A stretch of 64,000 bases of DNA from Eledone cirrhosa (taxonomy: Eukaryota). The notes under the pieces were generated by a model. It saw only the letters and a program-made list of their open reading frames with translations, searched no databases and was not told where the DNA came from. Location: contig OZ024743.1 of assembly GCA_964016885.1 (NCBI GenBank), positions 294,438,001 through 294,502,000 of the forward strand, in the 5' to 3' direction. Position 1 is the first letter of the stretch, and every line of letters begins with the position of its first letter. A program made the position numbers and the translations under genes. This document shows positions 1 through 64,000 of this stretch, in pieces.

Positions 1-545
1 GTATGTATATACACATGCTACTGTACGTCTGTATACATATATGTATGTACGTATACATACTTATATTTACGTAACAGCCGTACTAAGAGTGAGAAATGAA
101 ATTTCGTTTCATTTTTCCGTTTATCGTTTTCGGTACCCCGGCCGATTAACTCACTCGATATGCAAATTAGGCTGCTCAGCCATTAATATGCATAAGGAAA
201 GTATATACTTTCAGACGTTCAACCATCTGGCAGGAAGGTATACGTTGCTGACGATAGCTAATAAGCTTGAAACTAGTACAGCGTTCCTTTGTCAGTGTTG
301 AACAAATGAGCAACGATGATTGCTAGACACTGTACAGCTTAATTCGGGATGTTGGTTTACAAACACAGTGAGCATTATAATAAATGTTCGGTGAATCCAT
401 ACGTACATATATATATATGTACTGTATATATATATATACATACTACTGTACGTCTGTATACATATATGTATGTACGTATACATACTTATATTTAAGTAAC
501 AGCCGCACTAAGAATGAGAAATGAAATTTCGTTTCATTTTTTCCC
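1..545 (+). repeat. Tandem non-coding HHR-bearing repeat (~426 bp unit, ~1.3 copies visible); retrozyme-like or PLE terminal repeat, family H1
   Basis: 18-118 recurs at ~444-544. The same family occurs inverted at 47799-48700, with a fragment at ~23830-23890. Confidence 0.85.
242..284 (+). ncRNA. Minimal type I hammerhead ribozyme (H1)
   Basis: acgttg-CTGACGA-t agct aata agct t-GAAA-CTAG-TA-cagcgt. Stem I has 6 bp with one G-U, stem III is the palindrome ACTAGT, and the cleavage triplet is GUA. Confidence 0.85.
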
Positions 546-559
546 TATATATATATATA

Positions 560-680
560 TATTAAAATAACACATTAAAGTTTAAACAAAGAATGGCTGC
601 TTTCACCCTTAACGGGGTCTTTTGAAACTAAACTAAAAAATCTGTGCACGCAGAAGTAAATATTTCGAAAAACGTTATAC
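560..680 (-). mobile_element. Terminal fragment of repeat family H2 with a degenerate HHR-like motif (579-629)
   Basis: Matches 14745-14860 and the reverse complement of 15400-15516. It abuts (TA)n. Confidence 0.7.
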
Positions 681-682
681 AC

Positions 683-720
<38 letters not shown>

Positions 721-859
721 GCGTCATAATGACGTAATGCAGACAGCCAGAAATACAGAAGGATATTATAAGAGCGCAACGTATATCTATGTATCTATCT
801 AAAAAGTGAAAGACTAAGAGAGAGAGGGAAAGAGATCGCTAAATCGACTAATGTGGTTC

Positions 860-976
860 CTAGGGCATTGAAAATTTGAAATTTAGTATGCTCAGAACAC
901 TCAATAGGACCATAAGAATTACATGTGTCAAGTTTGAAAACAATCGATTGCGTGGTTCTTGTGTTTTAGTGATTGT

Positions 977-1015
<39 letters not shown>

Positions 1016-1046
1016 TTCTCTGTTTTAGTAATATATATATATATAG
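860..1046 (-). mobile_element. Non-autonomous Helitron-like fragment with (GACA)n
   Basis: aagtttgaaaacaatcgattg...(acag)n...ttttagtaatatatatag has the same architecture as the 5' end of the Helitron at 5644-6416. Confidence 0.55.
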
Positions 1047-1256
1047 CTCAAACTTGAAAATACCCCGCACTCTCTGGTCTTGTCCGTGGTTAGAAAGGTT
1101 CCTCCAGACAGAGGCGGGTCTGGTATTTGCAACCTCTGTCTTAGTGAGACACTCGAGATTCTTCATGGCGGAACCAAACTATTAAACAGAAGGGCCGACT
1201 TATTCGGTGCCTGCAGACACCTAAGGACGGGAACTTTCCTCAAACTATATGGATAA
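1047..1256 (+). pseudogene. C-terminus of a Nematis-like PLE GIY-YIG endonuclease (not in the ORF track)
   Basis: Translates LKLENTPHSLVLSVVRKVPPDRGGSGICNLCLSETLEILHGGTKLLNRRADLFGACRHLRTGTFLKLYG*. The CxLCxxE...LLN(R/K)R...CRH motif aligns with the end of ORF 48986-50161. Confidence 0.8.
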
Positions 1257-2262
1257 ACCCCGATTACGCCCCCCCCCTTCATGTAGGTCCCCTACAACAA
1301 CAACCACCCATAGTTTGTGGTCCCTATGGTGGATGGTCCACCGGATCCTCTACTGGTTAGGAGTCATCAAAACCACGTTTTATTGAACATGATTTTATAT
1401 ATATATGTATATCTGTATCATGTGTATATATATATATATTTTATATGTGTATATATGTGTATTTTATATATATGTATGTATATATATGTATATATTTTAT
1501 ATATATATGTATATGTATGTGTATTTTATATATATATATATATATGTATGTTTTATGTGTGTATATATTTCATTTATGTGTGTATTTTATGTATATATAT
1601 ATATTTTATATATATGTATGTTCTGTGTATATATATATATGCTTGTGCGTACATACATACATGAATATATATATATATATATGCACACCTGTATGGATTT
1701 GTGTGAAGGGGTAGGTGTGAGTGTATGTACAAGTCAACCAGAATAAACCTTTTATTTCTAAATTTTCTAAACTATCTAAGTATTTGACTCTAACCAATAT
1801 TTTAAGTATTACCACCCCATATTTTGTATGTGTGGATGTGTGTGTGTCTGTGGCGGTGGGTGTGATTGTACGTGCAAGCCAACCTACATAAGTCTTTTTA
1901 TTTGTAAATTTTCTACTCTAACCATAAATTTCAGTAGCACCACTCCACATAAATTCCTCAATTTAAGAATGACCTGTAGTATCTATTTCATACTATTAAC
2001 CTTCATTGAATATATATCTGACCAGGAATGCGTTTTGTGAAAATCAGTCAAATATTGTCATCTTGCCTGACGGTTTGAACTTTACAACACCACTTGCCTC
2101 TTTGAGGTCAAATACCAACCCTACTACCATCTAAAAACTGACCAATGAGAATCAAGACTATTCCTGCTGACAACATTAAATTATTCCTAACAAGCTCATA
2201 TGTCCCAAGGCTCTGATACCATCAACACTATAAACACAGAGTTGGCATATCTAAGAACTGAC

Positions 2263-2322
2263 TAACTGCCTGATGAGGTCATAGCCATTCAATGACTATC
2301 ATCGAAATATATATAGCAGTTA
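2263..2322 (+). ncRNA. Type I hammerhead ribozyme (H3)
   Basis: taactgc-CTGATGA-imperfect stem II (atag ccatt c aatg a ctat)-GAAA-TATATA-TA-gcagtta. Stem I is a perfect 7 bp and AATAAA follows at 2322. Confidence 0.8.
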
Positions 2323-2361
2323 ATAAAGGATTATGAGTTCATGCAATTGATTTCTGTTTCG

Positions 2362-2396
<35 letters not shown>

Positions 2397-3524
2397 TTAT
2401 TAACGGTTTTTATATATTTGGTATATATTTATCCATATCGAGCCCTCTTTGGATTATAGTCTACAAATTTATTATTATTACTATATATATATATATATAT
2501 ATATATAAGCGTCAACCTAATATATCCCTCCCATATACTGTAACGATGGTGCTGTCTACCTTTTACATATATATATATAAACATTTAAAAAATATTTAGT
2601 AGTTAATACTTAATATATTTGTTTTGAACAGGCCCCTCTACCTAATGCCTAAGTCGTCTCTTTTTAATCCGCGCGAAGGGCGATGCGGTATATTTTATCT
2701 TTTTTTTTTTTTGTTTTCCTCATCATATTGCAGATTCAGCTTCAGTGGTCTTATTCGCACCAGTCACCAATCTGGTACTTTGTCAAACCCGCAATACTAG
2801 GCCTTTTGAAAGGTAACCTTTAATCAACTTGTCATAGCTACACCACTGGGTTGTGGGAGTTTTCTTGGGAGCTACAGGTATCACACATTATTCCCTCTCC
2901 CCTAGTAGTTAACCGCTATTGGTCTTGCGTTGTTCATTCGTACTGCTTTATATCGCAACTTGCCATCATATTTGGTGGCCGTATCGCTATCTGCCATCCC
3001 TGACCCCACTCTCTGACCGGAATGATATTTCCTTTTTCATTATTTTGTAAATTTTATTCAATGTTAATGATAATAATTGAAATAAAAAAAGATGAAAATT
3101 AAAAATAAAAATATAAATAAGTATTAAAAAGGGAAGGAGAGGAGAAATAGAAGAACGAAGGAAGAAAAGAATGAGAAAAAAAGAAGAGAGAAAGGGAAGG
3201 GAAAAAGGTATTTAGAAAAGGTTTCCTTTGAGATTTGCTTACTTCTCTTTTATCTTGTGATTTGTATGTGTGTGTGTGGTTGCAAGTGTCTGCATGCAGA
3301 TGTGTGTAAATTGGTTCTTATAATCCATAGATCTATTAATTGTCTAATGAACAAAAATTATATATCTAATTGTTGTTTGTATTTGTTAATGATTTGTTTT
3401 TGTTTATTTATTCTCTGTTTTTGAGTGAAAGTAATTGTACAGTAGGGGAATTTTGAAGTTGGGTACGTTAAATATATATATATATGTATATATATATATA
3501 CATACATACATATATATATACGGC

Positions 3525-3885
3525 AAACCGGAGGGTTTTTGGAGTAACGTTATTCGATAGAACTCGGAGATCACAGAGTCATTCCGGGTAGTGCCGCTAC
3601 TTCTCAAAATTGAGATCTCACAGCTCCGATACTATGTGCATGTGGTTAGAATGTCTCAGGAAAGAATCGCTGGGCATATTTTACGGGAAAGACTAATTGG
3701 CTAAAGACTGAGGGGTAGACCCTAAGTAAGATGGTTGGATAACATCCATGAGCTTGGCTGATCTCGCTTGGGGATCCAGCCAGATCAGTTGGAGATGGTT
3801 GCTTCTGATAGGACACAGTGAAATGAGTGTTTGAGAACACAGACACCACGATCCTCTCATGAATATGTGGGTGAAGAAGAACAAT
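3525..3885 (+). pseudogene. RTE-clade LINE, RT C-terminal fragment
   Basis: Translates ...PLLLKIEISQLRYYVHVVRMSQERIAGHILRERLIG*RLRGRP*VRWLDNI...VASDRTQ*, matching the RTE motifs GHVxRM, RxRGRP..RW.D and A.DR..W. Confidence 0.75.
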
Positions 3886-4105
3886 TTTAGAGACTGTAAG
3901 GACCAGAAAACGTTGACAAAATTTATTAGAAATATGGATATATTCTAATATAGAAATTGAAACATGAAACAGTGATATCCTCAACAACACATGTATACAT
4001 GGACAGCTATTCCCCACATATATCAATTGTACGAATTCACACGTACATATACATATATTCGCACACATGTGCATATGTATATATATATATATAATTCAAT
4101 ATAAT

Positions 4106-4322
4106 GGTTTCTTATATAGGCACAAGGCCAGTAATTTGGGGAGAGGGGAGAGTCGATTAAATCGACCCCAGTGCGTGACTGGTACTTTATTTTATCGACC
4201 CCCATAAGGATGAAAGGCAAAGATAACCTCGGCGGGATTTGAACTCAGAACATAAAGGGCCGTAACTCTTTGTTGCAAAGCATGGCGTCCGACCCTCTAC
4301 CGATACTGCCAATCCACCGCCC
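4106..4322 (-). mobile_element. tRNA-derived SINE (long variant) with ~17 bp TSD
   Basis: A-box-like TGGCAGTATCGG and B-box GAGTTCAAATCC on the minus strand, plus the conserved core gcctttcatcctt...gtcgataaaataaagtaccag. TSD atataattcaatataat at 4089-4105 and 4324-4340. Confidence 0.9.
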
Positions 4323-4344
4323 AATATAATTCAATATAATAAAG

Positions 4345-4853
4345 AGAGATAAACACAGATATATACATATATGTGTTCAAATCGTAAGAGACCAGATTCG
4401 CTAGGGTGAATAGGATACTAACTATGAACAATACCGTTTGCCAGCTCAATTTAAAAGAATATATTAAGAAAAAATACAAACCGAAATTGTGATAACTAAT
4501 AAATTGTACATCCAGACAGATTTTGGTAATGCTGTTTAGCAATTAAGTGAAAGGGTATTACTAATTCTATTGCTCGTCAGTGGATGTCGAATTATAAAAC
4601 CTTCCACTTCTAGGTTTCTTAAAAATTCGTGTCATTTAATTTGTAGAGCTACTTTAAATGTCGAGTGCACCTGGCTGCTATTTTTATTAGCATACGTTTA
4701 CCAAACTCACTAGGCACTGAATGCCATTTGCGTTGTTTTAAACTCGCGCCTCATTCAGTCTTCTAAGAAACCTACAAGTGGAAGGTTTTACTAATTCGAC
4801 ATCCACTGACGAGCAATAGATTTGGTAATTCCCTTTCACTTAATTGCGAAACA

Positions 4854-4857
<4 letters not shown>
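4345..4857. mobile_element. PLE terminus remnant with inverted arms (H4)
   Basis: ~4530-4620 is the reverse complement of ~4764-4857. The element ends in (TA)n. Confidence 0.7.
4508..4587 (-). ncRNA. Type I hammerhead ribozyme (H4); truncated + strand copy at 4799-4857
   Basis: acatcca-CTGACGA-gcaat...attgc-TAAA(GAAA in the + copy)-cag...ctg-TC-tggatgt. Stem I is 7 bp and the triplet is GUC. Confidence 0.85.
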
Positions 4858-4922
<65 letters not shown>

Positions 4923-5399
4923 AATTTCTATAATGTGTCTAATAAAAGATACATTATTATTTTGTCCTTCCTCAGTGTGTGTATTAATAAATATGGATAC
5001 GTGCATTTATGTTTCTGTGCATATGCAAATGTGTTAAATCTATATACGCACGCTATTTCTAAAAGTGGTAAACGGGTTTAGTGCGTTTCAAAAACTATAT
5101 ACTTGTCCTGTTTTATTCATACTACAATACATACACACATACATACACACATACATACATAGATACATAGATACATAGATACATAGATACATACAAATAT
5201 GCACACACATACACACACGCCCGACCACACATGTATATTTCATTTGCTGAATGCGTTTTCTCTATTTGTTTCCACTGGATGTACCGAGATCTTTTTTTTT
5301 TTTGTAATCGGCTTTTCTCCCCAATGATTCAGTAAGTGAAAGGTCTAACATAGGATATCGAATGATCATTGCATCCCCAACCATGTGCAATGAAATCAA

Positions 5400-5552
5400 T
5401 CCGGATGTCCATGTTACTATTGTAAGGATGTAATGGATATAGTGTTTCATATTTAAGGTGAATGACCAGAGTGCTGGGAAGGTAGATAGTGTATATCGGC
5501 ATATACATGCATTATGTTGTTCTACCATGCCTAGAAAACAACGTACACTTTA
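5400..5552 (+). repeat. Dispersed repeat end abutting (TA)n; inverted copy at ~12383-12520
   Basis: gtaaggatg...gtgaatgaccagagtgct...atgcctag..aacaacgtac is shared in reverse complement. Confidence 0.7.
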
Positions 5553-5565
5553 TATATATATATAC

Positions 5566-5596
<31 letters not shown>

Positions 5597-5643
5597 ATAA
5601 TTGAATATGTATATATCTGTGTTCGTTTTTCTTTTATATTCAA

Positions 5644-6416
5644 CTAGCAGTAAAGCCCGGCGTTGCTCGGGGTCGCTCAGTAGCTGTGTTAAAGTTACAA
5701 TGTTAAGTTTCTTTTTTGGCTTAAAAACTGTAATGTCTACTGTGCAGACTTGCATGTGGTGTTTTTGATTAATATTCCCTCAACCAACAATATGCCTTAT
5801 GAAGTTAAGAAAACATAACGATAACCCGAATGTTATAACAAAAGAGGATGCTGGGGATAAAAACTGCACTGGTTATTTATTAACAAAGATCGAAAATGTA
5901 AACACTGCAACGCAGAGAAAAACATTAGCGTAACCAAATTATCAGTTATGTCTGTCTGCACGCCTATATCACCTCTCTGCACGACTGTCTGTCTGCACGC
6001 CTGAAATATTTGCTTGTTTTACGTAGTCTTTAAATAGACTTGTTTTCAAGTAAAAATATTGTTTTAAAATGCTTTTAAATGGAAATGAAGCAAAACGGAA
6101 GCTTAGTGTTCGAACTGATGAAATTGTGTTAATGTCATTTTAAACGCTGAGAAAGCCAGCGTAATTGTTTACGTAACACGCTCAATGTAAACAGAACAAA
6201 GGGAAATAACTGATCACTTACGCTCAAAAATCGATACATTATATTCGATTTCGTCACATAGGGTGGGTCAATTTGAAATATTTTTTTTCCGATGTCTTCG
6301 CTAGGGCTCAATGTACAAGTATAGCAATTTCGGTGCAATTCCGTGAGAGATTCTAAGAGGAGATGTGTGCCAAAAATCGATAGACAGACAGACAACCACA
6401 GTTTTATATATATAGA
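5644..6416 (-). mobile_element. Complete non-autonomous Helitron (~773 bp)
   Basis: The minus strand starts A|TCTATATATATA and ends with the hairpin CCCGAGCAACGCCGGG, 8 nt, then CTAG|T. These are the canonical 5'-TC and 3'-CTRR ends with insertion between A and T. Confidence 0.85.
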
Positions 6417-6495
6417 TTATAATATACGGCTCAGAAATATCTCTTTTCTTATTGTAAGAGACTATTTTGAGTTCCCAACTCAATATATATACGTT

Positions 6496-6569
<74 letters not shown>

Positions 6570-6574
6570 GTATG

Positions 6575-6606
<32 letters not shown>

Positions 6607-6759
6607 TATTGTTATACTTTGGGAGGGTCATGTTGCCAATAAGAAACACACTCACCAGTTGCTTTCACTTCAATTTATTAGAATAAATTTATAAATTTAG
6701 GAATTTATAAATTTCCGGTTGGTTGGTTTGTTCCACAACCAGATGGTTGTTTATATATT

Positions 6760-7962
6760 ATGGGACAGTAGACTTAAACTTAAACTTAAAGAACAATTAG
6801 AAGACCCCTTAACCCTGATAATGTACTCCCGCTACGTTGATGATATAAACATCGTAGTTAAAACACCCCAACTAGAGAACAGTCGGGAATAAGCGAAAAA
6901 CACAATAGAAAGCATCCAGCAAATAGCTAACTCCATCCACCAGAGTATTAGAGTTACTATAGACTACCCAAGCAAACACCCTAACCATCGATTACCTGTA
7001 CTAGACGCAGAGCTATGGTTAGATACCATTAATAACAAAAAACAAATCCTCCATTCCAATTATGCCAAACCCATGACTTCCAAATATCTGATCCACCGAA
7101 ACTCAGCTGTTTCGGACCATACCAAAATCAACATACTGATTGCGGATTTGGTACGGGTGATGAGAAACGTGTCCCGCATGTGCAACCCCGAAGAACTAGA
7201 GAGACACATACAACACTTCATCCACCGTATGCAGTTCTCTGGTTACAATCAGAGAGATAAAATCAGAGTGTATAGAGGAGCCAGAACCAAGTGGGAAAAA
7301 ATGGTAAATAATGACACAAATGGGACCTGCCCCTTGTATAGGAGCAAATTTTGGAATAGAATAGAAAGAACTAGGAATAAGGCTAATAGAATAAACTCAT
7401 GGTATGATAGCAATAAATACCAGAGTGTGAAGTTCATCGAGACAACCCCTAAAGGTGAATTAGCTTACACATTTAGAAGGGCCCTAGATAAACATAAACT
7501 CAATATTAAGATAGTAGAAAGACCAGGTACCTCCATAAAAACACTTATTAGCAAGACATACCCTTTCAAAGACCTCCCTGTATAGATAAGAAATGTATAA
7601 CCTGTAAATTAAGCCCCCATATTATCTGTAAAACTAGAAATGTAGTATATAGGATAAGATGTACTGAAGGACAATGTAGAGACAAAAATAGAGTGTACAT
7701 AGGTGAGACAGCTCGTAGTGTAGGGGAACGGATAAATGAACACTGGCGAGACCTTCAAGATAATAAAGAATCATCTGTACTCTACCAACATGCTAAAATA
7801 GAACATAAGGGTAAATTAGAGAACATAGAAATAAAAATAGAATCTACACACAGAAAAGACGCCATGTTTAGACAAATCACAGAGGCAATAAACATAAAAG
7901 AATTACAACCGAAATTAAATAGAAAACATCAGTGGAACAGCAACATCACAACTTACAATTAA
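6760..7962 (+). pseudogene. PLE RT (domains 5-7, thumb) plus Cys linker and GIY-YIG endonuclease, disrupted
   Basis: YVDD; LPVLD; YAKPM; CITC..C..RNVVYRI.C..C..YIGETARSVGERINEH...RQITEA..I....PKLN. In-frame stops at ~6889 and 7585. Confidence 0.9.
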
Positions 7963-8163
7963 GGACAAAATGAAAACACACACGCACATAGAACAAACAA
8001 CCAACCTGTAACATGTACATAAACAAATAAATAAACGAATATAAACACACACAGACACCCAGATGTGGCGCATACGCAGACTGAGCACACAATACACACA
8101 CAGAAACAAGCTGGCGTGGGACAGAACCAATGAGAGACACAAAAACAAAGAAAATAACCCCAC

Positions 8164-8204
8164 TCACTGAAGAGGTCACAGAATGTGTGACGAAAGAACT
8201 TTGA
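8164..8204 (+). ncRNA. Minimal HHR-like motif (H5)
   Basis: tca-CTGAAGA-g-gtcaca gaatg tgtgac-GAAA-GAAC-TT-tga. Stem II covaries with the other H5 copies (gttgca/tgcaac). Confidence 0.7.
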
Positions 8205-8398
8205 CAATATATAAACAACCATCTGGTTGTGGAACTAACAGCCAACCGGAAATTTATAAATTCCTTATTTTATATATTTATTATAAAACAACTGGTGCGT
8301 GTGTTTGTTATTGGCAACATGACCCTCCCAAAGTATAACAATATCGGTTTCAACACACGTTTTCAGATAAAGAATCTTGCTAAACAAATTCAGAAACG

Positions 8399-8595
<197 letters not shown>

Positions 8596-8713
8596 GGTAA
8601 GTAAAACCGGGTTTTGAATCGGAGGTAACCACAATAAGTAAGGTACTCAATACATAGCAGAATATAACAGTTTTAATATAGATGAGATTCTACAGGACTA
8701 GAACTGTTTCATT
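8596..8713 (-). mobile_element. Terminal fragment of H7 family
   Basis: Reverse complement of ~9575-9690. Confidence 0.75.
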
Positions 8714-9038
8714 AACTTTTAATTTCAAATTCTTTAATATTATCTATTATCTTCCAACGGCTTTTTAACTTCTCTCTGTGAGACAATATATTTTTTTTCT
8801 CAGTTGTAAAGGTTATCTCTCTCTCTCTATCACCCACCTCTCCTCCTCTCTCATCCTTCCTTCTTATAATCCTCCCCCACCATTCTTTACTCTCATCTCC
8901 TCCTCTTCCTTAGCTTTTCCACCCCCACCCCTCACTTTTACCCAATCTCATACATCAAGCTTAAATTATTTATCATATGTTGATTTAAAACTTCACTATT
9001 TCACAAGTGTTTTTTAAGCTTCATATCATGTATCCCTA

Positions 9039-9104
9039 TTTTAACTGATGAAAACGCAGATATCATCCAATGATGATATTTGTTTTTGAAATGCGCATAA
9101 TAAA
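9039..9104 (+). ncRNA. Type I hammerhead ribozyme (H6) copy 1
   Basis: CTGATGA-aaacgcagatatcatc caat gatgatatttgttttt-GAAA-TGCGCA-TA-ataaaa. Stem III is the palindrome ATGCGCAT. Confidence 0.8.
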
Positions 9105-9374
9105 ATAATTGGAACTCTTTTAACCATTTTTGATCTTATATTATATATATATATATATATATGTGTAGGAGGTGAGTTTTATTGTAGTACAATAAAGCAA
9201 TGCAGATATCGGATAAGAAGCACTCTACAGTTTGTAGGACTGGAGTATACATAATATATAAGAACAAAAGATGGTTAAAAGAGTTCCATGTATTTTATTA
9301 TGCGCATTTCACAATGTTGATTTAAAACTGAACTATCCACAAGTGTTTTTTAACCTTCATATCATGTCCTCCTG

Positions 9375-9441
9375 TTTTATCTGATGAAAACACAAATATT
9401 ATTGCATGATGATATTTGTTTTTGAAATGCGCATAATAAAA
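9375..9441 (+). ncRNA. Type I hammerhead ribozyme (H6) copy 2
   Basis: ttttat-CTGATGA-long stem II-GAAA-TGCGCA-TA-ataaaa. It is preceded by an inverted tail of the same family (~9165-9311). Confidence 0.8.
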
Positions 9442-9473
9442 TACATGGAACTCTTTTAAACATCTTTTGTTCT

Positions 9474-9504
<31 letters not shown>

Positions 9505-9507
9505 GAT

Positions 9508-9560
9508 GAGATTCTACAGGACTAGAACTGTTTCATTCTTTAGAAATCATCAGGAATCTC
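9508..9560 (-). ncRNA. Type I hammerhead ribozyme (H7)
   Basis: gagattc-CTGATGA-t ttc taaa gaa t-GAAA-cag ttctagtc ctg-TA-gaatctc. Stem I is a perfect 7 bp and the triplet is GUA. An inverted partial copy follows at 9561-9610. Confidence 0.85.
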
Positions 9561-9741
9561 ATGATTTCTAAAGAATGAAACAGTTCTAGTCCTGTAGAAT
9601 CTCATCTATATTAAAACTGTTATACTCTGCGATGTATTGAGTACCTTACTTACTGTGGTTACCTCCGATTCAACCCGGAATAACGTACTATATATATATA
9701 TATGTATTTGTATATGTATATATATATGTATGTGTATGTAT

Positions 9742-10665
9742 ATATTGTTATACTTGGGGAGGGTCATATTTGTGTAATATTGCCAGAATTAATAACAGAA
9801 CACACTCACTGTTTGGTTGGTTTTCGCTTTTCGCTTCTGTGTCTTTTATATCGGTAATCTAATATATTCGGTCCTCAATGTTGCCATTGACTGACCGACG
9901 GTCAAAAATAATTGTTTCTACTTTTGGCACAAGGCCAGCAATTACCCAGTGCATTACTGGTACTTTATTTTATCGACCCCGTAAGGATGAAAGGCAAAGT
10001 TAACCTCGGCGGGATTTGAACTCAGAATGGCAAGGGCCGTAACTCTATGCATCAAAGCATGGCATCCAACCCTCTACCGATACTGCCATTTCACCAAAAT
10101 AATACATATAGAATATAGACACAAACACATATATATAGTTTATCATAAATCTTTCGTTGCACATCTGCAACATCGTCAGTGGCGCTATTGTTTCCTCCTG
10201 TTGAATTGTATGGCTACGCCATTTTTATTCAGTCTGTCTATATATTTATTTATTTATATATTTATTTATTTTTCATTAAAAAAATAAATAAATAAATATA
10301 TAGACAGACTGAATAAAAATGGCGTAGCCATAAAATTCAACAGGAGGAAACAATAGCGCCACTGACGATGTTACAGATGTGCAACGAAAGATTTATGATA
10401 AACTATATATATGTGTTTGTGTCTATATTGTATCTGTATTATTTTTGACCGTCGGTCAGTCAATGGCAACATTGAGGACCGAGTAAGTTAGATTACCGAT
10501 ATAAAAGAAACAGAAGCGAAAAGCGAAAACCAACCAAACAGTGAGTGTGTTCTGTTATTAATTCTGGCAATATTACACAAATATGACCCTCCCCAAGTAT
10601 AACAATATTTGTTTCGACACACGATTTCATATAAAAAACCTCGCAAAACTAATTCATCGCCGCTA
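9742..10665. repeat. Long palindrome of the lineage A/B PLE terminus (arms ~9742-10260 and ~10285-10607), with a SINE inserted in the left arm
   Basis: Near-perfect reverse complementarity once the SINE is removed. H5 HHR motifs at 10143-10182 (-) and 10359-10398 (+). Confidence 0.9.
9912..10096 (-). mobile_element. tRNA-derived SINE
   Basis: Same family as 4106-4322. TSD aaaataa(t). Confidence 0.9.
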
Positions 10666-10707
10666 TATATATATATATACATATACCTGTATATGTATAT
10701 ATATATA

Positions 10708-10788
<81 letters not shown>

Positions 10789-10895
10789 ATATATGTATAT
10801 ATATATATATATATGTATATATATGTGTATATGTACATATGTGTGTATATGTGTATGTATGTGTATGTATATGTATATATATATATATATGTGTG

Positions 10896-10942
<47 letters not shown>

Positions 10943-11001
10943 GGTGTATATATATATGTATATGTGTATGTGTATATATATATATATATGGGTGTATATA
11001 C

Positions 11002-11141
<140 letters not shown>

Positions 11142-11517
11142 AAATATACAACCTCCTGCCAGCTAATAAAGGTCTGAAAGGTCGTAAAATTGACCCGTAT
11201 GTAAACTGGACCGAAGTAAAAGCGGGAAAATCAAAGACTTGCTGTCTACAATTACTACTAAAAAAATAGCAGCCAAGTAGAGCAACAGGATTGTTCTCAA
11301 CGGACGGAGAAAAAGGTAGAAGTTAATATGTCCAGGGATACTAGGTACCCCTAGAAATACATAGGTTGTCTATGATTCAAGGTAGTTCAATGGTGTTAAT
11401 TTGATACACCAGAACTTTAATATTAAGATAAGCAGAACAAGTAAAATTCAATCAATTTTTCAAAATACATTAAAAAATATAATATAAATATTTACCTCTC
11501 CTAGTGGCCCTTACTGA

Positions 11518-11622
<105 letters not shown>

Positions 11623-11677
11623 GTATATATCTGTGTATATATATATATATGTATATATGTATGTATGTGTGTATGTG

Positions 11678-11709
<32 letters not shown>

Positions 11710-12187
11710 TATGTGTATGTGTGTGTGTGTGTGCGTGTGTGTGCGTGTATGTGAATATGTCTGTTGACACCTGCAATTTAGCTTAACAGAAACATTACAA
11801 TAATGATAGAATAGGCACCCAATATTTTGAACTGGTTTATAGAATTCTCTTGGCCTTTGTCTCTCTAAGTAGAGCTTTAAAGAATTAGCTTTTAAAGAAT
11901 CTCCCTTTTCTTTAAATCCATCAACCATGACCGACATATTATAGACATCTGAAATATAGGCATTGTTAGCCTAAGAGAAACTTAAAAATAAGGTCTTGCT
12001 CTCCAATCTGTAGTTGTTTATCGAATTCTTTCTGCCTTTGTCAATCTAAATATAAATTATAGCCTTAAAGAATTAGCTTTTAATGAATTCCCTTTTCTTT
12101 CAACAAATTAACTCCACCCATCCCACTCGCCACCCTCTCCTACCACCTGAAAGGATATACATAAAACAACATTTATTTTGGAAAGCC

Positions 12188-12240
12188 AGATTCCTGATGA
12201 TTTCTAAAGAATGAATCAGTTCTAGTCTTGTAGAATCTCA
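12188..12240 (+). ncRNA. HHR (H7) copy with GAAA>GAAT core mutation
   Basis: agattc-CTGATGA-tttctaaagaat-GAAT-cag ttctagtc ttg-TA-gaatct. It ends ~15 bp before (TA)n. Confidence 0.65.
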
Positions 12241-12250
12241 TCTATATTAA

Positions 12251-12383
<133 letters not shown>

Positions 12384-12526
12384 GGGTACGTTGTTTCCTA
12401 GGCATAGTAGAAAGACAGAATCTATCTATATGCCGATATACACTCTCTAAATTTCAAGCACTCTGGTCATTCACCTTAAATATAAAACACTATATCCATT
12501 GCATCCTTACTACAGTATACATGTAT

Positions 12527-12624
<98 letters not shown>

Positions 12625-12625
<1 letters not shown>

Positions 12626-12700
12626 AAGATGAAATCGAAAATGCAACTGGAGTCTTATTTTTTAAAAAAATATGACTCCAGTTGCATTTTCGATTTTTCT
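12625..12700. repeat. Short foldback of a PLE tail
   Basis: aaatcgaaaatgcaactggagtc...gactccagttgcattttcgattt. Related to 25640-25675. Confidence 0.75.
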
Positions 12701-12760
12701 TTATACTTTCACTTTAGGATTTTAGTCTTCAAATTTATTATTATTACTATATATATATAT

Positions 12761-12852
12761 ATGGGAGAAAGTAAGACCCCGACGGCAATTTCTGGAGTCC
12801 AGAAATAGCCGTCGTAACGGCTTGAACTCTGCCGTCGGGGTCATACTTTCTC

Positions 12853-12856
<4 letters not shown>
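12761..12856. repeat. ~95 bp foldback of H10 terminus between (TA)n tracts
   Basis: atgggagaaagtaagaccccgacggc...gccgtcggggtcatactttctcccat. Confidence 0.8.
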
Positions 12857-12914
<58 letters not shown>

Positions 12915-12932
12915 GCAAACTTCAGCACTCTC

Positions 12933-13858
<926 letters not shown>

Positions 13859-13934
13859 AAGGAAAACAGTCAAGATAAATGAATAAAAATAATGAAATAA
13901 ATACAACGAACAAGTTCTTTATATTAAAAAATTC

Positions 13935-14066
13935 ATCATTTTACGATCGTTTCTGGGATGTATATGTGTGTTGGTATGTATATCATATAGATCTATATAA
14001 AAATATTACAAATCATCAGAGGAAATATATATACCTTCACATATACATGCCGTCCTCAGAAATGAT
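13935..14066 (-). ncRNA. Type I hammerhead ribozyme with very long stem II (H8)
   Basis: atcattt-CTGAGGA-cggc atgtatatgtg...cacatatacat ccca-GAAA-CGATCG-TA-aaatgat. Stem III is the palindrome ACGATCGT. Confidence 0.8.
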
Positions 14067-14744
14067 TTCAGCAAATCAGAGACCAAAATGTCCGCCAGAT
14101 AACCCTGAGTAACCATCTAGCCACATGGGGTCAGAGAATAATTATAATATTTCCATTCTACAAATTACATAGCCCAAGTGAAATCAAGAGAAAAATCAAA
14201 GAAAATAATTTTATTGATAAATTTCAACCCAAGCTAAATGAACAATAATAACTATGACGAAGACCATGTCGACTACTACCACTAACAACAACAACAACAA
14301 TAATAATAATTAAACTGATGTTGATGATTACTAGAAAATGCTATTTTCATCATTTCTAAAAATAGGGTCAAATAGTAGTCGTAAGACATGCTCAACCAAC
14401 CGTGACGCCTAAACCAATCAGCTTTAGTAATCAGAAAAAAACTACACAGCGACTGGTCGAAACACAGTTTGCACAATTTAGCATTCTGTAGCCGCTTTTC
14501 ACTGTATATAAGGCACAAATTTTACCCATCTCATTACAGTTGAAGATTGCAAACTTGACTTGTCACCACACATTATGAACCTGAAGATTGCGAAAGAATG
14601 AAAGTACTTGTTCAATTAACACTTAACATTTAATATTCTACCATACTATTCCATTCTAATACCATTATCAATTTTAAAGGATTGTAAATAAAACGAGTAA
14701 ATCAGACAAAGTTGGAATTCCTTTTGTTAATATAATCTTCTATA

Positions 14745-15515
14745 AAAATAACAGATTAAAGTTTAAGCAAAGAATCGCTGCTTTCACCCTTAACGGTATC
14801 TTCTGAAACTAACAAAGTCAATCTGTAAACGCAGAACTGGATATTTTAAAAAACGTTGCAACCGGAGGAAGACAGCAAGACGATACTTTGGTTCGTGGTA
14901 ACGTTCGCTGGCAAAGAACGGGAAAAAACGAATAATACGTCATTAATAGGAGCGGTGAAAAACAATTACGCGCCGTATGCTCGTGTATGTACGTATCTGT
15001 TTGCGTGTATGTATTTATTTGTTTCTATTACTTCTGTATTGTATTTATTTACTTTGTTCTTAACTCTGTAGCGGAGATTCATTTGGTCTCCAAGTTAGAA
15101 TTTTAGTCTACGATTTCTGCTATACCATTTACGTGGTTTTGTCTTTGCGTGCTATTGTTCTCCACGCTCCACATATGACTTATTATCTTCGTTTTTTCGT
15201 TCATTGCCAGAGAACGTCTCTATGCACCAACAAAGAGAACATTAGTCTACGACCTCTTTTATACCATAAACGTGGTTTTGTCTTTGCGCGTAATTGTTTT
15301 TCACCGCTCCTATTAATGACGTATTATTCGTTTTTTCCCGTTCTTTGCCAGCGAACGTTACCACGAACCAAAGTATCGTCTTCCTGTCTTCCTCCGGTTG
15401 CAACGTATTTTGAAATATCCAGTTCTGCGTTTACAGATTGACTTTGTTAGTTTCAGAAGATCCCGTTAAGGGTGAAAGCAGCGATTCTTTGCTTAAACTT
15501 TAATCTGTTATTTTA

Positions 15516-15518
<3 letters not shown>
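14745..15518. mobile_element. Element with ~225 bp inverted arms (H2); MITE-like appearance, probably inverted PLE termini
   Basis: 14745-14972 is the reverse complement of ~15287-15516. There is an internal ~135 bp direct duplication (15105-15210 / 15243-15355). Confidence 0.85.
15449..15499 (+). ncRNA. HHR-like motif with variant core CAGAAGA (H2); inverted copy at 14760-14810
   Basis: agttt-CAGAAGA-t ccc gttaa ggg t-GAAA-gca gcgattctt tgc-TT-aaact. All three stems form. Confidence 0.65.
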
Positions 15519-15573
<55 letters not shown>

Positions 15574-15622
15574 ATTATATACATAAATATATATATTATA
15601 TGTATATATTATGTATACATAA

Positions 15623-15812
15623 AGGGCGGTGGATTGGCAATATCGGTAGAGGGTCGGACGCCATGCTTTCCAGCATAGTTACGTCCCTTTACGATCTGAG
15701 TTCAAATCCCGCCGAGGTTGACTTTGCTTTTCATCCTTACGGGGTCGATAAAATAAAGTACCAGTAATGCACTGGGTAATTGCTGGCCTTGTGCCTAAAG
15801 TAGAAACAATTA
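15623..15812 (+). mobile_element. tRNA-derived SINE
   Basis: Full-length family consensus. Confidence 0.9.
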
Positions 15813-15837
15813 TATATACATACATATATATATATAC

Positions 15838-15903
<66 letters not shown>

Positions 15904-15904
<1 letters not shown>

Positions 15905-18472
15905 GTCTCCTTTCCCACCATACCATAAATAGATTTGCAAAATCACCAGCTATGCTGACGCCAATGGCTGCTCCCTCATTAATAAAAGCGTTTCTATACT
16001 ACAACAAATAGATGACGAAACAGAGACACAGTTAGAGGCATAGCTAGAAATAAGCTTAGATAAGTAGTAGACCGATATACTAAGAGACAAAGCAGACCAG
16101 AAATCCAACAACTTGGAAGAAATCCTGTAGAAGGCCTAATTAGCCTCAAGCAGCGCGCAGGGGATGGTGAGATAGTGTGTCTACCTACAGATAAATCTGG
16201 TAGGATGTCAATAGACAACATGCCAAACTTTATCAAGGCTATGCAACCCCTCATCACCAGCACGAGCGAAACAACACAACAAACACACGATGGGAGAGAG
16301 AAGATCCTCAAAGCTCACATGATGATGTGGACTGACATCCTAGAGCCAAGCACACGCACTGCCAACAAATTCCAAGTGTCTAACAATGACAAACGACACT
16401 TGTATGGGCTCCACAAACACCATCATACAGCCCATGACCCGACGACAGGACCACCAACAAGACCTGTATGCGGAGCCAATATTGTTAGCAACTATAGAAT
16501 CTTCTACTTCCTCTCGATGGTTATACGCCCCATAGTTAATATATCCCCAGATGTATGTGACAGTACAGACGAGCTCCTCAGCACAATCAATGAGTGCAAC
16601 AAACACAACAACTTATCTAACTGCATAATAGGCAGTATGGATGTAATATCACTGTACCCATCCATTAACATTGATTTTGCCGTGGAAAAATGTGTGGAAA
16701 TAATCAGTGAGAGCGAGGTGGAGTTCTGCGACATTGACACAGATGAACTGGGCCTCCTCCTTAGACTTACTTATGACACCGAGTACCTAGATAACCATGA
16801 CCTTAGCTGTTTCTACCCCAGTAGATCCATAAGAGGTAGAACCTCCATCATAACCTGAATGGCTAAAAAGACTCCCATGGGAAGATGGAATGGATGGACC
16901 AAAGCGATACGGACACTCAAAAACAATGATCAGATGAGAAAAATGGTCGCACATGCAATAGGGGCTAGTATTAAAACTACCCTAAAGGGCCATATGTTTA
17001 AATTCAATGAAAAGATCTACACCCAGAATGATGGAGCAGCCATTGGCGTCAGCATAGCTGGTGATTCTGACTATCTATTTATGGTATGGGGGAAAGGAGA
17101 CTCAAAGATCTCTTTGAAGAGAGCTCCTTATACCTCCTCATGTACTCTCGTTACGTAGACGATATTAATATAGTAATAAGGACACCCCCACAAGGGAGTA
17201 CAAAGGAGCATGATGTAGAATATAGCACACTGGAAAGCATCCAGCAGATAGCTAACTCTATACACCAGAGTGTTACTGTAATTGTTCACTACCCTTCCAA
17301 ACACCCTAACAATAGACTACCAGTATTAGACACGGAACTCTGGATTAACACTATAATCGAGAGGGCCTACATTTTCCACTCACACTACGCTAAACCGAGG
17401 GCCTCCAAATGCCTGATACTCAAAAACTCAGCAATGTCCAGTAGTGCTAAGTTTAATATTCTGATCATCGACTCGGTACGCGTGATGAAGAACGTTTCTC
17501 GCATGTGCGACCCAACTGAAATGGAAAGACACATCCAACACTTCATCAACTGCATGCAGTTATCTAGCTACAACAAACGAGATAGAATCATAATAGACAA
17601 AGAAGCCACGGAGAAGTTTAAGACCCTCATAGAAATGGACATGAAAGGAATTTGCTCATTATGCAGGAGCAAATCATGGAATAGCTTAGACTAAACATAA
17701 TATAGAGAAAAACACTTCATGGTACGACAACCAGAGATACCAGAGTGTCATGTTCGTGGATGCTACCTCTGAGGGTAATTTAGCTAACCAATGTAGAAAG
17801 GCCTTAAGAAAGACGCACTTAAAGATTAATGTGGTAGAAAAGCCAAGAACTACCATAAAATCCCTGATCAGCAAAACATACCCCTTTAAGAAAACCCACT
17901 GTACTAATAAGAAATGTGTTATATGTAAAGTGAACCCCCTGGTAAACTGTTAAACTAGAAATGTAGTCTATAGAATAAGATGTACAGAGGTTACTTGCAG
18001 AAACATGACAAGGACATACATAGGTGAGACATCTCAAAGCATAGGAGAAAGAATAGACCAACACCGGGTGAATTAAAAGGACAAAAAAAAAAAACGGTTC
18101 TGTACTATACGAACACGCCAGACAAAGACATGACGGTAATATAGACAACGTAGAAATTAAAATAATATCTAAACATAGAAATGACCCAACAGGTAGGTAA
18201 ATCAGAAAAGCAAGTGAAATAGAGCTTAGAAAGCCAAAGATTAACAGAAAAAACGAATGAAATAACAGCAATGCCCAAACAAACAATACTGACTTAAGGG
18301 AAATATAAATATATAAATAAATATATACACAAGTACAATAACAAACATATATAAACACACACAAGTAGACAAAGATAGAATACAAAAACCAAAACACATA
18401 CACTCAAATGCGAACACACACACCAAACATTATACACACACGCAAACGCATGCGCAGAGATGGAGACAAAAA

Positions 18473-18503
<31 letters not shown>

Positions 18504-18795
18504 AATAAAAATGGCGTAAACATTACAATACAATAGGAGGGAACATGATAATAGTACCACTTATGATGTTGCAGATGTGCAACGAAAGAGCTTTGTTAGA
18601 CTATATATATATATTTATATCTGTATTTTTTACCGTTAGTCTGTCAATGATAAACATTGATTTCTAAATAAATTAACTATGGAGATATAAATGATACGGA
18701 AGCGAAAACCAACCAAACAATATGACCCTCCCTAATTATAAGAATATTTGTTTCGACACACGATTTCATAACAAAAACATTGAAAAAAAAAACAA
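15904..18795 (+). mobile_element. 5'-truncated PLE (lineage A relative), disrupted RT and GIY-YIG
   Basis: LPTDKSG; GPPTRPVCGA; GSMDVISLYPSI; YTQNDGAAIGVSIAG; YSRYVDDI; C..KKCVIC..C..RNVVYRIRC; YIGET. Shared 3' tail atgaccctccc.. at 18722. H5 motif (mutated CTTATGA) at ~18557-18596. Confidence 0.9.
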
Positions 18796-19850
18796 ATATA
18801 TATATGTATTCAAGCACAACTTTTTATGTTTACAACGTACTGATCCACATAAGGTGATTTGGTATATTCAGCGAACGATCAAATGTCAGATAGGTTATTC
18901 GGTTTGGTTAAAGAACGCCAAATTCTGATCCCAAATATAAACCCGATGGGGATAGAGGAATGAGAGGAAGTAAATGTTTTAATATGAAAAGAAATACGTA
19001 ATCAATGATATATGAATTATATATTTCTAGCAGAGTGTTAAACGTTGGTTTTAGTCTTCTCTTTTTCCATTCAACTCTCAGGTATTATGATAAGAAAGAA
19101 TGTTTAATCGATTCCGGAGAATGTACGGAACAGTTGAATACGGTAGAATTTTAATTCAGACTCAAAGGACCCTAACCAAATACAATAGATATTTTTTTTT
19201 TTTTTTTTAGGCAAGGAAACAGATAAAACCTACCACGTGGCCGTTTTCATGCCCTCCGTGGTTGTTGGGTGGGGGTTCAAACTGGAGTAGATTCTGTTAA
19301 AACACCCAATAGTCAGTTAATGGTATCAAACCTGGCTATGGATTAAGTATACTACCTAAGTAAGGAATATCTAATTTTGAACTCAGAATAAAAACAGCCG
19401 AAACAAATACAGCGAGGCGTCTCATTCGACGGACTAATATTCCATCAAGCCATTACCCTGGACTTGTTTATTTTATCGACTCTGAACGAAGAAAGCCAAG
19501 TTGACCGCAATAATATCTGCACTCTGAATGCAGGGATTTGACACTAAAAATGTTGCCAACACACTATCATCCTAGGTACGTTAATTTAATGAAATTAGGC
19601 GTCCAACCAGAAGTCAAATGAAACTGCATTATATTTGAACTCAAGATTTTAGATTTAATGGTTTAATACAACATTAAGGGATTCATTTTGCTTCTAATTT
19701 TCAATTCTAAATAGCCAATTCAAGTTGGATATAAGCCATGTGTAAACAGTTGTTGAGTATTCAATGGCTTATTTCATTTAGATGTAAGTAATTACCATGG
19801 TACGCATCTGCACGCATCCCTTGGCAGTGGAAACAATGTTTAAATGATGG

Positions 19851-20085
19851 CTGATTAGTATTTGTAATCTGGAGGAAGCATGCGTTTGGGGTACAGCGCG
19901 GAAAAAATGCGTTACAACTATTAGTTTAGAAATAAAGGTTAGTAGTTCGTAGCATGAACGGTATTATGTACATACACAGGAATATGTCTGATTAGCATTT
20001 GTAATCCAGAGAAGATATGTATATGTGGCACAGCAGAAAAGAGTGTTACTACTATTAGTTTAGAAATAGAAGTTAGCAGTTCGAA
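19851..20085. repeat. Diverged tandem duplication (~137 bp period)
   Basis: ctgattag.atttgtaatc...actattagtttagaaata.a.gttag.agttcg occurs twice. Confidence 0.7.
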
Positions 20086-20280
20086 TCAAATGCGGTGTTA
20101 AGTACATAATTGGGATTAAACGCACCTGATAGTGATTGGAGATTAAAACAATCAAAACACAGTGTAGATGTAAATATCTTTAAAAGCATGCTTCAGTTCT
20201 AACAATCAGATGAATAATCTGTGATGAGTTCTGATGTCACAGCTCATCTTCTAAGTAAGACTCTCAACATGTAACGTGCA

Positions 20281-20443
20281 TCGGTGGATTGGCAGTATCG
20301 GTAGAGGGTCGGACGCCTTTACGGTCTGAGTTCAAATCCCGCCGAGGTTAACTTTGCCTTTCATCCTTACGGGGTTGATAAAATAAAGTACCAGTAATGT
20401 ACTGGATAATTTATGGCCTTGTGCCAAAAGTGGAAACAATTAT
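20281..20443 (+). mobile_element. tRNA-derived SINE with internal deletion
   Basis: Family consensus, with a deletion between ggacgcc and tttacg. Confidence 0.85.
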
Positions 20444-21770
20444 TTAAAATCTGCTATGAAAAATTTCTCATATTTAACTGCTATGCTTAAGAGCTGTCAT
20501 GTTTGTGATCATGCATTTATATTATCATCGCACAGTATGAGTTGATGGAATCGCAATAAGTGAACAGAATAATGATAATATTTGAAATAATATTCGATTT
20601 TCTATCATACGAGATTATCACCTTTTCAGAAGTATGATAATCAAAAAGAAATGTAGTTGTTTTTATTTATTTGCCTTTCCTACTGCCTGTATCACTATAT
20701 TGCTCTTACTAGTCATCTTTGATAATACAAGTTATAATTCCTGTAATAAAGTCGATTAACAAGATAATTGTTTTTCTTAATTCTATTGACACAGTTTCTT
20801 CCTTGTTGACTTGTCAAATTAACATGTAATTATATTATCAGTCGTTCTCTTGATCTGAGATTTGAGAAGAGAAAATTGAAAAATAAAAGCAAAAGGAAAA
20901 CTATCAAAAATGATGTAACAATAAAATAGAATCATCATCGTTATTATCATTTCCCCATTCTCAAAAACAACAAAAAATCGACAACTAACAGTTTGTTTTG
21001 TATTATTTGTTGTTAATTATTAAGTTAGCTAGCTAGTTATTTCAGACCTGGTGTTCAATTTGAAGCCGATCTTAATAATGGTGTTTTATATTTCTTTTTA
21101 CTTGTACTTAACTTACTGATCAAATAGATTTTAATTAAACGTTAAAAATTAGTCATTTAGAGATTAGAAAGGAACGCTTCCTAGAGATGATTTCGCGAGT
21201 ATTCTCTCTCCAACTGCATTAAAAAATTGAATAAAGGTCAGGCGATCCCATTTCCATCTTACCTAAAAAGAATATATCGATTTTTGTCATTTATGAAACG
21301 AAAACCCAAATGCCATTTATTTCACGAAATAATGAGAAAAAAATTCATTCCTTGATGTTTCCGTAATTAGAATTGCTCACCAAAGGGGATTAACTCTGTA
21401 GAATTCAGCAGAGACAAAAATGAAATTTGTAATATGAATGATATGCTATTTCCACGTTTTGTACAAATTAGACTGGAATAATATAATTAAACTCGGGGAC
21501 CGAATCTAATCTGAGGAATTGCCTCCGCGGAGATTAGAATGTACACATTGCGAGAGCCATTCTATGTCGTTGGCAACAATACAATAAAGATATATACACA
21601 ATCCCTTGCATACTAAGTTCAAAATTCATAGTCAACTATTTGTGTGGTACACATAATCCATGATCCGTCTTAACACCAATTGTCTCTCGTACTTAAACAG
21701 GATAATCTAATATAGATCACCTTTCTCAACAGCACCAATGCAAGGAAATATATTCACAAGCACTTAAACA

Positions 21771-21799
<29 letters not shown>

Positions 21800-21807
<8 letters not shown>

Positions 21808-22745
21808 TAAACGGAATAGAAAATGCTGACAGAGTGTTCACAGTTGAAAAATGGTTTAATTAGGAATAAAAGAGTTTTAGTAATTGTATGGGTTAGTATT
21901 CAGTTGTGGTTTTAAGTTTTTTAAGTTTTTACCGGTTGCGCATTTCTAAATGCTTTTCAAAAATAATTTTGAGATAGAGTGTTCGTGTTGTTTGCTCTGA
22001 TCTGATTACTTTTGGGAATTCTACCTCTTTATATGTTAAAAAAAGTGGCTCCAGCGCTAGTTTGGTGTTGCAAAAATTCTTGTGGTCAAAACAATTTTGA
22101 TTGGTCGGTAGAGGACAACAGAATGAACCAAATCCTACGAACACACGATATCATAAAGAGCAAAAGACAATCCAAGTCAATGAAAAACATCCTAACACAT
22201 GCCAAAGTACTGCCAACCACAACAACGAAACCAACAGTAAATAAATGCGATAGACCCAACTGTGACATTTGCATCAACCTAATAGAGGGTTCAGAATTCT
22301 ATTTCAAAGAAGGACAACGTTTTATAGTAAAACACAATTTCACATGTGCATCGGAAATCTAATATATGTATTAACTTGCTCAGGTTGTCGAGAACAATAC
22401 ATAGGCCAGACCAAAAACAGCCTCCGCCAACGCATGACTGTCCATAGATCCCAAATTAAAATACGGGAATACAGGAAAATACCACTGAGTGTGCCGCCCA
22501 AAATCATCCCAACTTCAGAATCTTTCCCCTCTACAAATTTAAAGATAATGCCACCCACACCCAGCGCATCAGCAAGGAATCTTACTTCATTAACAAATAC
22601 GGACCCCGTTGAAACACTTCTCCCTAAGACGAACTCACAACATACACACGTCACCATACATGCCTACATCAGCACACATCTCTACCCACATATAAACACA
22701 ATGACATACGTAAACACACATGCTCTATGATGCAAAACAAAAAAA

Positions 22746-22803
<58 letters not shown>

Positions 22804-22972
22804 ATATATGTATATATATATATAGTGAATATCATTTCACACCTTTTATCTTTGTTAAGATTTTTGATTTTCTATTAAGAGAACCGATTTTACTGAAAAA
22901 ATCGAATAATGTACACCATTTTACCTGGGGGAAAAAAATACTGGTCCACCCACACACACACACACACATTCT

Positions 22973-23026
<54 letters not shown>

Positions 23027-23210
23027 CATACACACATACACACGCGTACATTAACATACAAAGAGACTTATACACACACACACACACACTTCTCCGTATA
23101 AGACAAAAGCTGAAAAATATCTTTTGACCTGCTAAAATACCCCCACTGCTTACAGACACATTCCTACTGCCCATCCCTGCTACCACGAATTACTCTGCTA
23201 TACACACGCA

Positions 23211-23249
<39 letters not shown>

Positions 23250-23543
23250 CGCCATTTGACACACATCCCTGCTAACCATTATCACAACATCGAACACCTT
23301 ACTACTGCTACACACACACACACATATTTGTTGTGAAAGAGTCATTTCTCAGTCTTGGCGCAAAATCAATTTTTTATTCACATGACCTCTACCGACCAAT
23401 CAAAATTGTTTTGACCACAAGAATTTTTGCAAATACCAAGTATCGCTGGAGCCACTTTTTTAACATAAAAACAGTCTTGGCGCAAAATTAATTTTTTACA
23501 TTCACATGACCTCTACCGACCAATCAAAATTGTTTTGACCACA
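21800..23543 (+). mobile_element. 5'-truncated Neptune-like PLE preceded by inverted pLTR (21800-22115)
   Basis: KCDRPNCDICINL...FTCAS/NLIYVLTCSGCREQYIGQTKNSLRQRMTVHRSQI (GIY-YIG). Highly similar to the reverse complement of 26700-28275. The inverted part matches 26500-26820. Confidence 0.9.
21926..21964 (-). ncRNA. Atypical HHR-like motif (H9: UUGAAAA...GCAA)
   Basis: ttt-TTGAAAA-gcattt ag aaatgc-GCAA-CCGG-TA-aaa, with the palindrome ACCGGT. Second copy at 26614-26650 (-). Confidence 0.5.
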
Positions 23544-23774
23544 GGGTTTGCTGTCTGAAGATATCAGCCAATCTTAACTGCAAGTCTTCAGTATATTATG
23601 CATAACGGAAATTTAAATAAAGCCGAATCAACTGAATACGGTCTCCGATATTTATTAATGTATGATGATCCGTCTTGTACCATTCATACAGGTCGTTGAG
23701 CGCTTCATTTTATCTGTTTCACAACCGGCCGACCATAATGTGATCCACACATCTCTGTTCTGTTAACCCCATAA

Positions 23775-23819
<45 letters not shown>

Positions 23820-23918
23820 ATATATATAAGTATGTATAACAGCCGTACTAAGAGTGACAAATGAAATTTCGTTTCATTTTTCCGTTTCTACAATATATAT
23901 ATATATAATATATATAAA

Positions 23919-24036
<118 letters not shown>

Positions 24037-24408
24037 ATCAGTTGACGGACCCCGCATATTTATCAATGCCAGGGCATGTATCTCAGCGTACTCAATAGGT
24101 AATGTAGGTTACATTCCCAGTTTATACACATAGTTATTCGCTTCAACAGAACACACGTAAAACGGGTGCCTGTAATAGTTCTCTGACTCCTCGAGTTTCG
24201 GCCACACTTTATATATATATATAATAATAAAGAGCCGCGAACCAACAACTGAGCTCTTTCCGTTTCAAAAGATAGTTCCAGAGTTTAGCACTAGCTGTTG
24301 AAAGGCAAGAGCTCAGCCGCTGTGTCCGGACTCTTTATAATATAACATACTCTACTACCCCAAGTATAGAGTAATGCTCTAAACCAACTTCAAACTGATT
24401 CCATCTTG

Positions 24409-24765
<357 letters not shown>

Positions 24766-24777
24766 TATATATATATT

Positions 24778-25125
24778 TTACGGCCCTTTCCATTCTGAGT
24801 TCAAATCCCGCCGAGGTTAACTTTGCCGTTCATTCTTACGGGTTCGATAAAATAAAGTACCAGTAATACACTGGTTAATTGCTGGCGTTGTGCCTAAAGT
24901 AGAAACAATTATCTTTTGTTTGGCAAAAGGCGATGGATTGGCAGTATCGGTAGAGGGGCGGACGCCATGCTTTGAAGCATACAGTTACGGCCCTTGCCAT
25001 TCTGAGTTCAAATCCCGCCGAGATTAACTTTGCCTTTCATCCTTACGGGTCGATAAAATAAAGTACCAGTAATGCACTGGCTAATTGCTGGCCTTGTGCC
25101 AAAAGAAGAAACAATTATCTTTTGT
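24778..25125 (+). mobile_element. Two tandem SINE copies (5'-truncated, then full-length)
   Basis: The second copy is flanked by the duplication ttatcttttgtttggca. Confidence 0.85.
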
Positions 25126-25139
25126 TTGGCACAAAATTC

Positions 25140-25672
25140 TTAAAAAGGCTACAAAATAAATTCCCAAATACGGCGCGATATTTAAAGTACTTGTTCACGT
25201 GACAGTCATAATTTCATTTATAACCAATCAAATTCCATTTATAAAAAGAAAAGCCTTTGTGAGCCACCTTTTTTTAAGTAAAAAGAAATTCAAACACAAA
25301 CTGGCGCGAAAGCTGATGTGCTTATTCACGTAACTGCATAAACCAACCAAACTTCACTCATATATGAAAAGACAACCTGAGCCCCCCCCCTTTATATGAA
25401 TAACTTTGTAACCCGAACTGGCGCCAAATTTATTATACTTATTCACCAACCAACCAAATTACTTCTCTAAAAACCTCGCATTTAGAGCCACATTTTTTTC
25501 CATATAAAACAGAAGTAACATTCAAAGACCAACCAGATGTGAGAAAAACCACAGACCCTCCATCTCAAATGGACTTTAGAAAAGCAGAAAAACTGCGAAA
25601 CAGGTAATGGAACCAAAAAAATTTATATTTAAAAAAAATTACTCGAGTTGCATTTTCGATTTCATCTTTTTT

Positions 25673-25678
<6 letters not shown>
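25140..25678 (+). mobile_element. Diverged Neptune-like pLTR with three ~125 bp modules and an HHR-like motif (25577-25606)
   Basis: Modules ggcgc....ttcac...ccaa.caaa...gagcca resemble 23355-23540. TAGAAAA-gcag aaaaa ctgc-GAAA-CAGG-TA. Confidence 0.6.
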
Positions 25679-25751
<73 letters not shown>

Positions 25752-25847
25752 AATATGTATATATATATGTGTAAGTATATATGTATATATATATGTATGT
25801 ATATATATGTATGCATATATATATGTATGTATATATATGTATATATA

Positions 25848-26149
25848 TAAACAGACAAAATAAAAATGGCGTAGATATACAATACAACAGGAGGAACATA
25901 ATAGTACCACTGATGATGTTGCAGATGTGAAACGAAAGAACTTTGTTAGACTATATATATATATATGTGTTTATATTTAGATTATATCTGCACTCTTGGC
26001 AGTTGGTCAGTCAATGGTACACATTGAGGACCGAATGAATTAAATGTGGAGATATGAAAGATACAGAAGCGAAAACCAACTAAACAGTAAGTGTGTTCTG
26101 TTATTATTTCTGTCAATATTATTACAACAATATGACCCTCCCCAAGTAT

Positions 26150-26158
<9 letters not shown>
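25848..26158 (+). mobile_element. 3' end of lineage A/B PLE with H5 HHR (25907-25946)
   Basis: cca-CTGATGA-t-gttgca gatg tgaaac-GAAA-GAAC-TT-tg. The tail is shared with 10300-10607 and 18500-18750. Confidence 0.8.
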
Positions 26159-26188
<30 letters not shown>

Positions 26189-26191
<3 letters not shown>

Positions 26192-26430
26192 GATAAATCT
26201 ACCAAGAGTTTACGGTAGTGTCCAATCCGTATGAAGAACTCAATGTAATCCGGATATCATGGAAAGAAGAGATGCATTCAAAAATCACTTTCGGTGAAAG
26301 ATAAACGGAATACAGAGTCAAGATAAAATATTAAAAAAATAATGAATAAAACAATGAAACAGTTCCTTATATTGAACTTTTTTTGTTTAATATAAGGAAC
26401 TGTTTCATTGTTTTATTCTTTATTTTTTTA

Positions 26431-26440
<10 letters not shown>
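26189..26440. mobile_element. H8-family terminus with foldback
   Basis: 26189-26375 matches 13746-13925, and 26325-26375 is inverted at 26388-26440. Confidence 0.8.
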
Positions 26441-26460
<20 letters not shown>

Positions 26461-26463
<3 letters not shown>

Positions 26464-26893
26464 TTAAAAGAATAGAGGTGTAACACACGAGTTATGATAT
26501 ATTGGTAAAAGAAAAAGAAAATGCTAACAAATTATTCCCAGTGAAAAATAGTTTAATTAGGAATAAGTAAAAATTAGTAATAAGTATTGGTTAGTATTCA
26601 GTTTTAGTTTTAATTTTTACCGGTTGAGCATTTCTAATGCTTTTCAAAAATAATTTTGAGATAGAGCGCCCGTGATGTTTGCTCTAATCTGATTAGTTTT
26701 GGAAATTCTACCTGTTTCATGTGAAAAAAGTGGCTCCAGATGTATTAAAATAAATTTCGCGCTAATTCGTGTTGCAAAAATTCTTGTGGTCAAAACAATT
26801 TTGATTGGTCGGTAGAGGTCATGTGAATGTTAAAAATTGATTTTGCGCCGAATGTAGGTTTGTCTCGGCTGAAAAATAAGTCTTTTAAGACAA

Positions 26894-26945
<52 letters not shown>

Positions 26946-27186
26946 TAGTAAAGAGGTTCATTGTTGTGATAATGGTTAGTAGGGATGTGTGTGTGAATTG
27001 CAGTCATGTTGACAGGTCAACAGTTCAGGTGCATATTAAGACATATGAGTGTGTGTGTGTGTGTGTGTGTGTGTAGCAGAGTAATTCGTGGTAGAGGGAT
27101 CGGTCAGTAGGAATGTGTCTGTACGTGTGTGGAGGATATTTTAACATGTTAAAAGATATTTTTCAGCTCTTGTCTTATACGGAGAA

Positions 27187-27218
<32 letters not shown>

Positions 27219-30200
27219 CTCTTTGTATGTTAGTGTACGCGTGTGTATGTGTGTGTGTATATATATGTGTGTGTGTATATGTGTGTATGTGTGTGTGTGT
27301 GTGTGGGTGGACCAGTATTTTCGTGATACTGGTAAAAATGGTGTACATTATTTGATATTTTCAGTAAAAAACGATTCTCTTAATAGAACATCAAAAACCT
27401 TAATAATAAAAGGTGTGAAATGTTATATAGTATTGTCATAACACCAAGGTGTGTGTGAGTGTCCAGATTGTACGTACTGCAAGGGGAATCCATTAGGCCC
27501 TGCCGTATTGGAATACTTGTGTACAAATATGTATGTGCCCATCAGTGTGCAATGCATGTGTGCGTATATGTATGTGTGTGTTGGCACATTTATATCTATA
27601 GACATCAAAAGGTATACAAATTTGTGTATATTTGTATTGCACCATAGAACATATGTGTTTACGCATGTCATTGCGTTTATATGTGGATAGAGATGTATGT
27701 AGGATGTATGCTGTTGTAGGTATGTATGTTGACGTGTGTATGTTGTGGGTTCGTCTTAGGAAGAAGTGTTTAGACGGGGTCCGTATTTGTTAATAAAGTA
27801 AGATTCCCTGCTGATGTGTTGGGTGGGGGTGGCATTATCTTTAAATTTGTAGAGGGGAAAGATTCTGAAGTTGGGATGATTTTGGGCGGCACAGGTATCA
27901 ATGTGTTCACTCAGTGGTATTTTCCTGTATTCCCGTATTTTAATTTGGGTCATGCATTGGCGAAGGCTGTTTTTGGTCTGGCCTATGTATTGTTCTCGAC
28001 AACCTGAGCAAGTTAATACATATATTGGATTTTATGATGCGCATGTGAAATTGTGTTTTACTATAAAACGTTGTCCTTCTTTGAAATAGAATTCCGAACC
28101 CTCTATTAGGTTGATGCATATGCCACAGTTGGGTCTATCTCATTTTCTTACTGTGGATTTCGTTGTTGTGGTTGGCAGTACTTTGGCATGTGTTAGGATG
28201 TTTTTCATTGACTTAGATTGTCTTTTGCTCTTTATGATATCGTGTGTTCGTAGGATTTGGTTCATTCTATGGTCCTTTTTTAACACAGGGATGTTCTGGA
28301 GGATGGTGTAAAAGGCCTCATTGTCGAGGGGGTTGTGTGTGGAGATGTATGGAAGAGCTTTTAGTTTCGGTTGATTTACTTTAGGGTGTCTAAGGTCCTG
28401 GGTACTGAGTTTTAGGGCACGTTTAATTCCATTGTCAATTAGTGATGCAGGGTAGTCCCTGCCTATGAGTGTGTCCTTTAGTTCTTGTAGCCGTAAGTAG
28501 CAGATGTTTTTATTGGAGACTATAGTACAGATTCTCTTGGCTAAGTTGTAGGGAATATTAATTTTAACGTGTCTAGGGTGGCAAGAGTTGAAAGGAAGAT
28601 ATTGCTTGGAGTCTGTGGGCTTGTAGTATATGTCTGTTTCTATTTTTGTTGTTATGAAGCTTAATGAGGATGTCGAGGAAGGGGAGTTGTTGATGGCTGT
28701 ATTCCATCGTAAAGTTAATATTCGTGATGAGCCCATTTATAAGGGTGTGAAATTCTTTAAGTTTCTCGATGCTTTCGTGCCAAAGGATGAAGCAGTCATC
28801 TAGATATCGCGTCCAGTTCCTTTCTATGTGTAAGTGGAGAGTGTTTCCAAATTAGTTTTGTACTTTAGTGTAGAGGGTGATTTCCAGGTATCCCATGACT
28901 AGGTTAGCATAAGTGGGGGCTGTTTTCCTTCACATAGCAGTCCCAGATTTCTGCCTATAGGATTTGTTATTGAAAACGAAGTAATTGATCTCCAAGATAA
29001 ATTTGAGTCCCTCTATCACGAATTCCTTTGTGATGCCTTGTGGGAGTTCATTGTGGTAATGATCCAGCCAGAATTGGATAGCTTCTATTCCTAGGTTGTG
29101 GGGGATGTTGGAGTATAGGTTGACTACATCGAACGTCACTAATAGGGTTTGTTCAGAAAGGGTCATATTAGGGAGGTGATTGAGCATATCTAAGTCTTCC
29201 CTTATATAGCTTTTGATGTGTTTGAGAAAAGCCTTGAGAAGGGTGTCAATGAACTTGCCAAGGCGGTGGGTTTCGCAAGCGAGCCTGCTATTATAGGTCT
29301 TAATTTGAGATCATTGGGGGAGGGGACATTGATGACTATGTCTGCGGCTTCCTTGCATGCCTTACTTATTAATTTGCTTTTATGTACTTTAGGGATACCG
29401 TAGAAAAGGCTGAATTTATTTGTGAAGTCTGTGATGAAGCTGAATTCCTTGTTAGTGAGTCCTTCTTTGTATTGGTCAGAGATTTTAGGTCTCTCATAAT
29501 TTCCTGTTGATTGTAGTGTTCAGCCTTTTCGTAGTATGTTTCGTTTTCCAAAGTGGAGAGCGCTAAGTTGATATAGAATTATGTCTCCATTAGGACTACT
29601 GTACTCCTTTTATCAGCTTTATTAATTGTAATGGTTCTGTCGGTTTTTAATCTATTTAATTCTTCCCATTCTTTCTTGCTGAGGTTTGGCTTGTGCTTTT
29701 GTCTGTGCAAGTGTTGGTAAGGGAAGTTTGTGATGTGTTTACAGAATTCGTCCAGGATTTTATTTATACTTTTTGATGGGGTGTAGTTGCTTCTATTTCT
29801 GGCTAATGATTCATCCTCATTGTACTGGTGGAATAGTTCTTCACTGAGTCGTAACTTTCTACAGAAGTCTGTGATGTCTTCCTTCATTTCATAGTAGTTA
29901 GGACGTAGTGGGTTCGGTGTGAATTTAAGACCTTTGGAGAGTAAGTTGATAAGGTTGGGTGTTGGTTCTGCACTAGTTAGATTGATAATTTTTATTACTC
30001 TCGGTTTCTCCTCCCTGTCTTGTGTTATTTTGTTTGCCTGTATCTGCGTGCTGTGTCTAAAAAATGGTTGGGGTAGAGGGGTTGTCTGCTGATGTTAAGT
30101 GGTCTCCTGTGTTTGTTATATTACTTGTTGTTTTAAAATGTGGTTCGGGTTCGTGGTTGTAGATTGAATGCGGTGTTCCTGTATTGCGAGTATGGAGGTG

Positions 30201-31452
30201 TGTTTCTATGTGCCATGTTGGATTGTGGTGTTATAGGTGGCCTACGTTGTTGGTTGTATCGTGTGGTGTGGGTTTGTTGTGTATTGTGGAAGCGAGAGTT
30301 GAGAAAATGGAAATTACCTTGCTGTCCCGTTGAAGCGGGGAAGTTGTTACATCTATCATGGTGGTGGTATATTTTCCCTATGTTTGTCGATGAGGCATCC
30401 GCGTAGTTGTTGAGTGGTTTGGTATGGTGTCTCCTTGAAGGGGGAAAGTTGTAAATGTCATTCTGGGGGTGATGATTTCTAGGGTTTTTGTTCCTTCTTA
30501 TGGTAGCGAGGTTGGGAAGTTCATCTTCAGTGTGGTGTTTCCTACTTCTTTTGTTGTTGGTGGGGGGGTTGGGAAGTTGTTGTGCGGTTCGGTTAGGGTT
30601 TTCCTATTTTTATGAACGGGTTATTGGAGGTGTAATCCGTTTGAAAAGTCGATTCATAGTTTAGGAACCAAGCGGCACTTTTTTCCCAGCGTTGAAGGGA
30701 TTTCAGTTCTTCTCTGTTGCAGTCCCCTTTCCATAATTTAGAGATCTTCTCTACCTTGGGGCCTTCAGTCTTATTGTTGATTTCCAGGAGGATCTCTTCA
30801 TCGATGGTTTTGATTTTTTCCTCATTTGTCTGGGCCCTCAGTTTAAGAAGTTCAATTTCTGTCTTCATTTTTTCCAATGCCATTCTTTCCCTAAGGTGTC
30901 TTTGAGGTTCGGGTTCATTTGGAATGGACTTTATTTGTATGTTACGGGGTAGAGTTAGTGGGGTTGAGTTAAGCTATTTTTCATATATCTTCGCTTTGTT
31001 GTGATTTTGTATCATCTTCCAGAATGAGAACTTTCTGTCTCTGAGGGATTTGTTCCATTCTGGAATTGTTCAAATTTTCATTTTGTATGAATCAATCTCA
31101 CATGGTTCTTCGTTGTTTTTTCCTGGGTTGGTAGTAGTGAACATAGTTTGGATAGTATCGCAAAGGTTTTGAAGTTTATCGCCGATTTAGGAGGGTTTGT
31201 ATCCGGTGACGGTTTTCTCATTTGTGGAGTCAAGTTTGTCGACCAGCACAGATAGGTTGGTGTTAATTTTCTTGAGCTCCTGTAGAATCTCTTCATTTGT
31301 GTTGATATGAGTTGTATCTGTTTTTGTTGGCATTTTCTGTATCTCGTGTGAGGATATGATATTTAAAAGAATAGAGGTGTAACACACGAGTTATTTTATA
31401 TTGGTAAAAGGAAAAGAAAATCCTGACAAATTGTTCCCAGTGAAAAATAGTT
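26461..31452 (-). mobile_element. Near full-length Neptune-like Penelope element (~5 kb), pseudogenised
   Basis: Terminal direct repeat 26461-26552 / 31360-31451, with (TA)n on both sides. ORF pieces from ~31333 to 27756: LLSKGLKFTP, INKADK..TVVLM, FYGIPKVHK, LRPIIAG, LVTFDVVNLYSNIP, YRQKSGTAM, RYLDDC, YYKPTDSKQYL..SCHP, GIY-YIG. Confidence 0.92.
27756..31333 (-). pseudogene. Neptune-like PLE polyprotein (N-terminal region, RT, Cys linker, GIY-YIG) with frameshifts and stops
   Basis: ORF fragments 31187-31387, 30593-30883, 29579-29887, 29369-29551, 28930-29187, 28140-28736 and 27756-27953 are colinear with the PLE domain order. Confidence 0.9.
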
Positions 31453-31515
31453 ATATATATAACTATGTATATATGTATATATATATGTATATATATATAT
31501 GTATATATATGTATG

Positions 31516-31549
<34 letters not shown>

Positions 31550-31643
31550 CATATATATGTGTGTGTGTATATATATATGTGTGTGCATATATATATATAT
31601 AATATATACGGCTGTATAAATATATATATATAATATAAACGTC

Positions 31644-31745
<102 letters not shown>

Positions 31746-33551
31746 GTTCCTACGAAAAGTTTGATAAGAGCTCTTGCTAGCTGTTCGAACCTGATTATGT
31801 TAGGAGAAATCAAAATGTTCACATGAACTGCAATTTATTGGTTGCGTGGGATGCGTTTGAAGCTTCAAAAATTGGTATAAGCAGACCTGTCAACTTCTGC
31901 AAAGCCAATCGGGGAATACCATGAACAAAAGTGCCTCAAAACGGGGAAAACTCGGGAGATTTTACATAAGGAAAGCTATACATATTTTCACAAGAGAGGA
32001 CATCACTCCCCCTCCCCCGTGGGAGATCTCCCCGTCTGACGGAGAGAGTTGACAGATCTGTATAAGCGCCTTTGATTTGGTCATTTGTGAGTTGGGAAAG
32101 AAGTACCTATATGTACGTCTTATAATTATCGTAGCTACAAGGGAGAACAAAATGATATCTGCGAATCATGTTTTGTCAGCCACGTGGTGTAGTTTATTTA
32201 TTGTGTAAAATAAGTTTAATTTACGTACACATTACTTCGCTATCATGTATTTCTGAGTTCTATTCCCCCGCGTGGCATCGGACGCATGTATTGTTTTTAC
32301 CATTGCTTTGGGACGACTCCTGTCTTATGAGTTAAAATAGTATGTGAGTGAATCCCCGTCGGATGGATTGCACATGTATCAATAATTAAAAGATCCGCCC
32401 TTGCACATATTGTACCACGTTAATTTAAATTGGGGATTACGGTAAAGGTACTTGAACACTTGCATGTAAATCCACGAGCTGGTTGTTCAATTGATCTAGC
32501 AATTCACCATTGATTCTTTTATTTGATACAGTTGAATTTTAACCAAATCTCCGCCAAAAATCAAAATATTGTTTTATGAAAGGAAGAGTACATTCGATAA
32601 TTCAAATCCTGATACACTTACAAAACGATGGGTTTGTTACAGTTGGAATGTATTTGATCATTGCTTTACTCGATCATGGATATCCTGGAGATAACTCAAC
32701 GATCTGAAGGCAATTTCAGAACAAGATTTGAACCCGGAGCAACTATTCATCTATGTAGAAGCTAAAGCGTATTGAGTCTCGTGCCATGTCATCCACACTA
32801 TGAAACAAACTGAATGCAGATGTAACATTGTGTATTTGTAGCTATGCATATGATGGTATTAAGATGCTTTAATCTATACATTTACAGATATATTTATATA
32901 TGCATTTGGTTTCAAGCCTTATCATGCGTTTCTATGTATGTATAAATACTATTGCGTGTATTCAGATGTATGTGTATACTTTGGCGCAGGGAATCATGCT
33001 AACATACTTACAAGTAGGCATGCAAGCCATAGCAACTCATAATCGCTGTGCATACAAATGCATACACGAGACACGGCGTGCATTGAAGGAGCCTCTAGGA
33101 TGTCTCTCGACACTGCAGATGCATATGTTAAAAATGGCCAACGCATCACTGCTCATATATGCCTATGCCCCTGAGTACCCATTTGAATCAATACGATTTA
33201 ATATATATGCCTCATAGATATAGTAGATTATATTTGATATATATGTATGCTAATGTATTCTTTCATTTCTGTGCATATGTGTATAAGTATGCACGAGTGT
33301 GCATGTGTCCGTATGTGCGTATACCAGTTTGTGTGTATTGCTCAAATTAATCCCTATTTATTTGCGTGTGTTTGCCTATTTGAATGCTTCAAGTGATTGT
33401 GTGTATATTCCTACCTGTATATATATGTATGGATGTATGTATGATCTATGAATGTTGTATGCATAAAGGTGTATAAAGTTCAGTCGATATGTCTGCGATT
33501 GTGATTATGATCGTGAATGAATGATCGTGAATGATACATCGAATATATATA

Positions 33552-34794
33552 TAGGGAAAAGTATGACCCCCCACGGCAGAGCTCAAGCCGTTTCGACGGC
33601 TATTTCTGGACTAAATTAGAATGTTTAGCCTGGTGAATAAATAGCCGAACTTTTCAAGGGGGTACTTCCTGAAATGGGAAGATTGTAGTTGTCAAGAGGA
33701 TTGGTTAAAATTTGTTGTAAACACAAATAAGTCTATCATAGCATTTGGTGGGAGGTAGGGTGGCTGAACTTGCCTGTAGAACAATAGGGGAGTGAGTGGA
33801 GCGGTCAAGCGTTGAAAGTGATATGTATACATAAGATTCTAAGGCTAGTGTATAAAATTAGATAGTGAGAAATGAATAAAAAAAATCCCAATGCTATCTT
33901 ACAATTACAGGTTAATAAGTTAAGATTAGAAAAAACTTGTAAAAATTGAGTAGTACCAGAAGTGATACAGAATTAAAGGGGTTTAACACGTCTGCTATAA
34001 GTAGTTAGTAACACGTATTCGGCCAATTCTATCTTAAAATTACAGGGGTGGGGGAACTGATGCTACAGAGGCCCGATGGGATGCATCGGGGCAAGCGAAG
34101 GGGAAAAGCAGACGAGAAGAAAATAGGGGTGGAAAGAAACAGGGGGAAGAAGAAGACAAAGAGAAAAGAAAAGAAAAGAGATACATCTACATAAGTAAGC
34201 TGGGGTTTCCCCTAACTTATTCGGCAAGTAGGGGGTATCATCCCTTTTCTACCCACCCGGGTCGTTATAGGGTTTGAGGGCGAGGTAATTCCTGCGCAAT
34301 CTGTATTTGCATGCGGTTACCAGTTCCTCTTTCTTGTTTAGGAGTTGGTCTTCGAAAACAGCATTAGAAATGCTGTTTTGGAAGGACCATTCTATAACCT
34401 CCCTCCTCCACTTCATACACTAGCCTTAGAATCTGCTGTATACATATCACTTTCAACGCTTGACCGATCCACTCACTCCCTTATTGTTCTACAGGCAAGT
34501 TCAGCCACCCTTACCTCCCACCAAATGCCATGATAGACTTATTTTGAGTTTACAACATATTTTAACCAATCCTCTTGACAACTACAATCTTCCCATATAA
34601 GGAAGTACCCCTTGAAAAGTTTGGCTTTTTATTCACCAGGCTAAAAATTCTAATTTAGTCCAGAAATAGCCGTCGAAACGGCTTGAGCTCTGCCGTCGGG
34701 GCCTTACTTGTTCCTACTTCCCACTCTACTACCCTAAGTATTGAGAACTCTGGTGCGTTTTGGTCCATCTGGTTCCTTACCACAATTCCTTTGT

Positions 34795-34797
<3 letters not shown>
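33552..34797. mobile_element. H10 element: ~300 bp inverted arms (33552-33850 / 34420-34712) around a ~570 bp non-coding core
   Basis: The arms are reverse complements. The tail 34712-34797 is related to 13585-13672. Flanked by (TA)n. Confidence 0.85.
34608..34701 (+). ncRNA. Type I hammerhead ribozyme with U3-A8 core variant (H10); inverted copy at 33567-33662
   Basis: cccc-TTGAAAA-g..ggct.ttt...aaatagccgtc-GAAA-cggc ttgagctct gccg-TC-gggg. The triplet is GUC. Confidence 0.75.
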
Positions 34798-34847
<50 letters not shown>

Positions 34848-35032
34848 GTATATAAATGTATCTCTCTCTATATATATATATGTACATCGATATATATATA
34901 CATCCATACATATATATATATACATCCATATATATATATATATATATATATATAATGTGTGTGTGTACATTGATATATGCATGTGTATACATGGATGTAT
35001 GTATGCATACATATACATATATACATCCATAC

Positions 35033-35085
<53 letters not shown>

Positions 35086-35088
<3 letters not shown>

Positions 35089-35552
35089 TGGCTGCCAACT
35101 CGTTTTCGAGTACGGCCACTACTTTATATCCATGTAGGAGAACCCCAACCAATGCGCTGAACGAGTGAACTTTTTAGTTCAGCCAGCGACTTGAAAACTC
35201 TGGTACAAACACTACACCTGTGACAATTATTGACACATAGTGCTGGGCCAATGGTACCATGTGACGACAAGTGCCGAGAGATCAGAGATCTCCAGATATA
35301 AAGCAATGCCTGTGCCGTGAAGCTTTTATAGTGAGCAAAGGCACTGCACAAAGCCAGTCCCACTCTCTTAACCAAGATAATATTTACCAAAAAGAAGAAC
35401 AAGTCAACATCATTGGATACCATCAGGGTTGCAGGTGTTATATCAGAGTTTTCCTTCTCCTAGAATTCTGCCTTGACAAAGGCTCAGGGGTCATCTCTCC
35501 CAGTGATTTTGGATGGCCATTGACTATAAAGAGCTCTTTTGCCCTTTGACGT
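35086..35552 (-). mobile_element. Degenerate LINE 3' end (RTE-like) with C2H2-like zinc finger
   Basis: [18 protein letters not shown] near the 3' end, in GC-richer sequence running into (TA)n. Confidence 0.45.
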
Positions 35553-36709
35553 AAGTATATATATATATATATATACTTACGTCTGTGTGTGCTTATTTAT
35601 ATTGTATTTCTTATTCAGAATACCTGTTTGAGGATGAACTTGCGCTGTATCTGCATTCATTCTCTTCTAAATGTATTACCATGTTAACCTACCTCTTCCC
35701 ATTACTAACCCCTTCTTACTTTTCATGCTTATGTTGTTTGGTTGTTCGTCATATCACTCTTGTACCCATGACTCATTCAGATGTTCAAGCTCTAACTTAC
35801 TACAGTCTGTATTTATAGGTGAATATGAATATACATTCATATATGAACTGATAACCACAAATTCTTGCACACAGCCGTATACGAGTACACAATCTCACAC
35901 ACATGTATTTGTATACCTATAAATATGCATGTATATGTATACTTTGTATATGTATATGTACGCAGCGTACACATGTTCATATGCATATATATATATATTT
36001 ATGTATGTCTGTGAATCTCTCTTTCTCTCCCCCCTCTCTCTCTCTCTCTGTATATACAGAGTGCGTATATATATATATATATATTCACGCACACAAAATA
36101 CGTAAATACATAAACACATACACATACATATTTTCAAGCTGTGTGTGTGTTTGTGACTATAGCGCCATCCCCAAACTACTTACTTATATGACTAATTTAT
36201 AACCAAATAATATATATTATTAAGCGCACGTATATGTATATTATTAAATACATACGTACTGGTGGTAAACCCAATTACAACAATATACACAATGCACGCA
36301 AACACACACACACACTTATACTTTCACATACACACATTATTTTTCCCACCATCGTGATCACCTATAATTAAGACAACTTCCTCTCGTTATTGCCGGCGTC
36401 TTCCTGTTCCTCCTTCACATCCGTACCTCCTCTTCTCTCCCCTTTCCCTTACCGTCATCAATATATTCCTCCTCCTAAACATGTTCATCATTCGTCTTTG
36501 TCATCATCATCATCAACAAATATCATTAGAATCATCAGTCTCCCACTATTAGTGATCATTTCTTTATGATTTTCCTCTATATATTCCCATTTTATTGTTT
36601 TATTTCCTCTTCTACTATATAATTGCCACTGGAGTATTTTTGTGTAGAATATTTGAATATTTGAATTCATAGAAATATCTACAGTAATTGTAATAATTAC
36701 TTTTAAAAT

Positions 36710-37300
36710 CAGGCACATGGCCTGGAATTTGGTTAGGGTGAAAGTCGATTCTATTGAACCAGGTACTTAACTGGTACTTTATTATATCAAAATATAATTG
36801 GATAGGATGAAAGTCAAAGTTAAACTAGTTGGAACTCGTGACGTAAAGAGAGGTGTAACTGAATGTTGCAAAACATGTTCTTCGAAGCTCTAACGATTCT
36901 GACAATCCAGCACCTTTCTCAGAAACAGTAATAAGGGTTTCAAAATTAGGCACAATGCCTGCAAGTTCGGGGAGGTTTAAGGCGATTATATCGACCAAGC
37001 ACTTGACTGGTACTTTATTTTATCGACCTTGAAAGGATGAAAAACAACATTGATCTCGGTGGAATTTGAACGCAAGTAAATGCTTCTAATAAGGATTTAT
37101 AATTTCGGCCGAGGGCCAGAAAGTTAGGAGGAGGGATGAAGTCGGTTATATCGATCCAAGTATTTGGCTGCTATATATGTATTTTATCGACTCCCCAAAA
37201 CATGAAAAGAAAATTTAACCATGGCAGGATTTGAACTCTAAGAGTGTAGAGAGATGTAACAAATATTGCAAAACACTTTATCTGAAGATCTAACGTTTCT
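36710..37300 (-). mobile_element. Cluster of three old degenerate SINE copies
   Basis: Repeated ctggtactttattttatcgac...ggatgaaa...gatttgaac motifs. Confidence 0.65.
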
Positions 37301-37464
37301 ACCACTATAATACACGAAACATACTAGTAGATTTGTGTGCTGTAACTTAGCTACTGTTGAAGGAATTTTGCCATCGTTCTAACTCATTTAATCCTTCAAT
37401 TACATGCAACACCTCAAAGCAGGAAATTAGTAGGAATAGTTCTAGGAATGCTATTCCTACATTT

Positions 37465-38000
37465 ATTATTGTTGTTTAGCCCAAGGTAGCTGTGATAAAG
37501 CAAATCTATGATTGTAACATTTCAGGCGTGACAAACCCGCCAGTTCCGTTTATTATACGGAACATCTGAAAGTTGAAAGTTAGAACTAAACATTTTAGAA
37601 ATGCTTTAATATCACATGGCTAGATCATATGAGCATTTTTTAGTCCAAGCAACTCTGATAAAGCAGCCCTATGATCTCAGCCTTTTCAGGCGTGAATAAA
37701 ACGTCTTTTTCTTCAAATACAGGTGACATCTCAAAGCCGGAAATTGGTATGAAACATTCTAGAAATGTTACTAACTCACATGTCTAGACCGTATGGTAGT
37801 TGTCTAATTCTGGGCGACTTTGATAAAGCAGAACAATTATCAAAGGCAGTTCCAGATATGATCATATCAACTTTTGTTTTAAAATTCTATCGTCAAACAC
37901 GTCAAAGTCGGAAATTAGTACAAAATATTCTACAAATGATATCAGTAATATTGTTGTTTAGTCCCAAACAGCTGTGATATAGCAAAACAATTATCAAAAG
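37465..38000 (+). repeat. Degenerate tandem array (~160 bp period, ~3.3 units)
   Basis: ttgttgtttag.cc....ctgtgataaagca...tatgatc... recurs at ~37468, 37638, 37798 and 37951. A related inverted copy lies near 32625-32700. Confidence 0.6.
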
Positions 38001-41000
38001 TTAAAACAGTTTCAAATGTTATATGAAGGTACGCGGTCTCATGATATTAACGTCATGGTGTTGATTCGCTGATTTATTCTTGAATAAAGTATTTCATTTC
38101 ACGTTGCTTCAATCTATTCGGCTGAAAATGAGTGCCAACATCAGATTTGGGTTAACCTTGCGACAGGCTGGCTTCTCATCCAGGCGGGCATGTTGATTTA
38201 TGATCAAGGGGTATTGTAGCCGATATCATCTAGCACTTTTTTTTAATCATTCAAGGTGTGATATCTTTCTTGTTTGTGAACAAGCAGCATTATCAAAGAG
38301 TGAAAAAGTTCGCTTCTGTTCATAAGATCTTAGGTTCGCTACAAAAGCGTTTCCCCTTTTGAAAGTGTCAATTCATATAGTCATTAGTTGCCTCACGCTT
38401 TGTTAATGAAATTGGATATATAGAAATTGAATATATGTAAATGTACCCGTGGAATGCTCAGCCAAGATAACATTAATTTCAGAAGCAACTGAAACATTCA
38501 CCGCGAATATCACGATCGTTGTGATTCAGTTAATACAGATTTGCTTACTGTTTCAAATACATGGAGAGACAACCTGGAAAAATAGTTCCCAAAGAGAAGC
38601 CTTTCATTTAAATGAATTTTCCTATGCGCTATGCTCGCTACAATTACTCCATATACAGATTAATATACGGTAAGAATATCAATAGAATGAGGAAATTAAA
38701 GAAATATGAATATGCAAAAGGTTGTACTTAATTAGTTAATAAAGTACTTGAAATGATGAACTTACCTCAGGTAGTACTACCGTGTCTAGAACCGAACTTA
38801 AAGACAGGTATATGGTCTCCTGGAATATATAATGTACTGTGACATTCGACTTTATGGAGAAAGGAAATGATTTGAAGGGAATTTACTGCTATTTCTAGCA
38901 CGTTGCGAGGTATTGGCCTACTTGAGGCTATATTAGAAGACACATGTCCGAGGTGTCAGGCAGCAATGCCGTATGCGGATCCACTAGATTGTGATGAGAA
39001 CCACACAAACACGCAGTCGTGACTAAGCAGATCCTGACTATATGCAATATCTTGGTGATCTATACTTCACCGCCACGTCTCAATCCAAGGAAACTGTTTA
39101 CTTAATCTAATCTGTTGATTTTTATATCTGACAGTCACAATTACTAGTCGAAGTGTCCCCTTGTTTATTCCGGTGAGAGGAGGAGGGATATAAAATACGA
39201 AAGAACAGAAACGAAAAAGATACTACTTTGAGAATTCTATTAGCAGCCGTCTCACGAGTGGTACTTTATTCATCGTCCCAAATAGGATTAAAGTAAAAGT
39301 TATCTTCGACAGGACTGGAACTTACAACAGGAACAAATGTTTCAAAGCATTCGTTCCGTTGCTCTAAGTACTCTGCCAATTCACCAACTAGCGTTAATCT
39401 AACATCTTTTAGATACTCTTTCCAAGAATAGAGATGATTTATTTACATGTTCAACTGGAATGTTCTTCGATTCTGTGTCACTTCACATTCCTCCTGATCA
39501 ATATTTATGGAATTATTATTTTAATCCATATACTTTTAAAATAAGAAGCTTGATCTACTACAAGTTAAATTTGATAGACGGAAACTGCGTGGAAGCCAGT
39601 GATTTACAATATTAACTAAATAAAGGTTACTAATTCAGGCGCATGCAGTGCAATTTACGGGAAGGGTAAGTCAATTATATTGACCCAGGAATGATGTACG
39701 GCAAAGAAAATCTCGGCGGAATATGAATTCGGAACTCATTTAGTTAAGCATCCGCAACTAAATAACAAAAATATTTAGTACGATATTTGAAGGATTCTGT
39801 CAATCCATCGCTTTTCCATTAAGCCTTTTTTAAAAATTGAATTTCTATTTAATTTATGAATCAAGAAACTGACAAGGGCCTCCTAAGATTATAATTATAT
39901 TAAGATGGTAGTTTTAGAAAAATTTTATTTTATAAAATGATATTGTAAGGTTGTAATTTAGTTGAAATCATTTTATGTTATGGGGACGATTTGGTATCAA
40001 CCGTGGTAACAGAATAATAGAATGATGTTAGTATTGCTCTTATTTTGGGCTATTATTATATCGAATTACATATTATTTCGCAATATCTGAAAAAGAAAAT
40101 CACGTTTTCATGTAAATATACGTATCTATAATCCGATTTCGTGTAGGCAAGCAATCTGATATGTCCAAGCAACTTGCTAAAATTAATAACAACTGAAATC
40201 ATATGTGGTTGCTCAGTAGGATAAAATAATATTGAAATATCTATCGAATAATACCTTACGTATCCATCCTAACTTCCCAAGTAATAGCATAAAAAATATA
40301 GCAATAGTTGATAATATATTCTTAGAATCAAAATGTCTGCATGAAAAATACAGGTTAGGCACAATTTGACTACTTTTCATCATAGTTTTGATGGAATAAG
40401 GCTCACTTACAATTAAACAAAAGCTTTCTAAAATATAGTGAAGCATTTTAAACAATAAAGTAGCCTAAGGAAATCGGCATTTGCAGTTTTTAAGGTAAAC
40501 CAATAAAGTTAATTACCCAGAGATACCATCCACATGAATAAAGGATAGTCAAGTTCACGCTAACCTATTAAATTTAGTTAGCATCAAAAACATAATTGAA
40601 AATATTTGTTATGAGGAAAATCAACATAAGTTCATTCAATGAATGATATTGTTTTAATCCTACTTGGATGGATATTGTCAGAGATTTCCGTATTTTGCAA
40701 TCTATTTGAGAAGGAAATTCGTTTTAGGGTTTCCGAGAATTATCCGAGAGATCTGGCTTGAATAATTGCAAGGGGTGGCTATTGTTAAACAAGGCAACCG
40801 ATTAGGTTGGTCCCCCACAAAATACCGAATTAAATACCTCGCAACATATGTTGAAATCCCATGTAGGTCAACGTTGTTTTCAGTCCAAAACGGTGGATTA
40901 ATGTAATTGTTAGAGTAACATCTGGCGTGACATTATGTGATATCTCTTTCAGCCTTACATGAACTGATTCTGTTTGCGAAATCACCGCTTCCAAGAGGTA

Positions 41001-43091
41001 TTTCCCCTTGTCTTACCTGTGGCGTGAAGAAAGAGGTAAGAAACTAATTAAAAGGGAAAATTAATAAAGCTGAAGTAGATATGAAAATGTGACTCCTTGA
41101 TTTCTGCAAAGCGTTTCCCATGTCCGTGTTTTTAATCAGATGTTTTACGACGCGAATACCTAATCATATCGGGTAGTGTGGTGGATTGACAGAAATAGTA
41201 GGACATTGAACAAAAAGCATTGTGACATTTAATTGTGTCCAATTAATTTCTGAGTTCAAATAACATCGAGTTCAACATTGCCATTCATTCTTCCGAGATC
41301 GATATGTTAATGTATTAGTCAAATGATTGGGTCGATTTAATTCAATACATCCTCAAAAAAAATGTCCAGACTTGGAGCATTATTACAAATCTAAATTATT
41401 TATTAATTTCAGCAAATATATGTTACCACCCACGATATGTTTCTGTCTTATTAAACCTCTTCGTCGAGTTATAGACATTGTAGTTGCCCAAGAAATTGAC
41501 AAACTGAATAAAACAGACTTCGAATGTTTGTGTATTTAGTTATGATTGATCGAGCAACTGAGTATAGTAGTATATAAATGTACTGTTTGATTTGGCTTAC
41601 ATTCGTATTCTATTATCTTGTTATTGGTGCCAAAATTATTGCCGAAGTAATGTTTGATCCGACTAGCGTAGGAGTCCTATTATCCTATTATTACTACCAA
41701 AATATTTAGAAATATATTTTTGGGCGTCTGGTCGGCTGCAAACCTATTTGTTGAGTTTTAAATATGCACTTTAGCTTAATTAGTGTGTTTCCCCATTCTT
41801 TAATCTAATAGCAAAGATTCACCCCTGAGATGCGGTCACTCTTTCGTGAGAGGATTATATACGATTAATTTTACCCAAGTAATTAACTTATTATCACCAA
41901 TATAGGCATCATCCATGTGACTCAGTAGCAGACATCCGCCCATACACATTGTGACTGGCCCTGACCATTGGTGGGATATTAATTTCTAAGCAGAATTGAT
42001 CACAGAAAGCAAAGTACAGGAAAAGATACCAGAAGGCGTGACATTTGAGGCTCGAACGATCCCACTAGTCCATTGCCGTAAACATGTAGATTTTGTATCG
42101 TAGTTGTGACAGGCAAATAATATCAACAATGGAAATACTAATGCAGGCATATTTTCCACGATCGGATTAAACAATCAGTTCCTTTCGCTTTTTAAGTTTT
42201 ACATGATATAGCTGAACTAATATTGCTATGAGGAGTTAGTATTGCTATAAGGAATTATTATTGTTATAATGAATTAAACGCAATATTGAAACATTGTCAA
42301 TAATCAGCCTGGTACCTGGAGACACTGTATATTTGTATTCATAAAAAAATGAATTACCGACAGATTAAACCAAAGAAATATTTACATGTCGAAACTCCTG
42401 GAAAAGGAAGGGGCGGTAATTTACCTCTGAATGCACAGAGCCTGATCAATTACCAACAATTCACTAACAATTAGGCTTGTGCATTGATCCTTAACAGGAA
42501 CGATATTTATTGATCAATGGAAGGCAGAAAGGGAGTTGTGAGTTCGACGAAATATGAACTCAAAGCGGACACAATCGGAACAAAGAGCGAGGTATTCTAA
42601 TAACATGATGCACTAACGACCCTGTCCAAAATCCCAGCCTGGTATTTATAAGTAGACAAGTATTTGAAGAACCCCTATTAATATTACGAGAAAGTCATCT
42701 TTGTTTATCAATATCACAAGAAGAAAAGCAAACAATGAAGAAATCAAGCAAAAGTGAACACATTATGTGAGTTATGAAGAAAGAACAACGGAAGTGGAAG
42801 CGGAAATGTTAAAGGAAGTGGAAAATAGATGAGGGATGAATGAGTAAAGGTAGTAAAACTAACTGAAGCTAAACTAACCATAAAAATGCCAATAATATAA
42901 CTTTTCTCCTAGATTCTCTGTCAGGTTATTGAGTGCGCTTCCAAACGCTGTCATTTGGTTTATTTTGAGCCAAGATCTAATGGTGGGAATACAGAAATAA
43001 TGTAAACCAAAATAATGCGCAAACACTAAACTACATCATATATATAAAACCACAGAGAGAGAGGTAGGGGAATTAACGTACACACAGAGGC

Positions 43092-43192
<101 letters not shown>

Positions 43193-43870
43193 GGGGCATC
43201 CAAGAAAGAAGAAATGAAACTGTCCGGCTTTCTATCTAGAAAGACAATCGATTAGCGATAGAGATAAAGTTTGCAAGAACTTCTGAAGATTCTTTGTTTG
43301 AGTTTCCTGGAATTAATATAGGCAAACATCATGTGTAAATATGACCTACACATACATACAATCAGAAATACATATATACGTAGACACACAAACATTCGTG
43401 TTCTAAATAGATATGTCCACTGGTAACGCGAGTACAAATACATACACTTGCATGTAAGCACACAATAATTCTTCACATTTTACATCCCTGCGAAGATCGT
43501 ATATACATTTCCTCCCCCAAATCAATACTTTTACACATACATACATGCATGTATATTAAAAGATTGCGCCAAATTCAAATAGTAAGGCTATTCCTGCTTT
43601 GTGTAAAAATTACTAGCCATAAATATTTTGCCCTTGAAGTTGTTATTGGTAGAAATTCGTCAGTTCAGGTGACGGCTGTTTCAGTTGTTTGAACAATGGA
43701 ATAGCTTGCACTAAAATTAACGTTCAGGTGGCTGAACCTTTCACAACCACGTGCACCGTTAACGTAGGGTTTCAGTGTGTAACAGATGTTTTACAGTGAT
43801 GTCCTTATGAATCACAAGTGCACCTCATATATTTCAAATTATATGGACTAGAGCAACATAAAAATATAAT

Positions 43871-44056
43871 TGTTTCTAATTTAGGCACAAGGCCAGCAAT
43901 CACCCAGTGCATTACTGGTACTTTATTTTATCGACCCCGTAAGGATGAAAGGCAAAGTTAACCTTGACGGGATTTGAACTCAGACTGTAAAGGGACGTAA
44001 CTATGCTGGAAAGCATGGCGTCCGACTCTCTACCAATACTGCCAATCCCCCGCCCT
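43871..44056 (-). mobile_element. tRNA-derived SINE with 14 bp TSD
   Basis: TSD cataaaaatataat at 43857-43870 and 44057-44070. Confidence 0.92.
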
Positions 44057-45648
44057 CATAAAAATATAATGTCATGTTCAAAGGCACAATGTGACAGAAA
44101 ATTAGAGAATATCCTTCGATTGGTTATATGAAGTGAATGAAGAGCTACTGATAAGTAAACTATATTAATTACTCATATATTATTTCCAAAAAATTGTGCT
44201 AGCAAGTCTCATTTTATGAGAAAAATATGCTACAATACGTAGCAAAACTAACTCCTAAATGCACAGGAAATAATGTTTCAAAAGCTCAGTAAATATGTCA
44301 AGCAAACTGTGAAGAATCTGACGTACAATCAAAGCAAAATAAAAGAAACATAGCTAGCATCAGAAAAGCATGTGGTCGCCGCTTACGGTCATATAGAAAT
44401 GTGTGAAGAATATAAGCATTTCAAATCCCAGCTTACTGTAACATAAACAAATATATACTATCTATAACGATAAACCACCAATTAAAAGAAAGAATGGTGA
44501 GAAAACGTAGCATAAATTAAATCTGCCCCCGTTGGAACATTGGATGCTTTGCTCTATTGTGACGCAGCTGCTTTTCCACAAATGATGGAACTAACAGCGA
44601 TCAATCTAATGAGAACCCGCAAATAAAATGGATCATCTCTCTTAAAACACGCGCACGCATACACATTCAGATACATACACACGTACATCAACACATATAC
44701 AGGGTCCCCCCCCCCCGAACAAATCTATACAAAGTTGATTACCTGTACAGTCAATATTTATTAGAATGCTATTTAGGGACACACTGTATATAAGTAAATA
44801 TATATAAGGTCGTATAATGAGCTTGTCGACAAATATCGCACAATGACACTATCTTTTCACTCAAACTAAACAATGAATTCATCTCCTATAGTGAATGTTA
44901 TTAAAAACTGACTACAATATAGCTCACATAGCTATCAATAACGACAGAAGCAATAGTTACAAATATAATTGCTTTTAACAATAGACACAATAGAGGATGA
45001 CAGCTTTTCTGCAATGTTGTTCGTCTTGGCAGTGAAACACCTGTTGAGAAAATCCCAAGTCCACACGATAGGATTTGCTGAGTTATGAAGATTCAATGCT
45101 ACCCATATCTTTTTCTCGGTGATCTTAAGCTATAATCAAGTGATAAACACTGTTATAGGAATTGCGTGGAACAGATTACGTTATATTCATGATACATATG
45201 AATTCAGTTTTGATAGGATATTTGCTAGTCAATTAAAGAAATATTGTTGACCAAATGGGGAATATGTGTATCATGACGAATGCTGCAGGTATCTCGGAAT
45301 TAATGAGAATATTTATCTACGTTGGTGCTGTGAGTAAAGCTAGAGTGGTAAAGGAATAGTTTTGCAGACTTTCGATGGCATGAAAGTCAGAGCTCTTCAG
45401 ATGCAATAAGGCAATTTGTCAAAAGGATTTAACTATGTCAGTGTTAGTACCAACATTTATAATACAATACTAAATTGAAAAAACAAATAAACCTGAACCA
45501 AAACATCAATGTTTGGAAGGTACTAATAACCACTGGTTACTTTTACCTTCTGCATAAACAGCGACACTGTGATGGTATATGTTAAATTGAGGAACGAGGA
45601 CTTTAATAGTCAGCCCCAAATATTTTGGTGCCAAATTAAATCAATAAT

Positions 45649-45759
45649 TGTTTCTACTTTTGGCACAAGGCCAGCAATTATTCCAGTGTATTACTGGTAC
45701 TTTATTTTATCGACCCCGTAAGGATGAAAGGCAAAGTTAACTTCGGCGGGATTTGAACT
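45649..45759 (-). mobile_element. 5'-truncated SINE with 16 bp TSD
   Basis: TSD aaattaaatcaataat at 45633-45648 and 45760-45775. Confidence 0.9.
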
Positions 45760-46127
45760 AAATTAAATCAATAATGAAAGGTAAAAAGAAAATGAATGCA
45801 TTAAATTCAATGAAACATTCTTTAATATATACGCTGAACATACAGCAGTTACATATAACACAAAGCTACCTGGACAATTTAAACAGATTTCTTTCAGGAA
45901 AAGGTTCCCTGTGGGACTTCATCATATGTATCTAAATATAATCTGTTTTAACTTATTTTGTTATCTCCAAACCTTGCATTGATGACGCGTGACTTAATTA
46001 TTAGTTTATTCGGCACACATTGTAAAGTACTGAGTTCGATTCCTGTGGTCACATTGTGTCTTTGAACATGGCACTATAGTTTTACGCTGTTCCAGTCCAC
46101 AAACTTTCAAATAATCTTTTTTTTATT

Positions 46128-46846
46128 TTAAGGGATGAGAATGTTTCGTCTAAAATTGGGAAAAACAACAATATCTATGATGAACCAATCTGAAACTAAC
46201 ATCTCCCTTAGCCGAGCTATAGATTCTCGGGTGATTCATAAGGAAAAACTGTGTCACACTGAAGCTCTACGTTAATATTGATACTAGTATCTGAATATTG
46301 AAAAAGACCATCTCCTTAGCATATGAAAGCCTCTCTCTCACAGAGAACATTGCCTCTTCCCTATTCAAAACCAAGAAATGACTTCTAAATAACCGATGAA
46401 TAAGAGATACATAAGGATGCTTCCAAACTTTAATATTTTGGTAGAAAATCAATGTCAGAAAGCTTTATTGTGAAATATATCAACTATAACATTAGCAGCC
46501 AAGCAAAATTATACACATGGTTCTAACTTCCTATGAGACATGGTGTTGTGTGCAAAAGAATTCCCTGGTACTGTTATCAAATGAACACCAAAACTAAGAT
46601 GTTTTCACTCCTTTAGAATAAAGGAATATGAGGCGTACCTTCCAATACCAATAAAACAACTCAATACCAATAAAACAACACCCGATATGACATAATTGTA
46701 TTGGACAGAGAAAGATGTAATGTACTTTTGAAGAAGTCAGTTGTTTAAGGGATGAGGATATTTCGTCTAAAATTGGGAAAAACAACATCTATGATGAACC
46801 AATGTGAAACTAACAGCTCCTTTAGCCGAGCTATAGATTCTCAGGT
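46128..46846. repeat. ~100 bp direct repeat pair (46128-46232, 46745-46846)
   Basis: ttaagggatgag..tttcgtctaaaattgggaaaaacaaca...ttagccgagctatagattctc occurs twice. Confidence 0.8.
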
Positions 46847-47647
46847 GTAGCTATTATCATTGATTCACTGGTTTAAGTAACAACGAATTTGAATAAATCC
46901 TGGTAATTCTGGGATTTCCAAGAAAGAACAAATAAATTGACATGCATTCGCCAAAAGCAAGTGATTCATTTTTACAGTGAAAAGTATTCCATGGATTCTT
47001 TTAAACGAATATTTAAACGAGTATTCCATGGATCCTTTTAATCGAGTTTCTTAGAAGGAAGTATGCATACAGTTTATGTATTTTTTCATGTACAACTCCA
47101 TGAGTAATTTTTTTATATATTTTTGTATATTTTTTATATATTCTTCATATATTTTTTATATATGTTTTGAGCATACCCTTTACATGATTCCTATGAGCTT
47201 CCCATATGCAATTTTGTGTAGCACCATAAGGACAACTCAGTCAACATGTGCATCAACGTGTGCATACACGTATATACCGTGATGTGAGATGCTGCATGCA
47301 TTCATCGATGTATCCCCCATATGTACTTTTTGGATTTTTCAAGTATTTCCCCATCGTTGTGCAATAAATGATGTACAACATCATATGCATGCTTATATGC
47401 ACTTTCCAAATATTTTTGTACAGTTTATCTTCATCTATGTGCGTACGTGTGTGTGTGGATGTCTGTCTGTGTATTAGTGCGTATATGGGTGTGTGTATGT
47501 GTGTGTGTATATCTATATGTATGTGTGTGTGTATGTATAAGTACACACACGTATATGTATATGTAATGTATGTACATGTATGTACATGTGTGTAAAAATA
47601 AGGGTGAAAGCAGCGATTCTTTGCTTAAACTTTAATCTGTTATTTTA

Positions 47648-47788
<141 letters not shown>

Positions 47789-48091
47789 TATATATATTAA
47801 ACTATATAAATGGAATAGAATGAAATGAAATTTCATTTCTCACTCTTAGTACAGCAGTTACTTAAATGTAAGTATGTATGTATGTATACGTACATACATA
47901 TATGTATACAGACGTACAGTAGTATGTATATATATACATACATGCACACATATATATATATGCACGTATCGGTTTACCGAACATTTATTACAATGCTCGG
48001 TTTATTTGTTTGTAAACAAACAAACAGCCCGAATTACGCCGTACAGTGTTTAGGCAACCACGTCACCTTTTTGTTCAACATTGACACAGGA

Positions 48092-48134
48092 ACGATGTAC
48101 TAGTTTCAAGCTTATTAGCTATCGTCAGCATCGT
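48092..48134 (-). ncRNA. Minimal type I hammerhead ribozyme (H1)
   Basis: acgatg-CTGACGA-tagctaataagctt-GAAA-CTAG-TA-catcgt, with a perfect stem I. Confidence 0.9.
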
Positions 48135-48539
48135 ATACCTTCCTGCCAGATGGTTGAACGTATGAAAGTATATACTTTCCTTATGCATATTAACGGCTGA
48201 GCAGCCTAATTTGCATATCAAGTGAGTTTAGTCGGCCTGGCGCACCGAAAACTATAAATGGTATAGAATGAAACGAAATTTCATTTCTCACTCTTAGTAC
48301 GGCAATTACATAAATGTAAGTATGTATGTATGTATACGTACATACATATATGTATACAGATGTACAGTAGTATGTATATATATACATACATGCACACATA
48401 TATATATATGCACGTATCGGTTTACCGAACATTTATTATAATGCTCGGTTTGTTTGTTTGTAAACAAACAAACAGTCCGAATTACGCCGTACGATGTTTA
48501 GGCAACCACGTCACCTTGTTGATCAACACTGACACAGGA

Positions 48540-48582
48540 ACGATGTACTAGTTTCAAGCTCATTAGCTATCGTCAGCATCGT
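48540..48582 (-). ncRNA. Minimal type I hammerhead ribozyme (H1)
   Basis: As above. The only change is in the stem II loop (aata>aatg). Confidence 0.9.
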
Positions 48583-48723
48583 ATACCTTCCTGCCAGATG
48601 GTTGAACGTCTGAAAGTATATAATTTCCTTATGCATATTAACGGCTGAGCAGACTAATTTGCATATCGAGTGAGTTCAGTCAGCCGGGCACACCGAAAAC
48701 ATACTTACATATAAATATATATA

Positions 48724-48802
<79 letters not shown>

Positions 48803-48807
<5 letters not shown>

Positions 48808-50161
48808 GGGTGTATCTAATAGGATTTCCACACTCTCTAAGGACGTAGGAACATTTAATGAACATGCGGAGTACTATAATAATGCCCTAGCAAATTCCGG
48901 TTACTCTAGTAAAATACATTGTAATAATAGTAACCTTAGAAAGTCTCCGCTTACTTATAATAATAATAACATAATATCACATAACATGGCCATGAATGGG
49001 AGTAGGAAGCATAATAACCGTAAAAATTACATAGGTGTATCTGAACCCATCCATAAGTTAACCCACGGGACTCGTAATAGGGAATATAATACCTCTAGGA
49101 AACAAGTCGAACCCTCTGAGCGCTCACTAATTGGTGATAATTTTGCTAGATCAAATTCTAATATTGTTGCTTCTACTGATCCTATTATTGGCCCTAATCC
49201 TTTTGATGGGATTCCAGACGACAGCAGATCTACTGGAGGTAGAAACAATAAGAGACTGAATGGAATTTTGGCTGATTCTAATAATGCGGTTTTAACTAAT
49301 CCTTGTAGTAACCCTAGTCTTAATAGTGGGATATTAGATAATGGTAGATTCGGTAAGGATAAAAATAGAAGGAGACTAAATACTTATTTTAACCCGCCAT
49401 ATAATCAGGAAGTATTAACTAATATCCCTAGGTCTTTCTTTTCTATCTTAGAGAAAAATTTCACCCCTTCTCATAAATACCATAGTATTTTTAATAAAAA
49501 TGTTATTAAACTTTCATTCTCTACCACCCCTAATATTAGTTCTCATTTAGCTAGCACTAACAATAGGAAAATTAGGGATGGATTCTCCTCTCTACATACT
49601 ACTAGTCTGAACAGATCTGGAAATGCCTTACCACCAGAACAGACCTTATCTAATAGCAATCCTACGTGTAATGCATCACTACTTCAGCCAACCAATAGCA
49701 CCCGGAAGTGTAACTGTAGAGTGAGTGCTAACTGCCCTTTAAACGGTAACTGCCTTTCTAAGAACATCGTCTATGCTTGTGTAGTTATAACTAATTCCTC
49801 TAATAGAACTTATATAGGCTCTACATCTAACACTTTTAAGACTAAGTTTAATTCACATATCTCTAATTTCAAACATGTTAAGTTTAAGAATTCTACTTCT
49901 TTAGCACACTATATCTGGGATCTTAAGGGGGCTAATATACCATATAGCCTTAATTGGCGTTTAGTAGCACGCTCTAATAACCTTTCTACACATACTAAAT
50001 TTTGTAATCTCTGTATCCTCGAGACACACTCTATAATTTTCTCTAGCGAATCCTTACTTAATAAAAAGTCTGAGGTATTCTCATCTTTCCCCCACGCTAT
50101 TTCTAATTCTTACTTTTATTATAAACCTAAAGGTTCTAGTAGTATAAATCGTATCCATTAG
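48803..50161 (+). CDS. Nematis-like PLE ORF remnant: RT thumb, long Asn/Ser-rich linker, FNPPY domain, CxC..CPL.G.C, GIY-YIG endonuclease
   Basis: The frame is open from the (TA)n at 48803 (IKGVSNRISTLSKD..F..HAEYYNNALANSGY) through the listed ORF 48986-50161 (NIVY...TYIGST..FK..H...CNLCILE...LLNKKSE). Confidence 0.85.
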
Positions 50162-51896
50162 CTGATATATTCCATTACTTATTTTTTAGTTTAGGTTCTT
50201 TTTGTTTACCACCATTATTATCATCATTATTATCATTGGTTTTTGACAACTCTTTATTCTAGCTCTCATAATCTTTAGGCTATTATACCATATCTATCTT
50301 CTTACGCATTAAATTTTCACTATTAACACCTTATGAGTATATATCTGATTATATATTTTACATTATTGTATTTTATTTCATTTTATTTTATTTTATTTTA
50401 TTTTATTTTATTTTATTTTATTTTATTTTATTTGGATTCTTCTTTGGATACCCCCCCCCCCACTCTCCCCCCATGCGCACATAAAATGATTGTCAACCCC
50501 TTCAAATAGATTATGATTATATTTAACCCCCCCTTCTTTTACGCTCCTTTCTATTATTTAATATAGTCTATTGACTATGATTTTATGCTCCTTTGTATCC
50601 TCAATACATTTCTTTTTTTCTGTCCCTATTAGCCTACCATAATTCTGCTTAAGTCAGTTTTTTAGATATCGTTATGTAAATGATAGTAGAAAATTTCATT
50701 CCTTTATATATATATTTGTAGTGAAATATTAACGTTTATAAATTTTGATTACTTAAACCATAGCTAATATTAGATATTTTAAATATTTTTAGATATTTTA
50801 AATATTTTTAATATTAATTTATCAAATAGGGTTTTCGAGTCATTTACCGGGGTTGTTTCCTAAGTTTTTACTTAACTGCATGTGAGATCTAAGTATATAC
50901 TTTTGTTTTTGTTTTTTAATTTCCGGTTGATTCTATTTATTTATTTATTTATTAATACTACTGTGCATTCTATTTACTGTCTGGCCCTTACTCACTCATC
51001 CACATATATGTCTGTTTACCAACCTTGTAATTATAAGTAATTATATATTATATTATGTTAATTATTTTATATTGTATTTGTTATTGTACTATCGATCCTT
51101 ATTACTTACCGTTGATTATATGTACCATTATGATATGTTAAATTTTATATATCATGTAAGATGTTTATATTTTTGTACCATCATAATTTTGGGTATTGTA
51201 CAATTTATATTTTTTCTCACCTACTCTGTAACTCTACATGAATTGATTTGTTAACGTGCATGCCATTATATATTATATATTATATATGTTATTATATTAT
51301 TATTATAGTATTATTGTGACATCTATATTGTTTGTGTAAATTAACCGGAGATTATCTAGTATATTATATCATATAGTATATAATTGTATAGTTTATTATA
51401 TATTATATGTGCTACTTATAATCATATCATATTATTACCTCATGTATATTAGATATACGTATTATTATTATTATTATTATTATTTTTATTCCTATCATGC
51501 TTATTTATATTTAAACTCTTAATAAGGTTTAATTTGCGCTGTTAAAGATGGATATGTGTATTGATGTATGTGTATATGTGCGTACGTGTGCGTACATATA
51601 TACATATGTATATTGTACCTTTTAATTTTTATTGTAATTTTAATATTGTTACAAGTATATTATATTATATTATATAGTATTATATATAATTCCCGCTCTA
51701 TATAACCACCTTTGTTTAGCTCTAGGTATTTTTGCTTTGAACTATATTTGTAATATGGTTCTAAATGTTATACACCTCCTTAGTGATTTTTATTATATAT
51801 TTTTACCCATAATCTTGCAATACTTTAGTGTATGTACACTCCATATTCTTCGGAGTTTTCGGCTTGTATTGGCCGATAATACTTCTTGTTGTTTTA

Positions 51897-51941
51897 ATTG
51901 CCCTGATGAGTCCTTAATAGGACGAAACATTGTTGGCTAAT
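51897..51941 (+). ncRNA. Minimal type I hammerhead ribozyme (H11)
   Basis: attgcc-CTGATGA-gtcct taat aggac-GAAA-C att G-TT-ggc(t)aat, with the near-palindrome AACA-T-TGTT. AATAAA is adjacent. Confidence 0.8.
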
Positions 51942-52097
51942 AAAGACTTTTGATGTATTGAAGGCTTCTTTGTTTTACTTTCATAATTCTTCGGCTCTGT
52001 TTAATTACATTGAGCTATACCTTTTACTGTCATTTCTATAATACGAAGAGGGTGTTTAACTCCAACACGCTCCAGTATTTTAATCCTTATATATATA

Positions 52098-52150
<53 letters not shown>

Positions 52151-52734
52151 CTGTATGAATAGATATATATATATACGTGGGTCCCATTATGTGTACGTGT
52201 GGGTGTATGTCTGCTTATGACTGTACCTATATATGAGAGGTGAATATATATATATGTACGTGAATATATATATATGTGAATATATATATATATGTATGTG
52301 AATATATGTATATATATGTATATATATATATATGTATGTATATGTGTAAACGCAAACACGCAAGCTCTATGTGTGTGTGTGTGTATGCCCACGCAGATAA
52401 GTGTACGATTCATGGCTCGGAATGCCTGTATATATGTGTGAGCACATGTGCGTGTGGGTGTATATGTATGGCGAGGCAGGCAAGCAAGGGAAGGGCATGG
52501 GAATGCATAACAACTATCCTACACACAGCAGTAATTTATGGCGACGGGATTGGGGTGAGTGACAGCTCACGCCTGAATGGAGATGACCAGTGGCCAGATT
52601 TCAATGGTGAAGCACAATGAGGACGCCAGGAATTATCAACCAATCTAAGTGCCGCGCAAACAGGATGATGGCAGATGATAAAGATTGGAAGGGTCGGAGC
52701 CCAGCAGAAATAGAATGTGCTTCGAAATCATTAG

Positions 52735-52827
52735 ACGTATCTGAGGAACTTGCGAATCCAGAGTCAGGTTCGATCCACAAACAGATCGCACCTCGAGCTG
52801 TTCGCCGGAGAAACAATTGTAATACGT
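52735..52827 (+). ncRNA. Type I hammerhead ribozyme with extended stem II (H12)
   Basis: acgtat-CTGAGGA-..gcgaa...ttcgc..-GAAA-CAATTG-TA-atacgt-AATAAA. Stem I is a perfect 6 bp and stem III is the palindrome ACAATTGT. Confidence 0.8.
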
Positions 52828-52867
52828 AATAAATTGTGTCCGATGCATCACTGATTCTTCGTTTTCC

Positions 52868-52944
<77 letters not shown>

Positions 52945-53079
52945 TCGTAATACACTTCACCTAACACTTATTTATCTCTTCATCGATCTATACAATTCTC
53001 TCCGTCCTCCTCCATCTATATATATACATACCAATACGCACACACACAGACACACACACATACACACACACACACACAC

Positions 53080-53152
<73 letters not shown>

Positions 53153-53888
53153 CATGTACATACTTAGATACATATACATATATGAATGTATGTGTGTATA
53201 TATATTTATGTATGTATGTATATATAAGGACAATACACATACAAATATAATTCCAATTGTTTCTTCCTTACTATTTCTTAAGAATCCTGATTAAATTCAT
53301 TGATTTTTATTTAGAATTTAATTAGTGTACAGAAAGCTTTAATTTTCAGGAGCATTCATTTTGGCATTTTAGTTGCATTTGATTGGCTTCACTATAAAAA
53401 CTCGATGCTGGCCATTAAACTATCGTTACTGACAAACGATCTCATAATTCACCAGGTTTAGTTGGACATTAAGTAGTCATCACTGACCAGTAGAAACAGT
53501 TTGAATCTAAGATTTTCTCAACCTATATCATGATGTTTGTATATATATATATATATATACACACATAGATGTATATATAAACGTACTCTCAAGGCGATAC
53601 AGAAGATATGGTAAACTAAGAATTGTATTGTATGCCTGTTCTAGATAATTGTGTCGGTTTTGGGAAAGTAAATTTCTGAAGCCAACCTCAACATTTAGGA
53701 TATTTAGAGGTAATTTGTTTTTGTCGTCTTCTTCCCTGAATAACACACTTCCTCTCACAGATTTCCTTTCGCGGGGCAGCTCTGTGATGATTTGTTCTCG
53801 CAGCGTACTGACGTGATAATACCATCCTAACTGAATGGTGTTATCTTTGTATGAACATTATGAACATAAGGAACATTATGAACATAAG

Positions 53889-54075
53889 GAGCGGTGGATT
53901 GGCAGTATCGGTAGTGGGTCGGACGCCATGCTTTCCAGCATAGTTACGTCCCTTTACGATCTGAGTTCAAATCCCGCCGAGGTCAACTTTGCCTTTCATC
54001 CTTACGGGGTCGATAAAATAAAGTACCAGTAATGCACTGGGTATTTGCTGGCCTTGTGCTTAAAGTAGAAACAGT
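53889..54075 (+). mobile_element. tRNA-derived SINE with 19 bp TSD and reiterated 5' junction
   Basis: TSD ttatctttgtatgaacatt at 53841-53859 and 54075-54093. Confidence 0.9.
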
Positions 54076-54199
54076 TATCTTTGTATGAACATTGATGAGG
54101 AAATGCTATGTTGCTATATATGCATAAAGAATCTTGAACTTTCCTGGTTATAGCAATAATGCTTGGTAACGCCATCAATATCTTTTAGATTTACCCCTG

Positions 54200-54400
54200 C
54201 CATTGCTCTCCGACAGGTTTTCGATCGAGCCCGTGGTTGTGGAGACCACGGGTGTCCTTGACCCTAGGACCACCTCCCTGCTCAACGTCATCGGCATAGT
54301 ATTGGCTATCCTCAGATGTGAACCTCACGAGCTGGAATGGCTCTTCCAGCCCTTCTCCGTCACCATCCTCCGAGAGAACATTTCTATTCTATCCACCTGG
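54200..54400 (+). pseudogene. C-terminus of a restriction-like endonuclease from a CRE-type non-LTR retrotransposon
   Basis: RFSIEPVVVETTGVL.P.T..LL..IG......EPHELEWLFQPFSVTILRENISILST resembles the F.P.+ET.G...LFQR.S+.+.RGN..+L motif. Confidence 0.6.
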
Positions 54401-56600
54401 GTAGCAGGGCGGCCAGTGCATGGGCCACCATTTTCTCACAATGGTGAGAGATGGGGAGAGTAGGAGAGACGGAGGCAGGTACAGTAGCTGTTTGGTTATT
54501 TTGTGTTCGGACTTGCTGTACATATGTGTATATAACAGAGAATGTGTATTTTCCACTATCAGCATCTTTGTTAAGTTACAGTCATTCATTGCTTCAATCG
54601 TATGAATATCTCACAGTGCAAATCGTAAGCTGGATGCAATATGTATCTTCACTTTACAATGTTATACTCCACTGCTCTTCAAGTCACATGTATTCCTTCC
54701 TATTCATTGTCATACTCGTCCAAATTACTCTTGTACCTCCTATCATCGCCTTTATGTATTCCTCCATGTCGCTCCCCCTCCCATTTATTCTTCAGTTTAC
54801 CCCACCTTCTGTGTCGCTTTTGTAGAAAACACTCTATGGTACTTATTGTCCAATCATTCGCCTCATATCTTGTTAAGTATTCCGCCTACCTCCAATATAA
54901 ATAATAGTAAAATTTCTTTTGTAGCTAGAAAACGATACGAACACCCAAAAGCGTACTTGATTTTCCAATGTATTTACTTTAAGTAAAATACTTTTATTTG
55001 GCGAAGCCATAAACCATGCGGAGACACGTAAAGAAATTCACTTTTCTAATTGCACTTATACCTCCAAACACACACACAGCAATTACCTACCTATATTTTA
55101 TTCGTGTTATTTTCCTGATATCTACTACTCAGTCTACAATTAATATACACACATAACGCACACCCGAACAAATATACACTTACATACACATACTGGCACA
55201 CATAGTTAAATGGAGATCAAGATGGATAGACAGATACGCCCGCAAATACTGTGTATAAATACGGGTAGGTATGTGTATATCTGTGTGTGCGTGGATGCAT
55301 GTGGCATGTCGGATCAATTTAGCTAAATCTCTCGTTATACAAATATAGTGAAAAAAATGTCTGAACAGAAACTTGTTGGCTCCGATCATATTCTGAAGAT
55401 AAACGTCAATAAAACAATATCTGCACATAAAAATTTCGTAAAGCGCTTAATTGATCTAAAGGCTGTCTTGAGCATCAAACGATGTGTTTGATATTCAGCT
55501 TGGAAGATTCTATTTGCCTACGCATGTTTATAGCGTTTTAAACATTGCTTTGCAAGAAGCAACTAGGGAAGTGTGATGAAAATGAATTTTGAAAGCGTTG
55601 AATTTAAACGTATAACGTTTATAATAATCTACAACCTAATTGGCAACAGGCGAAAAAGAATTTAGCTAGAATATGAATATTTGAGATCAACACACTGGTT
55701 CGCTTTACATTTTTAATATAATGAAATATAATATTAAATATTTACGTATATGTATTTTTTATTGTTGTTGTCTATTTCCATGTTAGCTCTGATGGAACAG
55801 GCTTCTCATCAAATGCGTGCAAGCCATATTCATCTTATATTGTTTGTTAAATTATTTATATTTTTAAAGGCCTTCTTTCCATAAGGGAAATCCAGAGAAT
55901 AGTGCTTTTAGGAAGTGTCAATACACTGCGTAAAATACTATCTATAATGTAAAGAATGCTACAGAACGCTTGCATCCTTGATACAGCTTGAACCATAAAT
56001 TATAGGCTAAATATCTTAAAACAGGTTGTGTGCAAATTATGTAATAATAATAATTATAATAATAATAATATTGACAATAATAATAATGTGTGTGTGTGAG
56101 AGAGAGAGGCTTCATAGAATGGACATTTTCAAAGTGAATGTTCCTGTGGGAAATGAACTGAAGCTGTTGTTACTGCGTTATTTTACGTCATTTTATCTTT
56201 ATTGATTTCATGCGTTGGTAAAGGTGTTGAGCTTATGCTGGTTTCGTGTACGTTACGAGATTCATGGTGACCCCCCCCCCCCCCCGCCTGGGCGGAACAC
56301 TAGTATGTCATTAGGCTAAACAGCGACTGCCGATGGTATATATTTTCAGCTGAGGGGACTGGTGCAACGTATGTGAAGTACTTGCTAAATGTCACAACTC
56401 GTTATCTATATCTGCATTTAGATTCGGAAATTCTTGATAAAACAACTCAATGTGTTATCGAATACTCTGTTATTCCAGTATACAAAATAGTAGTAAGATT
56501 TGCACTTAATGACAACATGACTCTTATTTTACTTTCTACTAAACAATCAACCATGCACCTGGAAAGACTTACGCCATGTACAAACACACACATTAATATA

Positions 56601-56645
<45 letters not shown>

Positions 56646-56744
56646 TGTGTGTGTGTGAGTGTGCACATAAGTGTACAGGCAGATAGATAAAGAGAGAGAT
56701 TAGATAACTTGATATATATGATATAGAGATTTACATCACAATCA

Positions 56745-58280
<1,536 letters not shown>

Positions 58281-59044
58281 GAGACATGCATATATAATCC
58301 ATTTTAATTTTCCAACAGTATTACAAGAAACTGTTTTTTGTGTAAGTTTAATTATCTCCCGAAATCAAACAAAATACTGCAAAAATATTTAATTAATAAA
58401 AAACTCTTTGGTAAATTATTACCAAAACCAATCAGAAACAAAAAGCAAAGTCTTTGCAAACAGAGCACTAACATTCACCATGTGTTACACTACATATTAA
58501 TTTAAAATTCATTTATCACTCAAGAACCACCGATATCTGATAAGGAATTTCGTCTTTTCTTGAACTAATCTTGTCTTATACTGGTATATTGATTTTATTA
58601 TCACTGTGTTTTTTTTATTTTTTACTCAAGATAGATCTTAGTCCAGGTACGATTTGTGTGGTAGGTATCTACATGATTTCAATAAGCTATCATGTGCTCA
58701 AAACACTTCTGATGCAATTTCCTCTTTCCAAGACGTGGGCCTTTTTGTAGAAACTTTATAGGACAATTTCACTCTAATTCTCTTTATACATTTCTATATT
58801 CTATCAGAAATATTCCAAACTTCACCGATTATCCCAAAACACAATATCTATAGCTTTCATGTTCCACCTCCTCACAATCTCATATTTTAAGAGGTTGTAC
58901 TTTTCCAAATGTTTTCCACCTTTCTTCATAATCCTATTATTAACGGAGATGACAGATCAATCACTAAGAAAATTCGATTTGCTACATCCAGCATGTTATG
59001 TCACATCTTATTGTAGTTATTGGTAGTGGTGTTAGTAGTTGTGT

Positions 59045-59260
59045 CATTGTGGACTGGCCGTACCGTTAGAACATCGGACAAAATGCTTCGTGGCATTTAG
59101 TTAGAGTTGTTTACGTTCTGATTTCAAATCTCACCGTGTTCAACTTTGAATTTCAACTTTCATATACCGACACAATAATGCACCATTCCAATTTTGGGAC
59201 GATCTGTTTGATCCCGCCTCCTATAATTGGTGGCCTCGTGCCTAAATAAATAAAAACAAT
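59045..59260 (+). mobile_element. Old degenerate SINE
   Basis: ggactggc..accgttaga..cggac...gttctgatttcaaatc...ggcctcgtgcctaaa. Confidence 0.6.
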
Positions 59261-59437
59261 ATCATAATTTCTTTCCGCCACGCATATATCAGCTGCGTAA
59301 GCGTATTTAATTGTGTATTTACTTCAGAGACATTTCTTTACTGTTAGATGCGGCGTCAAAGATTTCACTATAAAAAAGGCATCTTTGAAATCGGAGCGTT
59401 AGGGGCAACTTCTGTCCACTTACTTGTTTTTAGAAAA

Positions 59438-59605
59438 ATAATTGTTTCTACTTTTGGCACAAGGCCAACATTTATCCAGTACATTACTGATACTTTATTT
59501 TATCGACCCCGTAAGGATGAAACGCCAAGTTAACCTCGGAGGGATTTGAACTCAGACCATAAAGGGGCGTAACTCTATGTTACAAAGCATGGCGCCCGAC
59601 CCACT
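59438..59605 (-). mobile_element. tRNA-derived SINE
   Basis: Family consensus. Confidence 0.85.
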
Positions 59606-60605
59606 ACTATTGTCAACATAGTCTGACATCGGCGAACAGCACTGGCATATCTAAATCTATGTAATGCTAGTAGGACACATCATCAAAACAGGGTGGAACG
59701 TGCATTATAAAACTATTCCAGCTTTTGTCATCGGCGTTTACAGTATTCCTTACTTTTAGTTGAGAGTCGCGGTAAGCCGGTGAGGTAGGAGCTCTCTGTC
59801 ATCCTGAACACTTGTGTAAGTTGCCACTGCAAAACTACATATATCAGTTATACATCAATGACCGAATTGTGGCTTTGTTTCCACGCTGCACCCATCCAAC
59901 AGTCTTCATTTCCTCACATTTTTCAGCAAGTGCCTTAGCTCTAATAAGGGACATACGGGGATTTGGAACATATCTGTTTCCATGTCACTCATAGTCAACT
60001 CTTCTAATTTAACTAATAGCTATTCACTTCTCATTTTTGTTCTGTTACATCTTCTTTACTAAGGTCTATTCTTTCTAACCTAATCGCTCTCTCCGGGTCA
60101 TTGTCTACGCGTGCAGCTCGACTGTGCAGATTACAACATTGTCTGATTATGCGATCGTTTGAAATTGTGGGCATACTATATTATCCTTATTTGATACCAT
60201 AAGAAAACTACACACTAACGATCTAGATGAATATATGTGATTGCTCCATGTCACCACTGGCGCATTCGGGAAATCTAGTCCGAACCATCTCCTCAGGGAT
60301 TTTTAGTGGCTTTTTCACTCCTTTCTCCTATTTCATAATCCAACACAGGCTTCCGTGTGTCCAAGATGCTGTTTCTATACATTGCTAATAGTGAAGTGTG
60401 AGACGTTCGAAGAAAGGCTTGCAGAGGCCCGAAGAAATCCGATCATCTTGCTTTCCTTAGTCTTGGCATAGGTGGTCACCTGTTTTGTTTTCTTTTATTC
60501 TGTTTAAACATTTGTATGTAAATTCACACTGATTCTGTTTAATGTATTGTCCTTAAGGTTTTCGATCCGGGTGGCCAAGAAAGAATACATTAATATCATT
60601 AATGA

Positions 60606-61050
60606 TAATGGTTTTTAATTTAGGTACAAGGGCAGCAATTTTGGTGGGAGGGAAAAGTCGATTAAATCGACCCCAGGCGTGAATGCTATATTATTTTATC
60701 GACCCATTAAGGATGAAATGCAAAGTTAACCTCGGCGGGATTTGAAATCAGAATGTAAAAGGCCATAACGCTATGCCAAAAAGCATGTCCGACGATCTAT
60801 CAATACTGCCATAATAATATTAGTAGAAGTATTACTAGAGGGCAGTGGATTGGCATTATCGGCACGACGTCAGATAACTTTCTTTGCGTCATACAGAAAG
60901 GGCCCTTCACGTTCTGAGTTCAAATCCCACCTTTCATCCTTACGTTATCGATAAAAAAAAATACCAGACAAAACACCTTGGTAGATTTAATCGAATTTCC
61001 TCTTACCTTCAAATTTCTGGCCTTTTGCTCATTGTTGAAGCAATTATTTA
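60606..61050. mobile_element. Head-to-head SINE pair (60606-60812 minus, 60838-61050 plus)
   Basis: Family motifs on opposite strands. Confidence 0.75.
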
Positions 61051-61291
61051 TATTTCTTTTTCGTGAAACTTCTTACACTTATCGGCATGTTGTTGTGAAT
61101 CCACAAAATAAGATTTTAGTAACTGCTACAATTTAATCAGGATAAAAATTGATTGAGTGATACATAAATACACTAAGATCGATAAGATGGATGATATATC
61201 TCTCATTTCATCTTGCTTGTCAACATGCATTGCTTTCAATGTAATGACTATGGCTGCGGAATGGAAGATTTCATATATTCACGAAGGTGTA

Positions 61292-61361
<70 letters not shown>

Positions 61362-61781
61362 CTGACAGATACGCATGTAGACACACAATATACATGCACA
61401 CACAGATGCATATATATATAATATGGAGTTACCATCAAATATATATATATATACTTACGGTAATGATGTCGAATAAATATATTTATTTCTACAAAACTTC
61501 TCGAAAATTCTATTAATAGTAATTATTATTATTTTGACGCTTTAATCAGTATTTACATTTTATTTTCAGTACATGGTTAGTGCAGTTAAATCCACAAAGA
61601 TATTTTCTCTAAAACTATAGCATTCAAACATTAACTGAATGATCGATGAATACAAATGATAAGCGTATATTTTTTTTTGTTTTATTTTACAAATGATGCC
61701 AAATCTTCGAAATCACTGCCACCTTTTTCACCCCGAAAAATAAACCCCATATATATATATAAGTGTGTGTTTATATATATA

Positions 61782-61819
<38 letters not shown>

Positions 61820-62228
61820 TATGTGTGTGAGTATGTGTGTGAGTATGTACACGTTGGATTCTTGGAATTGAGTTCTCTCTGAAATAAACATTCAATAGAC
61901 TGTACATTTGAACATAAACATGTTTTTAAGCAACATTACTTAATCATTTACATACTGTAAATATGGAGTTACCATCTAAGTGCAAAGTGCAGAACAGCGA
62001 TCCTGTGATTCCTTTAAGAATTGTATAATAAGAACGGCACGGGTGTTATTACTAGTTATTACCCTAGACTACTCATATCAATAATAAAGCCTCAACATCG
62101 GAAGTTAAATAAGTTAAGATCGGTTGCTGCTGCTTCAATCTTAATAGGAATGCTATACAGAATTGTGTTACGCAGAAGGTATGTTAAATTCTAAGGTTAT
62201 TTGTGGTCCTATTATTTGATTAATATTT

Positions 62229-62445
62229 AGGACGGTAGATTGGCAGTAACGGTTAAGCAGCAAACGAAATGCTTTGTGGCATAGAGTTATGACTACGTTC
62301 TGAATTCAAATCCTCCCGACGTTTGATTTGACTTTCATCCATACTGGCTCAATAAAATAAATTACCAGTAACGTACTGTGGTGGATTTATTCGTCTTTCG
62401 CCTCCTCAAAATTTTCAGCATTGTGCCTCAATCAGAATACATTAT
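62229..62445 (+). mobile_element. Old degenerate SINE
   Basis: ggtagattggcagtaacggt...gttctgaattcaaatcc...ctttcatcc...aataaaataaattaccag. Confidence 0.65.
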
Positions 62446-64000
62446 TTCATTAATATTTAATTTATTGACTCTGAATGAATGGAATGCTAACTCAACTTTG
62501 CTGAGGTTTTAATTGAGAAACTATAAGGCCATGCCAGTATATTGCCATTTCACACACAACGCTGCATTTAATGGACTCAGATCCTAACGTGTGTTTGTAT
62601 GTGTTCCATCTCACAGCATTCTGAGTTAAATTCCATCTGGATCGTACGGTCGATACCAATCCAAGTTGATAGATTTTCTGAATTGTCATGACACTAAACG
62701 AAATGTCTTGTAATATTTGTTCGGGTGTTTTGCTTTGTGAGTGCAAATTTTGCAGGTGGCTACAAGGATTATAGACTTCGGTCGTTCTGTTTAAAAGCCC
62801 TATCCGGCCATTTGGGTGATCTTAGCAGAGTCCGCTTTACTGCAAATAATCATAACTGGTTTCGGTTTGATGTTATTTGCGTTTCTCGCTCTCACCAGCC
62901 TCACGTACCCTAAAAGTTAAAGGGTCACAGCCAATCACATTCCCTTCCTAACAAAACCGTAAACGATGGGTATCATTGATAATTGTTTTTATAGCTGTTT
63001 CAATCAAGAGACACTTACCACATTCTATTGTTATCATATATATTTATTTGTTGTTAGACCTATCTAATACGTAATTATCTCTTGACGATTCTCAGTTTTA
63101 CGGTCTATAACATCTAGGTGTTTTACATTCCGGACACATTGTACATACCTTATAGCTAATATTTCAGTTCCATAACCCCATGTACAAAATATGATGGATT
63201 GTCTCCCAATAAAATTTGTATCCGACTCCTTTTTGGTTTAGCCCAATGCTTAAAGATTTTGACAGGCAGAAAAAAATAGAGAGGTCGACAATTTGCAATC
63301 AAGCTGTAGCTAATGATGCAAAGTTATAAACTGTGATTCCGACTACTGCAGATATACTTGGATAGTGATAACATGTATTTATCTTTTGCTAGACATGTCT
63401 CTTTAATGGGAGTTTACTGATCTCTTCGACGGGCATTCAGGGTTCTCTAACAAATCTGAAGGGCATTTTACATCTGAATGGCGCGGATGAGCAATGACAT
63501 TCTCTCTGAGCATCCTAAGTAAGGAAAAATGATTGCTTCTTAGAGACTAATACGATTGAAACGCAGAACGTTGAATATAGCATAGGGAGTTACAATCGCA
63601 ACAACGATAGCACATGGCATAAAGTGATACAATAGATTTGCTTTTGCTAGTTTGAGAGAAACACTAGATTGAAGTGATCTATTTCAAAAACAAATTGCAA
63701 AATGATGCATCTCTCCATAACCGATGCATTACTTAAAATAGGACTAGATAATGGATACTAAGAAAAAGGAAACTATATATTTATAATCTATTCAAAGATG
63801 GGTGGAGCTTTCAGCATTCGTCGAAACAATAGATAAATTTAAATGATATATGATGAAAAGCCTATGAGACACATTTAAATCCGGTGAAACAGCTAAAACA
63901 AACACTTACCTATTATTCCAATATTTGGGCCAGCTATTAGATGCAACGTCTATAACTTTGACCACTGGATCGTCGTCTTCTTTGTGGCATATTCTGAAGA

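What the first reader, a model, noticed from the sequence alone, without database searches (positions are those of the whole stretch)
47799..48700. ORF-less ~448 bp head-to-tail HHR repeat: candidate retrozyme / circular RNA replicon
Seen: two tandem units, each with an intact minimal HHR exactly 448 bp apart, no ORF, set in (TA)n. A second tandem locus lies at 1-545 (~426 bp unit, opposite strand) and a fragment at ~23830. Stem I differs between loci (acgatg/catcgt vs acgttg/cagcgt) but stays paired. Established: metazoan non-LTR retrozymes are tandem non-coding HHR repeats whose transcripts self-process to monomers and circles. Inference: a minus-strand transcript would release a 448 nt monomer, with the two ACUAGU palindromes pairing as a double hammerhead, mobilised in trans by a PLE RT.
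Basis: partly seen in the sequence, partly recalled or inferred. Interest (0 to 1): 0.8.

Follow-up and report, generated by a model that had tools for sequence, protein, structure and literature searches.

The report
Penelope-borne hammerhead retrozyme family
A 448-base non-coding repeat that carries a hammerhead ribozyme motif sits in TA repeats at an estimated tens of thousands of places in this animal genome, with the end pattern that Penelope-like retrotransposons leave, so it is likely a 'retrozyme', a known kind of RNA parasite that would borrow their reverse transcriptase.

Summary
Confirmed: two head-to-tail 448-bp units (94% alike) in (TA)n, each with an intact type I hammerhead core on the minus strand and no real ORF. 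The ribozyme is full-size, not minimal: helix I continues past a bulge, and the stems covary across four subfamilies. The family is dispersed, about 35,000 loci (14,000-72,000) from a 600-kb sample. Copies show Penelope-like (PLE) integration marks: two fixed 3' ends 54 nt apart running into (TA)n (90 of 107 runs), ragged 5' ends, and 40 head-to-head inversions in 58 loci. No copy had a PLE ORF directly upstream (0 of 109 records), and the sampled autonomous PLEs carry other pLTRs. No end falls at the cleavage site, so the template is likely a circle or an uncut multimer, not the cut monomer. One RT+GIY-YIG PLE lineage that lacks a hammerhead shares a short 3'-terminal motif and is the candidate helper (about 50%). 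A conserved octamer plus TATA-like block suggests an internal promoter. Cleavage, expression and circles are untested. Verdict: new member of the known non-LTR retrozymes. The scan noted the same PLE pattern earlier in another genome, in a tRNA-bearing repeat.

The parts
48253..48700 (-). unit B, the first (5') 448-bp unit in ribozyme sense, subfamily S1
   Evidence: 9 private changes from the family majority, none shared with unit A
47805..48252 (-). unit A, the second 448-bp unit; ends at the family's outer 3' end (unit position 448)
   Evidence: 10 private changes
48536..48588 (-). type I hammerhead of unit B: core at 48576, predicted cut after 48546; loop II has one change from the family majority
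48088..48140 (-). type I hammerhead of unit A: core at 48128, predicted cut after 48098; 6-bp helix I plus 3-bp extension, U.U at the base of helix II, 1-bp helix III with palindromic loop
48098..48545 (-). predicted 448-nt cut-to-cut monomer (36% GC, strongly self-paired)
   Evidence: inferred, no RNA seen
48657..48664 (-). octamer ATGCAAAT, 88 nt upstream of the core (also 48209-48216); predicted promoter element
   Evidence: conserved in S1-S4 and three distant families
48617..48626 (-). TATA-like box about 35 nt after the octamer (also 48169-48178)
   Evidence: by eye, function untested
47859..47968 (-). microsatellite-like segment (unit 285-394; also 48307-48416) ending at the inner 3' end, unit position ~394
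47805..47858 (-). 54-nt 'tail' between the two 3' ends, with a hairpin and the terminal motif (47807-47820) that matches a PLE 3' end at 13 of 14 bases
48701..48711 (+). likely 11-nt inverted arm (unit 381-391) running into (TA)n
   Evidence: read from the sequence; short, inferred from the pattern at other loci
47648..47797 (.). (TA)n target, 3' side
48709..48802 (.). (TA)n target, 5' side
1..551 (+). second locus, subfamily S2 (~426-bp unit), one hammerhead at 248-278; continues before the window as an inverted arm
   Evidence: L031
23830..23892 (+). 5'-truncated copy: tail only, in (TA)n
26464..31400 (-). broken copy of the candidate helper lineage ('Pos', RT + GIY-YIG PLE) with its own two 3' ends; bounds approximate

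Best explanation
This is a dispersed, ORF-less hammerhead repeat whose copies carry Penelope-like integration marks, and it is likely a non-LTR retrozyme that a PLE reverse transcriptase copies in trans from a predicted circular RNA. Shown: tandem units, intact cores, covarying stems, about 10^4 loci, two fixed 3' ends into (TA)n, ragged 5' ends, inversions, and copies that read through the cut site. Inferred steps: (1) the octamer/TATA-like block in unit B starts Pol II transcription shortly before the ribozyme; (2) the two weak helix III palindromes pair as a double hammerhead and cut out a 448-nt monomer, which a host ligase closes; a lone monomer would be stable because its predicted fold ties up the core; (3) a PLE protein nicks (TA)n and starts reverse transcription inside the RNA at unit 394 or 448, on one or both strands, running round the template to give partial tandems and head-to-head arms. 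Odds by step: ORF-less element moved by PLE machinery about 0.85; circle as template about 0.65 given that; 'Pos' lineage as helper about 0.5.
For: 3' ends of 107 runs at 58 loci: 54 at 430-448, 36 at 385-400, 17 elsewhere; 40 head-to-head inversions whose outer ends mostly use the same two sites. Tail, partial tandems and inverted 5' copies are PLE marks (10.1101/2021.04.23.441226, passages), and the tail equals the gap between two internal RT starts, with both strands extended (PMC11167929). No PLE protein hit upstream on the same strand within 700 bp in 109 unit-bearing records. 30 of 30 copies anchored downstream of the cut site run back through it. 7 of 15 pairs change on both sides, 0/500 shuffles. 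Helix III: self-duplex -4.8 versus hairpin +6.0 kcal/mol. Both weak features have precedent in axolotl retrozymes that cut better as dimers and form circles (PMC7229834). Units within an array are as far apart as units from different loci (0.033 vs 0.034), with no excess heterogeneity (p 0.11 and 0.88), as expected for near-identical units at insertion. Terminal motif: 5 of 569 random pre-(TA)n ends score as well, of which 4 are this family and 1 is the Pos end itself.
Against: No RNA was examined, so cleavage, transcription and circles are unshown. Only 1 of 9 predicted Xenopus dimers cleaved in vitro (10.64898/2026.07.22.740005). In the one PLE studied in vitro, uncut RNA was the main substrate, so read-through does not require a circle. 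Six of the 8 two-sided changes come from one S4 sequence, and the structure was drawn from these sequences. Only 13 of 58 loci hold two or more intact cores. No strand asymmetry of substitutions that would mark an RNA stage. The promoter block does not resemble this genome's U2 promoters above shuffles (59-210 of 300). The helper motif is 14 T-rich bases, is absent from S4 (179/534) and by eye from families F5, F6 and F8, and it matches the unit's second end to the helper's first; 3 unrelated ends also score 12-13 when all four subfamilies are used.
Confidence: 0.58

Rival explanations
1. Same ORF-less, PLE-mobilised element, but copied from uncut linear multimeric transcripts. The hammerhead would only trim 5' ends or act late, and tandems would arise by template jumps as in PLEs themselves.
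For: Ribozyme mutants did not affect insertion by the anole Poseidon protein, and uncut RNA was the dominant substrate (PMC11167929). No genomic test here separates a circle from a multimer. Some arrays share variants among only some units (L014, L074). The ribozyme has two weak helices.
Against: Inference: a linear route from an internal start loses sequence each round, yet arrays of 4-6 units occur at scattered loci. 5' ends show no pile-up at a start site. Full-size ribozyme stems are kept across four subfamilies.
Confidence: 0.25
2. The unit is the pLTR of an autonomous PLE not sampled here, and the copies are its 5'-truncated debris.
For: 24 of 57 Xenopus retrozyme families match known TEs, 21 of the 22 matched being PLEs, at their pLTRs. 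The genome could not be searched exhaustively (40 of 2228 and 40 of 1835 candidates scored). ORF detection used three PLE proteins only.
Against: 0 of 109 records with an upstream same-strand ORF. The sequence 5' of a unit is another unit, an inverted arm, (TA)n or unique flank. The three main PLE families end in other pLTRs. The one PLE starting 420 bp after a unit has no unit at its own 3' end (L237). 0 of 45 loci of three distant families are ORF-linked upstream.
Confidence: 0.08
3. A SINE-like element moved by a LINE with twin priming, or a Helentron-type rolling-circle DNA element (DINE-1-like; features recalled).
For: Inversions occur with L1 twin priming, and microsatellite cores, 3' hairpins and tandems occur in DINE-1-like elements (both recalled). 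LINE and Helitron proteins were not searched.
Against: Two alternative fixed 3' ends used by both arms, no poly(A), ragged 5' ends and a conserved ribozyme. The only terminal match found is to PLEs.
Confidence: 0.05
4. An ordinary minisatellite grown by unequal exchange, with a chance or dead ribozyme motif.
For: Rfam gives no hammerhead hit; the ribozyme region alone folds no better than shuffles (z -1.0 to -1.4); within S1 the core is little more conserved than the rest (1.4% vs 1.8%).
Against: Copies are dispersed over many contigs, mostly 1-2 units, truncated and inverted, and not homogenised; stems covary.
Confidence: 0.02

Closest known systems
Metazoan non-LTR retrozymes (Cervera & de la Pena 2020, PMC7229834): axolotl Rtz_331/Rtz_353, newt satellite 2, mussel 350-390-bp repeats
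   Same: Tandem 150-450-bp non-coding unit, type I hammerhead, GC under 50%, no LTR, self-paired monomer; 1-bp helix III with palindromic tetraloop (as HHR_Amex1) and U.U at the base of helix II (as HHR_Amex2).
   Different: Both weak features occur in one ribozyme; most loci hold 1-2 units; the parts of that paper I read report no tail, inversion or (TA)n pattern; expression and circles are not shown here.
Xenopus retrozymes derived from PLE pLTRs (Li, Clavereau & Pollet 2026, 10.64898/2026.07.22.740005)
   Same: Co-occurs with abundant PLEs; meets their working definition (two consecutive units with whole ribozymes).
   Different: No homology to any sampled pLTR beyond a short 3' motif; the candidate helper lineage has no hammerhead core; evidence for PLE mobilisation comes from integration marks, not from a tree.
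Penelope-like elements (Neptune/Nematis-type linker; Craig et al. 2021; Frangieh et al. 2024, PMC11167929)
   Same: Partial tandems, inverted 5' copies, optional tail between two 3' ends, AT-rich microsatellite target.
   Different: No ORF; full-size rather than minimal ribozyme; own octamer block, absent from the PLE pLTR ribozymes counted; tail 54 nt versus the 30-40 described.
Newt satellite 2 snRNA-type promoter (Coats et al. 1994; seen only as a passage and a title in PMC2220036)
   Same: An internal promoter is suggested inside a hammerhead repeat.
   Different: No significant likeness to this genome's U2 upstream DNA, which lacks the octamer.
Plant LTR retrozymes and viroid-like replicons
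   Same: Ribozyme-bounded non-coding RNA with a predicted circle.
   Different: Type I not type III; no long terminal repeats; no opposite-strand ribozyme found.

Membership tests
non-LTR retrozyme | short tandem unit of about 150-450 bp | tested here: met
   448 bp x 2.0; arrays of up to 5-6 units elsewhere
non-LTR retrozyme | complete type I hammerhead in at least two consecutive units | tested here: met
   13 of 58 S1 loci hold two or more intact cores
non-LTR retrozyme | no protein coded, GC under 50%, no long terminal repeats | tested here: met
   longest ATG frame 80 aa on the circle, GC 36%; architecture. PBS/PPT were not searched
non-LTR retrozyme | many dispersed genomic copies | tested here: met
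   7 loci in 60 x 10 kb, about 35,000 (14,000-72,000)
non-LTR retrozyme | self-cleavage of the transcript | not testable with these tools
   needs a bench assay
non-LTR retrozyme | expressed as linear and circular monomer RNA | not testable with these tools
   needs RNA data or a Northern blot
PLE-mobilised element | two alternative 3' ends (tail) | tested here: met
   90 of 107 runs end at two sites 54 nt apart
PLE-mobilised element | 5' truncation, partial tandems, inverted 5' copy | tested here: met
   40 inversions in 58 loci
PLE-mobilised element | identified autonomous partner sharing the RT start region | tested here: inconclusive
   13/14 terminal match of S1 to the Pos family; weaker for S2/S3, absent for S4
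autonomous PLE or its pLTR | RT + GIY-YIG ORF continuous with the repeat | tested here: not met
   0 of 109 records; L237; sampling not exhaustive
minimal PLE-type hammerhead | lacks peripheral helix I extension and tertiary loops | tested here: not met
   helix I extends past an internal loop, 95.8% paired
viroid-like replicon | ribozyme in both polarities or RNA-RNA replication | tested here: not met
   no plus-strand hammerhead in 47799-48700; other ribozyme classes checked only through Rfam on 48000-48260 and the listed rows of the window scan
snRNA-type promoter | PSE-like match to the genome's snRNA promoters | tested here: inconclusive
   U2 only, no score above shuffles; U1 and U6 not examined
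Helentron / DINE-1-like | fixed ends on both sides with subterminal inverted repeats (recalled) | tested here: not met
   5' ends are spread along the unit

The most novel reading that the evidence does not exclude
A superfamily of circular-RNA parasites (S1-S4, F5, F6, F8) with its own octamer/TATA promoter and full-size hammerhead, not derived from any resident pLTR, that hijacks a ribozyme-less PLE lineage by mimicking only the few bases at its reverse-transcription start. The tails and two-armed insertions would then be the first direct genomic footprint of a named PLE protein copying an animal retrozyme circle.
Probability: 0.3. Interest if true: 0.72.

Novelty: new member of a known kind. 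Interest (0 to 1): 0.5.

Why it matters
Which reverse transcriptase moves animal retrozymes, and whether the circle is the template, is still argued from co-occurrence and pLTR similarity (PMC7229834 discussion; 10.64898/2026.07.22.740005). Here the copies themselves carry the PLE-specific tail and inversion marks, and there is a candidate helper with many near-identical copies of a 784-aa open frame. That pair could go straight into the published PLE priming assay. The genome also holds several further hammerhead repeat families, a large unannotated source of possible circular RNAs.

Tried and rejected
Rfam scans gave no hammerhead family; the microRNA hits are microsatellite and hairpin artefacts. 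The repeat finder was swamped by (TA)n. Sequencing runs: no RNA holder listed; contigs of three runs of unrecorded kind were laid and tell nothing on expression. The adjacent PLE at 48803-~52090 as parent: opposite strand, separated by (TA)n, with its own pLTR and ribozyme; rejected. I first called it Naiad; wrong, since its endonuclease is C-terminal. The AB and A' PLE families as helper: same two-end anatomy but terminal scores of 3-5 against S1. L007/L237 as unit-plus-ORF: no unit at that PLE's 3' end. My first register for the outer helix I (72.9% paired) lost to the shorter one (95.8%). snRNA-type promoter: not significant against U2. Editing or deamination signature: none. Uneven mutation counts within arrays: not significant. 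Profile search of all held DNA for a parent pLTR found only further ORF-less ribozyme families. Coats et al. 1994 is not held. Paper searches listed no description of this family or of tail/inversion marks in retrozymes; only listings were seen for most hits, and Repbase/Dfam could not be searched.

Full report
1. Observation. Tandem Repeats Finder reports 47805-48700 with period 448, 2.0 copies and 94% matches, flanked by (TA)n. A descriptor scan of both strands of the 64-kb window gave six type I hammerhead candidates; three belong to this family: cores at 48576 and 48128 on the minus strand (cuts after GUA at 48546 and 48098) and 248 on the plus strand. The unit matches 126-553 at 84% and, by its last bases only, 23776-23878. 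On the circularised monomer the longest ATG frames are 80 and 73 aa. Rfam did not name the ribozyme.

2. The ribozyme. It has an intact CUGACGA/GAAA/UA core, a 6-bp helix I, a helix II opened by U.U, and a helix III of one pair closed by the palindrome ACUAGU. Related units give four subfamilies: S1 (448 bp), S2 (~426), S3 (~470) and S4 (468). On 9 aligned ribozymes (8 distinct), 7 of 15 pairs change on both sides and 93% of cells pair, with 0 of 500 shuffles as high and all slid controls far lower. Caveats: 6 of the 8 two-sided cells come from the single S4 sequence, and I drew the structure from these sequences. Helix I continues for 3 bp past a 3-nt/1-nt internal loop (95.8% paired; the other register I tried gave 72.9%), so the layout is that of full-size type I ribozymes (the likeness to the Schistosoma bulge is recalled). 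Of 91 ribozyme copies in the first 60 loci, 27 are identical S1 type and 19 identical S2 type. Helix III scores +6.0 kcal/mol as a hairpin and -4.8 as a self-duplex, and the predicted fold of the lone monomer pairs the core with loop III; this favours cleavage as a dimer. PMC7229834 (parts 2-4 of 6 read) describes a 1-bp helix III with palindromic tetraloop and a U.U at helix II in two axolotl ribozymes that cut poorly as monomers, better as dimers, and yield circles. The monomer folds at z -7.2, and -4.4 without its microsatellite part; the ribozyme region alone is not exceptional.

3. The family. The window lies in a 3.0-Gb genome. Searches gave 2228 and 1835 first-look candidates, of which 40 each were scored. 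In 60 regions of 10 kb taken at fixed coordinates (40 from the four largest contigs) there were 7 S1/S2 loci, all closest to S2, plus one S4 and one weak S3 hit: about 35,000 loci, 95% range 14,000-72,000. The best-scoring S1 copies differ from their majority by 1.8%, so the family is young but not brand new.

4. How copies are built. At 58 S1 loci (62 records less 4 duplicates; microsatellite-only segments and runs touching a locus edge dropped), 107 runs end 3' at 430-448 (54), at 385-400 (36) or elsewhere (17); 5' ends are spread along the unit; 40 head-to-head inversions were counted. The printed flanks show that most fixed ends run into (TA)n, a few into (TC)n or (CA)n, and that inverted arms mostly end at the same two sites; S2 does the same at ~369 and ~426. 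Partial tandems, an inverted 5'-truncated copy and an optional tail are described as PLE features (10.1101/2021.04.23.441226, 12 of 15 passages). PMC11167929 (parts 1-2 of 4) shows that the tail is the stretch between two internal RT starts and that both target strands are cut and extended. The unit boundary is thus set by the RT start, not by the ribozyme. No run begins or ends within 150-160, around the cut at 155/156 (0 of 107; about 2.6 expected if uniform, so this excludes a pile-up and is not a depletion). Because the first query required spanning the site, I repeated the search with unit 166-291: all 30 anchored copies run back past the cut, starting at 141 or earlier (4 repeat earlier loci). 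A cut linear monomer is therefore unlikely to be the template; a circle or an uncut multimer is. Units of one locus differ as much as units of different loci (0.033 vs 0.034) though they share five times more derived bases (0.185 vs 0.036 per 100 nt), on either arm. Heterogeneity within loci is not significant. The window's two units carry 10 and 9 private changes and share none. This fits insertion as near-identical units followed by neutral decay, and not satellite homogenisation.

5. Is it just a pLTR? Three PLE families are abundant (16,659, 23,137 and 71,404 first-look candidates). I fetched 36 regions around long frames and 20 further regions, half of them around other PLE frames. Their 3' ends are family-specific pLTRs unrelated to the unit. 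In 109 unit-bearing records (some duplicated places), no hit of three PLE proteins lay upstream on the same strand within 700 bp. The PLE that starts 420 bp after a unit has no unit at its own end. The PLE next to the finding (48803 onward) is on the other strand, 5'-truncated and has its own ribozyme near 51904. The test is a sample and used PLE proteins only, so a rare parent is not excluded.

6. Candidate helper. The 'Pos' family (my label; RVT_1 and GIY-YIG; CX4CxxC linker, i.e. Neptune/Nematis-type by the motif, clade not tested) ends at two sites 41 nt apart into (TA)n: of 38 ends, 20 at the first site, 15 with the tail, 3 other. Its first end matches the S1 outer end at 13 of 14 bases. 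Among 569 random 30-mers preceding (TA)n, 5 score as high: 4 are this family and 1 is that PLE end; nine other PLE ends score 3-8. Taking the best of S1-S4, 11 of 560 score 12 or more: 5 this family, 3 Pos-lineage ends, 3 unrelated. Over 70 nt the ranks are 3, 9, 1 and 179 of 534 for S1-S4. Neither of the two Pos-lineage families examined has a CUGANGA core in its 3' region. Against: the motif is short and T-rich, S4 lacks it, and it aligns the unit's second end with the helper's first. I put this at even odds.

7. Promoter. An octamer 88-100 nt before the core, followed about 35 nt later by a TATA-like box, is kept in S1-S4 (60 of 70, 37 of 44, 15 of 16, 8 of 9 ribozymes) and is absent from the PLE pLTR ribozymes counted (0 of 11, 0 of 9). 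A profile of the unit finds the same layout in distant families F5-F8. F5, F6 and F8 have 1744, 2631 and 745 candidates; of 45 loci none has a PLE frame upstream on the same strand, and F5 and F6 show two 3' ends into (TA)n by eye. Newt satellite 2 is reported to use an internal snRNA-type promoter (one passage of PMC2220036; the original is not held). This genome's U2 upstream DNA (20 loci) has no octamer and does not align with the unit above shuffles. A Pol II start shortly before the ribozyme is inferred, not shown.

8. Mechanism. Transcription from unit B through unit A would give two ribozymes that pair through helix III, release 48545-48098 as a 448-nt RNA, and allow a host ligase to close it. 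A PLE protein would nick (TA)n, start at unit 394 or 448 on one or both strands, and run round the template. Anatomy and integration pattern are shown; transcription, cleavage, circle and helper are inferred. The main rival is copying from uncut multimers.

9. Novelty. Non-LTR retrozymes are a described class, and their PLE link is argued in PMC7229834 and in 10.64898/2026.07.22.740005 (parts 1-3 of 5 read, supplements not seen; 35 species, no mollusc; 1 of 9 dimers cleaved). PMC6155905 was seen as passages. Six searches listed no account of this family or of tails and inversions in retrozymes; repeat databases were not available. The scan's own notes hold no look-alike but do hold a tRNA-bearing repeat with the same PLE pattern in another genome, unchecked here. 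Verdict: new member of a known kind, with unusually direct evidence for PLE mobilisation and a testable helper; interest 0.5.

Noticed in passing
L169:3850-9300; L199; L107; L117: A 310-bp hammerhead repeat with 17 ribozymes in one locus (12 direct, 5 inverted), the segments shown 100% identical; palindromic helix III, U.U at helix II, no octamer. It looks very young and is the best candidate for an expressed circle.
   Followed up: partly
window 9044-9450, 2270-2315, 8680-8720, 9515-9560: Pieces of three other hammerhead repeat families with self-complementary or hairpin helix III; the first two families are common in the random sample, often as inverted pairs.
   Followed up: partly
L245:5240-5470; L244:4715-4960; L246:5045-5290; L009:436-594: Distant octamer-TATA-hammerhead families F5, F6, F8 and F7. 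F8 copies often carry a changed core (UUGAUAA), suggesting an old or variant ribozyme.
   Followed up: partly
window 48803-52090 +: 5'-truncated PLE with C-terminal GIY-YIG, a ~1.8-kb AT-rich 3' region and its own hammerhead near 51904; 71,404 first-look candidates in the genome.
   Followed up: partly
window 6700-8400 + and 15900-18300 +; L091-L106: PLE families with open frames up to ~1270 aa, an Asn-rich N-terminal part, two 3' ends ~57 nt apart and frequent inverted pairs.
   Followed up: partly
window 10168-10373: Long hairpin that Rfam scores as plant microRNA precursors; by eye it is a head-to-head inverted PLE pLTR with a ribozyme core on each arm.
   Followed up: partly
window 26464-31400 - and 21800-23550; L107-L114: The Pos PLE lineage lacks a hammerhead core in its 3' region although its endonuclease is C-terminal; that region has repeated CCAAT-like and E2F-like motifs (labels recalled).
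   Followed up: partly
window 4165-4226, 9906-10003, 15718-15817, 20348-20446, 24817-25118, 43866-43961, 45639-45740, 53985-54078, 59436-59533: A very abundant ~100-bp SINE-like piece, found in most random regions.
   Followed up: no
L129-L146 (G000:C3:307.35-307.45 Mb): U2 snRNA genes in a 2.2-kb tandem array, with no octamer in 400 bp upstream.
   Followed up: partly
window 56762-58264: A 1.5-kb (TA)n/(TG)n microsatellite field.
   Followed up: no
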